Of a stretch of 59,321 nucleotides of DNA, positions 1 to 59,321 are shown in pieces. The notes under the pieces were generated by a model. That model ran no database searches. It was not told the origin of the DNA and was given only the letters and a program-made list of their open reading frames with translations. Position numbers and translations under genes: made by a program. Origin of the DNA: a virus; IMG/VR virus record IMGVR_UViG_3300022719_000028, positions 1 through 59,321 of that record. One strand, given 5' to 3'. Within the stretch, counting starts at the first letter, position 1; every line of letters starts with the position of its first letter.

Positions 1-2
1 GC

Positions 3-293
3 GGCGGCGGAACCACCACGACCACGACCACGACAACGACAACGACAACCACGACAACAACGACAACGACAACTTCAACTTCAAGCGGCGGCGGAAGCGG
101 AAGCGGAAGCGGCGGCGGAACCACCACGACCACGACCACGACAACGACAAGTTCAACATCGGGCGGCGGCGGAACCACAACAACCACCACAACCACAACA
201 ACAACTTCAACAACATCAGGCGGCGGAAGTTCAAGTTCAAGTTCAACAACGACAAGTTCAACATCAGGCGGCGGATCTCCAACGCTACCATAA
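3..293 (+). CDS. C-terminal end of tail-tip/host-specificity protein (3' part of the ORF that leaves the window at 59321)
   Basis: Frame +3 is open from the first bases (GGG, poly-T, STSS, GGGSGSGSGGG, poly-T ... SPTLP). Stop TAA 291-293. Nt 12-137 are identical to nt 59196-59321 in the same codon phase. Confidence 0.7.
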   Translation, partial: GGGTTTTTTTTTTTTTTTTTTTTTSTSSGGGSGSGSGGGTTTTTTTTTTSSTSGGGGTTTTTTTTTTTSTTSGGGSSSSSSTTTSSTSGGGSPTLP

Positions 294-320
294 AAAGCAA
301 AACTGAAAGGGCGCTATCCG

Positions 321-1823
321 ATGGAGTTTTATTTGAGAGTTACCGGGCAAAAAGGCGATGCAACTTATGTGGGCGAATGCGTTCAAAAGTTTCATGAAAC
401 GAACGGGCTGGAACCGTTGGAAGTTGATGAAGCTTTTTCGAAAGCGATGGACGAATACGGCGAAGTTCGATTGATCATCAGCCGGGAAAGAATCGCGGGC
501 ATGATTACGGTTGCGCATTACGGGCAACCAAAAGAGAACATCGGCCGCATTCGGTTTCTTTGGGTTGATGAAGCGTTTCGCGGTCAAGGCTTGGCGTATA
601 ACGCGATTCTTCACATTATGCGCGGTTATCCCTTCAAAAATTGGGTTGCCGATACGGGGCAAAATGAAGCGGCACGGAACCTATTCAAAAAGCATGGGTT
701 CGAATCGTTTGATGAATCGCCGGATATGATGATTCGGAAGATTGACGAAGATCCGAATTTGACTTGCGTTCATCGCGGCGAACCGGTTGCAAACATCTAT
801 TGCAAACCATGCAAATCGAAAACAGGCCGGGGCCGAATGGTAACGGTTTTCGGTTGCGAACTTCACGAACATTGCACGTTGAACAATGAAATGGTTCGGT
901 ATAACAAAAAGCGTTCAACCGCATGTTCAACTTGCGAAGATCGGCAAGAGGTAAAACGCGATTTTCGTTTAGATATCGGCATGGCTTGTTTCGACGATTA
1001 CGAAGGCGTTTGGTTTACGATTCAGGCGATGCGGCTGGAAGCGCGGGCAAGAAACATTCCGGCCGATATCCGATTCATCATCATTGACAATCATCCGGTT
1101 TCGGCGCATGGGCGGCTTCTGAATGAATTCGCCGATCAATGTGAAGACGTTCGTTATGTGGCTTATACGGATCGGCAAGGAACATCCGGGCCGCGCGATG
1201 AAGTTTTCAAACGGTCGGATGCCGATGCCGTTGTTTGCGTTGATTCGCATATTTTGCTTTGGCCGGGAAGCTTGGCGGCGCTGGTTGAATACTTTGTTGA
1301 AAATCCGGAATCAAAAGATTTGGTTCAAGGCTTATTGCTTTGGGATAATTTGATTCCGGATCATGGCGCAACGCATATGGATCCGGTTTCTTGGGATGCG
1401 AATATGTGGGGGAAGTGGGCGCATGATGAACGCGGGGCGAAGCTTGGCGGCGAACCGTTTGATATTCCGATGCAAGGGTTATGGTTGTTCGGATGCCGGC
1501 GCGAAGCTTGGCTTGGCTTCAACGAATATCAACGCGGCTTCGGAAGTGAAGAAGGATACATTCACGAAAAGTTTCGACAAGCGGGCCGGCGAACTTTGAT
1601 GTTGCCTTCCGTTCGCGGCGTTCATAAATTCGGAAAGCCGGAAGGCGTAAAGTATCCGAACAACTTGCCGGATATTTGCCGGAACTATGTTATCAGTCAT
1701 TACGAACTTGGATTGCCGATGGAACCAATTCAAAAACATTTCGTTGATGAACTGAACTTGCCAATTGATATGTTTGAACTTTTCATTTCGGAAGCCAAAA
1801 GGATCTACAATGCCAAAAGTTAG
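321..1823 (+). CDS. GNAT N-acetyltransferase / Cys-rich linker / GT-A (family 2-like) glycosyltransferase fusion protein
   Basis: N-term RIRFLWVDEAFRGQGLA...LFKKHGF (GNAT motif A). Cys-rich segment CVHR..CKPCKS..CELHEHC..CSTC. C-term IRFIIIDNHP, VVCVDSH (DxH) and GFGSEEGYIHEKFRQAG...P..RGVHKF typical of GT-A enzymes. GAAAGGG RBS upstream. Confidence 0.75.
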   Translation: MEFYLRVTGQKGDATYVGECVQKFHETNGLEPLEVDEAFSKAMDEYGEVRLIISRERIAGMITVAHYGQPKENIGRIRFLWVDEAFRGQGLAYNAILHIMRGYPFKNWVADTGQNEAARNLFKKHGFESFDESPDMMIRKIDEDPNLTCVHRGEPVANIYCKPCKSKTGRGRMVTVFGCELHEHCTLNNEMVRYNKKRSTACSTCEDRQEVKRDFRLDIGMACFDDYEGVWFTIQAMRLEARARNIPADIRFIIIDNHPVSAHGRLLNEFADQCEDVRYVAYTDRQGTSGPRDEVFKRSDADAVVCVDSHILLWPGSLAALVEYFVENPESKDLVQGLLLWDNLIPDHGATHMDPVSWDANMWGKWAHDERGAKLGGEPFDIPMQGLWLFGCRREAWLGFNEYQRGFGSEEGYIHEKFRQAGRRTLMLPSVRGVHKFGKPEGVKYPNNLPDICRNYVISHYELGLPMEPIQKHFVDELNLPIDMFELFISEAKRIYNAKS

Positions 1824-2592
1824 TTGCCTATGCCCAACGTTCAGACGGCCGAAAGCCGTTGCGAATGCGGTTGCCTGTTTTTTGATGCAAGATTTTGAGG
1901 ATTCCGAATTGATCGTTTTCGATGATGAAGGCGATTTCATTCCGGGAGTTATCGCGGGCCGCGTAAAAGTTGTTTCGATTCCGTTTCGGTTTCGTTCGCT
2001 TCCGGAAAAGTTCAATGCGTGCGCCGGGCTGGCAAGCGGCGATTCTGAATTTCTAATCGTTTGGGAAGATGATGATGTGTATCTTCCAACGCATATCAAA
2101 AATCATGTTGACGTTTTGAGTTCAACGGCTGACATTTCAGTTACCGGAAAACTCTACGATGAAAAAGGCGATGCCGGAAACATTCGCGTTCGCGACAATA
2201 CGATTTCGTTTCATTCGGGTTGGGCATACCGGCGCGATTTCTTCGATTTGATTGATGGTTATCGAATCACAAAGGCGCTGAACTTCGATCAACAGACATT
2301 CAACAAATTCATTGAAAACGGCGCGGGGTTGGATTCAACGCCGGAAGCTTCGCATGTTTATACTTGGCTGACTTCCGGTTATACGAACGGATCCGCATTG
2401 CATGGGGAAAAGGCCGATTCGGGCGAATGGTGGGAAGCGGCCGGCCGGCTGGATTACAACGACAAGCCGGAAGGGCCGATCAAACTTGAACCGAAACTTT
2501 CGGAACAATCTGAAACAATCTTTTCCGAGTTGTTCCCGAAACATCTGGAAAAATTTCAGAATAAAAATAAAAAAAGTGAATTCAGTTATTGA
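1810..2592 (+). CDS. family-2 (GT-A) glycosyltransferase
   Basis: VSCLCPTFRRPKAV...SELIVFDDEGD and WEDDDVY (DxD). ATG 1810 is preferred to 1765 because it abuts the end of the upstream gene. Confidence 0.75.
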   Translation: MPKVSCLCPTFRRPKAVANAVACFLMQDFEDSELIVFDDEGDFIPGVIAGRVKVVSIPFRFRSLPEKFNACAGLASGDSEFLIVWEDDDVYLPTHIKNHVDVLSSTADISVTGKLYDEKGDAGNIRVRDNTISFHSGWAYRRDFFDLIDGYRITKALNFDQQTFNKFIENGAGLDSTPEASHVYTWLTSGYTNGSALHGEKADSGEWWEAAGRLDYNDKPEGPIKLEPKLSEQSETIFSELFPKHLEKFQNKNKKSEFSY

Positions 2593-2680
2593 CGGGGCCG
2601 ATTATTGTGATATCATTTAAGCATGAACGGAAGGCAAGGCCGTTCGATATCACTTACTCAATTCTGAAAGGCACGGAACT
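2576..2680 (+). promoter_or_regulatory. early promoter/operator/leader cassette, copy 1
   Basis: Dyad TGAATTCA 2577-2584. -35 TTGACG 2589-2594, 16-nt spacer, TGA-TATCAT extended -10 2608-2616 (contains TGATATCA). Leader hairpin GAACGG/CCGTTC 2625-2645 with loop AAGGCAAGG. GAAAGGCACGGAAC before ATG 2681. Confidence 0.7.
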
Positions 2681-2878
2681 ATGCGTTGGATTATTCAAAG
2701 CGAACCTCACAAAAGCGGAACTCGTTGGGAAGGGAATGTTGTTGTTGTTCGCGGCGGCGGCGACTATCGGATCCCGGTTCAACATTGCGAACTTGTGGAA
2801 ATGAGTTTGCGGCTTCACGGGCGCGTTTTTGGAAGTTACTTGGAAACCGTTCGCGATTTAATGCTTGCGGGATTCTGA
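2681..2878 (+). CDS. hypothetical early protein (65 aa)
   Basis: First ORF after cassette promoter 1. GAAAGG RBS 9 nt upstream. Followed directly by an intrinsic terminator. Confidence 0.6.
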   Translation: MRWIIQSEPHKSGTRWEGNVVVVRGGGDYRIPVQHCELVEMSLRLHGRVFGSYLETVRDLMLAGF

Positions 2879-2884
2879 AACAAC

Positions 2885-2916
2885 GCGGGCCGTCAAACCG
2901 GCGGCCCGTTTTTTTC
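2885..2916 (+). terminator. intrinsic terminator
   Basis: GGGCCG 2887-2892 / CGGCCC 2902-2907, then T7 2909-2915. Part of a ~65-nt module repeated at 4532 and 26966. Confidence 0.75.
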
Positions 2917-2938
2917 TTCAACTGAAAGGCAAGGCAAG

Positions 2939-3955
2939 ATGAAGATCAAACAAAATTCAACCGACATTCCGAACAACATCATTCGCAAGGCGTGCGCGTT
3001 CGTTGCGGGCGAACTGGAAAATTTCAGTTTGAAAGATGTTCGCGTTCTGAAAGTCAAGAACACAAAGCGGCGATTCACCGGTTACGCTTATTATGATGGG
3101 CATGAAGTTGTTATTCGTATCGGGCCGGCAAATCATTTCCCTGTTGAAAGCAAACGACTCGGCGTGAAATTCAGAGTTGAATCGCGCGTTGAAGGATTGG
3201 TTGCAATCATCGCGCATGAATTCGGTCACGTTTGGCAAGGCAAGAAACATCAAACAAGCCGGCGGCCCGGAACTTCGCAAGAGGTTGAACGGCAATGCGA
3301 ACGATTTGAAAAATTGATCCTGAAAGCATTCCGCGAACGCTCGGAAGAATTCCTTGAAGCTTGGGGCATCGGCCCGGATTGCAAACCAAAGGCCGAACCG
3401 GAAGCGCCGGTTTCTGATATCGTTGCCGAACGGGCGGCGAATGTTGAATCAAAGGTTGCCGAATGGGAAGCCGAGATTGTGAAACGCGAACGGGCGTTGA
3501 AGCGGGCAAAGAAAACGTTGACGAAATGGAAAGCGAAACGCCGATACTACCAAAAGAAACTTTCGGAACCGGGCCGGCAACTTGCGGCGAAGGGAAGCAA
3601 ACCGCGAAAACTGAAACCGGAAACGGTTTTGAAAAACAAGATCGCAAAGTTCATTCGGCTTTACCTGCGCGACCGATACGGCATTCAATCCGGAACGCAT
3701 GAACTTTCTTTTTCCGAGTTCATCAACCGGGAAGGCGAACCATGTTTGACGCGGCCCGCGCCGGATGTTGTTGAAGATCCGTTCGTTGATTTCTTTGAAT
3801 GGAAGGATATGAAAAAGCTGGTTGCGCTGGGCGATGTTCTGGAAGTTCACGCATACAATCGACGAACCGGCGAACGCGATGGAATGGGCGAAGATGTTCC
3901 GATCCCTGAAACCGAAGAAAAGCTTGAACAAGAAATTGAAAGGTTTGCGAAATGA
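2939..3955 (+). CDS. SprT-like HExxH zinc-metallopeptidase-like protein with charged coiled-coil C-terminal half
   Basis: RFTGYAYYDGHEVVIRIG ... LVAIIAHEFGHVWQ (HExxH). RBS GAAAGGCAAGGCAAG-ATG. Confidence 0.5.
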   Translation: MKIKQNSTDIPNNIIRKACAFVAGELENFSLKDVRVLKVKNTKRRFTGYAYYDGHEVVIRIGPANHFPVESKRLGVKFRVESRVEGLVAIIAHEFGHVWQGKKHQTSRRPGTSQEVERQCERFEKLILKAFRERSEEFLEAWGIGPDCKPKAEPEAPVSDIVAERAANVESKVAEWEAEIVKRERALKRAKKTLTKWKAKRRYYQKKLSEPGRQLAAKGSKPRKLKPETVLKNKIAKFIRLYLRDRYGIQSGTHELSFSEFINREGEPCLTRPAPDVVEDPFVDFFEWKDMKKLVALGDVLEVHAYNRRTGERDGMGEDVPIPETEEKLEQEIERFAK

Positions 3956-4200
3956 CGAGGCCACCGAAGAAACGATTGGCGGCGGAAAAACTTTTTGAAA
4001 CGTTGGCAACCGGGCCAATATCAATCGACGATATAACAAAAGGCCGTTCGCATTCCGAACCGGAACGGCTTCGCGAGAATTACGATCTTTGGTTTCGTTC
4101 TTGGGTACGCAATCAATTGATTGATTTGATTCCGCAACTATCGAAAGAAGCGGCGGAACGGATCGAAGAAAAACTTTCAGAAAAACAAAAAAAAGAGTGA
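3952..4200 (+). CDS. hypothetical protein (82 aa)
   Basis: ATGA start/stop overlap with the upstream gene. Its stop lies inside the cassette-2 dyad. Confidence 0.5.
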   Translation: MTRPPKKRLAAEKLFETLATGPISIDDITKGRSHSEPERLRENYDLWFRSWVRNQLIDLIPQLSKEAAERIEEKLSEKQKKE

Positions 4201-4298
4201 TATCAGAATTGACCGAACGCCGATAAGTGATATCATATAAACATCGACGGAAGGCAAGGCCGTCAAACATCACTCGAAACTTTGAAAGGCACGGAATT
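4197..4298 (+). promoter_or_regulatory. early promoter/operator/leader cassette, copy 2
   Basis: TGATATCA 4198-4205. -35 TTGACC 4209-4214. TATCAT 4231-4236 (TGATATCA 4228-4235). Hairpin GACGG/CCGTC 4246-4264 with loop AAGGCAAGG. GAAAGGCACGGAAT before ATG 4299. Confidence 0.7.
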
Positions 4299-4535
4299 AT
4301 GACAGTCACAAAAACAGTTGATATCAAAACCGATTTGATTGAAAGCTTGGTTGAGCTTCGCGAGAAGATGGAAGCCGGCAAAACAACGGATGCCGGATAC
4401 ATTCTTTCGGAAGTTCTCGATGCGGTTTCATCATCATCGGTTTCGGTTACTTGCGAACGGGTTGTTCGCGACGATAAGCAACCGGGCGCGTTGCCGGAAG
4501 GCGAAACCAACTACGCGGCATACAACATCGACTGA
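4299..4535 (+). CDS. hypothetical early protein (78 aa)
   Basis: An internal ATG of ORF 4227-4535 is chosen because the upstream part of that ORF is the promoter/leader. Canonical RBS spacing. Terminator follows. Confidence 0.6.
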   Translation: MTVTKTVDIKTDLIESLVELREKMEAGKTTDAGYILSEVLDAVSSSSVSVTCERVVRDDKQPGALPEGETNYAAYNID

Positions 4536-4540
4536 AACAA

Positions 4541-4570
4541 CGCGGGCCGTTTCGGCGGCCCGTTCTTTTC
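4541..4570 (+). terminator. intrinsic terminator
   Basis: GGGCCG 4544-4549 / CGGCCC 4556-4561 followed by a T-rich run. Confidence 0.7.
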
Positions 4571-4593
4571 TCTTATCACTGAAAGGCAAGGCA

Positions 4594-4920
4594 ATGAAGA
4601 ATCAAATCAAGGCATGCGGTTTGGAAGCAATCGAAATGATTTACGAAGGCGATACGGTTGCGGCGCATTCGATGGAATCGGAAAGCCGGGAATGCGAAGG
4701 CCCGCAAGCGAACTATGTTGTTGGGCAAGTTATGAAAACCGTTCAACCGGGCGAAGATCGCTTTTGCAAACATGCGGTTGAATGCTATCAAATCCGAATC
4801 ATGCTGGAAGTTAAAAAAGGCAAAACGAATTTTCGGCGTTCTGGTTTTCTTCATTATGTTCCGGTTAATGGAACAACCAACGTTTTCGGAAAGCCGAACA
4901 ACTTGGTTCATACGATCTGA
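4594..4920 (+). CDS. hypothetical early protein (108 aa)
   Basis: GAAAGGCAAGGCA-ATG RBS. The upstream part of ORF 4339-4920 overlaps the previous gene and a terminator. Confidence 0.6.
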   Translation: MKNQIKACGLEAIEMIYEGDTVAAHSMESESRECEGPQANYVVGQVMKTVQPGEDRFCKHAVECYQIRIMLEVKKGKTNFRRSGFLHYVPVNGTTNVFGKPNNLVHTI

Positions 4921-4927
4921 AACAACG

Positions 4928-4957
4928 CGGCCCGGAAACGGGCCGTTTCCTTTTTTT
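4928..4957 (+). terminator. intrinsic terminator
   Basis: CGGCCCG 4928-4934, GAAA loop, CGGGCCG 4939-4945, then TTTCCTTTTTTT. Confidence 0.75.
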
Positions 4958-4971
4958 GAAAGAACTATTCA

Positions 4972-5325
4972 ATGAATTACGATCCTGAAAAATTTGACTT
5001 TGGCGAACGCACGAATGAAGAAATTGCGGCGGCGGCTTTGGAAGTTGCCGAAGTGATGCGAAATCATTTCGGGCCGGATTGCAAGCCGGAACATATCGTT
5101 GGAATGTTGGCAATGATTGCGCTTCAATATCAAATGAATTGCGGAACGGGCGCGGATTCGCTTCATGCGATTATTCACAACGCCGGCGTTTGTTGGAACG
5201 CAATGTTGGAACATCAGGGTTTCATGGATCCGGACGAATCAACTCCGGGCTTCATGAATCCGGATGATGATGATGATGATGATGAACTTGGCGGCTTTGA
5301 TCGTCACGGATTTTCACAAAACTGA
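4972..5325 (+). CDS. hypothetical acidic protein (117 aa, C-terminal poly-Asp run)
   Basis: ORF with a GAAAGA RBS-like element. No family recognised. Confidence 0.55.
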   Translation: MNYDPEKFDFGERTNEEIAAAALEVAEVMRNHFGPDCKPEHIVGMLAMIALQYQMNCGTGADSLHAIIHNAGVCWNAMLEHQGFMDPDESTPGFMNPDDDDDDDELGGFDRHGFSQN

Positions 5326-5336
5326 AAGGCGGAAAA

Positions 5337-6005
5337 ATGGGAAGGCTAAAAAATGGCGCTTGCCGATGCGGGTTATCCTCAAAGATTCATTGCGTTGATT
5401 GCGGCAAGGGAAAGGCCGAAGCGAAAAAACTTTTCGTTCATCTTGGCGAATCCGGGCCGTTCGCTTCCGGGAAATTCATTGACGAACAAACGGAAGCAAT
5501 CGCGTTCAGCTATCCGAGAGGGCCGGCAACGGGCGCAATCTTTTCCGAATGCCGGAATCATCGGTTCGCGCTTTGGCGGATATGGGACAGACGAAAGCCG
5601 TTCGTTTGTTTCATCGGCTTGAATCCCTCGACGGCTGACGAAACCAAAAACGATAATACGGTTTCGCGTTGCGTTCGCTTCGCCGAAGATTTTGGCGGCG
5701 GCGGATTGGTTATGCTGAATGCGTTTTCATACCGGGCAACCGATCCGGAAGAAATGAAGCGGCAAGCCGTTCCGAATTTGATGGAAAATATCGATTGGAT
5801 TTCGGCGTTCGTTGGCTTGGCGGCGCTATCAGTTGCGGCTTGGGGAACGCATGGAACGTTCGCGAATCAAAGCGATTTCATTGCCTATCGAATGCGGAAG
5901 GATCTGCGAATGCTTCATTGTCTCGGAACGAACAAAGACGGAACGCCGAAACATCCGTTGTATTTGAAAGCCGATACGAAACCGGTTTTATGGTGCGAAC
6001 CGTAG
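5337..6005 (+). CDS. DUF1643-family protein with N-terminal Cys-rich extension
   Basis: NHRFALWRIWD..FVCFIGLNPSTADE..NDNTVSRCVRFA..GGLVMLNAFSYRATDP..WGTHG..LHCLGTNKDGTPKHPLYL matches the DUF1643 signature as I remember it. Confidence 0.7.
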   Translation: MGRLKNGACRCGLSSKIHCVDCGKGKAEAKKLFVHLGESGPFASGKFIDEQTEAIAFSYPRGPATGAIFSECRNHRFALWRIWDRRKPFVCFIGLNPSTADETKNDNTVSRCVRFAEDFGGGGLVMLNAFSYRATDPEEMKRQAVPNLMENIDWISAFVGLAALSVAAWGTHGTFANQSDFIAYRMRKDLRMLHCLGTNKDGTPKHPLYLKADTKPVLWCEP

Positions 6006-6087
6006 GAACGCGAAATTTCGATTCTGACGGCTTCGGGCGGTTCGGCGTAGGTTGAACCGTTTCGGGCCGTCAAAACGGCACGGCGCA

Positions 6088-6120
6088 ACGCTCCGGGATT
6101 TCTCCGGGGCGTTTTTCTTT
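6088..6120 (+). terminator. intrinsic terminator
   Basis: ACGCTCCGG 6088-6096 / CCGGGGCGT 6104-6112 (one G-U pair), then TTTTTCTTT. Confidence 0.65.
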
Positions 6121-6685
6121 GGGCGTTGCCTACAACCGGGCGGGCATCCGAAAAAGTTTATTTCAGTTTTTTATTTCGGCGGATCTATATTTTGTGGATG
6201 ACTCCCGCAAAAAACGGAAATGCACGGAAATTCCGGGAATTCAAACACAAGATATAGGGGTTGCCGGGCGGCCCGAATGGATCTGGTTGCGGTTTTGGGT
6301 ATTGAGGCCGGCGGAATGGATCCGATATCTTCGCAAACGCAACGAACGAAATTGAACCTTTCAGGCTTTCGCCGTATCCTGTTGATAACCGGCAAGCGCC
6401 GATTGGTTCACGTTCGTTGCAGTTCGTTGAATGGATACGCCGTTGCCGGTTTTTTCGTGCGCGGATATTCGTTGCAACGCGGCGTTGGGGCGAATGATTG
6501 CGAACGCCGTTACAAAGGAACCGCGCAATCAACGGCAATCGACCGAATGACGGGAACACGCAAGTTTTCGTTTTGGGGGGTAGGGGGGCTACGGCTTCTC
6601 TCCCTCATTCTGGGATCCGCAAGAGGGGTTTGATTCAAAGTTGAATGATTAAACTTGAAACTGAATTCACAAAAGGATCTAATCA
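6121..6685. other. 565-nt non-coding, highly structured region (candidate long leader/ncRNA or replication origin)
   Basis: Only Arg-rich, low-quality ORFs. Long hairpin 6339-6358/6405-6420. Hairpin 6480-6486/6503-6509. Five GATC sites. Shares 17-mer and 11-mer strings with the 13.5-kb non-coding segment. Confidence 0.55.
6571..6590 (+). promoter_or_regulatory. G-rich box TTTTGGGGGGTAGGGGGGCT upstream of the 6686 operon
   Basis: A near-copy CTTTGGGGGTATGGGGGCGGGTT lies at 32367-32389 upstream of the next long operon. Confidence 0.3.
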
Positions 6686-6892
6686 ATGAACCAACAAAGG
6701 CCGTTTTTGTATGGGAAAGTTAAGCGGGTTGATTGCTTTTGTGGAAAAACAACAATCCGGACAGTTAGAGGAAAAAGAGAAATAGAAATTTGCGACGGTT
6801 GCAAGCGCGACGTTCAACCGCATGAAATTTCGATTGACGATACCGGGCGAATGCTTCGGGAGTTGGACAAAAAAAACAAAGGCGCGGAATGA
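6686..6892 (+). CDS. small zinc-ribbon protein (68 aa)
   Basis: CFCG ... CDGC pairs. AAAGGA RBS. ATGA overlap with the next gene. Confidence 0.5.
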   Translation: MNQQRPFLYGKVKRVDCFCGKTTIRTVRGKREIEICDGCKRDVQPHEISIDDTGRMLRELDKKNKGAE

Positions 6893-7437
6893 ATCATCTG
6901 CCGGGATTGCGGAAAAAGTTCAAAACGATTTATGCGGATCCACCGTGGCAGTTCAACAACCGAACGGGCAAGGTAGCGCCGGAACATTCGCGGCTTCACC
7001 GTTATTCAACAATGACGTTCAACGAAATTTGCGAAATGCCGGTTGCGAATCATGCGGAAGAAAACGCGCATTTGTATCTTTGGATTCCGAACGCATTGTT
7101 GCCGGAAGGCTTGACCGTTCTTGACGAATGGGGATTTCGTTACGTTTCAAATCTTGTTTGGTTGAAGACTCGAAAAGACGGGCAACCGGACGGGCGCGGC
7201 GTTGGTTTTTACTTCCGGAATACAACCGAAATTTTATTGTTTGGAGTTCGCGGGAAATTGCGAACGCTTCAACCGGGGCGTTCTCAAGTCAACGCGATAA
7301 TGAAAGCGAAGCGGGAACATTCGCGCAAGCCGGATGAATTCTATGATTTGATTGAATCATGTTCGCCGGGGCCGTTTCTGGAATTGTTCGCGCGACACAA
7401 ACGGAAAGGCTGGCGGCAATGGGGCAACGAAATTTGA
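6889..7437 (+). CDS. MT-A70-family N6-adenine DNA methyltransferase
   Basis: IYADPPWQF (DPPW at 6937-6948), LYLW, EHSRKPDEFY. Confidence 0.85.
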   Translation: MNHLPGLRKKFKTIYADPPWQFNNRTGKVAPEHSRLHRYSTMTFNEICEMPVANHAEENAHLYLWIPNALLPEGLTVLDEWGFRYVSNLVWLKTRKDGQPDGRGVGFYFRNTTEILLFGVRGKLRTLQPGRSQVNAIMKAKREHSRKPDEFYDLIESCSPGPFLELFARHKRKGWRQWGNEI

Positions 7438-7976
7438 TCTTGCCGGAAGGGTTTGAATACACCGAAGCCGGGCATGTTGTAACGGAAATCGGTTTGCATA
7501 AACTTCAACTTGCGGCGAAAGCCGGCGTTGCAAGGCAAATCGAATCATATGCCAGAAAATCAAAACCGGCATACGGGGCCGATCATTCTTTGAATTGGCA
7601 AATCGCAATTGAAGGCGTTATTGGCGAATGGATTATTTCAAGAATGTTGGGCATCGAATGGCATGGCAAAGGCGTTCTTGGCGGCCCGGATGTTGGCGAA
7701 GATCTGGAAGTGAGAACATCAGCATACAACAACGGCCGTTTGATACTTCACCCGTTCGACGGGAAACGCGGCGATGATCCGAACCGAATCTTTTGGCTTG
7801 TTACAGGATCGCAACAAACATATTTTGTTCGGGGATGGATTCGGGCGGCTGACGGTCAACGTCAAGAATTCTGGACGAATCCAACGGGCAAAAAGGGGCG
7901 CGATGCGTTCTTTGTTCCGCAAAGCGAATTAAACTTGCCGGGAACTTTTGAGAGGGAAAAAGCAAATGCAATATGA
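7419..7976 (+). CDS. PD-(D/E)XK nuclease-like protein
   Basis: GGPDVGEDLEVRTS resembles the D...ExK/R core of restriction-fold/VRR-NUC nucleases. Overlaps the methyltransferase by 19 nt. Start is ambiguous (7359 or 7419). Confidence 0.4.
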   Translation: MGQRNLILPEGFEYTEAGHVVTEIGLHKLQLAAKAGVARQIESYARKSKPAYGADHSLNWQIAIEGVIGEWIISRMLGIEWHGKGVLGGPDVGEDLEVRTSAYNNGRLILHPFDGKRGDDPNRIFWLVTGSQQTYFVRGWIRAADGQRQEFWTNPTGKKGRDAFFVPQSELNLPGTFEREKANAI

Positions 7977-8148
7977 TCCGAATGAACCGTATCCGATGGA
8001 AGTGATTGATGCGGCCGTGAAACTTCGAAATGAAAAAGGTTGGGGCATGAAAAAGATTGCCCGCAAACTCAAAGTTGATGAAAGCAAATTGCGGCATGAT
8101 TATATGGAATTATTGATTCGCCAACGGGCGGCGGTTCAAGAAAAATGA
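7966..8148 (+). CDS. small helix-turn-helix protein
   Basis: GWGMKKIARKLKVDESKLRH resembles a resolvase/Hin-type HTH. Start 7948 or 7966. Confidence 0.45.
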   Translation: MQYDPNEPYPMEVIDAAVKLRNEKGWGMKKIARKLKVDESKLRHDYMELLIRQRAAVQEK

Positions 8149-8174
8149 TTTGAACTTTTTGAAAGGCTGACACA

Positions 8175-9023
8175 ATGGCAAATCCTCTAAAATGGCACGG
8201 CGGCAAAACGTATCTTGCCGGCGAAATCATCAAACGCTTTCCCGCGCATACGCGCTACGTTGAACCTTACTTCGGCGGCGGGGCCGTTCTCTTTGCAAAG
8301 CCGTTCGAAGGCGTTGCCGAGTATGCGAACGATCTGGATCTTGAGTTGATGAATTTTTGGCGCGTTCTGCAAAACGAATTTCTTGGGCCGTTGTTGATTC
8401 GGCGGTTGAACCTTGAACCGTTTTCAAAGCCGGGGTTCACGGTTGCAAATGCAAAATCGCAATATGCGGATCCGAATTCTTCGCCGGTTTTACGGGCGGC
8501 GAATTTCTTTGTTCGATACCGTCAAAGCCGGCAAGGCTTGGGGAAGGATTTCGCAACGCCAACATCGCGAACGCGGCGCGGAATGAACGAACAAGTTTCG
8601 GCATGGCTTTCGGCGGTTGATGGATTACCGGAAGCGGCGGAACGATTGCGACGGGTTGAAGTTCGCAACGAATCCGCGATTGATTGCATTACCGAACTCG
8701 ATTCGCCGGAAGCTTTGTTCTATCTGGATCCGCCATATCTTCCAGAAACTCGGAAAGCAAAAAAGACATACGGCGAATTTGAAGCAACGGTTGAACATCA
8801 TGAATTGCTTTTGAAAACGTTGGCGGGTATCAAAGGCAAATTCATTCTTTCCGGTTATCCTTCAACGATGTATCGAAAAGCGGCGAAGGCGAACAAATGG
8901 AAATGCGACAAAATAGAAATCGACAACAAAGCAAGTTCGGCGAAGAAAAAAGAAATCAAAACCGAATGCCTTTGGTTTAATTTCAGCCGGCGGGAATTCG
9001 GGAAGGGATTGAAAGCGGAATGA
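8175..9023 (+). CDS. Dam-type (D12 class) N6-adenine DNA methyltransferase
   Basis: KWHGGKTYLAGEI..YVEPYFGGGAVLF (SAM pocket) and FYLDPPY (DPPY at 8727-8738). RBS GAAAGGCTGACACA-ATG. Confidence 0.9.
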   Translation: MANPLKWHGGKTYLAGEIIKRFPAHTRYVEPYFGGGAVLFAKPFEGVAEYANDLDLELMNFWRVLQNEFLGPLLIRRLNLEPFSKPGFTVANAKSQYADPNSSPVLRAANFFVRYRQSRQGLGKDFATPTSRTRRGMNEQVSAWLSAVDGLPEAAERLRRVEVRNESAIDCITELDSPEALFYLDPPYLPETRKAKKTYGEFEATVEHHELLLKTLAGIKGKFILSGYPSTMYRKAAKANKWKCDKIEIDNKASSAKKKEIKTECLWFNFSRREFGKGLKAE

Positions 9024-9778
9024 GAATTTTGATAGTCGGCGCGCCGAAAACAGGAACAACGGCATTGATGGATTCAATCGCCGGAAGTTTAGGTTTCAAA
9101 TGGGAGTTCGAAAAAACCGATTGCGGTTCGGATAATCTTGTGAGAAAAATTCTATTTCATCAATTTGCGGATCGGATGATTGATGAATTTGATCGAATCA
9201 TTTTCACTTGCCGGGATCCTCGCGATAGGTTGATTTCGGCGTTTGTTTATTTCTTGGCGTTCGGGCCGGCAAACATGAAGGGGCCGTTCATCGCGCTTGA
9301 TCTTTTGCAGCGGAAAGAATTCGAACGCGAACTTCCGTTTCATATTTTGTTGCGGGAAGCTTCGCGGCATTGCTTTTTTCATTACTCGTTTTCTGAATTT
9401 GTTGATCGGGATTCGCTGGCGATGATTCGCCGGCATCGCGACAATCCGAAAGTTTGCGTTTTTCATTATCACGATTTAATCAAAACAAACTTTGAAACCG
9501 TTTCGGAGTTGATCGGAAAAAAGATCAAACCGTTTTCCGGGCATTGGTCGCCTATTGCATACCGGGCCGGCGGTTGTGAGTATTGGCGGCGATGGTTCAC
9601 GGAATCGGATCTTGATTATTTTACCGATATCGCGAACGATTGGGCGCGAACTTTTGGATTCGGTTTGGATTGGCGGCTTTCGGATGAAGGCGCGAACGCG
9701 GCGGAAGGATCTGAATGGTTCAAGATCGGCGCGAACAAATGGCGAAAGATAAACGGCGTTCCCGAACTGGAATTTTGA
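9020..9778 (+). CDS. sulfotransferase-family protein
   Basis: GAPKTGTTAL (5'-PSB loop, PKxGTT) and FTCRDPRDRLISAF (3'-PB, RDPxDRxxS). Confidence 0.7.
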   Translation: MRILIVGAPKTGTTALMDSIAGSLGFKWEFEKTDCGSDNLVRKILFHQFADRMIDEFDRIIFTCRDPRDRLISAFVYFLAFGPANMKGPFIALDLLQRKEFERELPFHILLREASRHCFFHYSFSEFVDRDSLAMIRRHRDNPKVCVFHYHDLIKTNFETVSELIGKKIKPFSGHWSPIAYRAGGCEYWRRWFTESDLDYFTDIANDWARTFGFGLDWRLSDEGANAAEGSEWFKIGANKWRKINGVPELEF

Positions 9779-9779
9779 A

Positions 9780-10568
9780 ATGAAAAAAGCGGCTTGCGTT
9801 TTCACGATTGTTCAAGATGAAAGTTTTTTCTTGCGGCTTTGGTTTGAACATTATCTTCAACATTTCGACGCAACCGATCTTTTTGTTATCGATCATAATT
9901 CCATCGAACCGGTTCAAGTTCCGGAAGGCGTGAACGTTATTCGGCTGGAATATGAAACATCGTGGGCGCATGATTGGCTTTGCGAGACGGTTGAAAACTT
10001 CAATCGTTTTTTGCTTGGAACTTATGAAACCGTTTTGTTCGCGGAAGCCGATGAATACTATATCGCGAATCCTCTTTTGACTTCGGCCGCAAAGCTTCCG
10101 GAAGTATTGAACGCGGAACATATCGCAAAGAAACCGGTTTTGCGTTCTCAGGGATTTGATATCGTTCAGATGGTCAACGAAGATCCGCCGGTCGATCCTT
10201 CAAAGCCGATGTTGGGGCAACGTCAATTGATGTTCGCTTCCGATGCCTATTGTAAGCCGTGCGCGGTTCGCGTTCCCGTTCGATGGAATTACGGCTTTCA
10301 TACTTTGAGATCTCGCGATATGGTTACGTTCGTTCCCGAATTGGTTCTTTGTCATTTTCATTACTTTGATGAAGACATTTTGAACGAACGGAACGCATTG
10401 CGGCTTGAACGCAAATGGTGCGAAAAAGCTTTATACGATAACCTCGGAAAACAAAACCGAAACAGTTGCACGGAAGTTCGGAAGGAATTTTTGGAATGGA
10501 AAAAAAAGCGAACAATCATGCGGCCGATTCCGGACGAATGGAAATCGTTGATTCCCGCGTTGCGATAG
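9780..10568 (+). CDS. GT-A glycosyltransferase (Glyco_tranf_2_4 / GT92-like)
   Basis: ACVFTIVQDESFFLRLWFEHYLQHFDATDLFVIDHNS and EADEYY motifs. Confidence 0.5.
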   Translation: MKKAACVFTIVQDESFFLRLWFEHYLQHFDATDLFVIDHNSIEPVQVPEGVNVIRLEYETSWAHDWLCETVENFNRFLLGTYETVLFAEADEYYIANPLLTSAAKLPEVLNAEHIAKKPVLRSQGFDIVQMVNEDPPVDPSKPMLGQRQLMFASDAYCKPCAVRVPVRWNYGFHTLRSRDMVTFVPELVLCHFHYFDEDILNERNALRLERKWCEKALYDNLGKQNRNSCTEVRKEFLEWKKKRTIMRPIPDEWKSLIPALR

Positions 10569-11566
10569 TTGTTCCGTCGAATCGCGTTGATGAAATGTGG
10601 AAGTTCAAAAGCGAATGGGAAAGCGAACACGCAACAATCTTTTGCGTTTGGGATAAGGAAACCAAGCCGGGCCGGTTTACAGATTCGAAAACATTCCGTT
10701 CAATTTCGCATCGCGAAATCAAAGAACAATACGGCGAAGTTTCAAAAATCTTTTCAACCAATGACGGCGGGATCCGCATCGCTGGATTCTTGGAAGCGGC
10801 GCGGGCCGGGGCCGAAGTGATTATTGTTTTAGATGATGATACGCGGCCGCATGGTAGCGTTGCCGATTTCATTGAAGGGCATTGCCAAAACTTACGCGGC
10901 GGATTCCCGCGTTGGATTTCGAGCGCTCCGGGAATTCATCAACGCGGCTTGCCGTATCTTCCGGATATAAAAATTCAAAGGCCCGTTCTTTTGTCCGTTG
11001 GATTATGGCAAGGCGTTCCGGATGTTGACACAATCGAAACGTTCGCGGCATTGCGCCGGAAAATATCGCTTCATTACATACCACCAAAGGGAACGCGCAT
11101 CGTTCCGGCCGGGCAACTGGTAACGCTTTCGGGCATGAACTTCGCTTTCCCTGTTGAGTTTCTACCGGCCGCGTTTTGGCCGAAGCAATCGTTGGAAACG
11201 TTTCAAAGATTTGACGACATTTGGGGCGGCTTCTCAATGCAACTAATCATTGAACAGTTCGGCGGAATTGTGACAACGGGCGAACCGTTCGTTTTGCACG
11301 AACGAAGATCCAGCGCATACGCGAACTTGAAAAAAGAAACGCGCGGCATCATTGCGCATGATGAAGTTTCGCAATTGATCGACGGTTTCGAGAGTCAAGA
11401 AACATCGATTGCAAGAACGGCGTTCGCGTTCGTTGAACATCTGAGAAGAAAAGCCGGAATGATGGATTCGGATGTTGCCGAATACGTCAAGCAATGGGCA
11501 ACGGACTTTGAAGCATGGCTTGAACTATGCAAAAAACTTTTCCAAAAACTTTCCAAAAAAGAATGA
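10538..11566 (+). CDS. GT75 / reversibly-glycosylated-polypeptide (RGP)-like protein
   Basis: VAIVVPSNRVDEMWKFKSEWESEH..IFCVWD and IIVLDDDTRP resemble the RGP/UDP-arabinopyranose-mutase family N-terminus and DDD motif. Start 10496 or 10538. Confidence 0.5.
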   Translation: MEIVDSRVAIVVPSNRVDEMWKFKSEWESEHATIFCVWDKETKPGRFTDSKTFRSISHREIKEQYGEVSKIFSTNDGGIRIAGFLEAARAGAEVIIVLDDDTRPHGSVADFIEGHCQNLRGGFPRWISSAPGIHQRGLPYLPDIKIQRPVLLSVGLWQGVPDVDTIETFAALRRKISLHYIPPKGTRIVPAGQLVTLSGMNFAFPVEFLPAAFWPKQSLETFQRFDDIWGGFSMQLIIEQFGGIVTTGEPFVLHERRSSAYANLKKETRGIIAHDEVSQLIDGFESQETSIARTAFAFVEHLRRKAGMMDSDVAEYVKQWATDFEAWLELCKKLFQKLSKKE

Positions 11567-11649
11567 TATCACATTGACGGGCGGCCGATAAGTGATATCA
11601 TACAGTTGTTGAAGGCAAGGCAACAAAACAAAACGAAAGGCACGGAATT
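11563..11649 (+). promoter_or_regulatory. early promoter/operator/leader cassette, copy 3
   Basis: TGATATCA 11564-11571. TTGACG 11574-11579. TATCAT 11596-11601. Hairpin TTGTTG/CAACAA 11606-11626 with the same AAGGCAAGG loop. GAAAGGCACGGAAT before ATG 11650. Confidence 0.7.
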
Positions 11650-11877
11650 ATGTTTTATATGGTTGGCGGCAAAGTTCCCGTTCAGTACGAAACCGGATAC
11701 AAAGGTTTTCAATTCAAAGTTCTTGAAGTTGTTACAACCGAATCGGCTTCACTGGAAGGAATGAAAGCATACGTTGAACTCGGATACAAAGGCGTTTGCC
11801 GACGCATCGCAACCGCAAACGAATTCTTCGAATTCAGCGAAAACGGCGGCGAAAACTTAACTTTCCAAAAAGTTTGA
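11650..11877 (+). CDS. hypothetical early protein (75 aa)
   Basis: Sits between cassette promoters 3 and 4. Canonical RBS. Confidence 0.6.
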   Translation: MFYMVGGKVPVQYETGYKGFQFKVLEVVTTESASLEGMKAYVELGYKGVCRRIATANEFFEFSENGGENLTFQKV

Positions 11878-11883
11878 AAAAAA

Positions 11884-11971
11884 GTGATATCAGGATTGAC
11901 GGCGGGCCGATAAGTGATATCATATAAACATCTGGCAAACGGCAAGGCAAACAAACGAAAGGCACGGAAAG
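11884..11971 (+). promoter_or_regulatory. early promoter/operator/leader cassette, copy 4
   Basis: TGATATCA 11885-11892. TTGACG 11896-11901. TATCAT 11918-11923. The leader contains GGCAAGGCAA 11941-11950 but has no clean hairpin. Confidence 0.65.
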
Positions 11972-12280
11972 ATGAAAACGGCATTCAGCGAAACTCAAGA
12001 GTTCAAAAAAGTTCAGGCGCTCAAAGCGGCAATTGATTTCGTTCGCGACGAAACGAAAGAAATAACTTCGGACGGTTCGGATATGTCGCCGGAACTTTGC
12101 GTTGTTGAATTCAAAGTTTGTTTCGCTGGCGATGCAAATTCATTTTGCGTTGATTGGTTTCAAGGCGCTGTCACAATGGATCGCGGATTTGAAGGCCGGC
12201 CAACGATTCGCATGTTCGTTCAAACGACACGTTCGGGCGGCTTCTCAGTCAAACGCGAACGCATTAAATCAATGGCATGA
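11972..12280 (+). CDS. hypothetical early protein (102 aa)
   Basis: GAAAGGCACGGAAAG-ATG RBS. Confidence 0.6.
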   Translation: MKTAFSETQEFKKVQALKAAIDFVRDETKEITSDGSDMSPELCVVEFKVCFAGDANSFCVDWFQGAVTMDRGFEGRPTIRMFVQTTRSGGFSVKRERIKSMA

Positions 12281-12291
12281 AAGGCGCGGCA

Positions 12292-12585
12292 ATGACGGTT
12301 GAACTCAACAATCTTTTTGAATTTGAACTTCCGGAATCAATCACAATCAAAACAGGCAAGGCAATGAAACTTTCAAAAGAACAATACAAAGAAACGCTTT
12401 CGGGTTTGGGCGATGCGTTGAACTCTTTTCGTTCGGCGCGTGAACATGAACGCGAAGCGGAAGCGAAGCGGGTTCAATTCTGGATTGATGAATTGGAACC
12501 GGCGGAAATGAAACGCAAAGATCAACGTTTGATCGAAGCGGCAACTCGGAAAATCCGGGAAGCGCGAAAAGCAATTTCAAACTGA
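12292..12585 (+). CDS. hypothetical protein (97 aa, charged/helical)
   Basis: GAAAGGCGCGGCA-ATG places the start at 12292 rather than 12277. Confidence 0.55.
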   Translation: MTVELNNLFEFELPESITIKTGKAMKLSKEQYKETLSGLGDALNSFRSAREHEREAEAKRVQFWIDELEPAEMKRKDQRLIEAATRKIREARKAISN

Positions 12586-12598
12586 AAGGCACGGAAAG

Positions 12599-12940
12599 AT
12601 GATTGACAGAAACGCAAGAATCGTTCGGGCGATTGAAAAAAAGATCGTTCGAAACTTACTGGAAACGATGAAGGCCGAACATGGTTATTGGTTTCGGGTT
12701 TATGATCCGGAACCGGCAACAACGGCAACGCAAAACGTTGATGATGCGATGAACGCGATTTTTGCCGTTGACTCAGCAACCGTTCGTTTTACTGACAATC
12801 CCGAAAGCGGGTATCGCGGTTCGGTTTTGTTGGTTCTCGGAAATGACGGTTGGGATGTTATCTGCGATTATTCGGTTCGGCTTGAAGATGAAATGAAGCC
12901 GATCAACGAATTCGCCGACAACATCGAACAACATATTTGA
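12599..12940 (+). CDS. hypothetical protein (113 aa)
   Basis: GAAAGGCACGGAAAG-ATG RBS. Terminator follows. Confidence 0.6.
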   Translation: MIDRNARIVRAIEKKIVRNLLETMKAEHGYWFRVYDPEPATTATQNVDDAMNAIFAVDSATVRFTDNPESGYRGSVLLVLGNDGWDVICDYSVRLEDEMKPINEFADNIEQHI

Positions 12941-12947
12941 ACGAACG

Positions 12948-12975
12948 CGGCCCGGTTCGCCGGGCCGTTCTTTTA
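12948..12975 (+). terminator. intrinsic terminator
   Basis: CGGCCCGG 12948-12955, TTCG loop, CCGGGCCG 12960-12967, then TTCTTTT. Confidence 0.75.
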
Positions 12976-13006
12976 CTCTCGAATTTATTTTGAAAGGCTG
13001 GCAAAG

Positions 13007-13447
13007 ATGGACGGGCAAAACGGAACGCGAAAAACGCCGAACGTTATGACACAAGAAAACGCGATTGCAATGGCGGCGGCGGCGCTGGCGAATCAATCCG
13101 AAATCCGAAATCGCGCTTGGTTGAACGCGGCGGAAATCGGAAACTTCATTGCCGGTAAAGCGGGGATTGAACCGGATGATTTCAGACCGGCGGCGCATCA
13201 TGTTCACAAAATCTTGAAAGGCGTGAACATCGAATTCACGGCGTTAAACGTCAAGCAAACGGGCGGCGTTGAAACTCGCAAGCGAAACGCGGTTGCATCG
13301 GAACATCTGGATCTTCTCGCGGGGATGTTCAAGGCGTTGCCGAAGCAACAAAAAGAACAGGCCGATTTGTATTTTCGCGAACGCAACGGCGGGAAAGGCG
13401 TTGCCGAATTTCTCGGCATTTCTCAAGATACGCTTTTTCCGAATTGA
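13007..13447 (+). CDS. hypothetical protein (146 aa), possible C-terminal HTH
   Basis: GAAAGGCTGGCAAAG-ATG RBS. GKGVAEFLGISQDTLF looks HTH-like. Confidence 0.55.
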   Translation: MDGQNGTRKTPNVMTQENAIAMAAAALANQSEIRNRAWLNAAEIGNFIAGKAGIEPDDFRPAAHHVHKILKGVNIEFTALNVKQTGGVETRKRNAVASEHLDLLAGMFKALPKQQKEQADLYFRERNGGKGVAEFLGISQDTLFPN

Positions 13448-13459
13448 CAAACGGCAAGT

Positions 13460-13593
13460 TGACGGGAAGAATTGAAACCGTCAGCCGGCGGCGCTTGCCT
13501 TGCCAGAATAGCGCCGTTGCCGTTGCCGGAAGGGGGATTGCTTTGGGGATTCTATTTCCTCAACATTCCGTGCCTACCCTTCCGGCTTTTTTT
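13460..13593 (+). ncRNA. candidate anti-leader small RNA
   Basis: Three hairpins, the last a 10-bp stem 13525-13534/13577-13586 plus T7. Loops carry CTTGCCTTGCC (13494-13504) and CATTCCGTGCCT (13564-13575), exact reverse complements of the two conserved RBS leaders. No credible ORF. Confidence 0.45.
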
Positions 13594-13638
13594 CTGCGCT
13601 GGCGAAAAAGTTTATTTCAAAATCTTTTTGGTTTTTAT

Positions 13639-13746
13639 GTGAATTCACATTGACGGGCGGCCGATAAGTGATATCATTGGCGGCGTTGACAACAGGCGCG
13701 GAAGCCGAATTTCTTTATATGAATCTTTTACGAAAGGCGCGATGCA
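13639..13746 (+). promoter_or_regulatory. early promoter/operator cassette, copy 5 (drives the RHH-csrA-recombination operon)
   Basis: TGAATTCA 13640-13647. TTGACG 13650-13655. TATCAT 13672-13677 (TGATATCA 13669-13676). The leader differs from the other copies (GGCGCGGAAGCC). Confidence 0.65.
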
Positions 13747-14001
13747 ATGGCGAAAGGCCGGGACACAACAACGCTTCACACTCCGGAAGGCTATCTTTCG
13801 GCGGTTGATGAAAATCTTTTGATTGAAGGCGAAAGCCGGGGCGCATTCATCCAACGAATCCTTTGGTTGTTACTGACGGAACGGCTGGAAGTTATTCGCG
13901 ACGATGAAGGCGAAATCATCGACATACAAAAAACGGATCGGAAGCGTTTCAAAAATTATCCGGAACCATTAGTTCGGGGCCGGGCGAAAAAAACGAAGTG
14001 A
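13747..14001 (+). CDS. ribbon-helix-helix (CopG/Arc/MetJ-like) DNA-binding protein candidate
   Basis: TTTLHTPEGYLSAVDENLLIEGESRGAFIQRILWLLL fits a strand-helix-helix pattern. First gene behind promoter 5. Confidence 0.45.
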   Translation: MAKGRDTTTLHTPEGYLSAVDENLLIEGESRGAFIQRILWLLLTERLEVIRDDEGEIIDIQKTDRKRFKNYPEPLVRGRAKKTK

Positions 14002-14048
14002 GCGTTTCACTTTGAATTGATGGATTAGTTTTTTTGAAAGGGAATTCA

Positions 14049-14330
14049 ATGTTAGTTTTATCTCGAAAAGCGAATGAACGAATTTTGATCGGCGATGATG
14101 TTGAAATTGTTGTTGTTGAAGTTCGCGGCAAGCGGGTTCGGCTTGGCATCAAAGCGCCGGGCGAAACTCGGATCATTCGCGCAGAATTAAAGGCGGCTGA
14201 CAATGATGGAAACAATGACGAACTCGGAATTCAACCATTTGAAAAAGACGTTGAAGAAAACCGACAACGCGACAAAAACGATCTTCAACATGCGGAAGAT
14301 GATCGAACAGGCGTTGCCGGAAGATCTTGA
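14049..14330 (+). CDS. csrA: CsrA/RsmA-family RNA-binding translational regulator with acidic C-terminal extension
   Basis: MLVLSRKANERILIGDDVEIVVVEVRGKRVRLGIKAPGETRIIRAEL aligns residue by residue with canonical CsrA (E. coli MLILTRRVGETLMIGDEV..VRIGVNAPKEV.VHREEI). Confidence 0.85.
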   Translation: MLVLSRKANERILIGDDVEIVVVEVRGKRVRLGIKAPGETRIIRAELKAADNDGNNDELGIQPFEKDVEENRQRDKNDLQHAEDDRTGVAGRS

Positions 14331-14535
14331 CGAACTACGCGAAGCGGTCAAACATCATCGGATCCCGGTTGAAATCAAAACGGTTTCGCCGGGGCCGTTG
14401 AATCTTCCGTTCTATTACGAAGATCCGGTTTCGCGGGAATGCTTTCGCTTCCGGACGATCAAAGCGGCGGCGATTCATTGCAATCGTTTTTATGATGCCG
14501 TTAATCCGGAAGGGCAAAAGATAGTTGAAATCTGA
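14203..14535 (+). CDS. hypothetical protein (110 aa)
   Basis: AAAGGCGGCTGACA-ATG RBS of the common family. Overlaps the csrA tail by 128 nt in another frame. Confidence 0.5.
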   Translation: MMETMTNSEFNHLKKTLKKTDNATKTIFNMRKMIEQALPEDLDELREAVKHHRIPVEIKTVSPGPLNLPFYYEDPVSRECFRFRTIKAAAIHCNRFYDAVNPEGQKIVEI

Positions 14536-14578
14536 AAACGCAAAAACTTGAAACAAAACTTTTTGAAAGGCTGACACA

Positions 14579-16114
14579 ATGGCGAAGAAAAAGACGGCGC
14601 GGGCAAAAAACAAAAAGCCGGCTGACGGAATCGATGTAGAATCAATCGGCCCGGTTGATCAAATTCATATTCCTATTCCGGAAGGCGGCGGCGTTGTCGC
14701 ATTGAAGGGGCCGAACGGGGCCGGGAAAACGAAAACGCTGGAAGCGGCGGAAGCTTTGGTTTCTGGCAACGCTCGCATTCTCTCGGCTTCTGACGGGGCC
14801 GATGCGGGGCTTGTGGATGGATTCGGCGCTTTGATCCGGGTTGGACGAACAAGCCGGAAGGCGGGCGAACTGGAAGCCGTATCGATCATCGGGAAGTTCT
14901 CAGTTGCCGATTTAGTGGATCCGGGCTTCAAAGATGAAAACGCATGCGATGCGGCGCGGGTGAAAGCATTGATTCAACTTGCCGGGAAAACGGCGGAAGA
15001 ATCCGATTTCAAAGGTTTGTTCAATTCCGATGAACAGTTCAAAGAAATCGTTGGCGATGAACTCAAAGATCTTTCGTCGATGGTCGATATGGCCGGCAAA
15101 GTCAAACGGCAATGCGAAAGCGCGGCCCGGAAGCTTGAAAGCCAAGCCGACAAAAAAGAAACGGAAGGGCAAGGCATCATTGACGCGGCCGAACCGGAAC
15201 TTGAAAACTTGCCGGAAGGATCGCTTGAAGATTCGCAAGCCGAGTTGAACCGGGCGATTCGCGAACAATCGCGGCTTGAAGGCGTTCTTGAATCGCTGGA
15301 ATCCGGAAGGCAACAACGCGAAAGCGCGGCAAAGCAAATTGAAGAATTGCGAAAGAATGCCGGCGATGTTGAAAAGCTTGAAACGCTGGCAGACGCGAAA
15401 GCCGATATCGTTGCCGAAGCGAACGATAAAGTTGAACGGTTGAAAAAAGAGTTGGCCGAAGCCGAAACCGAAGCGAAAGATGCACAACGCGATTATCGGC
15501 AAGCTTGCGAAGCGAAAGATAACGCGATTTCGGCGAATGAAGAAATCGAAAAGCTTGAAAAGATTCTTTCAACTCAAAGAGAGGGTTCGGAAGATGATGT
15601 TCGCGAACAACTGGAAACCGCGAAACAAACGGCCGATGAATTGACCGATAAGGTTTCATCACTCAAAGGCGCGGAACGCATTCGCGAACGTTACGAAAAA
15701 GGGAAGGCGTTGAAAATCGAAGCCGACGATTTGAACGCCGAAGCGGAAGCGCTTCGCGATATCGGGTATTCAACCGATGATGTTCTTTCGGAAGCCGTAA
15801 GCGGCATCACAACGGCCGATCTGAAAATTGAAGGCGGCCGGCTGGTAACGGAAACGAAACGCGGAACAACGCTATTTCATGAACTCTCGCACGGCGAACG
15901 CTGGAAGATCGCGATTCAAGTTGCAATCGATATCGTCAAACAGGCGGCCGAAGAATCCGGAAAACCACCGTTGTTGATTTGCCCGCAAGAGGCATGGGAA
16001 GCTTTGGATCCGATCAACCGGGGCGAAGTCAACGAAGCTTTGAAGGGAACCGGAATCGTTATGCTGACGGCGCTTGCCGATGTTGGCGAACTCCGGGCGG
16101 AAAGCTTAGAATAA
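14579..16114 (+). CDS. SMC/RecN/Rad50-like ABC ATPase with central coiled coil
   Basis: Walker A GPNGAGKT. Long E/K/A-rich coiled coil. LSHGERWK signature-like motif. LLICPQEAWEALD Walker B-like. Confidence 0.7.
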   Translation: MAKKKTARAKNKKPADGIDVESIGPVDQIHIPIPEGGGVVALKGPNGAGKTKTLEAAEALVSGNARILSASDGADAGLVDGFGALIRVGRTSRKAGELEAVSIIGKFSVADLVDPGFKDENACDAARVKALIQLAGKTAEESDFKGLFNSDEQFKEIVGDELKDLSSMVDMAGKVKRQCESAARKLESQADKKETEGQGIIDAAEPELENLPEGSLEDSQAELNRAIREQSRLEGVLESLESGRQQRESAAKQIEELRKNAGDVEKLETLADAKADIVAEANDKVERLKKELAEAETEAKDAQRDYRQACEAKDNAISANEEIEKLEKILSTQREGSEDDVREQLETAKQTADELTDKVSSLKGAERIRERYEKGKALKIEADDLNAEAEALRDIGYSTDDVLSEAVSGITTADLKIEGGRLVTETKRGTTLFHELSHGERWKIAIQVAIDIVKQAAEESGKPPLLICPQEAWEALDPINRGEVNEALKGTGIVMLTALADVGELRAESLE

Positions 16115-16124
16115 ATCTCTCGCG

Positions 16125-16179
16125 CTCGGCATCGGCAAAAATGGATTGAACGGGCGCACGATGCCGGGCGTTTTATTTT
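16125..16179 (+). terminator. probable intrinsic terminator
   Basis: CGGCATCG 16127-16134 / CGATGCCG 16159-16166, then GGCGTTTTATTTT. The loop is long. Confidence 0.45.
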
Positions 16180-16203
16180 CTCGAAACTTTGAAAGGCTGA
16201 CAA

Positions 16204-17211
16204 ATGATTGATTCAAAGATTGCAGTTGAAGGGCCGAAGGCGCATTCTCCCGAATGGTACGATATCCGGTTTTTCGATCCGGATCGGGAAAGGCCGGTTG
16301 TGATAACGGCAAGCGAATCGGCGGCGGCTTGCGGCGCTTCGCCGTATCAAACCGCGCTTGAACTCTACATGACGAAGCGGCGCGAAATGGAAGCTTGGGA
16401 ACCGGACGACGAACAAAAAGAGCGCATGCGATTCGGTCAACGGATGGAATCGGTTGTTATCGACGAATACAAAAATCAAAACGATTGCGAAGTTGAAACC
16501 GATTTGCCGTTGTATCTTTCAAATCGATTTGAATTCTTGGGCGCAACTCCGGATGCGTTCGCGCGGAAAGATGAAGACGTTTGGGAACTGGAAGCCAAAA
16601 ACTCGAATTGGCGAATGTTCGATCAAAGCGGCGAAGATGAAAACAAATACGGCGAAGCCGGAACGGATCAAGTTCCCGCGTATATGATGTTTCAAGCGCA
16701 ACAACAAATGATCGTTCTTGGTTTGAACCGGGTTGATTTTCCCGTTCTGCAAAACGGGAATCGAATGTTGATTTACCGGGTTGAAGCTTATGAAGCTTTG
16801 CAAAATAAAATCATTGAATGCGGGAAAGAACTTGCCGAACGCATCATCAACGGCGAACCGCCGGATCCGGATTACACGCATGACGGAACCGCGAAATTGC
16901 TTCAAGAAATGTACGGCGTTTCGGTCGGAACCGTTATTGAACTCGATGTTGATGCCGAAGAACTTTGGTTTCGTCAAATTGAGATTGCCGAGAAGATCAA
17001 AGAACTTGAAGCGGAAAAAAAGGCAATCAAAAACAAGATGTTGGATATGATGGGCGATGCTGAGATTGCCCGTTTTCCGGGGCGAAATTTCAAATTGAAG
17101 CGAACCGCTATTGATGATTCGTATTGGACGGAACAAGATGTTCAAAAGATTGTGATCGGAGATATAAAGCGGCGCGGACATATCCGCATCACAAAATCAA
17201 AAGACAAATAA
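16204..17211 (+). CDS. YqaJ / lambda-Exo-type recombination exonuclease
   Basis: ITASESAAACGASPYQTALELYMTKR (YqaJ N-terminal signature). GATPDAF ... WELEAKNS (PD-ExK). Confidence 0.8.
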   Translation: MIDSKIAVEGPKAHSPEWYDIRFFDPDRERPVVITASESAAACGASPYQTALELYMTKRREMEAWEPDDEQKERMRFGQRMESVVIDEYKNQNDCEVETDLPLYLSNRFEFLGATPDAFARKDEDVWELEAKNSNWRMFDQSGEDENKYGEAGTDQVPAYMMFQAQQQMIVLGLNRVDFPVLQNGNRMLIYRVEAYEALQNKIIECGKELAERIINGEPPDPDYTHDGTAKLLQEMYGVSVGTVIELDVDAEELWFRQIEIAEKIKELEAEKKAIKNKMLDMMGDAEIARFPGRNFKLKRTAIDDSYWTEQDVQKIVIGDIKRRGHIRITKSKDK

Positions 17212-17220
17212 ACATTTCTT

Positions 17221-17280
17221 CGCGTTGCCCGGTTCGGATTATCGTTTTCCGTCATTGAAGCCGGGCGGCGCGTTTCTTTA
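17221..17280 (+). terminator. probable intrinsic terminator
   Basis: CGCGTTGCCCGG 17221-17232 / CCGGGCGGCGCG 17261-17272 (two G-U pairs), then TTTCTTT. Confidence 0.45.
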
Positions 17281-17302
17281 CTCGAAAGCGAAAGGCTGAC
17301 AA

Positions 17303-18454
17303 ATGGCAAGCGGAAATCAAATGCTGACACAAGATCAAATCGACGCGCAACGCGGAATGAGTTTGCGCAAATGGTTGAACAAGCCGGAAGTTCTTGAAGA
17401 TCTCGAATCTTCATTGACGGGTTGGATTTCAGCCGAACAATTCAAATCGCAAATTTTAGTTGATATCAATTCGGAAACTCTCGCGCGTTGTTCTCCCGAA
17501 TCAAAGTTTGCGGCGGTTCTCAAATGCGCAACGCTTCAACTGTTACCGTCATTGAATCACGTTGCGTTGATTCCTTCCAAAGTTCGCGAAGACGGCGTTG
17601 TTGTCAAAACCGAAGTTCGCGTTACGGTTCAATGGCAAGGCTATCAAGCTTTGATGCTTCGGCATCCGGACGTTAAAGATGTGAACGCTTACTTGGTTCA
17701 CGAATCGGATTCGTACAAATACGATCAATTAAATAAACGAATCGTTGAACATTCTTTTGATCCGTTGGATCCGCAACGAACTTTCAACAACTTCAATGAC
17801 GTTCGCGGCGGGTATGTAGTTGTTGAGTACAAAGATCCGAACCGGGCTGATAAACATCATTTCGTTACATGCGAAACAATCCGCAAGGCGCGGGGATGCG
17901 CAGAAACCGGCACGATTTGGGAAGCATGGTTTTTCGAAATGTGTATGAAAACTCTCTATCGCAACGCATACGCGCGGCGGGTTGTTCCGATGGATCCAAT
18001 GCTTGCGCGACGAATGGAAGAATTGAACCGGCATGAAGACGAACAACTCGGCAACGATCCGAAGCGAATCATTGATTCAACCGCAACCGCGATTGATCGA
18101 AAGCCGGAAAAACAGAAACCGCAAAGCCGGGCCGCGCAATTGGCTTCGGACGATTCGCCGGAATCTTCGCCGGTGGAACCGGAACCGAAAGCAACGGAAC
18201 CGGAACCGATGAACGAACCGGAACCGGAACCGGAACTTCCAGAAACGCCAACGGATGAACCAAGGCGCGAAACATCGGACGAACGCGGGCATTTCCAACG
18301 GCTGAAAGAAAAGGCCGAATGCGCAACAACCGTGAAAGAAATCGATTCGCTGAATGATGAAGCCGGCGAATTGGTTTCAAGCGGGGAACTGACGAACGGC
18401 GAATTCGGAATTCTGGTACAGTTGTTTTCGGAACTTGCAATGAAACTCGATTGA
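17303..18454 (+). CDS. recT: RecT-family single-strand annealing protein with Pro/Glu-rich C-terminal region
   Basis: SPESKFAAVLKCATLQLLPSLNHVALIP ... VQWQGYQALMLRH ... TLYRNAYARR. Adjacent to the YqaJ exonuclease. Confidence 0.8.
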   Translation: MASGNQMLTQDQIDAQRGMSLRKWLNKPEVLEDLESSLTGWISAEQFKSQILVDINSETLARCSPESKFAAVLKCATLQLLPSLNHVALIPSKVREDGVVVKTEVRVTVQWQGYQALMLRHPDVKDVNAYLVHESDSYKYDQLNKRIVEHSFDPLDPQRTFNNFNDVRGGYVVVEYKDPNRADKHHFVTCETIRKARGCAETGTIWEAWFFEMCMKTLYRNAYARRVVPMDPMLARRMEELNRHEDEQLGNDPKRIIDSTATAIDRKPEKQKPQSRAAQLASDDSPESSPVEPEPKATEPEPMNEPEPEPELPETPTDEPRRETSDERGHFQRLKEKAECATTVKEIDSLNDEAGELVSSGELTNGEFGILVQLFSELAMKLD

Positions 18455-18467
18455 AGGGATTCATCAA

Positions 18468-19079
18468 ATGGCGTTAATGATTGACGCGAAGATCTGGTTT
18501 GATATCACAAGCAACGAACCGGCCGGCGTTCGGGGATTGATGATTGATATTTTGGCGGCCGGCGATTTGTTGAACGGTTCGGATATTATTACCGAAGCGA
18601 TGATTCAACAAAAAGTTTCCGATCAACGTTCGGTTGAACTGTATTGGGAACGTGCGATTGAAGCTTTGGAAACGAACGGATTGATCAAAATCGAACGCGG
18701 TTTGATTGATTCGGAAATTGTATTTCCCGATTCGCCGGTTGGCGAACTTCGCGAATGGCTGGAATGGTGGAACCGGTTGCATGATGAAGGCATTGTTCCG
18801 GCATCCTATCGAACGAACAAAGTTTCAACCGGGATTCGCAACGCATGGCGGCGGGTTCAACGTTCATCGGAATTGATGGAACTATTGGCAAGGCGCGATG
18901 AAATAGAAACGCAAATTCGCAATTCGGAATTTTGTCGCGAACGCTGGTTTTGTCTCGAAAAGCTTTTTGGCGGAAAGAACAAAACCGGTTGTTTTATTTT
19001 GGCTGAACTTCTCAGGGGCGCATATGACACAACAAAGGCAAACGGCAAACGAATCGCTTCCGAAAAAGTTTTCGGTTGA
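18468..19079 (+). CDS. hypothetical protein (203 aa), possibly winged-helix
   Basis: ORF with GAAGGGA RBS. No motif recognised with confidence. Confidence 0.5.
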   Translation: MALMIDAKIWFDITSNEPAGVRGLMIDILAAGDLLNGSDIITEAMIQQKVSDQRSVELYWERAIEALETNGLIKIERGLIDSEIVFPDSPVGELREWLEWWNRLHDEGIVPASYRTNKVSTGIRNAWRRVQRSSELMELLARRDEIETQIRNSEFCRERWFCLEKLFGGKNKTGCFILAELLRGAYDTTKANGKRIASEKVFG

Positions 19080-19674
19080 TGATGAACATCGGAAACTTTC
19101 GCATGATGCGTTCAAGGCTGGCATGAAGTTCTTGGCGGAATCGTTGGGGTTGATTGATTCAAACGGCGAAACGGAAATTCCACCGAATCAAATTGCGGCG
19201 TATGAAATCATTCTTCGCGACATTCCGAACGATGCGTTTCGTTGGGCCGTTTACGAACTCGCAAGTTCGCATCGTTATCCGAAGCTTCCAACGGCGGGCG
19301 AAATTCGGGCAAGGGCCGTTGAATACATTATCGGCTTTGAACCGCCGGCTTTGGTTGTCTGGAATGAGGCGTTGCATTATCTGAAAGAACGCCGGAAATT
19401 CTGGAATGAATTCGACGGTTGGAAATCGAAAGAACTTCAACATAAGTTTGAAACGTTTATTTCGGAACAAATGGATCCGGACGTTCGGCGAATTATTGAA
19501 TTGATCGGCTGGAAAGATTTGAAGAAATCCGAAAAACAATTTGTTACTCTATTAGAAGAATCGCGAGAATTGAAACGCGAACGGTTGATGAAGCCGGCCG
19601 GATATTCTCAGGCGCAACAAAAACGTATTTCAAAAAAAGGGAAGGAATTAAGCGATGAATCAAAAGCAACTTGA
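19024..19674 (+). CDS. hypothetical protein, possible replication-organiser/helicase-loader-like
   Basis: The segment PPNQIAAYEIILRDIPNDAFRWAV ... YPKLPTAGEIRARA is reminiscent of phage loader/replisome-organiser N-domains. Start ambiguous (19024 or 19123). Confidence 0.35.
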   Translation: MTQQRQTANESLPKKFSVDDEHRKLSHDAFKAGMKFLAESLGLIDSNGETEIPPNQIAAYEIILRDIPNDAFRWAVYELASSHRYPKLPTAGEIRARAVEYIIGFEPPALVVWNEALHYLKERRKFWNEFDGWKSKELQHKFETFISEQMDPDVRRIIELIGWKDLKKSEKQFVTLLEESRELKRERLMKPAGYSQAQQKRISKKGKELSDESKAT

Positions 19675-20173
19675 AGGGATGGAAGATCCGCCAGTTCCCG
19701 ACGAAGTGAAGCAAGCGGCGGAAGAATATGATGCGGCGCACAAAGCGAAGGGCAAAGCGGCGAAGCGATTCAACAACGCAAAAACGAAGTTGTTGGAAGC
19801 GATGGAAGAACACGGCGTTGAACGGGTCAAGATTCGCAACGGCGAAAAGTTTCTTGAACATGAAGTTACCGACAAGATCAATTACAAGAAACCGGAAGAT
19901 CTGAAACCGAAACTTCGCCGAAGCAACGGCAACAAAGAGGGTTTCACCGATGCCGAAATTGCATCAATCCCGGATGTTGAAATCAAAGAAATCGGTTTGA
20001 CCGATTCGCAAATGAAACCGTTGACCGAAGCCGGAATCAAAACGACTTCCGAACTCGGCGAAAAGATCGATTCCAACAAAACGAATTGGCATGAAGAAAT
20101 TACCGGGTTGAACAAACAACAGGCAACGCGGATTGCGCGCAAGCTTGACTTGTGGCGCGAAGATCAACTTTGA
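19655..20173 (+). CDS. hypothetical protein (172 aa) with helix-hairpin-helix-like C-terminus
   Basis: GLTDSQMKPLTEAGIKTTSELGE and GLNKQQATRIARKL motifs. Confidence 0.45.
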   Translation: MNQKQLEGMEDPPVPDEVKQAAEEYDAAHKAKGKAAKRFNNAKTKLLEAMEEHGVERVKIRNGEKFLEHEVTDKINYKKPEDLKPKLRRSNGNKEGFTDAEIASIPDVEIKEIGLTDSQMKPLTEAGIKTTSELGEKIDSNKTNWHEEITGLNKQQATRIARKLDLWREDQL

Positions 20174-20269
20174 GATTTCGCACGGAAGCGAATTAGGTTG
20201 TTTGCGATAGGCAACCGGGCCGACATGATGCCGGCTTTTTATTTTAGGCTGACAACGAAAGGCGCGGAA

Positions 20270-20806
20270 ATGTTCTTTGGCATCGATCCTTCATTGACTG
20301 GAACGGCAATTTGTTTCGGCAACGATCCGGAACCGGAAAAACATGAAATGAAAGTTTTCGGCAATGAATCACGCGGAAAGTTATTGCCGGGGCGAATTGA
20401 ACGGGTTGTTGATCTGGCGTTGATGGTTCAATCTGAAATCGCGAGAAACGCGGAAGGCGACGATTCGATTTTTATTGAAGCGTATTCCTACGGATCGAAA
20501 AACAACAGTGAGAAGCTTGCCGAGTACGGCGGAATTCTCCGGATGTTGTTGTTGGAAATGACACCGAAAATTTACGAAGTAGCGCCAACAACTCTAAAGA
20601 AATTCGCAACGGGCAAGGGCAAGGGCAAAAAACATTTGGTTGCGGGTTCGGTCGGCAAGCGGTTCGGGCTGGCGTTTGAAACGGACGATGAAACCGATGC
20701 CTTTTGCCTTTGGCGGTTCGGCATGGTTTTCGGCGAAGCCGTTCCGGATGCGCGGGCATACGAAAAAGAAACTGTTGAATCATTCAAGAAAAGGTTGAAT
20801 TCGTGA
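20270..20806 (+). CDS. RuvC-like Holliday-junction resolvase
   Basis: MFFGIDPSLTGTAI (first catalytic Asp), IFIEAYS (Glu), ETDDETDAFCL (C-terminal Asp pair). GAAAGGCGCGGAA-ATG RBS. Confidence 0.75.
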   Translation: MFFGIDPSLTGTAICFGNDPEPEKHEMKVFGNESRGKLLPGRIERVVDLALMVQSEIARNAEGDDSIFIEAYSYGSKNNSEKLAEYGGILRMLLLEMTPKIYEVAPTTLKKFATGKGKGKKHLVAGSVGKRFGLAFETDDETDAFCLWRFGMVFGEAVPDARAYEKETVESFKKRLNS

Positions 20807-21093
20807 TTGGATATGATATTGACGGCGTTTTGACAAAACAAAAACTTCCGGATGATTGCGATGTTGTTATTTCCGGGCGAACGCTTGCCGAATATGATCA
20901 AACATGCCGGAACCTCGCATGCCGCGTTCCGGTTTACATTCGCGGTTCTGGAAATTACGGAAACAGGGAAGCCGCCGGGCGGTTCAAATCAATGATGATC
21001 AATCATTTGGGCGTGAAAGTTTTCTATGAAGATGATCCGGTTCAAATAAAAATCATCCAAGAAAAAACAAATTGCGAAGTAAGGAAAGTTTAG
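20803..21093 (+). CDS. small HAD-like protein (96 aa)
   Basis: N-terminal GYDIDGVLT resembles HAD motif I. GTGA start/stop overlap. Confidence 0.35.
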   Translation: MIGYDIDGVLTKQKLPDDCDVVISGRTLAEYDQTCRNLACRVPVYIRGSGNYGNREAAGRFKSMMINHLGVKVFYEDDPVQIKIIQEKTNCEVRKV

Positions 21094-21737
21094 TGACGGG
21101 TACAATCGATCAAATCATTTTGGGCCGATACTTTCGCGGGTTGGCAGAATCGGAAGCAATGCGGGCAATCGTTCAAGAGGGGTTGAAACCAAGCCGGTTG
21201 CGGGTTGAAGGCGATAGGGTCTTTTATGTTATGCCGGATCAACTCGAAGAAATCGAACTTTGCCGTTGCCGTTCGGCTTATGAAGCGGCAACCGTTGCGA
21301 ACGAAATCAACGATAAGCTTGAACTTCAACAGGCGCTTCAAACGTTGACGGCCGAACTTGCCGGTTTGCTTCGGGCGTATTCGGCGGCCGTTTATTACTT
21401 CGCGCATCACGAAACCGATTTGAGCATTGACGAACAACAACAGTTGAACGCGGTTGCGGATCGCATGGAACTTTGTTGCGAATACGGCGATGATCTTTTC
21501 AACGAAATCGTTTTGCCGTTCTTGCATCAAAACAAATTTTCGGTTGCGAACATCACATTGAACCGCGAAAAGACGCGAACGGTCAAAATGTTGAACGCGG
21601 CCGAAAAACTTTTATACGAATTAAATCTTTCCGTTGCGGCCGGGCAAGAGTTCTCGGAAGGAATCGTTGACGCGGCGGCCGAACTTGAACAATCAATGAA
21701 TCTTTCGGACGAAGGGCAAGCCGATGAAAATGAATGA
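21093..21737 (+). CDS. hypothetical protein (214 aa)
   Basis: GTG 21093 preceded by AAGGAAAG. An alternative ATG at 21072 would overlap the previous gene. Confidence 0.45.
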   Translation: MTGTIDQIILGRYFRGLAESEAMRAIVQEGLKPSRLRVEGDRVFYVMPDQLEEIELCRCRSAYEAATVANEINDKLELQQALQTLTAELAGLLRAYSAAVYYFAHHETDLSIDEQQQLNAVADRMELCCEYGDDLFNEIVLPFLHQNKFSVANITLNREKTRTVKMLNAAEKLLYELNLSVAAGQEFSEGIVDAAAELEQSMNLSDEGQADENE

Positions 21738-21894
21738 ATTCGTTACTATGGTTGCGGATATGTTGGAAACGCAACAACGATATTTCAAAACGCGAAGCCG
21801 GGAAGTTCTGCAAGAGTCGAAGCGAAAAGAAGCCGAAGTTCGCAAGGCAATCAAAGAATATAACGGCGGGCAACAATCGCTTTTTGATGACTGA
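21730..21894 (+). CDS. small hypothetical protein (54 aa), not in the supplied ORF track
   Basis: MNEFVTMVADMLETQQRYFKTRSREVLQESKRKEAEVRKAIKEYNGGQQSLFDD. More protein-like than the overlapping 21734-21949 frame. Start overlaps the upstream stop. Confidence 0.45.
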   Translation: MNEFVTMVADMLETQQRYFKTRSREVLQESKRKEAEVRKAIKEYNGGQQSLFDD

Positions 21895-21993
21895 CGGGAG
21901 AAATCCCCTTTCGCGAAACATTCGAAAAGATTACCTTTCGGAACTATGATTTCGGTAACGGAACCGAAACGTTTTTCCCGAAAGGTTTTTTTC

Positions 21994-22290
21994 ATGGATG
22001 GAATACTTGCACAAGCGGCACAAGCGGCGGAACCGGAAGGCTTCGGATTCGCCGAAATCTCTATGATCATCGGCGCGTTCGCCGGCTTGGTTTCGATTCT
22101 TGGCGTTGGATTGGCTGGCGTTTGGCGGCTGGCAACGATCAACACAAAAATTGAAACGCTCAAATCCGAAGATATACCGTTCATCAAAAGCGAACTTTCA
22201 ACGCTTCGGACGGATCATAAAACGCAAACGAATTTGCTTCACGAAAAGATCAACGAAAACTCGGAACGCATTACGCGGCTTGAAAAATGA
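21994..22290 (+). CDS. membrane protein with coiled-coil tail (holin/spanin-like candidate)
   Basis: One TM segment ISMIIGAFAGLVSILGVGLAGVW. GAAAGG RBS 8 nt before ATG 21994. Confidence 0.5.
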   Translation: MDGILAQAAQAAEPEGFGFAEISMIIGAFAGLVSILGVGLAGVWRLATINTKIETLKSEDIPFIKSELSTLRTDHKTQTNLLHEKINENSERITRLEK

Positions 22291-22904
22291 ACGGCTTGAA
22301 TAATTACATTACGCCGGAAGCGGCGGCCGAAAGAATTCAAAACGGTTGGTTGATTCAATACCGGGGCGCGGCGGGTATCTTTTCAAATGCGATTCGATGG
22401 GCGGCAAGCGGGCAACCGCATACGCATTCCGCAATGGCGCATGTTTTCGAGAACGGTCAAAAGAATATCAACGTTTTGGAAATGCGAGAATTCCGGGGCG
22501 GGCGTTCGCTTCCGTTTGAATATCACGTTGAAAAATACGCCGGGCGAATGGATGTTTTTTCGATCAACGTTGAACGCTTTCCGGAATACAATGCCGAACA
22601 AGCCGTTGCCGAAATGCGGCATCTTGTGACAAAAGAATACGGATATGCGGGCGCGTTCGGTTTGGGGCTTCGGCATTTGCCGTTCATATGGCGATTGTTT
22701 CCGGTCGATGTTACGGACGTTCTAGATCCGGATGAAGCAACAAACGTTCGGCCGTTTTGTTCGCATGCGATAGCGCTGGCGCTTCAACTTGGCGGCATGG
22801 TGGATCCGGTTTTGAGGCTTCCGGCATACTTGGTTGAACCGGCGCATTTGACGAACTCGCATCTTTTTAATTACGAATTCTCAATTCAAAAAAAGAGGAA
22901 ATGA
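22287..22904 (+). CDS. permuted papain-fold (YiiX/C92, NlpC/P60-related) peptidase; endolysin candidate
   Basis: The order His (HTHSAMAH) before Cys (RPFCSHAIALAL) is typical of the permuted family. Lies in the lysis-like neighbourhood. Confidence 0.45.
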   Translation: MNGLNNYITPEAAAERIQNGWLIQYRGAAGIFSNAIRWAASGQPHTHSAMAHVFENGQKNINVLEMREFRGGRSLPFEYHVEKYAGRMDVFSINVERFPEYNAEQAVAEMRHLVTKEYGYAGAFGLGLRHLPFIWRLFPVDVTDVLDPDEATNVRPFCSHAIALALQLGGMVDPVLRLPAYLVEPAHLTNSHLFNYEFSIQKKRK

Positions 22905-22908
22905 AGAA

Positions 22909-23775
22909 ATGGCGCAATCGGATTACGGAAGCAAATTGGAAAAAGAAGCGGTTCGGAATTTTTTGAAGAAATGGGCAAAGCGAATCGGCGTTTTGATTGC
23001 CGGGGCGATTGCGGGCGGCGGGGCCGTTGAAGTGAGTCAAAGCGGTTTTGATCCGGGGCAATACTTCCAAGCGGCCGAAGCCGAAGCCGAACCGGTTGAA
23101 GAATGGGCGCAACCACAAGCGATGATTGCGGGGCCGTCTGAAATTGACGCGGGCCGGTTGTTGACTTTGAGCGCCGAAGATTCAATTGGCGATTCGGTTC
23201 AATGGGATCCGATCAACTTGCCGAATCCAACGGATTTCAAAGTTTGCGGGCGGGAATTGATTTGCGCGATTGATAGGCCGGGAACATACGAATTCAGGCT
23301 TTGGGCGTCGAATTGCAAAGATGGGAAGCCGATCTTTGATAAGGCAACGCATACGGTTCGCGTTGGCGGCAACGAACCGGACGAACCAACGAAACCGGAT
23401 GAACCAACGAAGCCGGAACCGGATGAACCGGACGAACCAACGAAGCCGGAACCGCCGGCCCGCTATGGCTTGGCGGAATACGTTCGCGGGTTGGCTGAAA
23501 CGGTCGATAAAAAAGAACGCGGGCGGGCGGGCGAAGTTGCCGATGTTTTTGAATTGGCGGCCGATGGGAACCATTCGACACCGCAAGCGCTCGTTTCCGC
23601 AACGCTGGAAGGCTTGCGTTCAACTCTCGGAAGCGATGTTGATGAATGGCGGGATTGGTACGCGGCAACGGCGAAGCGATTGGATGAACTGGAAGCGGCC
23701 GGAAAAATGGTTTCAATGAATGACTTCCGGCAAGCTTGGAAAGAAATTGCAAACGGTTTGAATTCTCTTAACTGA
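22909..23775 (+). CDS. membrane-anchored protein with Ig/PKD-like segment and EPDEPTKP repeats
   Basis: TM IGVLIAGAIAGGGAV. The repeat EPDEPTKPDEPTKPEPDEPDEPTKPEPP is encoded around 23380-23460. Confidence 0.5.
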   Translation: MAQSDYGSKLEKEAVRNFLKKWAKRIGVLIAGAIAGGGAVEVSQSGFDPGQYFQAAEAEAEPVEEWAQPQAMIAGPSEIDAGRLLTLSAEDSIGDSVQWDPINLPNPTDFKVCGRELICAIDRPGTYEFRLWASNCKDGKPIFDKATHTVRVGGNEPDEPTKPDEPTKPEPDEPDEPTKPEPPARYGLAEYVRGLAETVDKKERGRAGEVADVFELAADGNHSTPQALVSATLEGLRSTLGSDVDEWRDWYAATAKRLDELEAAGKMVSMNDFRQAWKEIANGLNSLN

Positions 23776-23786
23776 AAGGCGCGATT

Positions 23787-24683
23787 GTGTCAGTTGAGCA
23801 AATCATCAAAGAAACGGATGCCGAAGTTTCGCTTTTTGATATGGTTCGGTTTTTATACCGATATGGATATTTCAACGGAATCATTGACGGTTTGAAAAGC
23901 AAATCGTTTGATGATGTTGTGAAGTTCGTTCGGAAGCAAATGCCCGAATTCAAAGAGGGAATCAAACGCTTTCAATCGTTCTACAATTTGACGGTTGATG
24001 CCGATCCGGGGCCGCAAACGCAACGGGCGATGATGGAACCGCGATGCGGTTGCCCGGATATCATACCGGAAGGCGCGGAAGCGGCGGGCCGTTGCCGTTG
24101 GCCGATTGAAAAGATGCAAGGCGTTTCGTATTCCTGCAACTTTGATGAACTCAATATTTCAACGGCCGAAGCAACCAAGATCTTTCAAGATGCGGCGGAA
24201 GCTTGGAACAAAGTTTGTAACATTCAATTGCGCTACGTCAATCAATACGGAAGCGCGAACATCAATGCGGAAACCGCGCGGATTGATTCACGCGGCGGAA
24301 CGTTGGCTTGGTCATATTTGCCTTGTCAGAACTCGGCAACGCAACGGCTTCAACAACGATATGACACGCGGGAAAATTGGAACTATCGGTTTTTGTTGGC
24401 CGTTGCCATTCACGAACTAGGGCATGCGCTCGGCTGGAATCATGCGAACACGCGGGCAAGTATTCTTTGGCCGTCATATCAAAGCAACATTTGGGAACCG
24501 CAAAAATTTGATATCGCGCGGGCCGAAGATACTTACGGCAAGCCGATCATTCCGGAACCGAAGCCGGATCCGAAACCGGATGATCCGAACGTTCCAAGCG
24601 CGGAAGGCATCATCAACTTTAGAATCAACGGGCGAACGTTCCCGATGAAACTTGTTTCTGTTACTGATAAAGGGAGTCTTTGA
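23787..24683 (+). CDS. matrixin (M10, MMP-like) zinc metalloprotease with PG-binding-like prodomain and cysteine switch
   Basis: GTG start after GAAAGGCGCGATT. PGPQTQRAMMEPRCGCPD (cysteine switch, 24039-24059). HELGHALGWNH (HExxHxxGxxH, 24411-24443). SILWPSY at the Met-turn position. Confidence 0.8.
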   Translation: MSVEQIIKETDAEVSLFDMVRFLYRYGYFNGIIDGLKSKSFDDVVKFVRKQMPEFKEGIKRFQSFYNLTVDADPGPQTQRAMMEPRCGCPDIIPEGAEAAGRCRWPIEKMQGVSYSCNFDELNISTAEATKIFQDAAEAWNKVCNIQLRYVNQYGSANINAETARIDSRGGTLAWSYLPCQNSATQRLQQRYDTRENWNYRFLLAVAIHELGHALGWNHANTRASILWPSYQSNIWEPQKFDIARAEDTYGKPIIPEPKPDPKPDDPNVPSAEGIINFRINGRTFPMKLVSVTDKGSL

Positions 24684-24684
24684 A

Positions 24685-25497
24685 ATGCGATGGTTTTACT
24701 ATCATTCGAAATTTGTTTTGGCGGCATCGATCTTTTTGGTTTGTTCCGTTGCATCGGCAACGAACTTCGGAACGCTTCAAGATGTGGACTTCGGCGAATT
24801 GAGTTCGCCGGCAATGGCGAACGTTGACTTCTCGGAACTTTCGTTTGAAGATCTTTCGGCCGATGCGCAACCGACACCGCATGCGGAAGTTCATCGAATT
24901 CTTTCCGAACTGAGATTGAAGCCGGGCGAAACGTTCGTTGATTACGGATGCGGATACGATGCCCGGTTTTGTATCGCGGCGGCTTCGCTTTATGGCGTTG
25001 ACGCAATCGGCGTTGAAATCGATCCGGGCCGGGCGGAATCGGCAAAGCGGCGGGTTGCGGCGCTTGGCTTGTCCGATAAGGTTACGATCATTGAAGGCGA
25101 TGCAACGGCGGTTGATGTGGATGCCGATGTTGGCGTTGCGTATTTATGGCCGGAAACTTTGAAGGCGTTACGGCCGAAACTCGAAAGGCTGGATCGGTTC
25201 GCTTCGGTCAATCATCGCGTTCCCGGTTTGGAAATGAAACCGAACGGCGATGCGTTCGTTTGGACGAAGCCGGAAGATCCGCCGGAACTGCAAACGGTTT
25301 CGATTCCGTTTCCAGAATACGCAAGTTATTCCGCGCCGGTTTGCAACAAAGCGAATTGTTCGATGTGCAATAAAATCCGGGCGAACAACGCGGCAAGGCA
25401 ACGGGCAACCGAACCGGAAAAACAGAAATCCGGCGGGCGTTGGGTGAACTACTATTGCAACGGCCGCGTTTGCCGGCGGGCTTGGGTGGCAAATTAG
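24685..25497 (+). CDS. class I SAM-dependent methyltransferase with N-terminal signal/anchor and Cys-rich C-terminus
   Basis: MRWFYYHSKFVLAASIFLVCSVASA hydrophobic N-terminus. FVDYGCGYDARF..GVEID..IIEGDA SAM motifs. C-terminal CNKANCSMCNK ... YYCNGRVCRR. Confidence 0.6.
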   Translation: MRWFYYHSKFVLAASIFLVCSVASATNFGTLQDVDFGELSSPAMANVDFSELSFEDLSADAQPTPHAEVHRILSELRLKPGETFVDYGCGYDARFCIAAASLYGVDAIGVEIDPGRAESAKRRVAALGLSDKVTIIEGDATAVDVDADVGVAYLWPETLKALRPKLERLDRFASVNHRVPGLEMKPNGDAFVWTKPEDPPELQTVSIPFPEYASYSAPVCNKANCSMCNKIRANNAARQRATEPEKQKSGGRWVNYYCNGRVCRRAWVAN

Positions 25498-25550
25498 ATA
25501 TTGCGAACTCATTCAAGAAACGTTTGAATGAATCAACCGGAAGTTGAACG

Positions 25551-25578
25551 GGCGGCCCGGAAACGGGCCGTTTTTTAT
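25551..25578 (+). terminator. intrinsic terminator
   Basis: CGGCCCG 25551-25557, GAAA loop, CGGGCCG 25562-25568, then TTTTTTATTT. Confidence 0.75.
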
Positions 25579-25602
25579 TTACCTTTTGAAAGGCGCAAGA
25601 AA

Positions 25603-26040
25603 ATGAACAGGGAATTTGAATTGAACCGATTGGAACTGAAACAAAACTCGAATCCGGTTGTTTCCGAATTCGCGAAACGCATTGATGACAATCTTGCGGC
25701 CGTTGATTACTCCGGGCCGTCAATGTTGTTCGGTCAAGATCTCATTGCGTTGATGATGGAACTTTTGCTTTCGGTTTTGGAAGGCTGCATTTCGCAACGC
25801 TCGAAACCGGAAATGATCGAATCAATGAAAGCGCCTTCAATCTGGCAACGGATGTTGTTACGGCGAAGAATGAAGCGCGAATTGTACGGCGGAAATAAAC
25901 GCTTTGAATCATTGGACGGCGAAGGCGTTTATCAGGCTTTCATGAAGACAACGGCGGAAGCCGAACCGAACGAACTTTCAGAATTGATTGATTACGTTGA
26001 AGGCGAATCAATTCCGGATGTTGATTTTGGTTCGCTTTGA
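25603..26040 (+). CDS. hypothetical protein (145 aa)
   Basis: GAAAGGCGCAAGAAA-ATG. The longer ORF from 25528 would read through the terminator. Confidence 0.55.
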   Translation: MNREFELNRLELKQNSNPVVSEFAKRIDDNLAAVDYSGPSMLFGQDLIALMMELLLSVLEGCISQRSKPEMIESMKAPSIWQRMLLRRRMKRELYGGNKRFESLDGEGVYQAFMKTTAEAEPNELSELIDYVEGESIPDVDFGSL

Positions 26041-26058
26041 TGAACGAAAGGATCCCGG

Positions 26059-26316
26059 ATGAATAGCAAAAACCGCGAATACGTTGTTACGGTTGCAACA
26101 TCAACCGGCGGCCGTGATGAATCGATTGATCATCATTCGCCGAACGGCGCGGCGCATATGGCGCAACGGCTATTTCCGGGATCCGTTATTCTTGACGTTC
26201 GGACGCGATGGAAAGTCATTGGAGATTGCGAGAAATGCGGGGCCGTCATTCTCGACAACGAAAACTTCAAAGAAATTTCAAACGATCTTTTTGAATGTGA
26301 AAGTTGCAAGGCATGA
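26059..26316 (+). CDS. hypothetical protein (85 aa) with C-terminal CxxC...CxxC
   Basis: GAAAGGATCCCGG-ATG. CEKCG ... CESC. Confidence 0.5.
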   Translation: MNSKNREYVVTVATSTGGRDESIDHHSPNGAAHMAQRLFPGSVILDVRTRWKVIGDCEKCGAVILDNENFKEISNDLFECESCKA

Positions 26317-26684
26317 ACGAACCGAATAACGAAATCGGTTTGCCGAACGAAATGCGGGAACGCATCGAAGCGCAAGGCATGGAAGTTCCGGCGGGCGTTG
26401 ATTTGTTTCAACTCGCGCGGAAGATCAACAAAGGCGAAGTTGATCCGGGCAACGCTTGCATCCGTTTTGACGATGAATCGCTTGGTCGGCATTCATACGA
26501 AATAACGGTTCAAGCTTCGCGAAAAGCGCCGGGGCCGGGCGTTCGGCCGGATTACCGATTCCCACCGGGAAGCGCGGCGGAATATATCAATCAAACGAAC
26601 AAACAGTTCGGCGGCGTTCTACCGGGTTCACCCTCGGAAAAAGTGATTTCAGAAAAAACAAAAAAAGTTTGCAGAAAACATTGA
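26304..26684 (+). CDS. hypothetical protein (126 aa)
   Basis: Overlaps the upstream gene by 13 nt. Its stop lies inside the -35 of cassette 6. Confidence 0.5.
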   Translation: MQGMNEPNNEIGLPNEMRERIEAQGMEVPAGVDLFQLARKINKGEVDPGNACIRFDDESLGRHSYEITVQASRKAPGPGVRPDYRFPPGSAAEYINQTNKQFGGVLPGSPSEKVISEKTKKVCRKH

Positions 26685-26768
26685 CGGACGGCCGATAAGT
26701 GATATCATATAAACATCGACGGAAGGCAAGGCCGTCAAGAACGAAACTCAAAACAAAGGCACGGAATC
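26681..26768 (+). promoter_or_regulatory. early promoter/leader cassette, copy 6
   Basis: TTGACG 26681-26686. TATCAT 26703-26708 (TGATATCA 26700-26707). Hairpin GACGG/CCGTC 26718-26736 with loop AAGGCAAGG. The distal dyad is absent. Confidence 0.65.
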
Positions 26769-26969
26769 ATGATCGTTACGGCAAAAGCAAAGAATAAAGC
26801 GGAAACTCGCAAGGTTGTTCAATGGTGCGAAAAGTTCGCGGCGGTTGCATGCGGGCGATTGCATCGCGGATATTGCACGGTTCACTTTTCAAGCGCTCCG
26901 GCGTATGCACGGCAAGAAATGCTTGAAGCATACGAAGCCGATGGAATACCGGTTATTTCAATCGACTGA
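26769..26969 (+). CDS. hypothetical early protein (66 aa)
   Basis: AAAGGCACGGAATC-ATG. Terminator follows. Confidence 0.6.
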   Translation: MIVTAKAKNKAETRKVVQWCEKFAAVACGRLHRGYCTVHFSSAPAYARQEMLEAYEADGIPVISID

Positions 26970-26975
26970 AACAAC

Positions 26976-27009
26976 GCGGGCCGTCAAGCCGGCGGCCCGT
27001 TTTTTTTTC
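26976..27009 (+). terminator. intrinsic terminator
   Basis: GGGCCG 26978-26983 / CGGCCC 26993-26998, then T9. Near-identical to 2885-2916. Confidence 0.75.
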
Positions 27010-27029
27010 TTCAACTGAAAGGCAAGGCA

Positions 27030-27245
27030 ATGATCATTCACAGTGAACAGGCAAGCGGCAAATGCGATTCATGCGGCAAAGGCAACGCAACGCTTGGTTG
27101 CGTAGCGCAAGGCGCAACGGGCCGTTGGTGCGAAGTGATGTGGATTTGCGAAGATTGCGGCCCGGAAGATCCGGCGGCAATCAAAACCGCAAAAGAGGCG
27201 CGGGCGGAAATTGAGGCATCCGGGAACGGTTGGCCGGAATTTTAA
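27030..27245 (+). CDS. Cys-rich small protein (71 aa)
   Basis: CDSCGK ... C ... C ... CEDC. RBS GAAAGGCAAGGCA-ATG. Confidence 0.55.
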   Translation: MIIHSEQASGKCDSCGKGNATLGCVAQGATGRWCEVMWICEDCGPEDPAAIKTAKEARAEIEASGNGWPEF

Positions 27246-27272
27246 TTGATTTCAGATTTTTTTTGAAAATGA

Positions 27273-27378
27273 GTGAATTCACATTGACGGCGGGCCGATA
27301 AGTGATATCATTAAAAATGTAAGGCGAACGGCAAGGCGATTCGCCAACAATCAAAACTTTTTTGAAAGGCACGGAACT
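27273..27378 (+). promoter_or_regulatory. early promoter/operator/leader cassette, copy 7
   Basis: TGAATTCA 27274-27281. TTGACG 27284-27289. TATCAT 27306-27311. Hairpin GGCGAA/TTCGCC 27323-27345 with loop CGGCAAGGCGA. Confidence 0.7.
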
Positions 27379-28272
27379 ATGATTTTTTCTTCAATTGCAA
27401 CTGACACTCGCGAAGCTTTGGAAACGGCTTTCCCTTTTTCGGTTGACAAGTTTCCGGTTTCATTCCCGGAAGGCATCAAAGCGCCGTTTTACGGTTTGCT
27501 TCGATCTGACGGCGTTCCCGTTGGCAAATCATCCGTTGGGGCCGGCTATCATCCGCATACTTTGGAAGATGTTGCGGCGTTGGTCGAATCGGCAAAATCG
27601 GCGTTCGCGGATGTTGAAGGCGAAACGCAATTTGAATTCGAATGCTTTTGGAATGATGGGCATGTTGTGAACTTGCAACCGGGCGCAGAGTATCGCCGGG
27701 AAGTTGCCCGCAACGATTTGATTTATCCGAAGCTTTCGATTTCCGCCGGATATGACGGTTCGCCGTTCGTTGGAACTCTCGGCATGTTCCGGGAAGCTTG
27801 CGAAAATTTGATGTTCCCGAAAATGGTTTCGGGTACAACCGTTCGGATTAAGCATACGAAATCGATGCCCGAACGGCTGGAAGAATTGAACGCGAAGTTC
27901 CGACGCATGCGGGCCGGTTGGGATGGAATCGTTGCCGAAGCCGAAGAAATGGAACAACGCGAAGTTCGCGTTTCTGAAATCCTCCAAGCCGTTTACGGCG
28001 ATATTCCGGAAGGGGCGTCAAAAACGGTTGCGAAAAATCATACCGAACGAACGAAAGAAATCGTTCAACGGATGTTTGAAGAGCGCGACCGATTAGGCCG
28101 GCGGGATATGGGGAAAGATAAGGCAACCGGTTGGGAGTTGTTCAACGCAATTCAAGGTTACGAACAACATGATCGGCGGCGCAACTCGAATCCATCCGAT
28201 TTTGAACGGGCCGTTCTTGCGGCTGGCGAAGATTCGGTTCGCGATGCCGAACGGTTGATTCTGGCAAGCTGA
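27379..28272 (+). CDS. DUF932/DUF945-family protein (phage/plasmid-associated)
   Basis: Size and motifs (GYHPHTLEDV, FECFWNDGHVV, VRIKHTKSM) match my memory of the DUF932 family. Not verified by search. Confidence 0.6.
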   Translation: MIFSSIATDTREALETAFPFSVDKFPVSFPEGIKAPFYGLLRSDGVPVGKSSVGAGYHPHTLEDVAALVESAKSAFADVEGETQFEFECFWNDGHVVNLQPGAEYRREVARNDLIYPKLSISAGYDGSPFVGTLGMFREACENLMFPKMVSGTTVRIKHTKSMPERLEELNAKFRRMRAGWDGIVAEAEEMEQREVRVSEILQAVYGDIPEGASKTVAKNHTERTKEIVQRMFEERDRLGRRDMGKDKATGWELFNAIQGYEQHDRRRNSNPSDFERAVLAAGEDSVRDAERLILAS

Positions 28273-28280
28273 CAACCAAC

Positions 28281-28320
28281 GCGGGCCGGCGATGTTGCCG
28301 GCCCGTTTCTTTTTATTTTT
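28281..28320 (+). terminator. intrinsic terminator
   Basis: GGGCCGGC 28283-28290 / GCCGGCCC 28297-28304, then TTTCTTTTTATTTTTT. Confidence 0.8.
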
Positions 28321-28336
28321 TGCGAAAGGCTGGCAA

Positions 28337-28540
28337 ATGTTTAACGTGAATGCTGACGGGAAAGAAGTTGATTGCGATTTGATTGCCGGGTTGTTGGGTC
28401 AATTGATCGAAGCTTCAAACGAACTTTCCGTTCTCTCGGAAACGATTGAACTGGACGAAGCGGCGAAGCGAACGTTTCAACAAACGGCGAATCTTGTGAT
28501 CGATAACTTGGCAAACGTTGAAGGGAATTTGAACGGATGA
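28337..28540 (+). CDS. hypothetical protein (67 aa)
   Basis: GAAAGGCTGGCAA-ATG. The longer ORF from 28292 includes the terminator T-run. Confidence 0.55.
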   Translation: MFNVNADGKEVDCDLIAGLLGQLIEASNELSVLSETIELDEAAKRTFQQTANLVIDNLANVEGNLNG

Positions 28541-28965
28541 AGTTGATTCAAGAACTCGGAATTCGATTAAAGCGGGTTGCGGGAACGATGGATCCGAATC
28601 ATCCGGGCTGGAACGATTTAACTTCGGCATGGGCGATTTATCAAAAGTTGGCGGATGAATCGCCTTGCCGAATCGATTCAAAAAGGGATCTTGAAATGAA
28701 TACGCGGCTTCGATGTCAATTTGAATGGGTCAAAAGCGAATGCGATGCCGATGAATTCGTGATTCGCGATATTGGCCCGCACAACGTTTTCTTGACGGTC
28801 ACGAATGACGTTGAAGCCGTTGTTCGGTATTTGATCGAACTCGGCGAAATCGGCGATTCAAAGCCGGGCCGGCGTTTGTTCTATTACGATTCGGAAGGGT
28901 ATCGCGACGAAATCAACTTTTCGGGCGATGGGACGTTTTTAGGTTTTACAGTAGGGGAACGATAA
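28537..28965 (+). CDS. hypothetical protein (142 aa)
   Basis: ATGA start/stop overlap. Confidence 0.5.
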   Translation: MKLIQELGIRLKRVAGTMDPNHPGWNDLTSAWAIYQKLADESPCRIDSKRDLEMNTRLRCQFEWVKSECDADEFVIRDIGPHNVFLTVTNDVEAVVRYLIELGEIGDSKPGRRLFYYDSEGYRDEINFSGDGTFLGFTVGER

Positions 28966-28966
28966 G

Positions 28967-29608
28967 ATGAAAAAGATGATCTTGTTTTTTTGTTTGTTGC
29001 CGGCAATTTGTTCGGCTGAATTGAAACCGGATGATTTCGAAAGCCGGGCAACCGGGCGTTCGGTTCGCGAGTATTTGCGGGCGAAGCAAAAAGCGGCGGA
29101 TGATTTTACCGACGCGAAAGATAAGGCGGCCGAATCTTACGAAGCCGAAGTTCAAAAATTGCGGGCCGAACTTTTGGCCGATCTTCGAAAGCATTTGAAA
29201 GCGGCGATTGAAAAAGATGAATTGAAAGAATCGCTTCGGCTTCAAATGGCAATCGCGAAGCTTGAAGAAAACAACGTTGAACCGCCAACGGGGCAAGAGT
29301 TCTTGCAAGGCGTTTGGGAAATCAATTGGTTGAATCATCCGTCAAGTTGTTTTCAATCATTCCAGCAATCCGGGCGGGGCATGTTGATCGAACGCCGGCA
29401 AAGCATGAACGGCGAAACGCTTCAAAAAGGGCCGGCGATAATGGTTCAAGGCAAAGTTGCGTTCAAGTATTTGAAAGGGGCGCGGCTTGACGTTTACACT
29501 CCAACATCTGACGGCCGGCTTTATGTTGAACAATGGGATCTCTCCATCGATAAGGCGGCAACCGGAAAGCCGATGATTCACGGCATCGCGAAAAAGGTAA
29601 AGCAATGA
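28967..29608 (+). CDS. secreted protein (signal peptide) of unknown function
   Basis: MKKMILFFCLLPAICSA-ELK is a signal-peptide-like N-terminus. AGGGGA RBS. Confidence 0.55.
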   Translation: MKKMILFFCLLPAICSAELKPDDFESRATGRSVREYLRAKQKAADDFTDAKDKAAESYEAEVQKLRAELLADLRKHLKAAIEKDELKESLRLQMAIAKLEENNVEPPTGQEFLQGVWEINWLNHPSSCFQSFQQSGRGMLIERRQSMNGETLQKGPAIMVQGKVAFKYLKGARLDVYTPTSDGRLYVEQWDLSIDKAATGKPMIHGIAKKVKQ

Positions 29609-29964
29609 AAAATGTTGACGGCTTCGGCATACAGTTCGGCGGCAAAGTTGTCGATGTTCTGGACGGCGACACAATCGAAATTGAAGTGAAGCGAAAAGTT
29701 CGCGTTCGGCTTCTCGATTGTTGGGCGGCTGAAACAAGAACAACGGATCCGGAAGAAAAGAAACGCGGGATGCAAGCGAAAGATTTCATGAAGGAATTGG
29801 CGCTTGGAAATGATGCGGTTGTTTTCGTTCCGATTGAAGGCGATGCCCGGTTTGGTCAATCGCTTTCGTTCGGGCGGGTTCTCGGATTCGTTGAAGTGAA
29901 CGGCGCGGATTTGTCGGAAGCGATGGTTGCGGCTGGAATGGCAACGGAAGAAAAGCGGGATTGA
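29605..29964 (+). CDS. staphylococcal-nuclease (SNase/thermonuclease)-like nuclease
   Basis: VVDVLDGDTIEIEV...VRVRLLDCWAAE ... FGRVLGFVEVNGADLSEAMVAAGMA follows the SNase pattern DGDT..vRL.gidaPE..ygR.la.v..g.d....lv..G.A. Confidence 0.7.
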   Translation: MKNVDGFGIQFGGKVVDVLDGDTIEIEVKRKVRVRLLDCWAAETRTTDPEEKKRGMQAKDFMKELALGNDAVVFVPIEGDARFGQSLSFGRVLGFVEVNGADLSEAMVAAGMATEEKRD

Positions 29965-30027
29965 TTTGTTTCGCGCGTTGTTGTGCAATCCGAACGCATC
30001 ATTGTTTTACTTGGAGAGATTTTAGAA

Positions 30028-30345
30028 ATGGATTTCAACATGATTTTCGCGCCGATGTTCTGGTTTCTTTGCGGGGCGTTTTTCACGGTTTCGGTTTTGG
30101 GAACAACTTATTTTTTTCGCGTTTGGCAATTACGAAAGCGGGCTGAAACAGTTGAAGGCGTTTCGAGAATCGACGGAACGCGATACTTGAAAATTATTAT
30201 CAATCCGGCGGAACTATCGCACGAAGGCTTGAAAGCGATTGTTCGCGAACTGGAGTTGATCGAACAAAGGGACGGCGCAAAATGTTCGGAAGCGATGCGG
30301 AAAGATACAAACGATTCAGAGAACGAACGGCGTTCAGACGAATGA
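30028..30345 (+). CDS. small membrane protein
   Basis: TM IFAPMFWFLCGAFFTVSVLG. GGAGAG RBS before ATG 30028. An alternative GTG lies at 29983. Confidence 0.5.
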   Translation: MDFNMIFAPMFWFLCGAFFTVSVLGTTYFFRVWQLRKRAETVEGVSRIDGTRYLKIIINPAELSHEGLKAIVRELELIEQRDGAKCSEAMRKDTNDSENERRSDE

Positions 30346-30746
30346 TGATTCATCCGCGATTTGAAATTGACCGTTGGCAAGTTCAATTTGCGTTCGGTTA
30401 TGTTGTGGAAGAATCGAAACGGCACGCGGGCAAATATCCGATCATTCATTTCGACGGCGGCCCGTTGGACGGCACGGAATTCGTTACGCGGGATGATCAT
30501 AATTATTTCACGTTTCTGGTTTGTGAGGATCCGCCGGGCGTTGAATACGAAAGGCCGAATCATCCGCGTTCGATCTTTCCGCCGGGGTTGTTCGCGGTTT
30601 ATGCGCGGGCGTATCCTCGCGACGAACGGCCGCATATCGGGCGCGTTCCGATGTGGTTTCAAGGCTTGTTTCATTCAACGAATCCGATGATCTTTCAAGA
30701 TGTTCGTTCGCCGTATGCGATGAATCCCGAAAAGTATTTTCAATGA
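30342..30746 (+). CDS. hypothetical protein (134 aa)
   Basis: ATGA overlap with the upstream stop. Confidence 0.5.
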   Translation: MMIHPRFEIDRWQVQFAFGYVVEESKRHAGKYPIIHFDGGPLDGTEFVTRDDHNYFTFLVCEDPPGVEYERPNHPRSIFPPGLFAVYARAYPRDERPHIGRVPMWFQGLFHSTNPMIFQDVRSPYAMNPEKYFQ

Positions 30747-30857
30747 CTCACGCGGGTTCGGCTGGCAAAGTGGAGTTCTAGGCGCGGGAATGGATGCAAG
30801 GCAATGGCGGCCCGCGCGGTCGGCCCGTTTTTATTTTTATGATCGAAAGGCAAAAAG

Positions 30858-32297
30858 ATGATTCAGGAATTTTTGGACGATATTGAAGCCGAGATTGCGA
30901 GAATTTCGGCAAATTACCTATTGCGGAACGAAGGGCCGATTCCACCGCATATCGGGTTAGTTCTCGAATTATGGGCAACGATCCGCGATGAAGTATCAAA
31001 TTCGGCCCGGATCTTGGGGCAAGGCGGCGATTCGACGGGCGAAGATGATAAAACGGGCGCAGAAACGCCGGAAGCCGATACGGGCGAATCTGGGGCTTCT
31101 GACGGCGAGTCGCAAAAAGTTGAACGATTGACGTTATACGGGGCATTCATTACGCATTGCCCGAAATGCAAGAAGCGAACGCCGTTTGATGTTCATTTTG
31201 TGGATCTGGAAAGATTCGTGAAATTCTCGATTGATCTTGAATCGTTTCGGATTGTCGCGAGAACAGGCCGGAACGCTGGTTTTCAAGTCATTTCGGCTTA
31301 TCCGGAAGAATACTATTGCGGCGAATGCTGCACGAAATTCGAAATCGACGATTTCAACCGGGCTTACAAATGGGAACTTCCAACGGCGGGAAGCTTGGAA
31401 CGGTCGGAACCGGCGAACGCGATACACTCGGCAAAACACGCAAAGCATTCGATCAAATGCCCGTCATGCGGGAAGAATAAGAAGTTTGAAGCGATATGGG
31501 AAAAGCCGATTGCCGGGGCGGAACGGCTGGAGTTCAATGACGGCGGCATTCCGACATATTACGGCGATGTTTGGCAATACGTTCCGGAAAAGATGAAATG
31601 CCCGCAATGCGAATATCTTGTTTCAACCGAAGCGTTTTGCGCGGGGAAATCCGAACCGGATGATTTCTTTGAAGGAATCAAAAAGCTGGATGAAATCTTG
31701 GCCGAAACCAACGCAACAAACGAAAAGCCGGCGGAAGGCAATGAAGGAACCGGCGAAGCGAAACCGCCGGAAGGCGCTATTTCGCATGAAATCGGGGAAG
31801 GGATACCGGCAAGCGAACCGGGCCGGGCAAGCAAAGGCGCAAAAGGCGACGATGAAGGCGCGGAAATCTTGCCGGCGTATTCAAGCCGATGCCGTCATTG
31901 TGGAAGCGAAAACGCCGATACCGGGAAAAAGATACCTGTTGAAACTTGGAACGGAAAGGAAATGGTTTCCGATGAAGCGATTGCGGTTTTACCGCATTCG
32001 TTTTTGACTTGCATAGAATGCGGGGCGGTTTACAAACAGGAAATTCCAAAACCGGCAACGCTCGAAAGGTTATCGAATAAGATTCAAACAACGAAAACGC
32101 CGGAAGCTATGGCGGTTGTTCTCTCGAAAACTTTTTTCCGATATCTCACGGAACCTTATCAGGGAACAACAACGCGCGAAAGTTCCGATATGTATCAAAG
32201 ATCGGTTTTTCGAGTTTGCCGAATCATCAACGATTTGTTTGATGGGCGGATTGAATTCAAAGTTCCGGAAAGCAAAACACCGGATCGGATCGATTAG
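30858..32297 (+). CDS. protein with three tandem double-CxxC (zinc-ribbon) modules
   Basis: CPKCKK..CGEC, then CPSCGK..CPQC, then CRHCGS..CIEC, each pair about 40-50 residues apart. GAAAGGCAAAAAG-ATG RBS. Confidence 0.6.
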   Translation: MIQEFLDDIEAEIARISANYLLRNEGPIPPHIGLVLELWATIRDEVSNSARILGQGGDSTGEDDKTGAETPEADTGESGASDGESQKVERLTLYGAFITHCPKCKKRTPFDVHFVDLERFVKFSIDLESFRIVARTGRNAGFQVISAYPEEYYCGECCTKFEIDDFNRAYKWELPTAGSLERSEPANAIHSAKHAKHSIKCPSCGKNKKFEAIWEKPIAGAERLEFNDGGIPTYYGDVWQYVPEKMKCPQCEYLVSTEAFCAGKSEPDDFFEGIKKLDEILAETNATNEKPAEGNEGTGEAKPPEGAISHEIGEGIPASEPGRASKGAKGDDEGAEILPAYSSRCRHCGSENADTGKKIPVETWNGKEMVSDEAIAVLPHSFLTCIECGAVYKQEIPKPATLERLSNKIQTTKTPEAMAVVLSKTFFRYLTEPYQGTTTRESSDMYQRSVFRVCRIINDLFDGRIEFKVPESKTPDRID

Positions 32298-32366
32298 AAA
32301 AAGGCTTGAACAACTGAATTCAGTTCAGTAAGAATAAGGGCCGAACATGCCCGTTCGCTTTTACCT

Positions 32367-32389
32367 CTTTGGGGGTATGGGGGCGGGTT
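32367..32389 (+). promoter_or_regulatory. G-rich box CTTTGGGGGTATGGGGGCGGGTT at the head of the 32390-43458 gene string
   Basis: Similar to 6571-6590. Its 3' 11-mer GGGGGCGGGTT recurs at 48184-48194. Confidence 0.3.
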
Positions 32390-32551
32390 ATGTTTTTACG
32401 GCGATATTTGATTGAAACGGCTGACGGCAAACAAAGCGAAATCGTTGCGCGGGATTGGATCGAAGCGGAATTGATAATTGAAATCCGCAACCGGGGCGAA
32501 CGAATCGTTCGGCTTGTCTATCGGCCGGAAGAAATGAAAGGCGCGGAATGA
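32390..32551 (+). CDS. hypothetical protein (53 aa)
   Basis: ATG 32390 within ORF 32369-32551. Confidence 0.4.
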   Translation: MFLRRYLIETADGKQSEIVARDWIEAELIIEIRNRGERIVRLVYRPEEMKGAE

Positions 32552-33231
32552 TGAATGATGCGACTGAAAACAAACGGCTTGAATCTTTGTTGAAGGCCGT
32601 TCGGACGTTGGCGAACTCGATTACCGAAGATCCCGTTTCTGCGCCGGATGGTTGTTATTGCAATCCGGGCGAATGCACGGATGAAGATCCGAGTTGCTTG
32701 GAACGGGCGGCGCGGGTTGCAATTGACGAAATCAAAAAGGCGTTTGAATTTGAAGTTCGATCAACAACGCCGGGGCGGCTTTCAAACTTTCCCGAATTTG
32801 TTTTTGTCGATGAATGGGACAAACAGAACAAGCGGGAACCGGGAATCAATTACGGAATCCGAACGCTTGAATTTCTTGGGGCGATGCAAGGCGAAACGCA
32901 TCGAATCATTACGCAACGCGAAGCCGATATTGCAACGGCCGTTTTGCAATGGCTTGGAACCAATTGCGGCGGGGCGTTTCTGGCAACATGCGAAAGGCGG
33001 ATTCGGGATGCCCGCGATTCTCAGTCAATAACATGGGACGCGCAGCGGCGGCGTTATGTGAGGGAAGGGGCGAACGCAAAGCCGGATCGAATTGCAGTTG
33101 AAGCCGAACGCATCGCGGTTCAGTATATCAATTCTGCGAGTAAAACCGACAAAGGCGCGAACGCATCGTTTCTTTCGCTTGCCGAAGATATTGAAGCGGC
33201 AATGCGGGCCGTCATTGAAAGCGAACGATGA
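32548..33231 (+). CDS. hypothetical protein (227 aa)
   Basis: GAAAGGCGCGGA-ATG RBS. Confidence 0.55.
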   Translation: MMNDATENKRLESLLKAVRTLANSITEDPVSAPDGCYCNPGECTDEDPSCLERAARVAIDEIKKAFEFEVRSTTPGRLSNFPEFVFVDEWDKQNKREPGINYGIRTLEFLGAMQGETHRIITQREADIATAVLQWLGTNCGGAFLATCERRIRDARDSQSITWDAQRRRYVREGANAKPDRIAVEAERIAVQYINSASKTDKGANASFLSLAEDIEAAMRAVIESER

Positions 33232-33401
33232 ACGAAACGACCGAACCAACGGAACCGAAGCTTTCGGTTGAACAGGCGAAGATCCTGCAAGATGCAATGA
33301 AGCGGCTTCGCGATAAACAAGAAAACTTGAAACGAATGAATTCCGGCACGTTGCCGAATTCGCTTGGTAGTTTACTCGGAAAAGGGAAAAAGGCGCAATG
33401 A
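33228..33401 (+). CDS. small hypothetical protein (57 aa), not in the supplied ORF track
   Basis: MNETTEPTEPKLSVEQAKILQDAMKRLRDKQENLKRMNSGTLPNSLGSLLGKGKKAQ. ATGA overlaps at both ends fill the gap exactly. Confidence 0.5.
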   Translation: MNETTEPTEPKLSVEQAKILQDAMKRLRDKQENLKRMNSGTLPNSLGSLLGKGKKAQ

Positions 33402-34039
33402 GTGATTTGGTTACGAAGGCGGCGCAAGATGCCGTTGATTTGCAAGATTTGTTTTGGTTGTTGGTTGATCAACATTCCGACATTCGCGGGCATATGGAAA
33501 CGCTATCGAACGCGGCGGCGAACTCCGGAAACGTTACGGAACTTGGCGTTCGTTACGGCGTTTCAACCGTTTGTTTTCTTCATGGCTTATCATGCCGGGG
33601 CAATGGAACGTTGCGTTCTTACGATGTGAATGATTGGCCGGCGATGGATTTGATCAAACCGTTCATTCCGGCGGGCGTTGATTTCCATTTTGAAAAGGCC
33701 GATTCGCGTGAAATCGAAATCGATCAAACGAATACGTTGTTCATCGATACGCGGCACGATGCGGAAATTGCGATGATCGAACTTCAACGGCATGCGTTCA
33801 AAGTCAATCAAACGATCATCATGCACGATACGGAACCGTTCGGCATCAACGGCGAAACGGAAGGGCCGGGGCATGGCTTGAAATTGGCGGTTGGCGATTT
33901 CCTGTTGAACAATCATATTGAATGGGAGATCTTCAAACATTTGACGAACGATAACGGGCTGACGATTTTCAACCGATGCGATTTCAATCCGGGGCGATTG
34001 TCCGAAAAAGAGTTGCGGGAACGGGCCGGCTTGGAATAG
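33398..34039 (+). CDS. class I SAM-dependent methyltransferase (Methyltransf_24/O-methyltransferase-like)
   Basis: VTELGVRYGVST..., LRSYDVN, LFIDTRHD, IIMHD pattern. Confidence 0.55.
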   Translation: MSDLVTKAAQDAVDLQDLFWLLVDQHSDIRGHMETLSNAAANSGNVTELGVRYGVSTVCFLHGLSCRGNGTLRSYDVNDWPAMDLIKPFIPAGVDFHFEKADSREIEIDQTNTLFIDTRHDAEIAMIELQRHAFKVNQTIIMHDTEPFGINGETEGPGHGLKLAVGDFLLNNHIEWEIFKHLTNDNGLTIFNRCDFNPGRLSEKELRERAGLE

Positions 34040-34071
34040 GCTGACGGCGGGCGGAATTGAAAGGCGAATGA

Positions 34072-34443
34072 ATGCAAGGCTTTATTGTGGAATCGAATGA
34101 CGGCGAACCGGTCAAGATACCGATTCAAAACATCGTCATTCATTTCACGCTTTCAACGCAACCATTGACGGAAGCGATTGAAAAGGCCCGCAAGGCTTTC
34201 GAATCTTTTGCCGTTCAAATATCGGCTTCCGAGTTGGAACGCATCAACGAAGCGATGCGGGCGATTCTCGAAAGGCTGGAAAAGCAACGGGCGATAATTC
34301 AAGAGGATCCCGAATTCCTCGCATACCAACGTTCGCTTTGGATACAACCGCGCGAAGTGAAGCCGGCGCGGCAATGGACGCATCCGCAAGCCGGCGAATA
34401 TCTGAGATTGAAAAAACAAGTTCCGAATCTTGGGAAGCCTTAG
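34072..34443 (+). CDS. hypothetical protein (123 aa)
   Basis: GAAAGGCGAATGA-ATG RBS. Confidence 0.5.
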   Translation: MQGFIVESNDGEPVKIPIQNIVIHFTLSTQPLTEAIEKARKAFESFAVQISASELERINEAMRAILERLEKQRAIIQEDPEFLAYQRSLWIQPREVKPARQWTHPQAGEYLRLKKQVPNLGKP

Positions 34444-34557
34444 CGCCTGCAAGGCCCGGACGCGGGCCGCATGGCGTTTCTTTATTGAAAGGGAAGATAT
34501 GCTGGAAAACTGAAATGGGTTGTTTATGCGGCGTTTGGGGGCGTTGTCGCAATCGCG

Positions 34558-34782
34558 ATGAATGTTGTTGCCGTTCTGGTTTGGAACTTGGCAACCAAGA
34601 TTTCAACCGCGTTGTTCGGCAACATTGACGGCTTCGCATTATTCGCTTCGAATGTAATGGTTGAAGTTGCGATTCTGGCAATGCTTCTCGGCGTATCATT
34701 AACCGGGTTGGTTATGGTGTTGTTCGTTCGCGAGTTCCGAAAAGAATTAAATAAATCAAAGGCGCAAAAATCCGATGAATGA
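34558..34782 (+). CDS. small membrane protein (2 TM)
   Basis: Hydrophobic segments VVAVLVWNL.. and VAILAMLLGVSLTGLVMVLFV. The frame is open and hydrophobic upstream to 34489 without a canonical start. Confidence 0.45.
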   Translation: MNVVAVLVWNLATKISTALFGNIDGFALFASNVMVEVAILAMLLGVSLTGLVMVLFVREFRKELNKSKAQKSDE

Positions 34783-35050
34783 AAAAACTGAAACAAGAGA
34801 ATTGCAACCGGTTCATCTTTGCCGGCATACGAAGTTCCGAAGCAATGCGAATATCAACGTTGCACGCGCTTCGGATGATGGGCCGGCGGAAGCGTTACAA
34901 GCGAACGTTTCCATATGGTGCGTTGATTGCGGGCATTTCTTTGATATCGCTTCGGCTTCGCCTTATACGCGGGGCGTGATGTTGGATCTTGAATTGCCCG
35001 AACAACCGAATTTGAAATTTGAAGGGCCGGAACCTCGCGTTGAACAATGA
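34775..35050 (+). CDS. hypothetical protein (91 aa) with split Cys pairs
   Basis: 8-nt overlap upstream and ATGA overlap downstream. Confidence 0.45.
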   Translation: MNEKTETRELQPVHLCRHTKFRSNANINVARASDDGPAEALQANVSIWCVDCGHFFDIASASPYTRGVMLDLELPEQPNLKFEGPEPRVEQ

Positions 35051-35526
35051 CAAAAAAGAAACAACAAACAGAAACCGAAATCATTGACGTTAAGGGTTCA
35101 CGCGATGCAACGCGGCTTTTGCAAGCCGTATCGGATCCGCGCTTTGAAATGCCCGATGCGTTTTATAAGGAAGGGCCGCGCAAGGTTTGGGAGATTGTGC
35201 AAAAGATGCTTTCGGGCGAATGGAAAGGCCCGAATGATCGGCCCGCAAGCGCTTCGGCGATTCGTCGAATGATGGGCGTATTGCTGGAAATGGATGCCGT
35301 GAACAGGGGCAAACATCGCAACGGCGTTCCATCGATTGATGATGATTCGGAAGCCGTTACGCAAATTCGGGCTGACGTTGATTTGAAAGTTGCTGTATCA
35401 TTGGTTTCTGAATTGCCGGAAACGGAAAGGGAACTTCTATCGAAAGCGGCCGAATTGATGGATCGCTTACAACAACAGGCAATCGAAAACGAAGGGGCGA
35501 ACATCGAACAAAAAACGGAAGGGTAA
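35047..35526 (+). CDS. terminase small subunit candidate
   Basis: Called by position only (immediately upstream of TerL, 159 aa, basic N-terminus). Confidence 0.4.
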   Translation: MTKKKQQTETEIIDVKGSRDATRLLQAVSDPRFEMPDAFYKEGPRKVWEIVQKMLSGEWKGPNDRPASASAIRRMMGVLLEMDAVNRGKHRNGVPSIDDDSEAVTQIRADVDLKVAVSLVSELPETERELLSKAAELMDRLQQQAIENEGANIEQKTEG

Positions 35527-35529
35527 GGC

Positions 35530-37305
35530 ATGGCAACGGATTCGCTTGAAGCTTTACAACAACCGTTTTCGGCTGACATTCTTACGGCGATAAGGTTAGC
35601 GCCGGCAATCCAACAATGCCGGGAAGGAAAGCCGTTGCCGTTGATCCGGGAACTATGGCCGAAGATTCGCTTGGACGATTTTCAAGTTGATGCGATTGAA
35701 TCGCTTTTCAATCCGAAGATTCGCGAAGTTTTCATCAAAGGCAATACGGGTTGCGGGAAAACCGCGATTGCCGGAATTGCCGTTTGTCTTTACTTCCAAG
35801 TTTTTGATGATGCCCGGATTGTTTTGACTCGCGACAAATTCGATACGGCGAAGAAAATTCTTTTCGGCGAATGCGTTTCATGGTGGAAGCGAATGCGTTT
35901 CACGCTGACGGATGCCGTTGTTCTGGCGAATGAAATTTACGATCCGAACAACCGCGAAGGGCATTACGTTTTGATTGCAAATCCGAAAACGCCGGAAGGA
36001 TTTCAAGGCGTTCACTCTCCGCATGTTTTGCACGTTTACGATGAAGCAACGGCCGATGTTCTGCAACCGCGCTACAAACTCAGTTCAACGCAAGCAACTT
36101 CATTCTTGGCTATGGGGAATCCGCGCGTAACAAGCGGCGAATTTTACCGGGCATTTCCAAAGGGCCGGGAGAATGAAACGCATACGTTCAACGGGCCGAA
36201 CGGACGGCGGCGGCTGATTACCGTTGACGGCGAAGATTGCTTGAACGTTCGGAAGAAATGTTTGAAGAAATCGATTGCGCCGATGGGCGGCATTATTATC
36301 GACGGGCGGGAATACAAAGCCGGCGAAGATATCGAACCGGAAGATTTCAAAAAGGCATCGCCGATCATTCCGGGGCAAACTTGTTTTGATGAATATATTG
36401 CTTTGCTGGCGAATCCGGATCCTGATTTCGTTGCCTGTTATGCGCATGGGAAGTTTCCGGAAGCCGATACCGAAGTTCAACTTTTCGTTCGCAAATGGAT
36501 CTCGCATGTTCAACAACAACATTCGCGATTCATGCGGCTTTTGGAACGGGCCGAAAAAGATCATACAAACGTTTTTAATTGGTTGTTGAATAAGCGGTTG
36601 CCTGTTGAGGCGTTCGGGCTGGACGTTGCGGCAAGCGAAGTCAAAGGCGATTGGAGCGTTTTAACGGCCGGCGGCCGGCATGGCGTTCGTAAGCAACATC
36701 GAACGCAAAAGGCGAACGTGATGCGAACAACGGCTTGGACAATCAAAACCATTCGCGACGAATACGGCATTGATATCACGGACGGCAACGAACCGATTTG
36801 CATTGACTACGGCGGCGGATACGGGCGGGGCGTTGGCGATAGGCTGGAAGAATTGGGCGCGTTCGTTATTAAGTTCGTTCCGAATGCGACAAGCGAAATC
36901 AATCCGAAGAAATATAAGAATTTGAGAGTTGAGGCATACGCCGAACTCGCGAACCGGTTGGATCCGGATGCGATTCAAGCCGGCGAAGTTTCGGAAGAAT
37001 TGCTTGAACGGATCGATGCGGAAAAAGATGATTCAAGAATTTTGCGGATGCCTGATTTCCTATTGCCGGAATCAAATCGATTGTTCGAAGATCTTGCCGT
37101 TCTCGAAAAGATCTATGATTCCGATGCCTTTAAGTTTAATCTGACACCGAAGCGAACCGCGCCGGGGCATGAAGAAAAGATTGAATCAATCGAAAAGCGG
37201 CTTGGGCGTTCTCCGGATGACGGGGATTCGGTTTCTTATATGTTTCATGCGTTACCGCATATCAAAGATTCGCTTTCGGAATGGTTGGATGCCGGGGCGT
37301 TTTAA
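35530..37305 (+). CDS. terL: terminase large subunit
   Basis: Walker A IKGNTGCGKTAI. Walker B VLHVYDEAT. Size 591 aa. C-terminal nuclease-like half. Confidence 0.85.
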   Translation: MATDSLEALQQPFSADILTAIRLAPAIQQCREGKPLPLIRELWPKIRLDDFQVDAIESLFNPKIREVFIKGNTGCGKTAIAGIAVCLYFQVFDDARIVLTRDKFDTAKKILFGECVSWWKRMRFTLTDAVVLANEIYDPNNREGHYVLIANPKTPEGFQGVHSPHVLHVYDEATADVLQPRYKLSSTQATSFLAMGNPRVTSGEFYRAFPKGRENETHTFNGPNGRRRLITVDGEDCLNVRKKCLKKSIAPMGGIIIDGREYKAGEDIEPEDFKKASPIIPGQTCFDEYIALLANPDPDFVACYAHGKFPEADTEVQLFVRKWISHVQQQHSRFMRLLERAEKDHTNVFNWLLNKRLPVEAFGLDVAASEVKGDWSVLTAGGRHGVRKQHRTQKANVMRTTAWTIKTIRDEYGIDITDGNEPICIDYGGGYGRGVGDRLEELGAFVIKFVPNATSEINPKKYKNLRVEAYAELANRLDPDAIQAGEVSEELLERIDAEKDDSRILRMPDFLLPESNRLFEDLAVLEKIYDSDAFKFNLTPKRTAPGHEEKIESIEKRLGRSPDDGDSVSYMFHALPHIKDSLSEWLDAGAF

Positions 37306-37316
37306 GGGAAGATCAA

Positions 37317-37601
37317 ATGACGATCAAAGCAAAGTTGACGGATGATGCAAGCGCGGATAACCGGGCCGGCGTTTATCAGTTCTCACAAAATAAAGACGGC
37401 GGCAAAGCCGGGTTGATTTTGCGTTGTCCGGGATGCAAAGAACTTTCGTTTCTTCCGTTTCGTTCTGGCATTCACTCGGAAGAATGGGATTTGTTGAATG
37501 AAGATCCGATTGAAATAACGCCGTCGATCAATCACGATAAAGCGCTTGGCGGTTGCGGCTGGCATGGCTGGTTGAAGAATGGGGAATTCACGCGGGTTTG
37601 A
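37317..37601 (+). CDS. DUF6527-like small Cys/His protein (paralogue of 40990-41325)
   Basis: CPGC ... EWDLLNEDPIEITPSIN ... GCGWHGWLKNGEF. Confidence 0.45.
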   Translation: MTIKAKLTDDASADNRAGVYQFSQNKDGGKAGLILRCPGCKELSFLPFRSGIHSEEWDLLNEDPIEITPSINHDKALGGCGWHGWLKNGEFTRV

Positions 37602-37603
37602 TC

Positions 37604-37873
37604 ATGGGCCGGAATCCACCACCACCACCGAAAAGGGAAAGCATGGGCGCAAGAATTCCACCGATGGAAGGCATCACATTTCAACCGTTGGGAAGGCCGG
37701 CGAATTGTCCGGGTTGCGGCGCGCCGACTCCGGACGCGGGCGGTTGTAAGTATTGCGGCCGTTCAATGATTCAATCGGCCGATATGATCGAAAAGACGAA
37801 ACAGGAATTTTATAAACGATACGGAATCCCGAAACGCTTGGTTGATGGTACAACTTCGGGCGGGCCGGGATAG
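37604..37873 (+). CDS. Pro-rich / zinc-ribbon small protein (89 aa)
   Basis: NPPPPPK, then CPGCG ... CKYCG. Confidence 0.45.
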   Translation: MGRNPPPPPKRESMGARIPPMEGITFQPLGRPANCPGCGAPTPDAGGCKYCGRSMIQSADMIEKTKQEFYKRYGIPKRLVDGTTSGGPG

Positions 37874-37896
37874 CTTCAACAAACGAAAGGCACGGA

Positions 37897-38238
37897 ATGA
37901 AAACCATTATCACGCATCCGAACAACGTTAAGTTTTTGAGGGAACAACTTGAAGGCGGTTCGCTATTTGAAGGGCAACCGTTGTTCGGGATCCCGATTCA
38001 AACAAATCCGTTCATCAAAGAAACTCGTTTGACTGGCAATTACATTTTGCCGAACGGCGATGTTGTTGAACCTTTCAGCGAATGGAAGATTGAAACGCGG
38101 TTCATTGATTACGGGCCGGAAGATCTCGATTATCTTCTGAAAGCTGGTATTGTGAAGCCGGAACGGGTTCGCGAATACTACGTTGCCGATACGAACGGAT
38201 TCGATTTGATCCGTTCGCCATTTATGCAATTGACTTGA
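37897..38238 (+). CDS. hypothetical protein (113 aa)
   Basis: Early-type RBS GAAAGGCACGGA-ATG. Confidence 0.55.
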   Translation: MKTIITHPNNVKFLREQLEGGSLFEGQPLFGIPIQTNPFIKETRLTGNYILPNGDVVEPFSEWKIETRFIDYGPEDLDYLLKAGIVKPERVREYYVADTNGFDLIRSPFMQLT

Positions 38239-38251
38239 AAGGCGCAAAAAG

Positions 38252-38896
38252 ATGAATTCAGAGTTTCCACAAATCACCGCATCAAATCGGGATTGGTTGA
38301 AATTTCAAAAGTATCTTCCGGAAGAAAAGCGGCAGAATCATGTTTATATCGCTTTCAAAAATCCAATGCCCGAACAACTTACCGGGCAATTTCTTCGCGT
38401 TCATATGACGCGGGAACGGCTGGAAGATTCGGAGGAAAATTTCTATAAGCCGGAAATTTTTCAACCGACGCGAACGAAAGAAAAAGTTCTTTGCCCGGAA
38501 TGCGGTCAAGCCGAAGAGCGCGTTGATCCGAACCTTTCGTTTTGTCGAAATCCGAAATGCAAGTTTCAAAATCGCGGGCATGTTGCCGGGCCGGTTCGCG
38601 GCGTTACCGAAGTTCTTACGTTTCCGGATCATGTTGCAACCGTTGCCAAGAAAACGATTGATGTTCCCGTTATCGATAGTCAAACGGCATTCTTCTCGGA
38701 TGTTCTGGAAGGAAAGAAAAGCGTTGACGAAATATCGAAGCGGGCAACCGAATTCCAAAAAGAAACGATTGACGTTCCAATGATGAACGCTTGCGTTTTG
38801 CTTTTGGATCGGCGTTACGATGAAGCGGCGTTGATTGAAATCATTCACACTTGCGGCCTATTGTGTGATGAACTCGGCTATCCGATGAAGAATTGA
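38252..38896 (+). CDS. hypothetical zinc-ribbon protein (214 aa)
   Basis: CPECGQ ... CRNPKC. GAAAGGCGCAAAAAG-ATG RBS. Confidence 0.55.
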   Translation: MNSEFPQITASNRDWLKFQKYLPEEKRQNHVYIAFKNPMPEQLTGQFLRVHMTRERLEDSEENFYKPEIFQPTRTKEKVLCPECGQAEERVDPNLSFCRNPKCKFQNRGHVAGPVRGVTEVLTFPDHVATVAKKTIDVPVIDSQTAFFSDVLEGKKSVDEISKRATEFQKETIDVPMMNACVLLLDRRYDEAALIEIIHTCGLLCDELGYPMKN

Positions 38897-38902
38897 ATCC
38901 GC

Positions 38903-39169
38903 ATGGTTGTTGATTTGAATGATTATGATGTTCCGTATTTCCCGGATCCTGACGAACCGCATCTTGTGGAGTTCGCCGGCGGCCCGCGATGCGGGGAACA
39001 ATGGTGGATTCGCGGATTGCCGATGGTGCTTTATGTCAACGCTTGCAAATGCGTTTCGATGGATGAAGCGGGAACAATGATCAAACCAAAGTTTTCGGTT
39101 CACGTTTACCGGCGGCGCGAAGTTGAATTCAATCGTTTTGTTTATCGATATGAAGGGGAACGGGGCTAA
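38903..39169 (+). CDS. hypothetical protein (88 aa)
   Basis: ORF only. Confidence 0.4.
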   Translation: MVVDLNDYDVPYFPDPDEPHLVEFAGGPRCGEQWWIRGLPMVLYVNACKCVSMDEAGTMIKPKFSVHVYRRREVEFNRFVYRYEGERG

Positions 39170-39170
39170 C

Positions 39171-39470
39171 ATGGCGCGACGGCGAAAGAAGAAAAAGTTC
39201 AGTTTGAAAGAAATGTTGCGGGCATGGATCGAACCGAAAGCGATGTTGCGTTATCGGTTGCGACGGGCCGAAGCCAAGCGGCGGGCGGCTGAAAATGCCT
39301 TGAAACTGAAAGAACAGGAAAACGCCGGGCTGCGAATTCAACTTGAAAGTTTTGTTGATTTCGTCGATGCTTTCGCATGGCGACAACGGGCGGCCGGGGC
39401 CGAAGATAAAACAATTGCCGAATCAATTAAAAAAGCCGGGGAGTTGGAACGCAAACAATCCCCGCAATGA
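39171..39470 (+). CDS. hypothetical basic coiled-coil protein (99 aa)
   Basis: MARRRKKKKF N-terminus. ATG 39171 follows the previous stop directly. Confidence 0.45.
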   Translation: MARRRKKKKFSLKEMLRAWIEPKAMLRYRLRRAEAKRRAAENALKLKEQENAGLRIQLESFVDFVDAFAWRQRAAGAEDKTIAESIKKAGELERKQSPQ

Positions 39471-39484
39471 ACGGGGATGTTTGA

Positions 39485-40993
39485 ATGAGTTGGTTATCTG
39501 AAACGGCCGTTCCGACATTGGAACGGCAAGCCGTATCCGGCAAATCAATCGGGGCAATCGCGGATCTCATTGTTACCGATTCAATGAAGGGGCAACGGGC
39601 CGGCGGCGAAGATCGAACCGCGCGTGAACAAACGAAGTATTTCCGTTATTGGAATTATGTTGCGCTTTCCCGAATCGCAAAGTATTGTTCAAATTTCTTT
39701 CCGAATCTTTCGTATCAACCGGGCGCGGCACGTTCTACGGATAGGGGCGGCAATCAAACGTTCTATCAACGCAATTCGCTTCAATGGCTGAAACGGAACT
39801 ATCGGCAACGTATCACGCAAGGCGCAATCGATGTTCAGGAATTGAAACCGATTCCGGAAGATCATCAAATGATTTCGTTGTTGTCGAATCCGAATGATTA
39901 CGCCGGTTATTCGATGTTGGCGCAAGAGTTCACATACAACAAACGAATGACGGGCCGCGCTTATCTTTGGGTTATTCCGAACCGGATCCGAACTCAGTTT
40001 TCGCCGAACGGGTTGCCGGCTGAATTGCACGTTATCCCAACGCAATGGGTTGAACCGCAATTTGCAGACAATGGAACGCTTGCGCATTACCTCGTTACAC
40101 CGGAAGGCGATACGCGGCGGCAAATGAAGATTCCGCCGGAAGATATCATCAAACAAACCAACGTTCATCCGGTCGATAAGTTGAACGGGCAATCGGAAGT
40201 TCAGGCCGGGGCGCGTTGGATTGAAAACGCGGAAGATATTGAAAAAAGCCGGCGGGCGTCTTTCATCAACGGGCGGAATCCGGATGTTATCGTTTCGCTT
40301 GACGAAGATAAGTTCAAAGGGGCCGAAACGCATCTTTCAAAAGATGAATTGATTTTGCGAATCAAAGAACGATTTCGGCAAAGAACACGCGGCGTTGAAA
40401 GGCATGGGGATCCATTGGTTCAACCGCCGGGCGTTGATATTTCGCCGTGGTCAATGACACCGCAAGAAATGGATTATCCGAGTTCGGCGGATGCGATGCG
40501 CGATAACATTCTCGCATTGTACGGCGTTCATCATATCATTGCCGGGCTGTCAACGGATTATAACCGCGCGACAAGTGAAGCGGCATGGGCCGTCTTCTGC
40601 GAGATTTCAGCGAATCCCGAATTGAACGAATGGGCGGAATCGCTTCAAGAGTTGGCGAACCGATGGGATCCGCGAATTGTTGTTTGGTTTGACGATTGCA
40701 CTCCGGAAAATGCCGAACAGGCATTCAACCGCATGCGGGCCGGCGTTGATACCGGGGCCGTTACGCTCGATGAATTCCGCATGTTCTTGAACCTTGAACC
40801 GATGAAGTTGCCGGAATACGAAACGGCTTATATGCCAAGCGCTCGATTGCCGGTTGCGTTGGCGCTGGAACCGGAACCGTTGGAAGATGAACCGGATCCG
40901 GAAGATGATGAAGTTGATGAAGACGAACCGGACGATTCCGAAGATGATGAAGCCGACGAATCCGACGATGAAGAATCGGAAGATGATGAATGA
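39485..40993 (+). CDS. portal protein
   Basis: 502 aa. Position between terminase and MuF/protease/capsid. Acidic C-terminal tail (EDEPDPEDDEVDEDE...). Confidence 0.75.
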   Translation: MSWLSETAVPTLERQAVSGKSIGAIADLIVTDSMKGQRAGGEDRTAREQTKYFRYWNYVALSRIAKYCSNFFPNLSYQPGAARSTDRGGNQTFYQRNSLQWLKRNYRQRITQGAIDVQELKPIPEDHQMISLLSNPNDYAGYSMLAQEFTYNKRMTGRAYLWVIPNRIRTQFSPNGLPAELHVIPTQWVEPQFADNGTLAHYLVTPEGDTRRQMKIPPEDIIKQTNVHPVDKLNGQSEVQAGARWIENAEDIEKSRRASFINGRNPDVIVSLDEDKFKGAETHLSKDELILRIKERFRQRTRGVERHGDPLVQPPGVDISPWSMTPQEMDYPSSADAMRDNILALYGVHHIIAGLSTDYNRATSEAAWAVFCEISANPELNEWAESLQELANRWDPRIVVWFDDCTPENAEQAFNRMRAGVDTGAVTLDEFRMFLNLEPMKLPEYETAYMPSARLPVALALEPEPLEDEPDPEDDEVDEDEPDDSEDDEADESDDEESEDDE

Positions 40994-41325
40994 TTTGCGA
41001 ACCTTTGAAGCAAACGGAAACCGGGCGTTTTTCATGCGAACCGCAAGAGGCAACGCATTTAAGATTGAAGATCGGGAATCGTTTGGAATCGCAACTTCCA
41101 GTTCAATTGAAGGGAAGCCGGGCCGGAACTGAAAATTGGAGTTGGAACGGCAACGTTGAAAAGCCAACATTGAAGCCAAGTATCCGGGCGGAATACTACG
41201 ATTGGAAAGAAAAAGGAATGCGGGTTTGTCATGTTTGGCTGAATGATGGGATTGTTCAACATCTTTCGGATTGCACTTGCGGCAAAGCCGGAACGAAGGA
41301 ACCGTTGAAAGAACTCGATGAATGA
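40990..41325 (+). CDS. DUF6527-like small Cys/His protein (paralogue of 37317-37601)
   Basis: NWSWNGNVEKPTLKPSIRA ... VCHVWLNDGIVQHLSDCTCGKAG. Confidence 0.45.
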   Translation: MICEPLKQTETGRFSCEPQEATHLRLKIGNRLESQLPVQLKGSRAGTENWSWNGNVEKPTLKPSIRAEYYDWKEKGMRVCHVWLNDGIVQHLSDCTCGKAGTKEPLKELDE

Positions 41326-43225
41326 TTTGCCTTTTGGATTACTCGCGAGAAACCGCCGGGCCGAACAACGTTCAGATTCAAATTTGAACCGAGTTGCGGC
41401 CCGTTGGCGTGCGCTTCATTCGCGACAAGAACGAATCACGTTCAACGGCAATCGGCGTTTCTTTCGCGGCGTTTCAAAATCGATCATGCGGCGTTTCGAA
41501 GAATCACGCGGGAACGCATCGGTTGAAGATCTTTTCAAGCCGGCGGATTGGCGGGATGAATTCAACAGTTTCATGATTCCCGAATGGAACCGAACGATTT
41601 GGACGGGGATCCAATTTGAATTTGATTGGATTGAAGCGGCCGGCGCTGGCGATGATGTTGAACAGGCAATCAATCCGGAAGCCGAACGCATTCTTTTAGA
41701 GGGGGATCCACCACCGTCAATTTATGTTGAACCGGATGAAGTAACAAAGGCGCGGGTTCGATCATGGTTACGCGGCCGGGCCGTTGGCGTTTGGAATTCC
41801 ATTGGAGAAACAACCAAGCGGCGAATTCGGCGTTCGATCAACAAAGGCATCCGGGAAGGCTTGAAGTTTAACGAAATGGCGGATTTGCTTCGCCGGGATC
41901 TGACGAACTACACGCGGGCGCAAGCGCGGCGGGTTGCGAGAACTGAAACAACGGGCGGCATCAATAACGGTCAATATCTTGAACGCAAAGAACTTGGTAT
42001 TGAAAAAAAGATCTGGATTATGCGGCAAGATGTGAAAGTTCGGCAACCGCCAAAATCCGAATTCAATCATTGGAAAGCGCATAGGCAAGTTCAGTTGAAC
42101 GATGAACCGTTTATCGTTTCGCGTGAACGGTTGATGTATCCGGGGGATCCGGCGGGTTCGGCGGGCAACGTTATCAATTGCCGTTGTTCCGGGTTGTCTC
42201 ATTTTGAGGATAAGCCGACGAAACGAACGCCGAAAACGCGGCCCGTTCAAGCGCCGGCAAACTCTCCCGAAAAGTTAGTTCCAAAAAGCGGCCCGGATTT
42301 CTCAACACCGGTTGCCGAACGCATCCGCAAGAACGCGGCGTTGAAAGAAATGCGGGAACAAATTACGGCGAATTATAAATCATTGAATGCCGAAGCGAAC
42401 AAAGCGAAACGCAAAGCCATTGATGAATACTGGGATGCCAAGAAAAAAGAAACGGCAAAGCGCATCGAACGAACCGATCCGGAAGGATTGATTGCGGCCC
42501 GCAACGAAAAGAACGCGGCGTTTGATCGATACGTTGAAGCCGAAAAGGCGGCAAGCGCAGCCGACGAACTTTCATATCAACAAAGCCAAAAGATGTTTTC
42601 CGAATTGGCCGTTCCGCAAAACCGGCGGGGAAATATCGGAATGGATCTTTCGGGCATCAAAAACAAAACCACAATTCGCAAGGCGAACGAAGCCGAAGAT
42701 TTTCTTCGCAAGGTTATCGATCAAAGAAACTTGCCCGATGATCATGTTATGACATTCCGGCAAATCCGGAAGAATCAACGCGCGTATGCAAGCCGGCGGG
42801 GAAGTTCAAAAACTTCCGTGAACTTATCGATTCATGATGATCTTGGAACGTACGCGCACGAAATGGCGCATACGATTGAAATGCGGGATCCGGATGTTCT
42901 TAGATCATGCGTTGAGTTCATCGAATACCGAACGAAAAAAGCGGGAACCGGGAAGGAACGATTGAAAAGCTTGTTTCCGAATCATGGATTCGACGGGGCC
43001 GAATACGGCAACAAAGATGGTTTTCTTGAATTGGTTCGGGCAATGGGGCGTTCGGATTCCTCGGCATACTATATCGGCAAAACATACAAGCGGGGCGGCA
43101 TCATCGATTCAACCGAAGTTCTATCGATGGGCGTTGAATTCCTCTTTTCCGATCCGGTAACATTCGCAAGGGTGGATCCGGAATTCTTTGATTTCATCGT
43201 TGGCGTATTGAGGGGCGTAGTATGA
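41318..43225 (+). CDS. MuF/SPP1-gp7-like head morphogenesis protein fused to a C-terminal HExxH domain
   Basis: The MuF core ends at GNVINCRCSG (NCRC 42176-42187). A 340-aa extension follows, with a coiled coil and YAHEMAHTIE (HEMAH 42857-42871). Confidence 0.7.
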   Translation: MNDLPFGLLARNRRAEQRSDSNLNRVAARWRALHSRQERITFNGNRRFFRGVSKSIMRRFEESRGNASVEDLFKPADWRDEFNSFMIPEWNRTIWTGIQFEFDWIEAAGAGDDVEQAINPEAERILLEGDPPPSIYVEPDEVTKARVRSWLRGRAVGVWNSIGETTKRRIRRSINKGIREGLKFNEMADLLRRDLTNYTRAQARRVARTETTGGINNGQYLERKELGIEKKIWIMRQDVKVRQPPKSEFNHWKAHRQVQLNDEPFIVSRERLMYPGDPAGSAGNVINCRCSGLSHFEDKPTKRTPKTRPVQAPANSPEKLVPKSGPDFSTPVAERIRKNAALKEMREQITANYKSLNAEANKAKRKAIDEYWDAKKKETAKRIERTDPEGLIAARNEKNAAFDRYVEAEKAASAADELSYQQSQKMFSELAVPQNRRGNIGMDLSGIKNKTTIRKANEAEDFLRKVIDQRNLPDDHVMTFRQIRKNQRAYASRRGSSKTSVNLSIHDDLGTYAHEMAHTIEMRDPDVLRSCVEFIEYRTKKAGTGKERLKSLFPNHGFDGAEYGNKDGFLELVRAMGRSDSSAYYIGKTYKRGGIIDSTEVLSMGVEFLFSDPVTFARVDPEFFDFIVGVLRGVV

Positions 43226-43458
43226 TCAGGCTGAAACGGGACGGCGAAACGTTGGCGGCTTTGAACTCGGAATTGGTTTGGAAATCTTCGGATGATGAAC
43301 TTGCCGATTCGCTGAATGAGGCAACGCAAGTATTGCTTCCAGTCAAACCGCAAGACGGGGATCCGGGGTTGTACGTTGCGAATCAATTGGTTGCACGGCT
43401 GGAATTGCCGGCAACCGTTGAAGATTCCCGCAAAAAGATTCCGAGAAAAGTTTTCTAA
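43222..43458 (+). CDS. hypothetical protein (78 aa)
   Basis: ATGA overlap. Confidence 0.45.
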   Translation: MIRLKRDGETLAALNSELVWKSSDDELADSLNEATQVLLPVKPQDGDPGLYVANQLVARLELPATVEDSRKKIPRKVF

Positions 43459-43472
43459 AAATCTGAAAAAAA

Positions 43473-43575
43473 GTGATATCAACTATTTACTTCGCCGATA
43501 AAAGTGATATCATTAAAACATCGACGGAAGGCAAGGCCGTCACAAACAAAACAACATTCTGAAAGGCACGGAATT
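43473..43575 (+). promoter_or_regulatory. early-type promoter/operator/leader cassette, copy 8 (inside the head module)
   Basis: TGATATCA 43474-43481. -35 TTTACT 43486-43491. TATCAT 43508-43513. Hairpin GACGG/CCGTC 43523-43541 with loop AAGGCAAGG. Confidence 0.65.
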
Positions 43576-44013
43576 ATGACTACTCTCGAAATTTTGAATC
43601 CCTGTTGCAAACTGACAACCGAAGCGGAAATCAATCGCGTTCGCGGCGAAATGGAAATTGATGAATTGTTCGCCGATTGGACGGATGAAAAGAAAAACGA
43701 ATTCGCTGCAAATTACGAATCGATTCTTCGGATGCAAGATGCTCTTGAAACGGCCGGCGTTGAAGTCAACGTTGAACATCATCTTGAGAAAATGACGAAC
43801 GTTCAAACGGTTTGGGGCGGGCATTTGAAAGATGCAACTTTGCATTACCGTTGGCGGGTTGTTGTTTCGGGCAATACCTTTCCGATCAAAGATCTTTTGA
43901 AATCGCTTGGTTTCAAATGGGAACGGTTTGAAAAGCAATGGGTTCGCAACGCGAAAAAAGCCGTTGGCAAAGAGGCGAATGAAGTTCGCAAAGCAATCGC
44001 GGCGGCAATCTAA
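43576..44013 (+). CDS. hypothetical moron protein (145 aa)
   Basis: GAAAGGCACGGAATT-ATG. Has its own promoter and terminator. Confidence 0.6.
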   Translation: MTTLEILNPCCKLTTEAEINRVRGEMEIDELFADWTDEKKNEFAANYESILRMQDALETAGVEVNVEHHLEKMTNVQTVWGGHLKDATLHYRWRVVVSGNTFPIKDLLKSLGFKWERFEKQWVRNAKKAVGKEANEVRKAIAAAI

Positions 44014-44019
44014 TCAGGC

Positions 44020-44049
44020 GGGGCCGGTCGAAAGGCCGGCCCGTTTTTC
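44020..44049 (+). terminator. intrinsic terminator
   Basis: GGGCCGG 44021-44027 / CCGGCCC 44036-44042, then TTTTT. Confidence 0.75.
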
Positions 44050-44072
44050 TCTCAACTCGAAAGGCTGACACA

Positions 44073-44438
44073 ATGGAAAATCCAACGATTACACTGGCAG
44101 AAAATTACGTTCAAGAAATCGGCGAAGATGGGCCGTTCACTTCGCAACGTTTCAACGTTGAAGCCGTTTATCCGGACGGCCGGCGTTTCCATCATTTCAA
44201 AGCGTATCGTTCAATTGATGATGCGGCGGCGTTGGCGGGCCGTATCGAACGGGCCGTTTTCAATGGCGAATGCAATCCGGCGGATTCCGAATACTGGAAT
44301 CGCGGCTTTGATGTTTACGGTTCGGAAGCTTATCAACGCAACGGCGGCGAACATGAACTTCAAAAAGCCGATGTTGAAGCCGAGTACGGGCCGGGAACGT
44401 ATCAACCGGGCGGGCCGGGTTATCTTCACCGGGCATAA
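44073..44438 (+). CDS. hypothetical protein (121 aa)
   Basis: GAAAGGCTGACACA-ATG RBS. Confidence 0.55.
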   Translation: MENPTITLAENYVQEIGEDGPFTSQRFNVEAVYPDGRRFHHFKAYRSIDDAAALAGRIERAVFNGECNPADSEYWNRGFDVYGSEAYQRNGGEHELQKADVEAEYGPGTYQPGGPGYLHRA

Positions 44439-44463
44439 TCGAAACGCGATACGGGCGAAATGG

Positions 44464-44490
44464 GCGCTTCTCACGAAGCGCCTTTTTTTA
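44464..44490 (+). terminator. intrinsic terminator
   Basis: GGCGCTTC 44464-44471, TCAC loop, GAAGCGCC 44476-44483, then T7. Confidence 0.8.
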
Positions 44491-44591
44491 TGCGCTGGCG
44501 TTTCGGGTTGCGAAAAATTGCCGAAGCGGCTTACATTGTGGCAAGTCAACAAACTTTGTTTCAACTTTTTAAGAACTGAAAGGCGTTTCAA

Positions 44592-44876
44592 ATGACAAGC
44601 CGAATCAACAAAGTTGCGTTCAAGATCAAAGGCGGCCCAACGCAACTGAAAAACTTTTCTGGCATCGAATCCAATTACGATCCGGATAAAGGGCTTTCGC
44701 ATGCCAACAAAAAAGAGATCCGGAAGATCGTTGCCGAAGAATACGATTGCACGGAATCCGATGTGATGTTTTCGGATGAATTCGAAAAGGCGCGGAAAGA
44801 AGCCGAGAAAAAAGCCGAAAAAGAATCGGATGAAAAAGAATCCGACGAAAACAAAGGCGGCGGCGGAAATTCCTGA
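44592..44876 (+). CDS. hypothetical protein (94 aa), Lys/Glu-rich C-terminus
   Basis: GAAAGGCGTTTCAA-ATG RBS. Possible promoter TTGCGA 44509-44514 / TACATT 44533-44538. Confidence 0.5.
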   Translation: MTSRINKVAFKIKGGPTQLKNFSGIESNYDPDKGLSHANKKEIRKIVAEEYDCTESDVMFSDEFEKARKEAEKKAEKESDEKESDENKGGGGNS

Positions 44877-44932
44877 AACTAAAGTTTCTTGACCGGACAA
44901 ACTTCAACGCAAAGTGAATAAGGATTTCAAAA

Positions 44933-46195
44933 ATGACGAAGCGAAATTTCGATGAAGAATACGAATCGAATGAACCGCTAATCGGTCAAGCGGCGCTTGC
45001 CGAAGTTGCGGAATTGCAACCGGGAATCATTACACCGCGCGGCGAAGTTTGTTCGGTCGAAACTCAGGCCGTCAAACAGGAACAAAACGAATCGGAAGGA
45101 TCCGCATCGTTCGTTGTTGTTACGCGGGGCAAAGAGGAAAACCGGCACGGCAACAAAGTTCAAATCAAACCGAACAAATACGGCGAAGGCTTACGGCTTG
45201 AACAGTACGAACAAAATCCGATTGTTCTTTTCGAGCATGGTCACGTTACGCCGATACCGATGGGCATGGCGCAAAAAGAAAAAGGCGGGAACGTCGAATT
45301 CCGCATGAACTCGAAAAAAGCGATTTCAAAAGTTTATTTCAATCAGGGAATTCAAATCGTTGAAGATGTCGCGAACTTGGTTTTCTCGGATCGGATCCGA
45401 ATGGCATCAATCGGGTTCAACGTTCAAAAGGTTATGAAGCTTCAACGCAAAGCGCCGAACCTACCGGAAGGCGTTGAAGATGTTACGCAATACTTCGGCG
45501 GGTTCGATTTCGTTGAAGCGATGTTGATGGAATGGAGCATTACCGTTCTTGGGGCCGATCCGGGCGCGTTGAAGCAATCGGCAAGCCAACGGAAAGCGAA
45601 CGGGCATAAGCTTTCGGAACGAATGGTTCAATACCTATCGGCGGCGGCCGGGCCGTTGGTCAAACAAAATCAGGCCGGTTTCAATGGATGGTCGGCATTG
45701 TGGGAACCGGGCAAATCGATTCATGAACAATCATCGTATTGGATGCCGGAAGATGATGAACCGGAAGGCGGCGGAACCGTTCAAACGCAAGCGGCGGATC
45801 CGGAAGTTCTGACGTTCACAAAAGAGGAATTCCGGCAAACGATTCGCGAGATTGCGCAAGCCGAAATTCAAAAGTTTATTCCGGGCGGAAGCCGGGAAGG
45901 GGCCGAATCCGGCGAACAACAATCAACGCAATCCGGGGCCGGGGTTGACAATAATCCCGGAAACGCGGAAATTCAGCAAAGCCAAGATGAAGAAATCATT
46001 CCATTTGAAAAATTGGAACAACAATTTTTGCAACGACAACAGGCGGAAACCGAAACGGTTACGCCGGAACAAATCGCGGCGGCCGTTACTCAACAGGTGA
46101 ATGCGGCATTGGAACCGCGATTTGAAAAGCTGGAACAATCGGCGGAACAGTTTGAACAACAATTGCGGCAAACAACCGGGCAACTTCCGGAGTGA
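44933..46195 (+). CDS. HK97-type prohead serine protease (S78) with Gln/Glu-rich scaffold-like C-terminal half
   Basis: NRHGNKV, PIVLFEHGH, RMASIGFNV motifs. Position directly upstream of the capsid gene. Confidence 0.7.
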   Translation: MTKRNFDEEYESNEPLIGQAALAEVAELQPGIITPRGEVCSVETQAVKQEQNESEGSASFVVVTRGKEENRHGNKVQIKPNKYGEGLRLEQYEQNPIVLFEHGHVTPIPMGMAQKEKGGNVEFRMNSKKAISKVYFNQGIQIVEDVANLVFSDRIRMASIGFNVQKVMKLQRKAPNLPEGVEDVTQYFGGFDFVEAMLMEWSITVLGADPGALKQSASQRKANGHKLSERMVQYLSAAAGPLVKQNQAGFNGWSALWEPGKSIHEQSSYWMPEDDEPEGGGTVQTQAADPEVLTFTKEEFRQTIREIAQAEIQKFIPGGSREGAESGEQQSTQSGAGVDNNPGNAEIQQSQDEEIIPFEKLEQQFLQRQQAETETVTPEQIAAAVTQQVNAALEPRFEKLEQSAEQFEQQLRQTTGQLPE

Positions 46196-46362
46196 CTCAA
46201 CAGGAAATTGAAGCCGAAGCGAACAAAGCTTTGGAACAAATAAAAATCAAATTGATCGAACGGCTAAAGGCCGGGCATGGTCAAGTTGAAGCCAACATCA
46301 AAATTCATGAATCGCGGATTGCGATGTTGGACGTAAAAGACGTTTCGCGATTCAAGTTCTAA
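46192..46362 (+). CDS. small hypothetical protein (56 aa, GTG start), not in the supplied ORF track
   Basis: GTGA overlap with the protease stop. (M)TQQEIEAEANKALEQIKIKLIERLKAGHGQVEANIKIHESRIAMLDVKDVSRFKF. Confidence 0.4.
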   Translation: MTQQEIEAEANKALEQIKIKLIERLKAGHGQVEANIKIHESRIAMLDVKDVSRFKF

Positions 46363-46402
46363 AATACGTTTATACCGATATACGGTTATCGGACGAACCG
46401 AA

Positions 46403-46452
46403 GCCGTCAACAAAGATCCTGAAAACGGGGTTTTTGTTGGCGGCTTTTTTTT
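46403..46452 (+). terminator. probable intrinsic terminator/attenuator between protease and capsid genes
   Basis: GCCGTCAACAAA 46403-46414 / TTTGTTGGCGGC 46433-46444 (one G-U pair), then T8. Confidence 0.55.
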
Positions 46453-46473
46453 ATGTTTCGGAGGATCCTAGAA

Positions 46474-48156
46474 ATGAATTTGCAGAGAAAAACGAATCCC
46501 GGTTTCTCCGGGGCGCAACTTATCGGGCTTCGCTTGTTTGGCCTTCCACCGTTGTTCGATGAAGAAAACGGCGAAGGCGCTCCGGCGGGTTCAGCCGGCG
46601 GCGGCGAAGGGGGCGGCGAAGGCGGCGGAACCGCAACGCAAGATCCCCCCAACGGTCAACAACAGAACGCCAACGGCGGCGGGAATGTTCCGGCGGGGAT
46701 GACGCAAACGCAACTTCAAGCGCTCGGCGGAATTGTTGCCGGTCAAGTTCAACAATCGGTCAACAACCGATTGGATCAAATGGAACAACGGCAAAATCAG
46801 TTCAACGAAACGCTGGAAGAATTGCGGAAGCCACAAAATCAAAACGGCTTCGGCGGGTTCTTTGTTCGTCAAGGCGAAGATCCGTTGTCTTCACGCGGTT
46901 ACGAATTTTGGCGTTTGATGTCGATGAAGCAAGGCATCATTGCCGAAGATCAATGCAAAGTTGAAATGGACATTCACAATTCGCTGCATGAGGCGTATGT
47001 GAAACACGGCTTCGAAAAGCACGATGCGAAATCGATTTTGATCCCGATTTCCTCGCAAGCTTTGGGGAACGTGGATCTTGGATTGAAGATGGAAATTCGC
47101 CAACGCATGATTCAAGGCGTTGCCGGTTTCGATCCGGATCATGCGGCTTGGACGTTGCAACGTTCCGGCGGAATGACGCGCCAACAGGCGCTTTCCACCG
47201 TTGACGATACCGGGCTTGGCGTTTTCCTCGGCCCGACGCAAATGGGCGAAATGATTGATTTGCTTCGCGCGAAAGAAGTTTTCAGCCGCGCCGGCGCAAC
47301 TCAAATCACGTTGCCACCGAACGGCCGAATCAAATTCAGCAAGCAAACCGGATCGGTTACGGCTGGATGGATCGGCGAAACCGCCGGCAACGAAACGACT
47401 CCCGCGATGTCGCATTCGGAACCGTCAACGGGTTCTTTGAACATGCAAGCGAAAAAGCTTTATGTTCTGACGAAGTTGCCGAACGAACTGTTGCGGTTCG
47501 GCAATAGTTCCGTTGAAGCGTTCTTGCGAAACGATATGGCGATTTCGGCCGCGTTGAAACTCGATTCGACTTCGCTGGAAGGCATTTCGACGGGCGATGC
47601 GCCTACCGGGTTGATCAATTATTCGGGCGTTCTCACGCGAAACGCCGGAACGTTGGCAACCGATGGGAACACGTTGGAACCGGAAGATCTGCAATTGTTG
47701 ATTTCCGACTTGGAACAACAAAACCACGATCCGGAAGCTGACGGGCTGACGTTCGTTATGCGGCCCGAACTTCACGCGCAAATCATGAATCGGCGCGCAT
47801 CGGTTTACGATGGAAGTTCAACTTCGGAAGTTGGTCAATTCCTTTTCCGAGTGAATCGCGACGATATCAGCCGGGGCATGCCGACGATGATCAACGGCTA
47901 TCCCTCTTTGAAATCAACGCAAATTTCCAAAACGCGAACGAAGGGAAGCGGAACCGATCTGACGTATTTGCTTGCCGGAATCTTCCGTCATTGGATCATT
48001 GCACGTTCGGGCGTTGCGGAATTCGCAACCACCGATTCGGGCGATACCGCATTCACCACCGATCAAACGTGGATGCGAATGATTCAGCATGTGGACGTTG
48101 GGCCGCGTTATGAAAACGCTTTCGTTTACATTGATGATCTTTTGCGTGAAATCTGA
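46474..48156 (+). CDS. major capsid protein, HK97 fold
   Basis: 560 aa. Gly/Gln-rich N-terminal region, then HK97-like core (LPNELLRFGNSSVEAFLRNDMA..., FTTDQTWMR). Follows the protease. Confidence 0.8.
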   Translation: MNLQRKTNPGFSGAQLIGLRLFGLPPLFDEENGEGAPAGSAGGGEGGGEGGGTATQDPPNGQQQNANGGGNVPAGMTQTQLQALGGIVAGQVQQSVNNRLDQMEQRQNQFNETLEELRKPQNQNGFGGFFVRQGEDPLSSRGYEFWRLMSMKQGIIAEDQCKVEMDIHNSLHEAYVKHGFEKHDAKSILIPISSQALGNVDLGLKMEIRQRMIQGVAGFDPDHAAWTLQRSGGMTRQQALSTVDDTGLGVFLGPTQMGEMIDLLRAKEVFSRAGATQITLPPNGRIKFSKQTGSVTAGWIGETAGNETTPAMSHSEPSTGSLNMQAKKLYVLTKLPNELLRFGNSSVEAFLRNDMAISAALKLDSTSLEGISTGDAPTGLINYSGVLTRNAGTLATDGNTLEPEDLQLLISDLEQQNHDPEADGLTFVMRPELHAQIMNRRASVYDGSSTSEVGQFLFRVNRDDISRGMPTMINGYPSLKSTQISKTRTKGSGTDLTYLLAGIFRHWIIARSGVAEFATTDSGDTAFTTDQTWMRMIQHVDVGPRYENAFVYIDDLLREI

Positions 48157-48179
48157 TTAAGGATTTCGCGGATTGACTT

Positions 48180-48240
48180 CGCGGGGGGCGGGTTGTTCCC
48201 GGATAGCGCCTGCAACTCGTTTCCCCGCGTTTTTATTTTT
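48180..48240 (+). terminator. intrinsic terminator after the capsid gene
   Basis: CGCGGGG 48180-48186 / CCCCGCG 48223-48229, then TTTTTATTTTT. Confidence 0.6.
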
Positions 48241-48289
48241 AGTGGCGCATTCAAACCAACAATCAAATTCCAGTTCGGGAGTTATCAAA

Positions 48290-48697
48290 ATGGATTACAA
48301 CGATTTAAGAACAAACATTTCCATCCAACATTCTATTGATCCGGGAACGAATCAATCGGGCGATGGAACCGTGAACGGCGATGCCGTTGACTGTCAAGGA
48401 ATTTCAAACGATCCCGTTGTTCACGCGGCTTGCGATGATGCGCAAGCTTCGGGATCTCCAACATCATTTACGATTGATTGGAAGATCCAAGAATCCGATG
48501 ACGGATCAACCGATTGGACGGATTGCGTTCAGAATCGCGCAACGCAAGTTACGGCCGATCAATCCCCGCAAATCATCCAAGCGCGACGTTCCAAACGATA
48601 CGTTCGGGTTGTTGCAACCGTTGCGTTCGTTGGCGGAACTTCGCCGGCAATCGACTTGGGGGCCGATATCCTGTTGAAGAAACGTTCGGCGGAATGA
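48290..48697 (+). CDS. hypothetical head-associated protein (135 aa; decoration-protein candidate)
   Basis: Called by position after the capsid gene. Start moved to ATG 48290, downstream of the terminator. Confidence 0.4.
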   Translation: MDYNDLRTNISIQHSIDPGTNQSGDGTVNGDAVDCQGISNDPVVHAACDDAQASGSPTSFTIDWKIQESDDGSTDWTDCVQNRATQVTADQSPQIIQARRSKRYVRVVATVAFVGGTSPAIDLGADILLKKRSAE

Positions 48698-48740
48698 TCG
48701 GCGTTTGACTGGTTTTTGATTTTTATTCCGGATCGCTTCA

Positions 48741-49355
48741 ATGGCGCTTTTCACTCTCGCGGAACTGAAAACATATCTCAACATTGACGGAACCGATGAA
48801 GATGAACAACTTCAATTCATCGTTGACGGCGTGAATGCTGCGGTTGTTGAACAGTTGGAACGTGAGATTGAAAGCGCCGAAGCGACGGAATACTACGATG
48901 GTCACGATGAAAAACTTTTGATGTTAAGGCGGCGGCCCGTTACGGCCGTTGCGGGCGTTTGGGTCGATCCCACCGGATACGCCGGGCAAGGATCCAACGC
49001 ATTCGCATCAACAACGGAATGGACGCAAGGCACGGATTTCTTTATTCGCGAAACGGAAGAATCCGAAGACAACGGCGGGATTCTGGAAGCCATTGCGCGG
49101 GCATGGCCGTTCGGTCGGAAGAATATCAAAATCACTTATACGGCGGGTTATGCAACCGTTCCGGATGATCTGAAACTTGCGTTGTTGAAGACGGCGGCGA
49201 TTGCCCGGAAAAAGATCGATATCGTTGGGGATATCACCGGGGAATCAATCGGTTCATATTCTTATTCGGTTGCGCAAAACGTTTCAACCGATCCTTTGTT
49301 GTCAGAGGTTGCGGCGGTTCTTTCACATTACGCGGAAAAAACGATTGGCTTTTGA
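48741..49355 (+). CDS. head-tail connector protein (gp6-like)
   Basis: LAELKTYLNIDGTDEDEQLQFIVDGVNAAV is the typical gp6-like N-terminus. Confidence 0.65.
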   Translation: MALFTLAELKTYLNIDGTDEDEQLQFIVDGVNAAVVEQLEREIESAEATEYYDGHDEKLLMLRRRPVTAVAGVWVDPTGYAGQGSNAFASTTEWTQGTDFFIRETEESEDNGGILEAIARAWPFGRKNIKITYTAGYATVPDDLKLALLKTAAIARKKIDIVGDITGESIGSYSYSVAQNVSTDPLLSEVAAVLSHYAEKTIGF

Positions 49356-49358
49356 TCG

Positions 49359-49718
49359 ATGTCTTTTAATTCGATGCTGAAACACAAATGCACGATCTTT
49401 CGACCGAATGACACCTACGATTCGGGCGAACTTGTGAAGGATACGCCAACGACCGTAAAAACAAATCAAAAATGTTTGCTTCAAGAAAAACCGGGCATGA
49501 TCGTTCATCATGAATCGGGGCAAGAATTGAAGTTTGATGCAACGCTTTTCCTTCCAAAGAACACGGATATCAAACCGCAAACCGGCGATGATGTGAACGA
49601 TTCAATACAAATGACGGGCAACAAATCCGGATATTATGAAGTTGTTTGGGTGGGCGATATTTCCGGGCAAAATCATCATCTTGAAGCAAAGTTGAAACGA
49701 ATTAAAAAGATCGATTGA
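49359..49718 (+). CDS. head-closure / head-tail adaptor protein
   Basis: Size, position, and the LKHKCTIFRPN start typical of SPP1 gp16-like proteins. Confidence 0.55.
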   Translation: MSFNSMLKHKCTIFRPNDTYDSGELVKDTPTTVKTNQKCLLQEKPGMIVHHESGQELKFDATLFLPKNTDIKPQTGDDVNDSIQMTGNKSGYYEVVWVGDISGQNHHLEAKLKRIKKID

Positions 49719-49720
49719 AC

Positions 49721-50218
49721 ATGAAAGCTGAATTCGGAAATCAATTGATTCAGGATACCGAACAACTCGCGTTGCGCTTGGGAACATGGGGAAAGCATAC
49801 GGCGATGAACGCGCAAAAGATCTTGCGAATCATCGGCGTTGATTGGCGGGATAGGGCAAAAGAGCGCGTTCCGGTTTCCAATACCGAAAACACCGGGCGG
49901 CTTGAACGTTCGATCTTTTCCAACGTTTACAAAAGCGGCGTTCACGCGCTGACGTTGGAAGTTGGATCCAATATGGAATACGCGGTTTTTGTTGAGTTCG
50001 GAACGCGATACATTGCCGGCGGCGATGTTATGGCGCTCGGCTTCGGCCCGGAAGTTACCGACGCGGAAGCGGTTGAAGAATGGCAAGCGAAATCGGAAAG
50101 AACGCAAGGCGGTTCGATGTCGAATGATCAGCAAATGCCGTGGCTTCGGCCGGCTTGGTTCGCGATTGAAAAACGGGCGCTTGGGATGCTGGCAGATATT
50201 CACGAACCGCCGGAATAG
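49721..50218 (+). CDS. HK97 gp10-like tail-attachment protein
   Basis: RAKERVPVSNTENTGRLERSI ... EVGSNMEYAVFVEFGT. A TTG alternative start lies at 49715. Confidence 0.6.
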   Translation: MKAEFGNQLIQDTEQLALRLGTWGKHTAMNAQKILRIIGVDWRDRAKERVPVSNTENTGRLERSIFSNVYKSGVHALTLEVGSNMEYAVFVEFGTRYIAGGDVMALGFGPEVTDAEAVEEWQAKSERTQGGSMSNDQQMPWLRPAWFAIEKRALGMLADIHEPPE

Positions 50219-50230
50219 GGGGCGGCATCA

Positions 50231-50680
50231 ATGGCCGATTACGATTTAGATTCAATGCTGAAAGCGATTGTTGACGCATACAATGCGGATGCAACGCTTG
50301 TTTCATTGCTTGGCGGGGCGCAATCCGTTTGGACGGAACAACCGCAAACCGATGTTTCATATCCGATGATTTATATGCGGTTTTCTCAGTTGAGCGCATC
50401 CGATATCACCGTTGGCGGGAAGCTTTACCGGGGCGAAGTTCGGCACGAAATTTTCGCAAAGAAGCCTTCAGCGGCCGTAAAGATCGCAACATACCTTGCA
50501 CAAAAATTCAAAATACCGGAAGCTTTACCGGCGGGAATAAGTTCAAGCGAATTCGACTTGACGATTTTCCGTGAATCAAACTCTTTCGCTATGCCGGGCG
50601 CTGTCAAACCGATATGGGGAAGCGAAAGTTTGAACATGCACATTTCAAACTTTGATTGCCGGATTGTCGGCAAACAGTAA
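50231..50680 (+). CDS. tail completion/terminator protein candidate
   Basis: Called by position and size (149 aa). Confidence 0.45.
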   Translation: MADYDLDSMLKAIVDAYNADATLVSLLGGAQSVWTEQPQTDVSYPMIYMRFSQLSASDITVGGKLYRGEVRHEIFAKKPSAAVKIATYLAQKFKIPEALPAGISSSEFDLTIFRESNSFAMPGAVKPIWGSESLNMHISNFDCRIVGKQ

Positions 50681-50713
50681 ACACGTTCCCGGAAAAATGG
50701 AAGGAATTTAATT

Positions 50714-51223
50714 ATGTCAACTCCCAACGTTGATAATGTTCTTGGCGGGCCGGCAAAAATTCAACTTGCCGATGCGGATGTTGGTCACACTCAAGGCGGA
50801 ATGACGGTCACGATTTCACCGCAAACGCGGCCCGTTATCGTTGACCAATACGGTTCATCCGAAATTCAAATTCGGCATACCGGCGACAATGTGAGAGTTT
50901 CGGCGGCGTTCGCTGAATGGTCGGCCGATACCGTCAAAAACACTTACCACCTCGGAACCGATTCAACTTCGGGTTCGGCTGGCGCATATCTCGGAATCGG
51001 GGCAACCGCCGGCGCGTTGTACGGAACGCAAGATCTCAAAGTCATTCCGTTCTTGACTGCCGACGCGGCAAAGTTGATTCAGATGTTTGCGGCAACTCCT
51101 ATCGGAGAACTCGCAATCAACTTCAACAACGATGATGATCGGTTATTTGAAACCGAATTCGCTTGTTTGCTTGACGAAGCGCAAACAGACGGCGAATGGC
51201 ATGGCAAGATTTTCCTGAACTGA
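50714..51223 (+). CDS. major tail (tube) protein candidate
   Basis: Position upstream of the chaperone pair and tape measure. Strong AAGGAA RBS. Followed by a hairpin. Confidence 0.55.
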   Translation: MSTPNVDNVLGGPAKIQLADADVGHTQGGMTVTISPQTRPVIVDQYGSSEIQIRHTGDNVRVSAAFAEWSADTVKNTYHLGTDSTSGSAGAYLGIGATAGALYGTQDLKVIPFLTADAAKLIQMFAATPIGELAINFNNDDDRLFETEFACLLDEAQTDGEWHGKIFLN

Positions 51224-51257
51224 TTATTCTTTTTCGGGTGTGTGGAAGTTCGGAAAG

Positions 51258-51287
51258 GGAACGGGCCGTTGGCATGCGGCCCGTTCC
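51258..51287 (+). terminator. hairpin after the tail tube gene (weak terminator, no clear U-tract)
   Basis: GGAACGGGCCG 51258-51268 / CGGCCCGTTCC 51277-51287. Confidence 0.35.
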
Positions 51288-51313
51288 TTCATTAGAAAAC
51301 GAAAGGCGATTCA

Positions 51314-51715
51314 ATGGCCGATTCACGATTGCAATCAAGCGAACGTTCGCCGAAGCCGGCGTTTACTCAAAAGAAAAACAAAGCGGCGGAAGAAGCCGAA
51401 AAGCGGGTTGTTCAAACCGCGAAAAAGCTTCGCGATGCCGGGTTGAATATTGGCGATGATCTCGATCCGAAAGCGGTTGCGGAACTGCAAAGGCTTTATG
51501 CCGATTACCTGCGAACGCAACGCGGCAAACTGAAAGATGAACCGCGAATTGCATGGAAGGGATTCTTGCACGGCGTTCAGAACGGCGAAAAAACAAAGGC
51601 GTTGAATTCCCTCGAATCATTCGTTCAACTGATTTCGTTGGATCATAAGCTTGGGGAAGCGGCGAAAGCTTCAACAACGCAATCCACAACGACCGAAAAG
51701 AAGAAAAGCAAATAA
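51314..51715 (+). CDS. hypothetical protein (133 aa)
   Basis: GAAAGGCGATTCA-ATG RBS. Confidence 0.5.
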   Translation: MADSRLQSSERSPKPAFTQKKNKAAEEAEKRVVQTAKKLRDAGLNIGDDLDPKAVAELQRLYADYLRTQRGKLKDEPRIAWKGFLHGVQNGEKTKALNSLESFVQLISLDHKLGEAAKASTTQSTTTEKKKSK

Positions 51716-51764
51716 GCTTTTTTGATCCGGGAACTTTGAATTTTAATTTCTGAAAGGCGCAATC

Positions 51765-52319
51765 ATGGCGGAAGTAAGTAACGAAGTGGAAGAAACCAAA
51801 GAACAGGCACGGCCGCGAACGGTTGTTGTTCGCTTGGAATCGCCGGCGATGGAAGGCCGGGAAGTAACGATTGGCGTTGTCAAATACGGCCGTTGGAATG
51901 AGTTCAAAAAAGTTTTGACCGATCCGATGGTTTCGGCGATTACCGGCATCATGAAAACGATGATGGGCGGTTTCGAAGAAAACGAAAAAGGGCAAGAACT
52001 TTCGGATGCCGAAGTTCAAGAAAAGATTGCCGAAGCGCAGAAAACCGGCGGCGGCGATTTCATCGATATCTTGGATCCGGCTATCGGTTCAACTTTGGAA
52101 TCGCTTGACTCGGCAACTCCCGAAATCGTCAAGATGTGTTTGACGAAAGGGGAACTTCCGGAATCGTTCGATGAACTGGATGCGCTGGACGTTGCCAAGC
52201 TTCGGGAAGCCGTTGACGAAACCAACGATCTTGAAAAGTTGATGAACGCGGAAAAAAAGTTTTTGGCGCACACGTTGGGAACTCTAATCAACGTGATGAA
52301 CTCGATGACGGGGATCTAA
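51765..52319 (+). CDS. tail assembly chaperone (gpG-like)
   Basis: Acidic 184-aa protein upstream of the tape measure. Contains slip site A_AAA_AAG near its 3' end. Confidence 0.6.
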   Translation: MAEVSNEVEETKEQARPRTVVVRLESPAMEGREVTIGVVKYGRWNEFKKVLTDPMVSAITGIMKTMMGGFEENEKGQELSDAEVQEKIAEAQKTGGGDFIDILDPAIGSTLESLDSATPEIVKMCLTKGELPESFDELDALDVAKLREAVDETNDLEKLMNAEKKFLAHTLGTLINVMNSMTGI

Positions 52320-52837
52320 TCAATGAAGCGCCGGAAACTCACGGCATCGCTTTGATTGCCGGCGCTTATCATTGGTCATATTCCGAGATCTTTAATCTTC
52401 CCACCGATCGCGCCTTTGCGTTCGTTTATTGGATAAAAGAAGCCGAACGCGGCGAACAATTGTTTGCGTTGCAAGCGGCGGATTTTCCGTGGATGAAAAA
52501 GGCGGATCGGCGGATGATTCGCAATCGAATCGCTTCCAGCGGCGGCGGCCGCGTGAAAAAATCGGCATACGATTACGCCGATTCAGATGAAGAAATGTTG
52601 CGGATGATCGGCGATGCGCTGAAGACGGGCGGCGATGAATGGGCGCGGAAACATCCGAAACGCATGGCATGGATTCGCCGAAAAGGCTACACTCCGCAAG
52701 ATGCGATTGATGCCGTTGATGAATTCACGCAAGAGCGCTTAGAGATTTTGAAACGGCCGCGTTCGTTCAAAAGCGCAACCGGGAACGTTGGGGAAGTAAG
52801 CCGACAAGATGAAGATTTCGGAGACGCAAACAAATGA
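51765..52837 (+). CDS. gpGT-like -1 frameshift fusion product (slip at 52253-52259)
   Basis: The -1 frame is open from 52259 through the annotated ORF 52352-52837 (VFGAHVGNSNQRDELDDGDLINEAPETHGIA-LIAGAYHW...). Confidence 0.5.
52253..52259 (+). promoter_or_regulatory. -1 programmed ribosomal frameshift heptamer A_AAA_AAG
   Basis: The zero frame reads GAA AAA AAG TTT (E K K F). This is the classic X_XXY_YYZ slippery sequence. Confidence 0.55.
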
Positions 52838-53220
52838 GTTCAACGATCAAATTCGACAACGGCGCGGGAACTGTGATCAATATCACCGGGCCGGCCGGTC
52901 GAACGAATATCAATCATCTGGCGTTGTACGCAACCGGCATCAATGGGAATGGTGATCGTTGGTCATACAAATACAGTTCGCAAAAAAAATACCGATGGAA
53001 CATGACGTTGCCGAATCTGACGGCAACCATGAAAAATCAACTTGAGGATTTTTATTACAACACGGCTGACGGGCCAACAAATACTTTCACTTATACGCAT
53101 ACTGACGGAACCGAATACACTGGCGCAAGATTTGTGAATGATGATCTTCAATTCTCGCGCGTGAACGATAACGAATTTTCCGTTTCGATTGTGATTGAAC
53201 ACGAAACGCAACTAAGTTGA
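52834..53220 (+). CDS. hypothetical structural protein (128 aa)
   Basis: ATGA overlap. Beta-rich composition. Unusual position between the chaperone and tape measure genes. Confidence 0.45.
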   Translation: MSSTIKFDNGAGTVINITGPAGRTNINHLALYATGINGNGDRWSYKYSSQKKYRWNMTLPNLTATMKNQLEDFYYNTADGPTNTFTYTHTDGTEYTGARFVNDDLQFSRVNDNEFSVSIVIEHETQLS

Positions 53221-53292
53221 CCAACGCCGTTTTCCGGGAATGGCTTTGAGGCATAGGCGCAAACGGATCCGAAAAATCCGAAGGCCGAAAAT

Positions 53293-56200
53293 ATGTCTCG
53301 AAAAATTCATGAACTTCGCGGAATCCTTACGCTGAATTCAAAGGGATTCGTGAACGGCGTAAAAAAAGCCGTTGGGGCAACGAAAGAACTTCGGCAAGCT
53401 TGGGGCAAGGCTGGCAAAGATATCGGGCGGGCGGCCGTTCGGATGGGCGCGGCAACGGCTGGATTCGCCGGTTTCGCTGTAAAAGAATTCGCCGATTTTG
53501 AATCGGTTATGGTTCGCGTTCGCGGCGTTACCAATACGCTCGGAGAACAGGGGGCGAAATCTTTTAATCGGTTGGCGAAGCGCGCAAAAGAAATGGGCGC
53601 AACAACTCGATTCACCGCAACCGAAGCGGCGGAAGCGATGGAAAACTTGGGGCTTGCCGGGCTTGAAGTTCAAGAGATTTATGACGCATTACCGGGCGCG
53701 TTGCAATTGGCTTCGGCGGCGCAAGTTGATATTGCGACGGCGGCGGATGTTGCGGCGAAAACAATGCGTTCGTTCGGTCTGGAAGCAACGGATCTCGGAA
53801 GGATCAACGATACATTAGTTGGAACGTTCACGCGGGCGAATACCGATCTTCGGCAATTGGCGGAAGCAATCAAACCGGTTGGGCCGGTTGCGGCTTCTCT
53901 CGGCATCGAACTCGAAACCGTTACGGCTGCGCTCGCGAAACTTTCCGATGCCGGCTTTCAGGGAAGCGAAGCGGGAACCGCATTGCGAAACATTCTTTCG
54001 CGTTTCGCCGGGGCCGTTCCGGAAGTATCGGCGAAGCTTCGCAAGCTTGGCATCGATATCGAATACACCGATTCGGGCGCAATGGATTTCATTGCGACGA
54101 TGCGAAACATGGAAGCGGCCGGGTTGGAAGCCGGCGAAGTTATGGCGTTGTTCGGCATGCGTGGCGGGCCGGGAATGGCCGCATTGCTTCAAGTTGGAAC
54201 CGATGCACTTGCAGAGTTTGAAGCCGGTACGCGGGATCTGGAAGGCATTGCGAAGAAACTGGAACAGGCGCAATTGGATACGATTGCCGGTCAATTCGAT
54301 TTGTTGAAATCCGCAATTTCCGGCGTTGTTCTCGAAATCGGCGAAAGGCTTGCGCCGGTTACTCGAAACATGATGCAAAACTTCATGGAACTTACGCGGG
54401 AACAAGGCCCGCAAATGGCGCAAACGTTTGTTGATGCGGCGGAAGCTTTGGGCAAATTCGGGATGTCAGTTATTACTTGGCTTCGCGACAACAAACAAAT
54501 CGTTCAAGAGTTCGTTGGGGCGTTGTTCGGAATCGTTCGTTGGATCGGCGAATTCTTGGCGCAACATCCGCGATTGATGGTTGCGCTTGCGGCGTTCAAA
54601 ACTACCGGATTGCTTGGCATAAATCAGGCGATTGCTTCAACGCTTACGGCGCTCAAAGTTACCGTTTCGTTCATCTGGACTTCGCTAATTCCGGCGCTTG
54701 GGAAAGGGGCGGCGGCATTCTTCGCGATGGGTACGGCGGCGCAAGCGGCATGGGCGGCGGCAACTCTTGGGATTTCTTTGTTGATCGTTGGAATCATTAA
54801 GTTGATTCAGCATTTCGACAAAGTGAAAGCATACTTCAAAACGGGCGGCGGTTCGAAGATCTTCAAGCCGTTCATTGATGCGGCGATTCGCTTGCGGGAT
54901 ATCGTTGTAAACGCGGCGCAAAAAATCATCGCGGCTTTCACTCCGGTTGCAACAAAAATTTCAACGTTGATCCGAAACGATTTGCTTCCGGTTCTCAAAA
55001 GAATCGGCGCATCGGTTGAAGTCATATGGGGTTGGTTCAAAAAGCTTGGGGAATTGTTCGCCGAACTTGCGGGCGGGGCGTTCGATTTGATGCTGGGCGC
55101 GGCTTCCGAGTTGGCGGAAATCGGCTTTGTTGCGTTGGAAGTTGCGCTTGAAGCTTTGGTTTTGGCGTTGACGGCATTCGCGAAAGGCTTAGAAACCGCA
55201 ATCAACTTATTGCAAAAAGCGGTTGATCTGGCGAAAGAAGCTTTCACGTTGGGACTTGCCGAACCGGAACGAACGCGCGAATTGGATAAGCAAGTTGCGG
55301 CGTTGCAGGAACGATTGAAGGCGCGGGCGGCTGAAAACGCGGAAGCCGAAAAGCTTGCCGAGAACTTGAACAAAGCGGCGGAAGGGCAAGAAAAATTAAA
55401 TCAAAAAACTCAAGAGGGTAAAACGGCGGCGGATGAATTGGCCGCGCAAATTAAGCGGGGCGAAGTTGGCGGCGGAATGCCGGGCGCTGGCGGGGCCGGC
55501 GGCATGGGCGGGGCCGGCGGGGATCCGGCTGCAAATCAGGATCTTGCAAACAAGATTGCGGATGCGATTCAAGCGAAACGCGATATGCGTTTAGATTCCG
55601 AAGTTGCCGGAACAAGCGAATTGACGGGATTCATTCAACAGTTGATTCAGGCGCAAGGAACCGGGGCGCTTTCACCGGATCAAGTTGTTCAAAGCTTGGG
55701 GCAATACACCGCGAACATTCCGGGCGCAACTCCACAAGCTTCGGCGCAATTGGCGGCCGGGTTAAATCAGGCCGGGCAAAATGGAAATCTTACGCCGGAA
55801 CGAATTACGCAATTGGTTCAAACGTTTCTTTCGGGAATCCAAGAAACCGAAACCAAAATGCAAACGGCGAAAGAGGCAACGAAAAACTTGGGGCAACGCT
55901 TCCAAGAACTTCGCCAAAAATTCCCGAACATCGAATTGCAGGAACTCGGCACGAAGTTCGTCAACATCCGCAAAGCATTTATGCAAGGCAAGATTTCAAG
56001 CGAACAATTCGGAAAAGCAATGGAAGGCTTGAAGAAACAAACCGATGAAGCCGTTAAGGCGGCGAAGCGAAAAGAAATGCAAGAACGGCGCGAAATGATG
56101 ATGCGCGTTCTTTCAGGCCGGGCAACGCAAGCGGATCGCGAAGCGGTTGCGAGAATGCGAAACGCGCGTTCGATGGAAATCTTTGATCGTCAACTTGAAA

Positions 56201-56784
56201 ACGCTTTCAATAATTTCATCGGATTGAATCGGCAAGTTGGAAACGTGAACAACAACTTCCAGAATCTTTCGAATCAAATGCAAAACTTCGGGCAAGGTTT
56301 TCAAGGCGGGTTCGGCGGCGGCGCTGGCGGATTCGGCGGGTTCGGCGGGTTCGGCGGCGGCGGCGGGTATGGCGGTTATAACGTAGGAACGGGAAGCGGC
56401 GGCCCGACACAACAACAAATGATGCAAGCTTTGAATTCAACGGCCGGTCAAGTTGCGGCGGCATACGCGGAAATTCAAACGCTTCAAAATGCGTTGTTGT
56501 TCTTGGGGCCGAACTCGGAAAAATCGGAAGATATCGAAGGCCGGATTCAACAGTTGTTGAACCTCATTGCCGAAATCCAAAATCAACCACCGCAATTCGT
56601 TGGGCGTTCGGGCGATATTCCCTTTGAGGATCCCGGACTTGCCGAAGATGGAAGATCCGGGAACAATGGCACGCAAACGGTTACGGTTGAAGCGCCGAAT
56701 CTTACGCGGATGGGAAATCAGGAAGTTCAAGATCTCGCGGCGGCGATTCGCGAACTTGAACGCCGGGAAGGGCAATCGATATGA
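53293..56784 (+). CDS. tail tape measure protein
   Basis: 1163 aa. Ala/Leu-rich helical protein with hydrophobic central segments and a Gly-rich tract (GFGGGAGGFGGFGGFGGGGGYGGY). Canonical position. Confidence 0.85.
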   Translation: MSRKIHELRGILTLNSKGFVNGVKKAVGATKELRQAWGKAGKDIGRAAVRMGAATAGFAGFAVKEFADFESVMVRVRGVTNTLGEQGAKSFNRLAKRAKEMGATTRFTATEAAEAMENLGLAGLEVQEIYDALPGALQLASAAQVDIATAADVAAKTMRSFGLEATDLGRINDTLVGTFTRANTDLRQLAEAIKPVGPVAASLGIELETVTAALAKLSDAGFQGSEAGTALRNILSRFAGAVPEVSAKLRKLGIDIEYTDSGAMDFIATMRNMEAAGLEAGEVMALFGMRGGPGMAALLQVGTDALAEFEAGTRDLEGIAKKLEQAQLDTIAGQFDLLKSAISGVVLEIGERLAPVTRNMMQNFMELTREQGPQMAQTFVDAAEALGKFGMSVITWLRDNKQIVQEFVGALFGIVRWIGEFLAQHPRLMVALAAFKTTGLLGINQAIASTLTALKVTVSFIWTSLIPALGKGAAAFFAMGTAAQAAWAAATLGISLLIVGIIKLIQHFDKVKAYFKTGGGSKIFKPFIDAAIRLRDIVVNAAQKIIAAFTPVATKISTLIRNDLLPVLKRIGASVEVIWGWFKKLGELFAELAGGAFDLMLGAASELAEIGFVALEVALEALVLALTAFAKGLETAINLLQKAVDLAKEAFTLGLAEPERTRELDKQVAALQERLKARAAENAEAEKLAENLNKAAEGQEKLNQKTQEGKTAADELAAQIKRGEVGGGMPGAGGAGGMGGAGGDPAANQDLANKIADAIQAKRDMRLDSEVAGTSELTGFIQQLIQAQGTGALSPDQVVQSLGQYTANIPGATPQASAQLAAGLNQAGQNGNLTPERITQLVQTFLSGIQETETKMQTAKEATKNLGQRFQELRQKFPNIELQELGTKFVNIRKAFMQGKISSEQFGKAMEGLKKQTDEAVKAAKRKEMQERREMMMRVLSGRATQADREAVARMRNARSMEIFDRQLENAFNNFIGLNRQVGNVNNNFQNLSNQMQNFGQGFQGGFGGGAGGFGGFGGFGGGGGYGGYNVGTGSGGPTQQQMMQALNSTAGQVAAAYAEIQTLQNALLFLGPNSEKSEDIEGRIQQLLNLIAEIQNQPPQFVGRSGDIPFEDPGLAEDGRSGNNGTQTVTVEAPNLTRMGNQEVQDLAAAIRELERREGQSI

Positions 56785-59321
56785 CGAGAACAATTTCGGC
56801 GGCATCGCAAACCGAACTCGCAAAACAGAACGGGGCCGAACCGCGATACGTTCTTGAAATCCAATGGGGCGGCGTTACGGGAACGAAGTATTATTCCGAT
56901 GAAGAATTCACGCCAACGGGCGGCGGCTTTACAACCGATGATCGGGTTAATCGTTGGGGCAATCTGAAAGTTCAAGGCAAGCCGGCAAAAGTTGGTTCAA
57001 CAAATTCGTTCAATCTTTCGTTGCGCGATAACGATTTAAGTTTGCGAACGTTGTTCAACTCGAAGCCGGGCGTTCAAGGCAAGATCGCTTACATTCACGT
57101 TTGGTTCAATGGCACGGCTTGGACGGATGCCGTTACCGTTTTCGCCGGGATTATGACTGCGCCGTTTAAGTTCAACGAACGTTCGGTTGATTGGCAAGTT
57201 ACGTTGACGGGCATCGAAAAACATTTTGATCGTTCGATTGGCTTTCCAATTACGCGGCAAGTTTTCCCGGAAGTTGTTTGCGATGATTGCGAAGGAAAAA
57301 TCATTCCTATCGTTTACGGGAATCCGGTCAATCGCGTTCCGGCATGTTTGATCGATAGGCCGGGCAAAGGTTTTTTATCTCAAGTTTTCCGGCATACTGA
57401 CACCGCGCTTTATCTGAGTGATACGGCGGCGAACCTCGGCTTCACTTCCGGAACGTCAATTGATTTGATGATTGGCTATCCGAACAATTATGAAATCGTT
57501 ACCGGAAGCTTTGCCGATGGAAATACAAATGAATTCATCTGGACTTCGCGAAGTAAGATTTTGCAGGCCGGAACATCGGACGGCGATGTAAACGTTGACG
57601 GCTTCACTCATTCGGCCGTTCCGAAAAGCGATTTTTCAAATCCGCATATTTCGCGGGCCGGGCATTTGATTTCTTGGTATCTCGACAACGACAACGGCGG
57701 CGAAGAATGGTTTACGTTTTTCATTACGAAATGGAAAGCGCCGTTCAATATCAACATTGCCGTTCATCCGGAACCGGACATTCCAAGCGGCGGAACCGGG
57801 GCCGGGGATCCTTATCGCGTTTGGGCGGATCCGGGCGTTGTTCCATATTGGCCGGCCGGAACTCCGGTTTTCGAAACAGGCGATTGGAAATACGTTGTCA
57901 ATTTCTTTCCGTCAAAAGAAGTTCAAAAAGTTGAAGCGCGCGGAAGCGAACAAAGCGCAAACGAAAGCGAACAAGTTTATCACGAATACAATTCATCGAC
58001 TTATACCGTCAATTTGAACGATACGGATTACAATACCGATCTTGGACGGGCGGGATCCGATCCGGGAATCACAACGATTTCTGTGAACTCTCCACCGTCA
58101 CAACTCGGATTCAATGAAGAAACGATATGGGTAACACTGGTCGGAACAACCGATGATGAAACCGATACCGGAACGCCGTTGGAAAAAGGCCCGGAAATCA
58201 TCGAACATATTTTAACTTCGGAATGGTTGGGCAACATCGGCGCGGGGTTCATTGATTCGGCGGCATTCGCGGCGGCAACAACGGCCGTTGCCGAAAAAAT
58301 GCAAATGGCAATTTTGGATGAAGTAAACATTCATAAGCTTGCCGGGGATCTCGCGTTTCAAAGTTTCTGTTTATACTTTTGGGATCTTGGTCAAGCTTCG
58401 ATCAAACAAATCAAAAACGATTTGAGCGCGGAAACATCGGAAGCAACTTACACGCAAACCGATAAAACGCACGCAAGCGAATCGCCTTTAGTTCTCTCGC
58501 AACCGTCAATCGAAAACATTTATACCGAACTTCTCGCGACGATGAAGACGGCTATCAGTTCGCCGGAATCGAAATTGTTCCGGCGTTCTCCGGATGCAAT
58601 CGCGGCGTTCGGGAAGCGGCGAAAAACTATTGATCTTTGGGCGTATCAAAACGCCGAATACGTTTCGGATATCGCGGAAGATTGGCTTTCGTATTATCTC
58701 GGATTTCAACAAATGGTTGAATTCACGGCGCGGCTGAATGCGTTGGAACGGCAACCGGGCGACGTTATCACCGCGAACTTTTCCGATGGGAATTCAAACA
58801 ACATCATCAACGAAAAAGTTCGAATCGTTGGCGTTTCTCACACGTTCGGCAAAGCCGGCGAATCAACGGATCGAATCAAACTGGATTGCGAATATGCGCT
58901 TTGGTCATATTCGATTGAAGCCGTTACCTATACGAACGAAGATTGCAACGTTGAAGTTCCGGTTGAAACTTCGGATCCATCAACAACAACAACTTCAAGT
59001 TCAACAGACTCGACAACGACAACGACAACGACAACAACAACAACAACTTCGGAAACCACCGAATCAACAACGACCGAATCAACAACTTCGGGCGAAGAAA
59101 CAACGACCACAACAACGACAACCACCACCACAACAACGACAAGTTCAACATCGGGCGGCGGCGGAACCACAACGACCACAACAACGACAACCACCACCAC
59201 CACGACCACGACCACGACAACGACAACGACAACCACGACAACAACGACAACGACAACTTCAACTTCAAGCGGCGGCGGAAGCGGAAGCGGAAGCGGCGGC
59301 GGAACCACCACGACCACGACC
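56781..59321 (+). CDS. tail-tip / host-specificity protein (gpJ-like), 5' part; continues at 138-293 if the genome is circularised
   Basis: ATGA overlap with the tape measure stop. Open for 847 codons to the last base of the window. N-terminus TELAKQNGAEPRYVLEIQWGG is typical of tail-tip proteins. The C-terminus becomes poly-Thr/Ser/Gly. Confidence 0.7.
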   Translation, partial: MTRTISAASQTELAKQNGAEPRYVLEIQWGGVTGTKYYSDEEFTPTGGGFTTDDRVNRWGNLKVQGKPAKVGSTNSFNLSLRDNDLSLRTLFNSKPGVQGKIAYIHVWFNGTAWTDAVTVFAGIMTAPFKFNERSVDWQVTLTGIEKHFDRSIGFPITRQVFPEVVCDDCEGKIIPIVYGNPVNRVPACLIDRPGKGFLSQVFRHTDTALYLSDTAANLGFTSGTSIDLMIGYPNNYEIVTGSFADGNTNEFIWTSRSKILQAGTSDGDVNVDGFTHSAVPKSDFSNPHISRAGHLISWYLDNDNGGEEWFTFFITKWKAPFNINIAVHPEPDIPSGGTGAGDPYRVWADPGVVPYWPAGTPVFETGDWKYVVNFFPSKEVQKVEARGSEQSANESEQVYHEYNSSTYTVNLNDTDYNTDLGRAGSDPGITTISVNSPPSQLGFNEETIWVTLVGTTDDETDTGTPLEKGPEIIEHILTSEWLGNIGAGFIDSAAFAAATTAVAEKMQMAILDEVNIHKLAGDLAFQSFCLYFWDLGQASIKQIKNDLSAETSEATYTQTDKTHASESPLVLSQPSIENIYTELLATMKTAISSPESKLFRRSPDAIAAFGKRRKTIDLWAYQNAEYVSDIAEDWLSYYLGFQQMVEFTARLNALERQPGDVITANFSDGNSNNIINEKVRIVGVSHTFGKAGESTDRIKLDCEYALWSYSIEAVTYTNEDCNVEVPVETSDPSTTTTSSSTDSTTTTTTTTTTTTSETTESTTTESTTSGEETTTTTTTTTTTTTTSSTSGGGGTTTTTTTTTTTTTTTTTTTTTTTTTTTTTTTSTSSGGGSGSGSGGGTTTTTT
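58978..59321 (+). repeat. low-complexity coding repeat (ACN/TCN/GGN; poly-Thr blocks separated by Ser/Gly linkers), continued at 3-280
   Basis: Runs of ACG ACA ACC ACT codons interrupted by AGC GGC GGC GGA AGC GGA AGC units. Confidence 0.9.
59196..59321. repeat. 126-bp terminal direct repeat (identical to nt 12-137)
   Basis: By-eye alignment of the two window ends. Consistent with a circularised or terminally redundant phage contig broken inside the poly-Thr repeat. Confidence 0.75.

Follow-up and report, generated by a model that had tools for sequence, protein, structure and literature searches.

A GT27-like DxH glycosyltransferase encoded next to a poly-threonine phage tail-tip protein: a probable O-glycosylation module

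Mucin-type O-glycosylation is generally considered a feature of eukaryotes. In the serine-rich repeat glycoproteins of Gram-positive bacteria, S/T-rich repeats are O-glycosylated in the cytoplasm by glycosyltransferases (GTs) encoded by neighboring genes, and the proteins are then exported. GT2 enzymes of the SunS/ThuS type modify one or two specific Cys, Ser or Thr residues of small helical-hairpin bacteriocins. To our knowledge, glycosylation of phage virions has been demonstrated so far only in a few mycobacteriophages. It is described for Che8, Corndog and Myrna (PMC12363180, PMC12619734).

Here we analyze a stretch of viral DNA of 59,321 nucleotides (IMG/VR record IMGVR_UViG_3300022719_000028; “the window” is this stretch at its full length) in which the gene for a poly-Thr tail-tip protein is followed by ORF A and ORF B (Table 1). 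An earlier note, made from the sequence alone, had taken the two genes after the tail-tip gene for glycosyltransferases, and both products match PF00535. Each part of that note's reading that lent itself to computation was borne out. Based on sequences and structure models, we consider it probable that ORF A and ORF B together make up a phage module for protein O-glycosylation, and that this module acts on the poly-Thr/Ser tail of the adjoining tail-tip protein. That the Thr-rich tail is glycosylated appears likely on the same grounds.

Table 1. Positions of the features discussed, numbered from the first nucleotide of the window.
Feature	Position	Strand	Remarks
Tape measure (TMP) gene	53293-56784		directly precedes the tail-tip gene
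Tail-tip gene, first part (predicted baseplate hub, pb3/gpJ-like)	56781..59321	+	globular core, residues 1-735; continues over the circular junction
Start of mucin-like poly-Thr/Ser/Gly C-terminal tail	58986..59321	+	residues 736 onward; from translation
End of tail-tip gene	1..293	+	poly-Thr blocks, S/G linkers; bases 1-29 duplicate 59293-59321
ORF A, GNAT / Cys-rich linker / DxH GT-A fusion	321..1823	+	500 aa; PF00583, PF00535
GNAT domain	321..740	+	residues ~1-140; PF00583 E=2e-8 over residues 52-127; PF13508
Cys-rich linker	765..935	+	Cys 149, 161, 164, 179, 185, 202, 205
DxH GT-A domain	963..1820	+	residues 215-500; PF00535 E=2e-7; pLDDT >90
DSH metal-binding motif (D308, H310)	1242..1250	+	aligns with DSH of GalNAc-T10; inside VVCVDSH, nt 1230-1250
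Gal/GalNAc-T-like motif, GFGSEEGYIHEKFRQAG...P....VH(435)KFG	1530..1640	+	contains the third metal ligand
ORF B, DxD-type GT2	1810..2592	+	260 aa; WEDDD at 2065-2076; PF00535 E=3e-8, 34.2 bits
Promoter/leader element of next transcription unit	2570..2685	+	TTGACG-16-TATCAT at 2589-2616
Sulfotransferase, candidate glycan-tailoring enzyme	9020..9778	+	PF00685 E=8.7e-8
RGP/GT75-like protein, candidate further glycosylation enzyme	10466..11566	+	PF03214 E=1.6e-20

The two ends of the window overlap by 29 identical nucleotides. When this overlap was taken out, the parts of the tail-tip gene joined into one ORF (56781..59321 plus 30..293, plus strand) encoding 934 amino acids. A second copy of the junction 29-mer lies at position 109. 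The assembly closes inside the repeat, and the number of tail repeats is therefore uncertain by one in-frame 108-nt block. The order of the tail and GT genes does not depend on the junction. On an independent linear contig (L007), the TMP gene is followed contiguously by the genes for a 917-amino-acid poly-Thr protein, a GNAT-GT and a GT2. In the relatives L001 and L006 the contig breaks inside the poly-Thr region, just 5' of the GT gene.

An AF2 model of the tail-tip core (pLDDT 82) found its best fold matches in the PDB among the tail-tip proteins T5 pb3, DT57C, λ gpJ, T1 and Chi, with E-values from 7e-19 to 2e-9 (7e-19 for T5 pb3, 7zhj_b; 2e-18 for 8hqz_A; 1e-12 for lambda gpJ, 8k35_A). By modeled fold and by gene position after the TMP gene, the product is classified as a siphovirus tail-tip/baseplate hub. 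Ten homologs have the same core and variable C-termini; no homolog of the core was found in cultured-phage records.

The C-terminus is low-complexity Thr/Ser/Gly without a terminal globular domain. The last 199 residues comprise 121 Thr, 38 Ser, 31 Gly and nine others, and all four Thr codons are in use (ACA 53, ACG 31, ACC 29, ACT 8). The gene thus ends as had been described, in poly-Thr blocks with Ser/Gly linkers before a stop codon at 291-293, except that the estimate of about 150 codons was too low and should be about 200. The tail reaches 100% S/T per 30-residue window, compared to 37% or less in any other ORF of the genome. The tail-tip protein is the only S/T-rich protein encoded there, and its poly-Thr run is far beyond chance.

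The proposal that ORF A joins a GNAT domain to a GT-A domain through a Cys-rich linker held up: PF00583 matched at 34.8 bits (cut-off 20.7), the AcCoA motif RGQGLA spans residues 87-92, seven Cys follow at residues 149-205, and PF00535 matched at 31.5 bits (cut-off 23.3). A match to PF00535 cannot tell GT2 from GT27. Against NCBIfam, ORF A matched no specific model, and its hits to PgaC and MshD stayed below threshold. The linker, possibly zinc-binding, is kept at 72-74% in the homologs P0002 and P0003 only, and the full GNAT-linker-GT fusion is common only to these two and L007. AF2 confidence was low for the GNAT half and linker, for which the alignment was shallow (two homologs). No TM-like segment was detected in ORF A (maximum 19-residue hydropathy 1.65, on the core beta-strand VVCVDSH), and the protein should therefore be cytoplasmic.

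The metal motif DSH had been read as a DxH variant of the kind found in polypeptide GalNAc-transferases. In agreement with this, the variant is not accidental: D308 and H310 were invariant in family alignments of 50 and of 65 members, as were E410, E411, H415 and H435, and “cvDsH” of the family profile aligned in register with the metal motif “LDSH” of ppGalNAc-T10. A likeness of the downstream GxEE...G......P....H.F segment to the Gal/GalNAc-T motif had also been suggested. It was recovered, at low identity, as an in-register alignment of the profile segment “GfGgEEgYihekfrqaG..P....vHrf” with “WGGEQYEISFKVWMCGG..PCSRVGHIY” of GalNAc-T10, which includes the third metal-ligand His (H435 of ORF A, codon at 1623-1625). 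The ORF A segment GFGSEEGYIHEKFRQAG...P....VHKF is likewise in register with the consensus WGGENxE...CGG...PCSRVGHxFR, with low identity and a whole-sequence E-value of only 3.4e-4. Similar motifs are also present in GT7 and some GT2 enzymes.

A comparison of residues 215-500 with the GT27 and GT2 families, which the earlier note had proposed as a check, gave two different outcomes. By fold, the best 50 PDB matches to the AF2 model of the GT domain were all polypeptide GalNAc-transferases (GT27), with E-values from 6e-13 to 7e-10 at about 16% identity. The lead of GT27 over generic GT-A folds was about 2-3 orders of magnitude in E-value, as judged indirectly from generic GT2 matches at 1e-10 to 1e-9 in a viral library. 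By sequence, on the other hand, the family profile matched TarP (GT2) at 5.7e-7, over the N-terminal half only, and GalNAc-T10 at 3.4e-4, the only significant match over both halves; GalNAc-T7 also matched both halves, not significantly (E=0.27). At the sequence level the N-terminal half matched GT2 wall-teichoic-acid and polysaccharide enzymes better than GT27. Because GT2 enzymes score about equally over the nucleotide-binding half, the domain is best described from its sequence and model as GT27-like rather than as an established member of GT27. ORF A stops at residue 500, right behind the catalytic domain, and had no Pfam match to a ricin-type (CBM13) lectin domain.

The DxH family is large. 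We counted at least 1,338 clusters at 50% identity (E<=1e-30), with at least 446 viral contig matches and at least 334 species genomes. When ORF A and a marine family member (P0030) were compared by tblastn to 50,697 phage records, no match was obtained at E<=1e-3. Cultured bacteria that carry the family include Oricola indica JL-62, Labrys okinawensis DSM 18385 and Bradyrhizobium diazoefficiens SZCCT0138, which makes the idea directly testable. Common fusion partners within the family are GT25, GT10/FucT, an extra GT2, methyltransferases, LicD and PqqD, the last a peptide-binding domain fused to 12 of 65 members. A literature search returned nothing relevant on GT27-like phage enzymes, threonine-rich phage proteins with GTs, PqqD-GT RiPPs or mucin-like phage tails.

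The earlier note had linked the enzyme to the poly-Thr tail, and the strongest argument for this link is a conserved gene pairing that recurs in phages and bacteria without close relation to one another. Among 66 non-redundant IMG/VR loci, an S/T-rich ORF occupied position -1 in 26, -2 in eight and -3 in two, compared to 2 of 630 at all other positions (Fisher p=4e-27 for enrichment at -1). Neighbor calls were corrected by hand at L022, L039 and L074, where the ORF picker had taken an antisense frame of the repeat; with hand correction, about 35 viral loci were strong and about eight were near threshold. In a distance test, a Thr-rich ORF lay just 5' of the GT gene in 41 of 76 viral loci (8 of 76 elsewhere) and in 23 of 77 cellular genomes (7 of 77 elsewhere). 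In the cellular genomes, 4-10 nt separate the Thr-rich ORF from the GT gene. The bacterial partners carry Tat (twin-arginine) leaders, and W.KPVV..V..PAHA is a leader pattern among them. At L008 and L009 the partners lie near TMP genes and contain Cys/Trp modules. These otherwise unrelated partners (tail-tip hub, Cys/Trp-module and Tat-leader proteins) have only the Thr run in common; they reach 2,200 amino acids, and neither PHROGs nor Pfam recognized their globular parts or Cys/Trp modules.

Relatives with 65-67% identical GTs retain the poly-Thr tail, and the tail-tip homologs L089-L091 have neither poly-Thr nor a DxH GT. In P0228, a tail-tip homolog with poly-Thr, the contig stops 89 amino acids into the downstream gene, and this fragment matches nothing. 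About one third of the viral DxH-GT loci have no S/T-rich neighbor. In these podovirus-like settings the GT gene follows one for a portal, an exonuclease or a polymerase, so a GT gene of this family need not lie beside one for an S/T-rich protein. A structural-module setting was seen only at the window, L007, L008 and L009, and the neighbors of most large marine loci are unannotated.

A gap of 27 nt without a terminator separates the tail-tip stop codon from ORF A. ORF B likely starts at ATG 1810 rather than TTG 1765, and from this start it overlaps ORF A by 14 nt, identically in L001 and L006. Its best PDB sequence match was a PglI-type glucosyltransferase (9jma, 1.3e-6), and its homologs lie 3' of DxH-GTs in nine other viral loci. 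A repeated promoter element, with conserved copies at ~2570, ~4190 and ~43470, starts at the ORF B stop. With it the next transcription unit would begin, which places the two GT genes at the end of the late structural unit.

Morons often sit 3' of tail genes. One rival explanation is that the two GT genes, which close the late operon, are of the moron type and alter the host envelope (O-antigen, EPS or a teichoic-type polymer) so as to mask receptors or exclude superinfecting phages, their adjacency to poly-Thr being incidental. ORF B does resemble the polysaccharide GT2s PglI, EpsE and HpsN, and there were weak matches to GtrB-like O-antigen conversion (PHROG E=0.006) and to PgaC (E=0.001). 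We nevertheless regard this as unlikely: both GTs are free of TM segments, a scan of window ORFs turned up no GtrA/GtrC-type partners, the S/T-rich neighbor is kept across unrelated phages and bacteria, and the PqqD fusions point to a peptide acceptor.

Another possibility is that the poly-Thr tail carries no glycans and serves as a flexible spacer, and that the GTs act on other virion proteins (capsid or tail tube) or on an unrelated target. It would account for the third of DxH-GT loci that have no S/T-rich neighbor. The C-termini of capsid and tail-tube proteins are also the targets in the sole experimental precedent, as summarized elsewhere (PMC12363180, PMC12619734). The positional enrichment, however, is specific to Thr-rich ORFs, and no other protein in the window has an S/T-rich segment (at most 37% in 30 residues), which makes this quite unlikely. 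Glycosylation of phage DNA (hypermodified bases) for restriction evasion, a common role of phage GTs (PMC12619734), is very improbable given that only Dam, RecT and YqaJ and no hydroxymethylase or base-hypermodification genes were seen among the ORFs scanned, that the GT genes lie within the late structural unit, and that the family also occurs on bacterial chromosomes beside secreted Thr-rich proteins.

We therefore return to glycosylation of the tail-tip protein as the preferred reading. Late in infection, a pb3/gpJ-type tail-tip protein would be made with a disordered Thr/Ser/Gly C-terminus of ~200 residues, as its sequence, fold and gene order indicate. Motifs, fold and gene pairing suggest that the soluble, co-transcribed ORF A GT-A domain would bind a nucleotide sugar via a D308-x-H310...H435 metal site and put the first sugar on Thr/Ser hydroxyls in the host cytoplasm, comparable to the action of ppGalNAc-transferases on mucins. 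ORF B, a DxD GT2, would then lengthen the glycan. It could be speculated that the fused GNAT acetylates the sugar or glycan, and that the sulfotransferase, the RGP-like GT and methyltransferases elsewhere in the genome tailor it. Judging by position, this would give the distal tail tip three extended filaments of “bottle-brush” type, densely glycosylated and resistant to proteases. These would occupy the site of the lambda gpJ receptor-binding domain and may serve shielding and/or adhesion to the surface of the host, possibly a member of the Planctomycetota.

A broader reading, which we offer tentatively and consider doubtful, is that the DxH enzymes are a prokaryote/phage sister group of the eukaryotic polypeptide HexNAc-transferases (GT27/GT60) within a general “bacterial mucin” system. 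In the phage studied here, the glycosylated poly-Thr filament, without a globular receptor-binding domain, would itself act as the host-adhesion organelle. Proteins with Thr runs would then be densely O-glycosylated in the cytoplasm by the adjoining initiating GT, the substrates being phage tail-tip and fiber proteins and Tat-exported bacterial surface proteins. In that case mucin-type O-glycosylation would have an older origin, in bacteria and their viruses.

The locus belongs to a large uncharacterized family of mucin-initiator-like enzymes encoded beside presumptive Thr-rich substrates. If the O-glycosylation module is real, it would represent a widespread phage route to glycan-coated tail-tip filaments and fibers, and would matter for how hosts are recognized, how stable the particles are and how they are shielded from immunity or proteases. 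For the production of mucin-like glycoproteins in bacteria it would also supply a simple enzyme-substrate system that is soluble and genetically paired, and it would bear on the evolutionary origin of GT27.

Compared to virion glycosylation in the mycobacteriophages, the predicted module is alike in using the phage's own GTs to modify a C-terminal extension of a structural protein in the cytoplasm of the host, prior to or in the course of assembly. In contrast, the DxH GT was unmatched by tblastn in the 50,697 phage records, which should include Che8, Corndog and Myrna, and the same search thus gave no match to GTs of the Che8 gp110 or Corndog gp38 type. The mycobacteriophage targets are short capsid and tail-tube C-termini, while the target predicted here is a mucin-like homopolymeric tail-tip tail of ~200 residues. 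Here the GT genes abut the presumptive substrate gene, in an uncultured phage.

The serine-rich repeat system shares a long S/T-rich region beside dedicated GT genes. Its initiator, however, is a GT-B (GT4) pair, GtfA/GtfB, which works with accessory GTs, rather than a DxH GT-A, and it exports through accessory Sec (SecA2/Y2), whereas the bacterial partners described here have Tat leaders and the phage version needs no export. Neither the GtfA/GtfB pair nor SecA2/SecY2 was found among the window ORFs scanned, and both GTs are GT-A. Glycocin and RiPP GTs (SunS/ThuS, PqqD-type recognition elements) resemble the DxH enzymes in being soluble GT-A proteins with a ribosomal peptide encoded beside them and in the PqqD domain. 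They differ in their acceptors: those predicted here are long homopolymeric stretches of Thr, carried by proteins that reach 2,200 amino acids.

GT27 enzymes transfer GalNAc from UDP-GalNAc to Ser/Thr with retention of configuration, in a secretory compartment. In the case of GT27 mucin-type O-glycosylation, the common features are the GT-A fold, the DxH...H triad and, as predicted for ORF A, acceptors with Thr/Ser-rich, Pro/Gly-punctuated disordered runs; a Gal/GalNAc-T-like motif lies in register at low identity. Unlike the GT27 enzymes, ORF A has no ricin-type lectin domain, type II membrane anchor or Golgi, and is predicted to be soluble and cytoplasmic; fusion partners such as GNAT, PqqD and GT25 are not known from GT27. 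Finally, the tail-tip protein is like lambda gpJ and T5 pb3 in its core fold, in its place after the TMP gene and in having its C-terminus as the distal, host-facing variable part. It departs from them in that the C-terminal receptor-binding domain or fiber is replaced by a Thr/Ser/Gly tail.

The window holds a complete, circularly closed tailed-phage genome (59,321 nt, of which 29 nt are a terminal overlap) with about 89 genes, all on the + strand. The tail-tip gene of its late module is followed by two glycosyltransferase (GT) genes, ORF A and ORF B. As the earlier note had claimed, ORF A joins a GNAT domain (PF00583, E=2e-8; AcCoA motif RGQGLA) to a GT-A domain (PF00535, E=2e-7) through a linker with seven Cys, and the second gene encodes a GT2: ORF B is an ordinary DxD-type enzyme (WEDDD), and among characterised proteins it is closest to glycan-extending enzymes, including PglI, EpsE, and HpsN. 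The GNAT fusion is restricted to the window lineage (homologs P0002 and P0003 and contig L007), and ORF A residues 215-500, the DxH domain, share ~45-50% identity with hundreds of proteins.

Only 27 nt, in which no terminator was found, separate the tail-tip stop codon from ORF A; the end of ORF A overlaps the start of ORF B by 14 nt, an arrangement kept in relatives; and a promoter/leader element starts exactly at the ORF B stop codon. This ~115-nt element occurs in three conserved copies. It combines a TTGACN-16-TATCAT promoter, flanked by GTGATATCA half-sites, with a GC hairpin (ACGGAAGGCAAGGCCGT), an RBS, and an ATG, and probably serves as a recurring, regulated promoter/leader at the head of three transcription units. 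From the gap and the position of the element, we infer that the two GT genes are the last of the late structural transcription unit. The two-GT module recurs, as nine other viral loci have an ORF B homolog 3' of their DxH GT.

Features of the window and of the comparison loci
Feature	Position	Strand	Remark
Tail-tip gene, 934 aa	56781-59321, on to 293	+	overlap removed
ORF A, 500 aa	321-1823	+	GNAT + linker + GT-A
ORF B, 260 aa	best start ATG 1810	+	DxD-type GT2
~115-nt element	2570-2685, 4190-4305, 43470-43585		~80% column identity
DUF1643 protein	5337-6005	+	
Dam methyltransferase	8175-9023	+	
Sulfotransferase	9020-9778	+	PF00685
RGP/GT75-like "reversibly glycosylated polypeptide" protein	10466-11566	+	PF03214, E=1.6e-20
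YqaJ exonuclease + RecT recombination pair	16204-18454	+	
Matrixin-type M10 peptidase with PG_binding_1 domain	23787-24683	+	unusual candidate lysin
Two SAM methyltransferases	24652-25497, 33398-34039	+	
Large terminase	35530-37305	+	late module
Portal	39485-40993	+	late module
Major head protein	46453-48156	+	late module
Head morphogenesis protein		+	late module
Ig-like tail-tube protein		+	late module
Tape measure protein (TMP), 1,163 aa	53293-56784	+	late module
Cys/Trp-module partners	L008 8064-9968, L009 7023-9497, L076 7108-9981, L071 8686-9534, L113 3518-5980, P0228 C-terminus		
Tat-leader partners	L105 4528-4908, L154 2174-2590, L116 4549-5178		just 5' of DxH-GT
Tat-leader partners, further	L155 4511-4900, L136 4345-5169, L119 4702-5259		

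The earlier note had proposed comparing residues 215-500 with GT27, the polypeptide GalNAc-transferases, and with GT2. All 50 best PDB matches of the AF2 model of the domain (pLDDT >90) were polypeptide GalNAc-transferases (E 6e-13 to 7e-10), among them human T2, T4, T7, T10, and T12, Drosophila PGANT9, and Toxoplasma T3. When the family profile was compared with PDB sequences, GT2 enzymes matched the nucleotide-binding half only (TarP, 5.7e-7; chondroitin synthase; heparosan synthase). The sole significant match across both halves was GalNAc-T10 (3.4e-4); GalNAc-T7 also spanned both, non-significantly (E=0.27). In the T10 alignment the family "cvDsH" lies over "LDSH", and "GfGgEEgYihekfrqaG..P....vHrf" lies over the Gal/GalNAc-T motif including its metal-ligand His. 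Residues D308, H310, E410, E411, H415, and H435 do not vary in either of two family alignments (50 and 65 members). Invariance, fold, T10 match, and register together indicate that the DxH and Gal/GalNAc-T-like motifs had been read correctly in ORF A. On the model and the alignments we regard the domain as GT27-like rather than as a member of GT27, with which it shares only ~16% identity and whose lectin domain and membrane anchor are both missing from ORF A.

The gene upstream of the GTs does encode a tail-tip protein, since the best PDB matches of its modeled core (first ~735 residues; AF2 pLDDT 82, pTM 0.79) are tail-tip and baseplate-hub proteins, namely T5 pb3 (7e-19), DT57C, lambda gpJ (1e-12), T1, and Chi. 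It is the only S/T-rich protein in the window: its C-terminal 199 residues include 121 Thr, 38 Ser, and 31 Gly, with Ser/Gly linkers between the Thr runs. The run draws on all four Thr codons, with a usage unlike that of the rest of the genome, which argues for its maintenance as protein sequence and against a pure trinucleotide slippage tract. The closing overlap (1-29 = 59293-59321) lies inside the repeat and recurs at 109-137, so the repeat number is uncertain by one in-frame 108-nt block, and assembly may have set the tail length wrong by one or more such blocks. The gene order is confirmed independently by L007, a linear IMG/VR contig (TMP, 917-aa poly-Thr tail tip with a core 83% identical to that of the window, GNAT-GT, GT2), and by two further relatives whose contigs end within poly-Thr just 5' of the GT gene.

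To score the neighborhood of the DxH family, we called an ORF S/T-rich if it held a 30-aa window with ≥70% Ser+Thr, and examined every ORF in the 80 best viral loci. Such ORFs were almost exclusively the same-strand gene directly 5' of the GT, usually ending 20-30 nt before it. Among 66 non-redundant viral loci they occupied position -1 in 26, -2 in 8, and -3 in 2, as compared to 2 of 630 ORFs elsewhere within ±8 genes (Fisher p=4e-27). After hand correction of frame mis-calls, ~35 viral loci were strongly positive and ~8 more were near threshold. A frame-agnostic distance test gave 41/76 viral loci versus 8/76 elsewhere and, for cellular genomes, 23/77 versus 7/77, the two cellular ORFs often lying just 4-10 nt apart.

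The partners are otherwise dissimilar. In the window the partner is the tail-tip hub, and in marine loci it is a small protein (130-280 aa). In six cases (L008, L009, L076, L071, L113, and P0228) Thr runs alternate with a recurring Cys/Trp module of ~35 aa ("C..C.W.W...W.L...C...C.C.P") that neither Pfam nor PHROGs recognized, a layout that recalls the PTS/CysD layout of mucins; the L008 and L009 genes lie just 3' of a TMP gene. Bacterial partners are small and carry a conserved twin-arginine leader ("RR..LK...GG...W.KPVV..V..PAHA") before the Thr run, which suggests glycosylation in the cytoplasm followed by Tat export. The Thr run is what these proteins have in common, as expected for an acceptor. 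Tail-tip homologs that lack poly-Thr (L089-L091) have no DxH GT. In L089 (12209-14692), a cluster of GT9 (heptosyltransferase-like), Methyltransf_21, and cytidylyltransferase genes lies ~3.5 kb 3' of the tail tip and looks like a different glycan-related cassette in a similar genomic position.

About one third of the viral DxH-GT loci have no S/T-rich neighbor, and there the substrate, if a protein, is encoded elsewhere. These GTs follow a portal-like, an exonuclease-like ("...FDIGFYEAPG"), or a ~870-aa polymerase-like gene, in three groups (L016, L023, L038, L049, L052, L056; L046, L057, L059, L069, L081, L083, L084; L027, L061, L086), and the genomes look like those of small podoviruses.

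At E≤1e-30 the family profile matched at least 1,338 clusters at 50% identity among 1.84 billion representatives, and IMG/VR viral contigs gave it at least 446 matches; tblastn with ORF A and with family member P0030 gave none in 50,697 GenBank phage records. Among 185,579 species genomes, at least 334 carry the family, spread over Chloroflexota, Actinomycetota, Planctomycetota, and several classes of proteobacteria. Among 65 multidomain members there are fusions to GT25 (16), PqqD (12), GT10/FucT, extra GT2, methyltransferases, and LicD. In RiPP pathways PqqD serves as the peptide-binding recognition element, and the PqqD domain carried by many bacterial DxH GTs may bind the twin-arginine leader. 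These PqqD and glycan-enzyme fusions, like the lack of a DxH GT in L089-L091, support a conserved enzyme-substrate pairing. Named ORF B homologs come only from Planctomycetaceae MAGs, and a Gemmataceae MAG (L113) carries a phage-type partner and GT pair; together these give a weak hint of a Planctomycetota host.

Anatomy, folds, invariant metal-site residues, operon layout, and conserved pairing are established. In the proposed mechanism, the GT domain of ORF A would act in the cytoplasm and start O-glycosylation on the Thr/Ser tail, and ORF B would lengthen the glycan. More speculatively, the GNAT domain would acetylate a sugar, and the sulfotransferase, the RGP/GT75-like protein, and the methyltransferases, one of which is Methyltransf_24 (a family that other members carry joined to their DxH GT), may tailor the glycan. 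If it is oriented as in gpJ and pb3, the C-terminus would point away from the tail, and the product would be three extended glycan-coated filaments at the tip, without a terminal globular domain, that could serve in host-surface adhesion or protease protection.

It could be speculated that poly-Thr is only a linker and that the GTs act on other virion proteins. This may be so; however, it leaves the positional enrichment of Thr-rich ORFs unexplained. Another possibility is modification of the host envelope, with which weak GtrB/PgaC matches and the polysaccharide type of ORF B relatives are consistent, but it is disfavored as no TM segment was found in ORF A or ORF B, no GtrA/GtrC-type partner genes were found, and the Thr-rich neighbor is conserved. 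Glycosylation of phage DNA is likewise disfavored by the late-operon position of the GT genes, the bacterial contexts of the family, and the absence of base-hypermodification genes among the window ORFs scanned. The decisive evidence for glycosylation of the tail is the conserved pairing of enzyme gene and presumed substrate gene, and this reading is well supported in silico.

Literature searches found no account of the DxH family or its Thr-rich pairing, and the case is of fairly high interest because it generalizes far beyond a single phage. Serine-rich-repeat glycoproteins and glycocin GTs are bacterial analogues in which the initiating enzyme or the acceptor is a different one, and the nearest mechanistic analogue is eukaryotic mucin initiation by GT27. 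The nearest functional precedent is virion glycosylation in mycobacteriophages: as summarised in PMC12363180 and PMC12619734, phage GTs of Che8, Corndog, and Myrna modify capsid and tail-tube subunits at their C-termini. In contrast, no homolog of the window enzyme is detectable in those genomes, the proposed target is the mucin-like extension of the tail tip, and the GT gene directly adjoins that of the presumed substrate.

Follow-up and report, generated by a model that had tools for sequence, protein, structure and literature searches.

Intrinsic terminators directly ahead of promoterless genes, and the repeated cassettes that carry them, in a phage of a probable planctomycete host

Phages are already known to have internal leaky terminators, repeated regulatory cassettes and morons, and stop signals placed directly before the next gene are an ordinary phage means of setting gene dosage. 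The morons of lambdoid phages are promoter–gene–terminator units inserted between the genes of an operon, and the put element of HK022 is a two-stem RNA of ~70 nt immediately downstream of its promoter. For the phages of Planctomycetota, we know of no experimental work on transcription control. Transcript mapping in six Pseudomonas phage genomes yielded 14–133 termination sites per genome, scored from a read drop of just 20%, and a single conserved family of terminator motifs was described for phiKZ (PMC10914365). A PeSL (promoter-early stem-loop) element is a conserved intergenic sequence of ~100 bp that contains both a sigma70-like promoter and a stem-loop (PMC2839356). In E. coli, repression of the terminator tR2 is nearly complete when it lies a few bp past a translated stop codon; for full efficiency it needs more than ~27–30 nt from that codon (PMC4824070).

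The window analysed here (59,321 nt) is a complete phage genome of 59 kb, whose host is probably a planctomycete, with Planctomycetaceae as the probable lineage. Scanning metagenome and viral sequences for the promoter core recovered one close relative (56.5 kb, ~79% identity), which turns up under several contig names; R-prefixed coordinates are positions in this relative. Because the scans yielded this relative alone, the compensatory and covariation evidence below comes from two genomes and their paralogous copies only. With 10 kb as the query, megablast found no match among 50,697 phage records. Three distant relatives (L010–L012), with TerL proteins 47–53% identical, carry few canonical terminators and no repeated modules; compared with them, the dense cassette system described here is lineage-specific. 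The window contains no tRNA or tmRNA genes, and Pfam and PHROGs searches of ~76 proteins found no integrase or repressor. The same searches left more than 50 ORFs without an assigned function. Among the encoded proteins are a RecE-like exonuclease (ATG 16204), RecT (ATG 17303) and a CsrA homologue (14049–14330).

An earlier note on this DNA had described ten hairpins with U-tracts, each directly in front of a ribosome-binding site (RBS) and a start codon. All ten (2885, 4542, 4927, 12947, 16125, 17221, 25552, 26976, 28281 and 44021) fold as GC-rich hairpins of −17 to −29 kcal/mol, and each is followed by 5–8 T within 8 nt. The RBS lies 11–23 nt and the ATG 25–38 nt past the end of the hairpin, the latter distance being 29–32 nt at nine of the ten sites. 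The RBS is generally GAAAGG, as had been stated, but gene 4972 has GAAAGA. Five further sites of the same kind, absent from the original list, were located at 6088, 34443, 44462, 46402 and 48184. Across these fifteen sites the anatomy is that of intrinsic terminators (−15 to −31 kcal/mol, 5–8 T in the next 8 nt). A weak site at 30808 was counted with them as a sixteenth element, and a hairpin at 51256–51289 was left out for want of a U-tract. The quality of the U-tracts is mixed, many being interrupted (TTCTTTTC, TTCTTTTA) and others perfect (U7–U9), which would fit a spread of termination efficiencies. Pairing of the U-tract with the GAAAGG RBS, seen in the folds, was dismissed as trivial: a purine-rich RBS will pair with any U-tract.

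All of these elements lie on the plus strand, and several form one family of T modules. The module at 2875–2941 consists of a TGA stop (2876–2878), an AACAAC spacer, a hairpin (2885–2909, −19.9 kcal/mol), U7, the RBS GAAAGGCAAGGCAAG and ATG 2939 (ortholog R9950). The module at 26966–27032 (hairpin 26976–27000, −19.9 kcal/mol; U9; RBS; ATG 27030) is ~98% identical to it. A third, at 4532–4596 (TGA, AACAAC, hairpin 4542–4563 of −17.2 kcal/mol, interrupted U-tract, RBS, ATG 4594; ortholog R11737), shares the stop codon, stem arms and RBS with these two but differs in loop and T-run; these are the three junctions that the earlier note called near-identical. Further T modules are found at 4917–4974 (TGA, AACAAC, hairpin 4927–4946 of −17.0 kcal/mol, RBS, ATG 4972), 12938–13009 (TGA, ACGAAC, hairpin 12947–12968 of −18.9 kcal/mol, RBS, ATG 13007) and 28270–28339 (TGA, hairpin 28281–28306 of −23.1 kcal/mol, U-tract, RBS, ATG 28337; ortholog R35094, with a compensatory G–C to C–G swap).

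The recE-like gene is preceded by a long imperfect hairpin (16122–16171, −26.1 kcal/mol; element 16112–16206, with U-tract and RBS GAAAGGCTGACAA; conserved at R22530) and the recT gene by a hairpin at 17221–17272 (−29.2 kcal/mol; element 17209–17305, with U-tract and RBS; conserved at R23629). The element at 25551–25605 has a hairpin at 25551–25572 (−17.5 kcal/mol), U6, an RBS and ATG 25603, and that at 44010–44075 a TAA stop, a hairpin at 44021–44042 (−19.7 kcal/mol), a U-tract, the RBS GAAAGGCTGACAC and ATG 44073 (ortholog R48478). Among the added sites, the terminator at 6087–6122 (hairpin 6087–6113, −17.3 kcal/mol, with U-tract; conserved at R12864) stands 81 nt past the stop of gene 5337–6005, and the one at 34441–34490 (hairpin 34443–34477, −24.4 kcal/mol) overlaps the TAG stop of gene 34072–34443. 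The terminator at 44462–44492 (hairpin 44462–44483, −15.3 kcal/mol, U7) is followed by a nearly invariant non-coding stretch that extends to ~44540. The strongest hairpin (46402–46445, 20-bp stem, −30.9 kcal/mol, U8; element 46402–46476) directly precedes the major capsid gene, 28 nt before its ATG at 46474 (RBS GGAGGA), and the hairpin of T48184 (48180–48229, −29.3 kcal/mol, with U-tract; element 48180–48240) directly follows that gene, just past its stop at 48156. The capsid gene is therefore bracketed by terminators. The doubtful element at 30772–30860 comprises a weak or branched hairpin with GTTTTTATTTTT, an RBS and ATG 30858; its tail and RBS are at least 95% identical to those of the relative.

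A strict scan (hairpin ≤ −15 kcal/mol, loop ≤ 8 nt, at least 5 T in 8) returned 22 terminators on the plus strand versus 4 on the minus strand, and 7.2 ± 2.3 sites (maximum 12) in forty dinucleotide shuffles. Every one of the compact sites is intergenic. Eleven terminators are kept at orthologous junctions of the ~79%-identical relative. At T28281, GGGCCGGC has become GGCCCGGC and the 3′ arm has changed to match; T46402 shows several compensated stem changes, and T25552 is replaced by an unrelated hairpin at the orthologous junction (R31642). Aligning 16 copies of the family shows pair 15/32 as GC in nine of them and CG in six. The distant relative L010 has a terminator of unrelated sequence at the same position before the capsid gene, the sole recurrence among L010–L012. 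Judged by these sequence features, the hairpins are genuine Rho-independent terminators inside long co-directional transcription units.

The same hairpins might instead serve mainly as RNA stability or processing elements, protecting 3′ ends or, after cleavage, stabilising 5′ ends such as that of the capsid mRNA, with termination incidental. This would agree with the position of the most stable pair of hairpins (46402 and 48180) on either side of the capsid gene, and with the hairpin just upstream of that gene being kept in both the close and the distant relative, in the latter with unrelated sequence. However, a U-tract, which is specific to termination and unneeded for stabilisation, lies immediately 3′ of nearly all stems, and the hairpins show strict strand polarity and a location just past stop codons. 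The hairpin at 51256–51289 shows that such elements can do without a U-tract, so the U-tracts elsewhere are not a by-product. We regard a primary role in stability as very unlikely.

Eight near-identical sigma70-type promoter modules of 90–130 nt, all on the plus strand, are present in this genome. P1 (2555–2683) contains an A-rich tract, GTGAATTCA, TTGACG-16-TGATATCAT, a 5′-UTR hairpin with the loop AAGGCAAGG, the RBS GAAAGGCACGGAA and ATG 2681. The others are P2 (4175–4301), P3 (11540–11652), P4 (11862–11974), P5 (13622–13749), P6 (26647–26771), P7 (27256–27381) and P8 (43452–43578), the last with TTTACT as its −35 element and situated inside the structural gene block. The earlier note had overlooked these modules. 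They change the picture from one of no promoters to one of promoter, small ORF, terminator and promoterless genes. Four units consist of a promoter, a single ORF and a terminator (P1–2681–T2885, P2–4299–T4542, P6–26769–T26976 and P8–43576–T44021). The RBS form GAAAGGCACGGAA is almost confined to promoter-proximal genes in this genome.

No promoter lies within the terminator modules. As had been proposed, the 25–38 nt between hairpin and ATG leave no room for a sigma70 promoter, and the genes directly behind the terminators, having no space for a promoter of their own, can be reached only by polymerases that pass the terminator. A promoter scan gave no sigma70-like match able to serve the genes behind the ten terminators; the match at 4956–4983 has its −10 element past ATG 4972. 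Scanning with a position weight matrix derived from 17 promoter modules recovered only the eight known sites and one doubtful internal site (18481), and with both methods no phage-type promoter appeared between any T and the next ATG.

Promoters of an unrecognised kind, activator-dependent or non-sigma70, could overlap the upstream coding ends or the hairpins and serve the downstream genes. A simple scan detects consensus-like sites only, the nearly invariant non-coding stretch after T44462 (44484–44540) contains TTGCGA-18-TACATT, and a conserved GGATCTATATTTTGTG lies behind T6088. At the ten junctions, however, the short stretch from stem to ATG is taken up by the U-tract and RBS, and the weight matrix shows no weaker copies there. 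Sigma54-type sites number 8 against 24.5 expected, and Pfam and PHROGs revealed no phage sigma factor or RNA polymerase. Hidden promoters are thus a highly improbable source of these transcripts.

With moderate confidence, we interpret the sites as genuine, partly leaky intrinsic terminators within co-directional operons, carried in repeated cassettes under concerted evolution. Long co-directional units, typically laid out as a promoter module, a small first ORF, a terminator, one to three promoterless genes and the next promoter or terminator, would be driven by a few strong sigma70-type promoters that are nearly identical to one another. Only a fraction of the polymerases would be halted at the terminators; the first ORF would therefore be made in excess and the genes behind it from read-through transcripts. 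The hairpins would also supply stable 3′ ends for the terminated transcripts.

How polymerases might pass is suggested by the position of the stems. The stop-to-stem distances at ten sites are 6, 6, 6, 6, 6, 7, 7, 8, 9 and −1 nt, five T-family copies having the stem exactly 6 nt past the stop (TGA-AACAAC-stem). The spacing is also short in the close relative, and the ORFs upstream are ordinary genes of 65–511 aa. Under the rule from tR2 that a stem within ~10 nt of a translated stop is masked (PMC4824070), 10 of the 16 elements have ribosome-mask spacing. As the stem lies at most 9 nt past the stop at these ten sites, ribosomes may mask the terminators: the 5′ arm of the stem would lie under a ribosome that is completing the ORF before it, and read-through would probably be helped by translation, with a dedicated factor unneeded. 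Against masking, the short spacing may simply reflect genome compaction. At the strongest terminator, T46402 (−31 kcal/mol, U8), the preceding stop codon is moreover 39 nt away, too far for masking by ribosomes to account for read-through.

Terminators also stand in series before late genes, with 28281, 30808 and 34443 before terminase and portal, and 44021, 44462 and 46402 before the major capsid gene. This counts against leakage, since passive leakage past three strong terminators would yield very little capsid mRNA. It speaks for dedicated processive antitermination of the type known from lambda N/nut, Q/qut and HK022 put, in which a phage product or a cis-acting RNA of the promoter module makes the host polymerase terminator-resistant; the terminators would then act as tight barriers that give an early-to-late switch. 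Three terminators in a row precede the major capsid gene, for which no promoter is recognisable, and a terminator one to four genes behind every promoter module matches the logic of lambda pL–N–tL1 and pR–cro–tR1. The many ORFs of unassigned function leave room for such a factor. A further point in favour is an invariant GGCAAGGC motif in every promoter-module 5′ UTR of both genomes, which forms a hairpin loop in about two thirds of the copies on covarying stems (GACGG/CCGTC, AACGG/CCGTT, TTGTTG/CAACAA, GGCGAA/TTCGCC).

Nevertheless, the searches for the components of such a system came back empty, in line with the earlier statement that no antiterminator was recognised by sequence. Among the ~76 proteins, neither Pfam nor PHROGs identified a sigma factor, an RNA polymerase or any antiterminator family, Q and N included. 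The absence of a family match for an N-like protein is weak evidence, because proteins of this kind are short and disordered; an Arg-rich N-terminus was seen only in 39171–39470, which lies in the late region. BoxA (CGCTCTTA-like) occurs below chance, with 7 matches at up to one mismatch against 15 expected, none of them in a 5′ UTR, and Rfam yielded nothing on the whole window at the gathering threshold or on 5990–6700 at E ≤ 1. No put-like RNA was found: the 5′ UTRs of 45–70 nt carry at most one stem of 5–6 bp, unlike the two-stem put RNA. The small hairpin with the conserved loop is formed in 5–6 of the eight modules of this genome, and in the others the GGCAAGGC motif is unpaired, outside any hairpin.

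A further candidate was the box AACGCGG(G)CC, which had been noted to precede the stems and proposed as the recognition site of a dedicated antiterminator. It does precede them: AACGCGGSCCG occurs eight times against 0.37 expected, six copies standing before stems and two inside genes (42235 and 50824). The proposed function is not supported, however, as the box is the TGA stop, the AACAAC spacer and the 5′ arm of the stem. It is confined to one paralogous terminator family and is missing from 6088, 16125, 17221, 34443, 44462 and 46402. A RAT-like antiterminator over the 5′ arm was likewise rejected, the sequences upstream of the box being unrelated coding ends with no conserved alternative hairpin. 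Taken together, we consider dedicated antitermination a possible but unlikely explanation.

A more specific proposal joins the terminators, the promoter-module 5′ UTRs and the phage CsrA homologue into one post-transcriptional switch. Early on, ribosomes on the promoter-proximal ORFs would mask the terminators 6 nt past the stops, and the promoterless genes would be transcribed. CsrA, expressed from P5, would accumulate and then bind ACGGAA motifs, one in the 5′-UTR hairpin and one overlapping the RBS GAAAGGCACGGAA. Translation of the promoter-proximal ORFs would stop, the terminators would become effective and the early units would be shut off. Alternatively, a new processive antitermination factor of planctomycete phages could load at GGCAAGGC. 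We offer this pair of ideas as speculative and rather improbable.

Returning to leaky terminators in repeated cassettes, the conservation of the box is, as the two genomes read, explained by concerted evolution. Hairpin variants are identical within one genome and different between the two; all promoter modules of this genome have GGCACGGAA and all nine of the relative have GGCGCGGAA. Terminators and promoters would thus be cassettes in several copies, which recombine with one another and become homogenised inside each genome; this phage encodes RecE/RecT. Some junctions would be near-identical for this reason rather than through a shared protein-recognition box. Promoter or terminator modules border a small number of cassette gains and losses. 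Gene 4594–4920 sits between two T copies, and both it and T 4917–4974 are missing from the relative, which has a single T at that place; the relative has an additional T at R11030, a duplicated promoter–ORF–terminator cassette and, at R19978, the only direct T–promoter junction. The comparison of cassette boundaries suggested earlier turned up single indels flanked by modules, but not hot spots of turnover: 6 of 27 module-adjacent genes are absent from the relative, versus 12 of 56 others (Fisher p = 1.0).

The genome offers an unusually legible set of signals, with one promoter type, one main terminator family and a stereotyped RBS, which could become genetic parts for planctomycetes; genetic tools exist for members of this group such as Planctopirus limnophila or Gimesia (PMC4910669). 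From its layout one can predict the genes that are overproduced and those that rely on read-through, and it provides a clean natural test of whether terminators 6 nt past a stop are gated by translation.

Compared with known systems, the order of promoter, promoter-proximal conserved RNA motif, first gene, terminator and more genes resembles lambda N/nut, Q/qut and HK022 put, as do late genes behind strong terminators. Unlike in those systems, no N- or Q-like protein, boxA or put-like two-stem RNA was found here, and the conserved box overlaps the terminator stem. The four promoter–ORF–terminator units match lambdoid morons in structure only and are oriented as their flanking genes; they differ in using the phage's own standard promoter and terminator modules, and the genes behind them rely on read-through.

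The likeness to PeSL cassettes of T4-type phages (PMC2839356, PMC4122927) drawn in the earlier note is partial. Shared features are an A-rich tract with a strong sigma70-like promoter, GGGC...GCCC-type stems, repeated modules homogenised within the genome and a single-gene indel between two copies (gene 4594–4920), with few indels in all bounded by modules. Here, however, the promoter and the terminator occupy different junctions as modules of their own rather than one combined element, the T modules being promoterless; the promoter module has its stem-loop in the 5′ UTR, without a U-tract, accessory genes are not enriched beside modules (p = 1.0), and the phage is not T4-like.

With ribosome-suppressed terminators (PMC4824070) and pyrBI-type leader-peptide attenuators, the sites share a stem 0–9 nt past the stop at ten sites, within reach of the terminating ribosome; unlike the attenuators, they have no alternative antiterminator structures, and the upstream ORFs are not leader peptides. 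From the internal, partly read-through terminators of phages (T7 TE/Tphi, lambda tR1/tL1, the Pseudomonas phage sets; PMC10914365) they differ in the probable host lineage, Planctomycetaceae, in an unusually tight and regular RBS with the ATG about 28–32 nt past the stem, and in a stop codon just 6–9 nt before it. Like those terminators, they are intergenic GC-rich hairpins with a U-tract on the coding strand, many per genome, with downstream genes that have no promoter of their own and, as in phiKZ (PMC10914365), with one conserved motif family in the genome.

Folding resolved all ten junctions reported in an earlier note as a GC-rich hairpin followed by a T-rich tract. The stems end 11–23 nt before the ribosome-binding site (RBS) and 25–38 nt before the ATG, and the RBS is GAAAGG except at gene 4972, where it reads GAAAGA. 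Because the U-tract and the RBS occupy the interval between stem and ATG, there is no room for a sigma70 promoter; a scan likewise gave no promoter-like match able to serve the ten genes, in agreement with the claim that no promoter intervenes. Further terminators were located on the + strand at 6088, 34443 (overlapping a stop codon), 44462, 46402 (−31 kcal/mol, U8; the capsid ATG follows after 28 nt) and 48180 (just 3' of the capsid gene), with a weak element at 30808 (+). U-tract quality varies from perfect (U7–U9) to interrupted. At 10 of 16 elements (fifteen terminators and the weak 30808) the stem starts 0–9 nt past the upstream stop codon, and five members of the T family, a module of stop codon, spacer, hairpin, U-tract, RBS and ATG, share a distance of exactly 6 nt. 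A strict scan under one definition returned 22 sites on the + strand versus 4 on the − strand, while dinucleotide shuffles gave 7.2±2.3 sites (maximum 12). A hairpin lacking a U-tract (51256–51289, +; −27 kcal/mol) lies between head–tail genes and gene 51314, and on the opposite strand it resembles a weak terminator-like site.

The collections searched held only one close relative, the 56.5-kb contig Ga0181578_10000184 (found among IMG/VR contigs as well), which is about 79% identical to the window over 45 kb. Eleven terminators are retained at its orthologous junctions. One compensated swap (G-C/C-G) separates the two genomes at the 28281 stem, and several compensated changes do so at 46402; the site at 25552 is occupied by an unrelated hairpin and U-tract in the same place. 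When 16 family copies from the two genomes are aligned, nine have GC at pair 15/32 and six have CG. The retained junctions, compensated changes and replaced hairpin suggest that selection acts on the terminators' function and not on their sequence. Taken with the strand bias and hairpin features, this conservation makes termination the most likely primary function. A strong terminator also lies immediately 5' of the capsid gene in one distant relative, whose terminase is 53% identical; otherwise, distant relatives carry few terminators and lack the repeated modules.

The earlier note overlooked a 90–130-nt promoter module present in eight copies (P1–P8), with −35 hexamers starting at 2589, 4209, 11574, 11896, 13650, 26681, 27284 and 43486 (+). 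Each consists of an A-rich tract, a GTGA(T/A)(A/T)TCA palindrome, TTGACGG, a 16-nt spacer and the extended −10 TGATATCAT, followed by a 5' UTR with GGCAAGGC, the RBS GAAAGGCACGGAA and ATG. Of the 17 modules in both genomes, 16 share the UTR core GGCAAGGC unchanged, the exception being P5 of the window (GGCGCGG). These modules yield a layout of promoter, small ORF, terminator and promoterless gene(s), seen in four units: P1-2681-T2885, P2-4299-T4542, P6-26769-T26976 and P8-43576-T44021, where T marks the terminator at that position. A search with a matrix of these 17 modules found no weaker copies, bar one doubtful internal site at 18481–18508 (+; ATTGACGCGAAG...TTTGATATCAC), which scores 20 versus 26–32 for the eight modules and falls inside the start of gene 18468–19079, where an internal promoter is possible. 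The palindrome pattern occurs 23 times (3.35 expected), twice per promoter about 30 bp apart, once 5' of the −35 and once over the extended −10 (for example 4197–4235, 11564–11600, 13639–13676 and 27273–27310); the pairs look like candidate operators for a dimeric regulator.

The conserved box noted in front of several stems, AACGCGGSCCG, does recur (8 occurrences versus 0.37 expected; six of the eight precede stems). It consists of the upstream ORF's TGA stop, an A-rich spacer of six bases (AACAAC) and the stem's 5' arm, and is confined to one paralogous terminator family, at 2885, 4542, 4927, 12947, 26976 and 28281 (+) and in six copies in the relative; the other terminators are without it. 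Hairpin variants are the same within a genome and different between genomes (2885 = 26976; R9950 = R11030; R17664 = R19596, R denoting positions in the relative), and orthologous sites sometimes carry different variants. Similarly, the RBS variant of the promoter modules is GGCACGGAA in all seven of its copies in the window and GGCGCGGAA in all nine in the relative. Judged from these sequences, terminator and promoter copies are under concerted evolution, that is, recombination or conversion among copies, possibly catalysed by the phage's RecE/RecT pair. Individual cassette gains and losses fit recombination among copies: two T copies flank gene 4594–4920 with T4927, in a place where the relative carries a single T; a further T separates the relative's homologues of 2939 and 3952; and one terminator of the relative directly adjoins a promoter module. 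The relative (a composite of L009/L025/L007) also carries two identical copies of a cassette of promoter, 98-aa ORF and terminator (R17262–17717 and R19200–19650), about 1.9 kb apart, either a real duplication or an assembly artefact.

The window ends share ~126 bases (12–137 = 59196–59321), and the window therefore represents one genome of ~59,184 bp, circularly closed or permuted. All convincing genes lie on the + strand, among them a RecE-like exonuclease (16204), RecT (17303), large terminase (35530), portal (39485), MuF-like head protein (41318), HK97-type major capsid protein (46474–48156), tape-measure protein (53293), two DNA methyltransferases and a CsrA homologue (14049–14330; Pfam PF02599, E = 1.6e-19; PHROG 'CsrA-like regulator'). 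No DNA match to the window was found in a phage collection. The host is probably a planctomycete, since terminase homologues (40–45% identical) are annotated in Gimesia genomes (Planctomycetaceae). A 905-aa gene spans the window ends (56760–59321 joined to 1–290, +), with a long Thr/Ser/Gly-rich low-complexity C-terminal tail encoded by AACGACAAC-type repeats. Directly 3' of it lies a GNAT–GT2 glycosyltransferase fusion (region 321–2592), with a second putative transferase ORF downstream at 1810–2592; a sulfotransferase-like gene and an RGP-like glycosyltransferase lie elsewhere (region 9020–11566). The phage may glycosylate its own fibre.

Long-read transcriptomics of six Pseudomonas phages mapped 14–133 termination sites per genome, scored from read drops as small as 20% (PMC10914365). 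Ribosomes in E. coli almost completely repress a terminator placed a few bp past a stop codon that is translated, and full efficiency needs more than about 27–30 nt from the stop codon (PMC4824070). By analogy, the U-tract range, the phage precedent and the short stop-to-stem spacing suggest partial termination, and lead us to favour leaky, probably translation-assisted read-through, under which expression would step down behind each promoter-proximal ORF. The earlier observation is confirmed; the interpretation offered with it, graded leakage or a dedicated antitermination factor, is supported in part. Active antitermination appears less likely, as Pfam, PHROGs and motif searches of the window found no Q, N or boxA; it stays a live rival because many ORFs are without assigned function.

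Leaky read-through leaves capsid expression unexplained. P8 is the sole module-type promoter in 28.3–43.4 kb and 44–59 kb, which hold packaging, head and tail genes with several terminators within, and the capsid gene sits behind three of them (44021, 44462 and 46402), the last of which is very strong and separated by 39 nt from the stop codon before it. Active antitermination may operate there, late promoters not yet recognised may serve this gene, or RNA processing and stabilisation may matter. The stretch 44484–44540 (+), non-coding, after T44462 and almost 100% identical to the relative, contains TTGCGA-18-TACATT and an imperfect inverted repeat; it could act as a late promoter or bind a regulator 5' of the scaffold and capsid genes. 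Searches of the window found no sigma54 site, phage sigma factor or RNA polymerase, nor any Rfam family. Processing or stabilisation would accord with the two most stable hairpins flanking the capsid gene.

Translation starts are highly stereotyped genome-wide (GAAAGGC, 8–9 nt, ATG), GAAAGG being complementary to the 16S 3' end CCUUUC; the capsid gene, unlike these, has GGAGGA. RBS sub-families in the window and relative are few (GGCACGGAA, GGCTGACA(C)A, GGCGCGGAA and GGCAAGGCAA), and the sub-family found at promoter-proximal genes shows, in every copy, a single-base difference between the phages. The 9-mer AAGGCAAGG occurs 8 times (0.42 expected): in 5' UTRs (2631–2639, 4251–4259, 11612–11620, 26723–26731 and 43528–43536), where it makes up the loop of a small hairpin with a stem that covaries from copy to copy, and as the RBS of three genes behind near-identical T modules (2926, 4583 and 27019). 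Possible roles are a standby site for ribosomes, a stabilising element or a site for protein binding. Over residues 1–47 the phage CsrA shares 43% identity with that of E. coli, and it keeps the Arg matching R44. ACGGAA occurs twice in four of the eight promoter-module 5' UTRs, at the hairpin and overlapping the RBS, and these copies are plausible candidate CsrA sites. An unlikely further reading is a switch that would join ribosome-masked terminators, the conserved 5'-UTR motif and phage CsrA.

Beyond T6088, preceded by a conserved GGATCTATATTTTGTG, lie ~560 nt without a convincing ORF (6120–6685, +; fold z-score −2.8), containing blocks at least 95% identical to the relative (6225–6289 and 6473–6629) versus a 79% background. 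A search of this stretch gave no Rfam match; it may be a non-coding RNA with structure, or an element for replication.

The earlier note had also likened the repeated modules to the promoter-early stem-loop (PeSL) cassettes of T4-type phages. As defined in the literature, a PeSL joins promoter and stem-loop in one element (PMC2839356), and the T modules, having a stem-loop without a promoter, are therefore not PeSLs. Individual cassette events accord with the proposed role in gene shuffling, but a turnover hot spot at the modules is not supported: genes absent from the relative number 6/27 next to modules versus 12/56 elsewhere (p = 1.0). As internal intrinsic terminators set in repeated regulatory cassettes, these elements are of an ordinary kind; only the lineage and the very regular geometry are new here.

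Follow-up and report, generated by a model that had tools for sequence, protein, structure and literature searches.

To our knowledge, trans-acting small RNAs (sRNAs) of phages with many targets among the phage's own transcripts are barely documented; the c4 RNA, the CI RNA of phage P4 and the sar RNA of phage P22 each address one operon. c4 pairs through its a' and b' segments with two target boxes, a2 and b2. In phages P1 and P7, these boxes are situated in the icd-ant leader (Citron and Schuster 1990, as cited in PMC8198154; Rfam family C4, RF01695). Contacts at two sites are also made by RNAIII of Staphylococcus aureus, which reaches the coa (and rot) mRNA at two distant positions through a Shine-Dalgarno-masking duplex and a loop-loop interaction (PMC2837412).

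The window, i.e., the whole stretch of DNA analysed here, is a complete phage record of IMG/VR (59,321 bp) with direct terminal repeats; it carries all of its genes on the + strand and encodes a RecE/RecT recombination module, a terminase, a portal protein and a major head protein. tRNA genes are absent from the window, no Rfam family is matched in it at gathering score, and a megablast search with positions 2400-14400 gave zero matches among GenBank phages. Relatives were recovered at 70-87% protein identity and form two groups, namely clade B (several IMG/VR fragments and a 56.5-kb JGI contig) and clade C (short Logan contigs).

The leaders of this phage carry a short conserved box, and an sRNA encoded on the same genome carries its complement. 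Like c4, this phage sRNA holds two separate, short, loop-displayed complements to two boxes on phage mRNA; the order from 5' to 3' is shared by complements and boxes, the ribosome site is covered by the downstream one of the two boxes, and the outcome that we infer is likewise a translational shut-off of phage genes. The two systems differ in several respects. Similarity in sequence or at the level of Rfam is absent (the C4 family is not among the weak matches at 13400-13700, nor among those at 4180-4320), one sRNA would here serve 7-9 promoter cassettes and two further ribosome-site families where c4 serves one operon, the upstream box is itself exposed by a hairpin loop right at the 5' end, and the sRNA has its own promoter instead of being processed from the target transcript. 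With RNAIII, the phage sRNA shares C/U-rich regulator loops that face G-rich mRNA motifs common to many targets, and among the characterised two-site systems that involve a loop-loop contact, RNAIII acting on the coa mRNA may be regarded as the closest analogue. Unlike the phage sRNA, RNAIII is a 514-nt bacterial regulator whose second site is located downstream in the coding region, whereas the site in the phage is at the 5' end and the interaction is a predicted one. In our view, the most fitting class for the box is two-site antisense control, of which it would be a variant.

A conserved box in the leaders of the promoter cassettes

Eight near-identical sigma-70-type promoters (TTGACN, 16 nt, TATCAT with an upstream TG) are present in the window and are flanked by short palindromes (Table 1). 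The products of the first genes of these cassettes have no informative family match. The cassette at 13669 is the sole box-less one in the window; it drives an operon that encodes a phage CsrA homologue, identified through a match of Pfam CsrA to the gene of the relatives, together with RecE/RecT.

Table 1. Positions in the window of the cassette promoters, leader hairpins, ribosome-site families and sRNA elements
Feature	Position	Strand	Remark
Extended -10 TGATATCAT of the cassette 2 promoter	4228-4236	+	TTGACN 16 nt upstream
Further extended -10 elements TGATATCAT (starts)	2608, 11593, 11915, 13669, 26700, 27303, 43505	+	each with TTGACN 16 nt upstream
Cassette 1 leader hairpin, GAACGG / loop AAGGCAAGG / CCGTTC	2625-2645	+	-7.6 kcal/mol; stem shared with clade B (L039:57-77) and clade C (L055)
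Cassette 2 leader hairpin, GACGG / AAGGCAAGG / CCGTC	4246-4264	+	-6.7 kcal/mol, 93% of the ensemble; starting point of the analysis
Cassette 3 leader hairpin, TTGTTG / AAGGCAAGG / CAACAA	11606-11626	+	predicted start G11608 inside the 5' arm
Cassette 4 box GGCAAGGCAA, stemless	11941-11950	+	-1.6 kcal/mol, z +0.4; 10-nt complement to the sRNA loop
Cassette 6 leader hairpin, GACGG / AAGGCAAGG / CCGTC	26718-26736	+	folds
Cassette 7 leader hairpin, GGCGAA / CGGCAAGGCGA / TTCGCC	27323-27345	+	-11.8 kcal/mol, z -3.25; same in clade B
Cassette 8 leader hairpin, GACGG / AAGGCAAGG / CCGTC	43523-43541	+	orthologous clade B cassette has a TTGTTG stem instead
Family 1 ribosome site AAAGGCACGGAAnn-ATG, first gene of cassette 2	4285-4298	+	
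Family 1 at the other box-bearing cassettes	2667, 11636, 11958, 26755, 27365, 43562	+	
Family 1 at internal genes	12585, 37886	+	box absent (genes 12599, 37897)
Family 2 ribosome site GAAAGGCAAGGCAAG-ATG	2928-2938, also 4585, 27021	+	contains the box
sRNA promoter, TTGACA, 17 nt, AAGAAT	13444-13472	+	clade B: TTGACA, 17 nt, AACAAT
sRNA hairpin 2, stem GGCGCT/AGCGCC, 14-nt loop TGCCTTGCCAGAAT (13496-13509) with (TTGCC)x2	13490-13515	+	
sRNA segment ATTCCGTGCCT, exact complement of family 1	13565-13575	+	clade B: TTCCGCGCC
sRNA terminator hairpin and T-run, arms GCCGGAAGGG / CCCTTCCGGC	13525-13593	+	one compensatory pair relative to clade B

When 15 distinct leaders from the three clades are aligned without gaps, the only invariant columns are A9 and G11-C18, which together spell A-GGCAAGGC. 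A sequence-only reading of this DNA had described an invariant loop; the part that is invariant is A-GGCAAGGC and not AAGGCAAGG. This box is a tandem of GGCAA-like pentamers, (GGCAA)(GGCAA-like), and is found in 18 of 20 promoter cassettes (7/8 in the window, 9/9 in clade B, 2/3 in clade C), always between about +5 and +20 relative to the predicted start, while the leader sequence around it has diverged freely to the point of complete difference. Two leader types read ACGGCAAGGC and thus lose the first AAGG; in cassette 4, a third GGCAA unit (CTGGCAA, 11932-11938) precedes the box. GGCAAGG is present in seven of the eight leaders of the window, which amount to about 440 nt in total, and its count on the + strand is 28, compared with 5-14 expected from a strand-specific Markov model. 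Seven of these copies are in leaders and three in ribosome sites; the other 18, among them 17 in coding sequence, occur at about the background rate. A conserved ATG, GTG or TTG that would open a leader peptide 5-10 nt after the box was not found. The pattern of conservation indicates that the box is a real, selected 5' RNA element, and nearly every predicted early transcript would begin with GGCAAGGC, usually shown in the loop of a small hairpin.

The six leader hairpins that the sequence-only reading had listed are all present. Folded alone, they reach -5.1 to -11.8 kcal/mol and adopt the expected stem with an open loop of 9-11 nt. Their single-sequence z-scores are modest (-1.0 to -3.3), and the case against chance therefore rests on the whole set of hairpins. 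With flanks randomised from the composition of the leaders, a stem of at least 5 bp encloses a fixed 7-mer in 0.5% of trials; such a stem encloses the box in four of the seven distinct leader types, which corresponds to a P of about 3e-8, or of about 3e-6 if GAACGG and GACGG are counted as one. The stems had been placed some 10 nt behind the transcription start; instead, five of them begin 3-7 nt after the predicted start, that of cassette 2 about 3 nt past the predicted 5' end at A4243, if transcription is taken to start at the customary distance of 7 nt from TATCAT, the -10 hexamer. The TTGTTG stem is a special case, as its 5' arm begins just 4 nt past the -10 hexamer (11601-11611) and the predicted start leaves 4 of its 6 pairs; either transcription starts unusually near the -10 element, or the palindrome is partly untranscribed. 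At the level of DNA, the palindrome of this hairpin extends to 7 bp in L011. A DNA operator as the reason for these palindromes was rejected, as their arms are wholly different between cassettes and yet self-complementary.

Three unrelated, perfectly complementary stems thus surround one box that is kept in three phage clades, which bears out the earlier view of an RNA-level element rather than a simple sequence duplication. As a structural unit, by contrast, the hairpin is not conserved, since it is absent from three box-bearing leader types: that of the 11915 cassette in the window, and those at 7310 and at 7652/9578/10407 in clade B, all of which are A/C-rich and unstructured. Nor do the compensatory stem changes, which do preserve pairing across the three stems, stem from stepwise double mutations; they reflect the replacement of whole leaders between cassettes. 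The cassette before the gene at 43576 (-10 at 43505) has a GACGG stem in the window and a TTGTTG stem in clade B, and the 11593 cassette, with TTGTTG in the window, has a clade B ortholog (L039 7310) in which the box is present and the stem is absent. Because orthologous cassettes differ in this way, only three independent stems underlie the covariation. A covariation statistic computed on the leader alignment exceeded all 500 column shuffles but was matched when the pairing partners were slid by +3 (0.332 against 0.305), so that this statistic is not clean. We consider the three independent stems enough to indicate selection for pairing, with no deep phylogenetic signal, and the hairpin to be a frequent but dispensable way to present the box.

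The 3' arm of the GACGG hairpin and its flank (GGCCGTCAAA/G; 4257-4269, 26729-26741) recur as a word in the 5' arm and loop of cassette terminators (2885-2909, 26976-27000). The two copies are identical, not complementary, and probably reflect a common ancestry of cassette parts.

The small RNA and its complements to the box and the ribosome sites

An sRNA of about 115 nt is encoded at 13477-13593 on the + strand and has its own promoter and terminator (13444-13593). Three families of ribosome sites (families 3, 2 and 1) have their complements in it, namely GTCAGCC, GCCTTGCC and ATTCCGTGCCT, respectively. The + strand has no further copy of CCGTGCC or GTCAGCC, and CCTTGCC has two sites on it only, one in the sRNA loop (13498) and one at 28663. 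A homologue was recovered from clade B (L039 9359-9500) in which the promoter is kept and the stem of hairpin 2 is fully replaced by CCGGGT/ACCCGG, which still pairs, around a 14-nt loop that is identical to that of the window. The segment directed against the ribosome site reads TTCCGTGCC in the window and TTCCGCGCC in clade B (L039 about 9474-9484), a T-to-C change that falls exactly where the family-1 targets change from A to G. The kept promoter, the covarying stems and the co-change of this segment with the ribosome sites argue that the sRNA is real. A pattern derived from its 3' half gave zero matches in IMG/VR, and in the JGI metagenomes it retrieved the known clade B contig and one chance match in a coding region. 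The neighbouring ORF at 13007-13447 has no homologue.

The general ribosome site of this phage is GAAAGGC, 7-9 nt before the start codon of more than 30 genes, and its tail falls into a few exact families. Family 1 follows the pattern GGCRCGGAA; its sites read GGCACGGAA throughout the window, but GGCGCGGAA throughout clades B and C (L039/L014/L055), a concerted change across at least nine unlinked family-1 sites. Family 2, GGCAAGGCA, includes the box itself. Family 3 reads GGCTGAC in the window and in clade B, and GGCTAAC in clade C (L049:900-940, 2530-2560, 3620-3654), from which one would predict GTTAGCC at the 5' end of the clade C sRNA. Box and family 1 occur together in all 18 box-bearing cassettes of the three clades, and the csrA-operon cassettes of the window (13669-13746) and of clade C (L049:1-110) have neither. 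Since the 13669 cassette lacks both, the csrA operon appears to be exempt from the control that the sRNA would exert through family 1 and the box.

The complementarity between the leader loop and the loop of hairpin 2, which the sequence-only reading had pointed out, extends over 8-11 contiguous nucleotides in every box-bearing leader, and both loops are predicted to be exposed. These are Watson-Crick matches to the hairpin 2 of the respective clade's own sRNA, in the window as well as in clade B; the box-less 13669 leader has five contiguous matches. A random 8-mer of leader composition would match the sRNA with P = 0.003 and the hairpin-2 loop with P = 0.00014. Duplex energies and opening energies were evaluated site by site, and full-length RNAduplex predictions of leader against sRNA were discarded on account of their unrealistically long duplexes. 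The predicted cost of opening is 0.87 kcal/mol for the sRNA loop GCCUUGCC and 0.2-1.1 kcal/mol for five of the seven leader boxes, the other two requiring 2.4 and 3.6 kcal/mol, and the duplex of box and loop is worth -11 (7 bp) to -16 (9 bp) kcal/mol. Compared with copies of the same 7-mer in coding sequence, the leader boxes are predicted to open more easily (median 2.0 versus 3.7 kcal/mol, one-sided P = 0.03). Part of the segment directed against family 1 is enclosed by the terminator hairpin, and its opening takes 3-4.4 kcal/mol. As for a partner of the box in cis, no complementary loop was found in the cassette terminators, and the two + strand copies of CCTTGCC are those given above.

Because the box is complementary to a conserved loop of the sRNA, we consider it most likely to be a docking site for this RNA rather than a free-standing structural element. 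More specifically, we assign a probability of roughly 45% to the reading in which the box is the exposed first contact, by way of a kissing loop, of a two-site target for the phage sRNA. The analysis thus strengthens the kissing-loop idea of the sequence-only reading without proving it. Neither the box nor the sRNA loop differs between the window and clade B, and in clade C the box is unchanged as well; with both partners invariant, it is the complementarity by itself that speaks for their pairing.

The analysis establishes the box with its hairpins, its complementarity to the sRNA loop, the accessibility predicted for both sequences, the reality of the sRNA and the joint change of sRNA and ribosome sites; from these we infer a pairing of box and loop, an order of events and a repressive outcome as follows. 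The functional unit would be the 5'-proximal box A-GGCAAGGC, held single-stranded either in a 9-11-nt loop or in an unstructured A/C-rich stretch, and the first gene of a cassette would bear a two-part target of which the box is the upstream half and the ribosome site GGCRCGGAA the downstream half. Both complements are contained in the sRNA, (UUGCC)x2 in the loop of hairpin 2 and UUCCGYGCC inside the terminator hairpin, and the two sites have the same 5'-to-3' order in sRNA and target. A fast kissing contact of 7-10 bp between two exposed loops (or between a loop and a single strand) would come first and would tether the sRNA to the mRNA; the less accessible 3' segment of the sRNA could, with this help, anneal to the ribosome site, which lies 20-38 nt downstream, and keep translation of the first gene from being initiated.

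Two observations complicate this picture. The sRNA loop is already accounted for by the three ribosome sites of family 2 that contain the box (2928, 4585, 27021), so that its complementarity to the leader boxes could be a by-product of their likeness to ribosome sites. Furthermore, the two internal family-1 genes at 12599 and 37897 have no box, and the box is therefore not required for the sRNA to reach family 1. The strictly promoter-proximal position of the box would also fit a function that is tied to the 5' end of the RNA or to early elongation, and the strong terminators behind the first gene or genes of box-bearing cassettes would suit an antitermination signal.

If the box is indeed the docking half of a two-site target, this phage would represent a compact natural case of genome-wide post-transcriptional control by a single viral sRNA, and the box a modular 5' tag travelling with its promoter cassette from locus to locus and from one related phage to another. 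The design combines an exposed loop of tandem repeats with a second site at the ribosome-binding region, and its targets and regulator change in concert; it could become a portable regulatory part. We raise only tentatively the further-reaching proposal that a (GGCAA)n tag, placed at the extreme 5' end of every cassette transcript, serves as an address label that zips onto the (UUGCC)2 loop of one master sRNA. Under that proposal, the other half of the code would lie in the three ribosome-site families, the 5' tag would determine the transcripts that the sRNA captures first, one RNA of 115 nt could shut off about twenty genes in at least eight operons together, and new cassettes consisting of promoter, tag, ribosome site, gene and terminator could be plugged in by recombination.

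Other functions considered for the box

The box might instead be a Shine-Dalgarno-like 5' element whose two AAGGC cores bind the 30S subunit without starting translation, thereby blocking 5'-dependent decay or serving as a standby site, with the hairpin adding 5' protection. An element of this kind is STAB-SD of the Bacillus thuringiensis cry3A transcript, a 5' mRNA stabiliser that is a full complement of the 16S 3' end, GAAAGGAGG (PMC4113751), and that, like the box, is a Shine-Dalgarno-like purine motif near the mRNA 5' end at which translation does not start. The box repeats the AAGGC core of the phage's general ribosome site, equals the tail of family 2, and lies some 5-20 nt from the predicted 5' end with no start codon after it, all of which would suit such a role. 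With a canonical CCUUUC tail at the 16S 3' end, the box would form 4-5 pairs, through its AAGG core only. We nevertheless regard a role of this kind as unlikely. GAAAGG, the phage's own Shine-Dalgarno head, is contained in no box and occurs in full in 0/7 leader types, two of which, those with ACGGCAAGGC, lack the first AAGG as well. The invariant positions of the box fit the complement of the sRNA better than that of the anti-Shine-Dalgarno sequence, and unlike STAB-SD, the box is an exact complement of a phage sRNA loop. A role in ribosome binding would also leave the strict co-occurrence of the box with family 1 unexplained.

The nut sites of phages lambda and P22, of which there are two, consist of a boxA and a boxB at which the N protein acts, the boxB loop being a GNRA-like one of 5 nt. 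By analogy, the box could be a protein site on nascent RNA, either a nut-like antitermination signal for the terminators behind the first genes or a site for the phage CsrA or another RNA-binding protein. Both elements are short, promoter-proximal hairpins with a sequence-specific loop and a variable stem, located upstream of terminators that have to be passed: strong terminators directly follow the first gene or genes of box-bearing cassettes (2885, 4542, 12947, 26976, 28281), and the box-less 13669 operon extends over about 12 kb without a strong terminator on the + strand. Clade B has, in front of its csrA operon, a module in which box and family 1 are joined by a small gene and a terminator. 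A homologue of CsrA is among the proteins of the phage, and the GACGG and GAACGG hairpins share the word ACGGAA with family 1. Several features render a protein site improbable in our view. Unlike structure-specific sites of the boxB type, the box does without its hairpin in three leader types; where present, the hairpin has a loop of 9-11 nt that does not resemble a GNRA-like pentaloop, and there are eight sites in place of two. Neither a boxA-like word (CGCTCTTA-like) in the A/C-rich spacers of the leaders nor a recognisable N-like early protein was found, and the products of the first genes have no informative family match. CsrA sites have a GGA core, which neither the box nor five of the seven leader types contain; where a leader does have it, it spans the junction of stem and loop in a GACGG or GAACGG hairpin, whereas family 1 does contain GGA. 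A scan for R/K-rich sequences found no early small protein with an N-terminal arginine-rich motif. The single N-terminus of this type belongs to a 99-aa ORF in the packaging region, between terminase and portal (39171-39470), which starts with MARRRKKKKF and is R/K-rich as in RNA-binding peptides.

It is very improbable that the leaders merely carry a generic protective hairpin of the ompA or papA type, with a functionless loop kept only through homogenising recombination between cassettes: stem-loops at the 5' terminus do make mRNA more stable in E. coli (Emory et al. 1992; Bouvet and Belasco 1992; both listed in PMC3997798), in five cases the stem begins 3-7 nt away from the predicted 5' end, and leaders are swapped between cassettes, but nine box positions are invariant in 15 distinct leaders of three clades amid free divergence, which exceeds what such a hairpin requires of its loop, the box persists where the stem is missing, and the predicted start cuts the TTGTTG stem to 4 bp.

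Should the box turn out to be a stabiliser or an antitermination signal, it would still be a conserved and hitherto undescribed 5' element from a lineage of uncultured phages.

Related phages and the distribution of the system

So far, the system of box and sRNA is confined to one rare lineage. A scan of IMG/VR for the combined pattern of promoter and family 1 produced one chance match in an AT-rich contig, and the terminase has no relative in GTDB genomes. Among sequencing runs, positions 11500-14400 turned up in one DNA run, probably that of the source sample, and in no RNA run. The 511-aa ATPase had no match in IMG/VR as a single query, and an alignment of it found only one contig that was already known. 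More distant relatives with 35-50% identity (L056, L057, L058, L060-L062) have no cassettes, no box and none of the ribosome-site families; they share the csrA-yqaJ-ATPase-recT module or a DUF932 gene with the window, their ribosome sites are ordinary GGAG or GAAAGGC with unrelated tails, and no sRNA was found in the DNA of theirs that was examined.

Within the lineage, the cassettes appear to behave as mobile units, to judge from the arrangement of their sequences. In clade B, an extra module of promoter, box, family 1, an 85-aa gene and a terminator precedes the csrA/recET operon (L039:10320-10780, compared with 13600-13750 in the window); both the window and clade C are without it.

The set of csrA, yqaJ exonuclease, SbcC-like ATPase and recT recurs in L056 and L057, which are NCBI MAG contigs, and in L058, with ATPases that are 35-50% identical. 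Since this gene set is found again in distant phage or prophage contigs, csrA seems to be a stable member of the recombination module.
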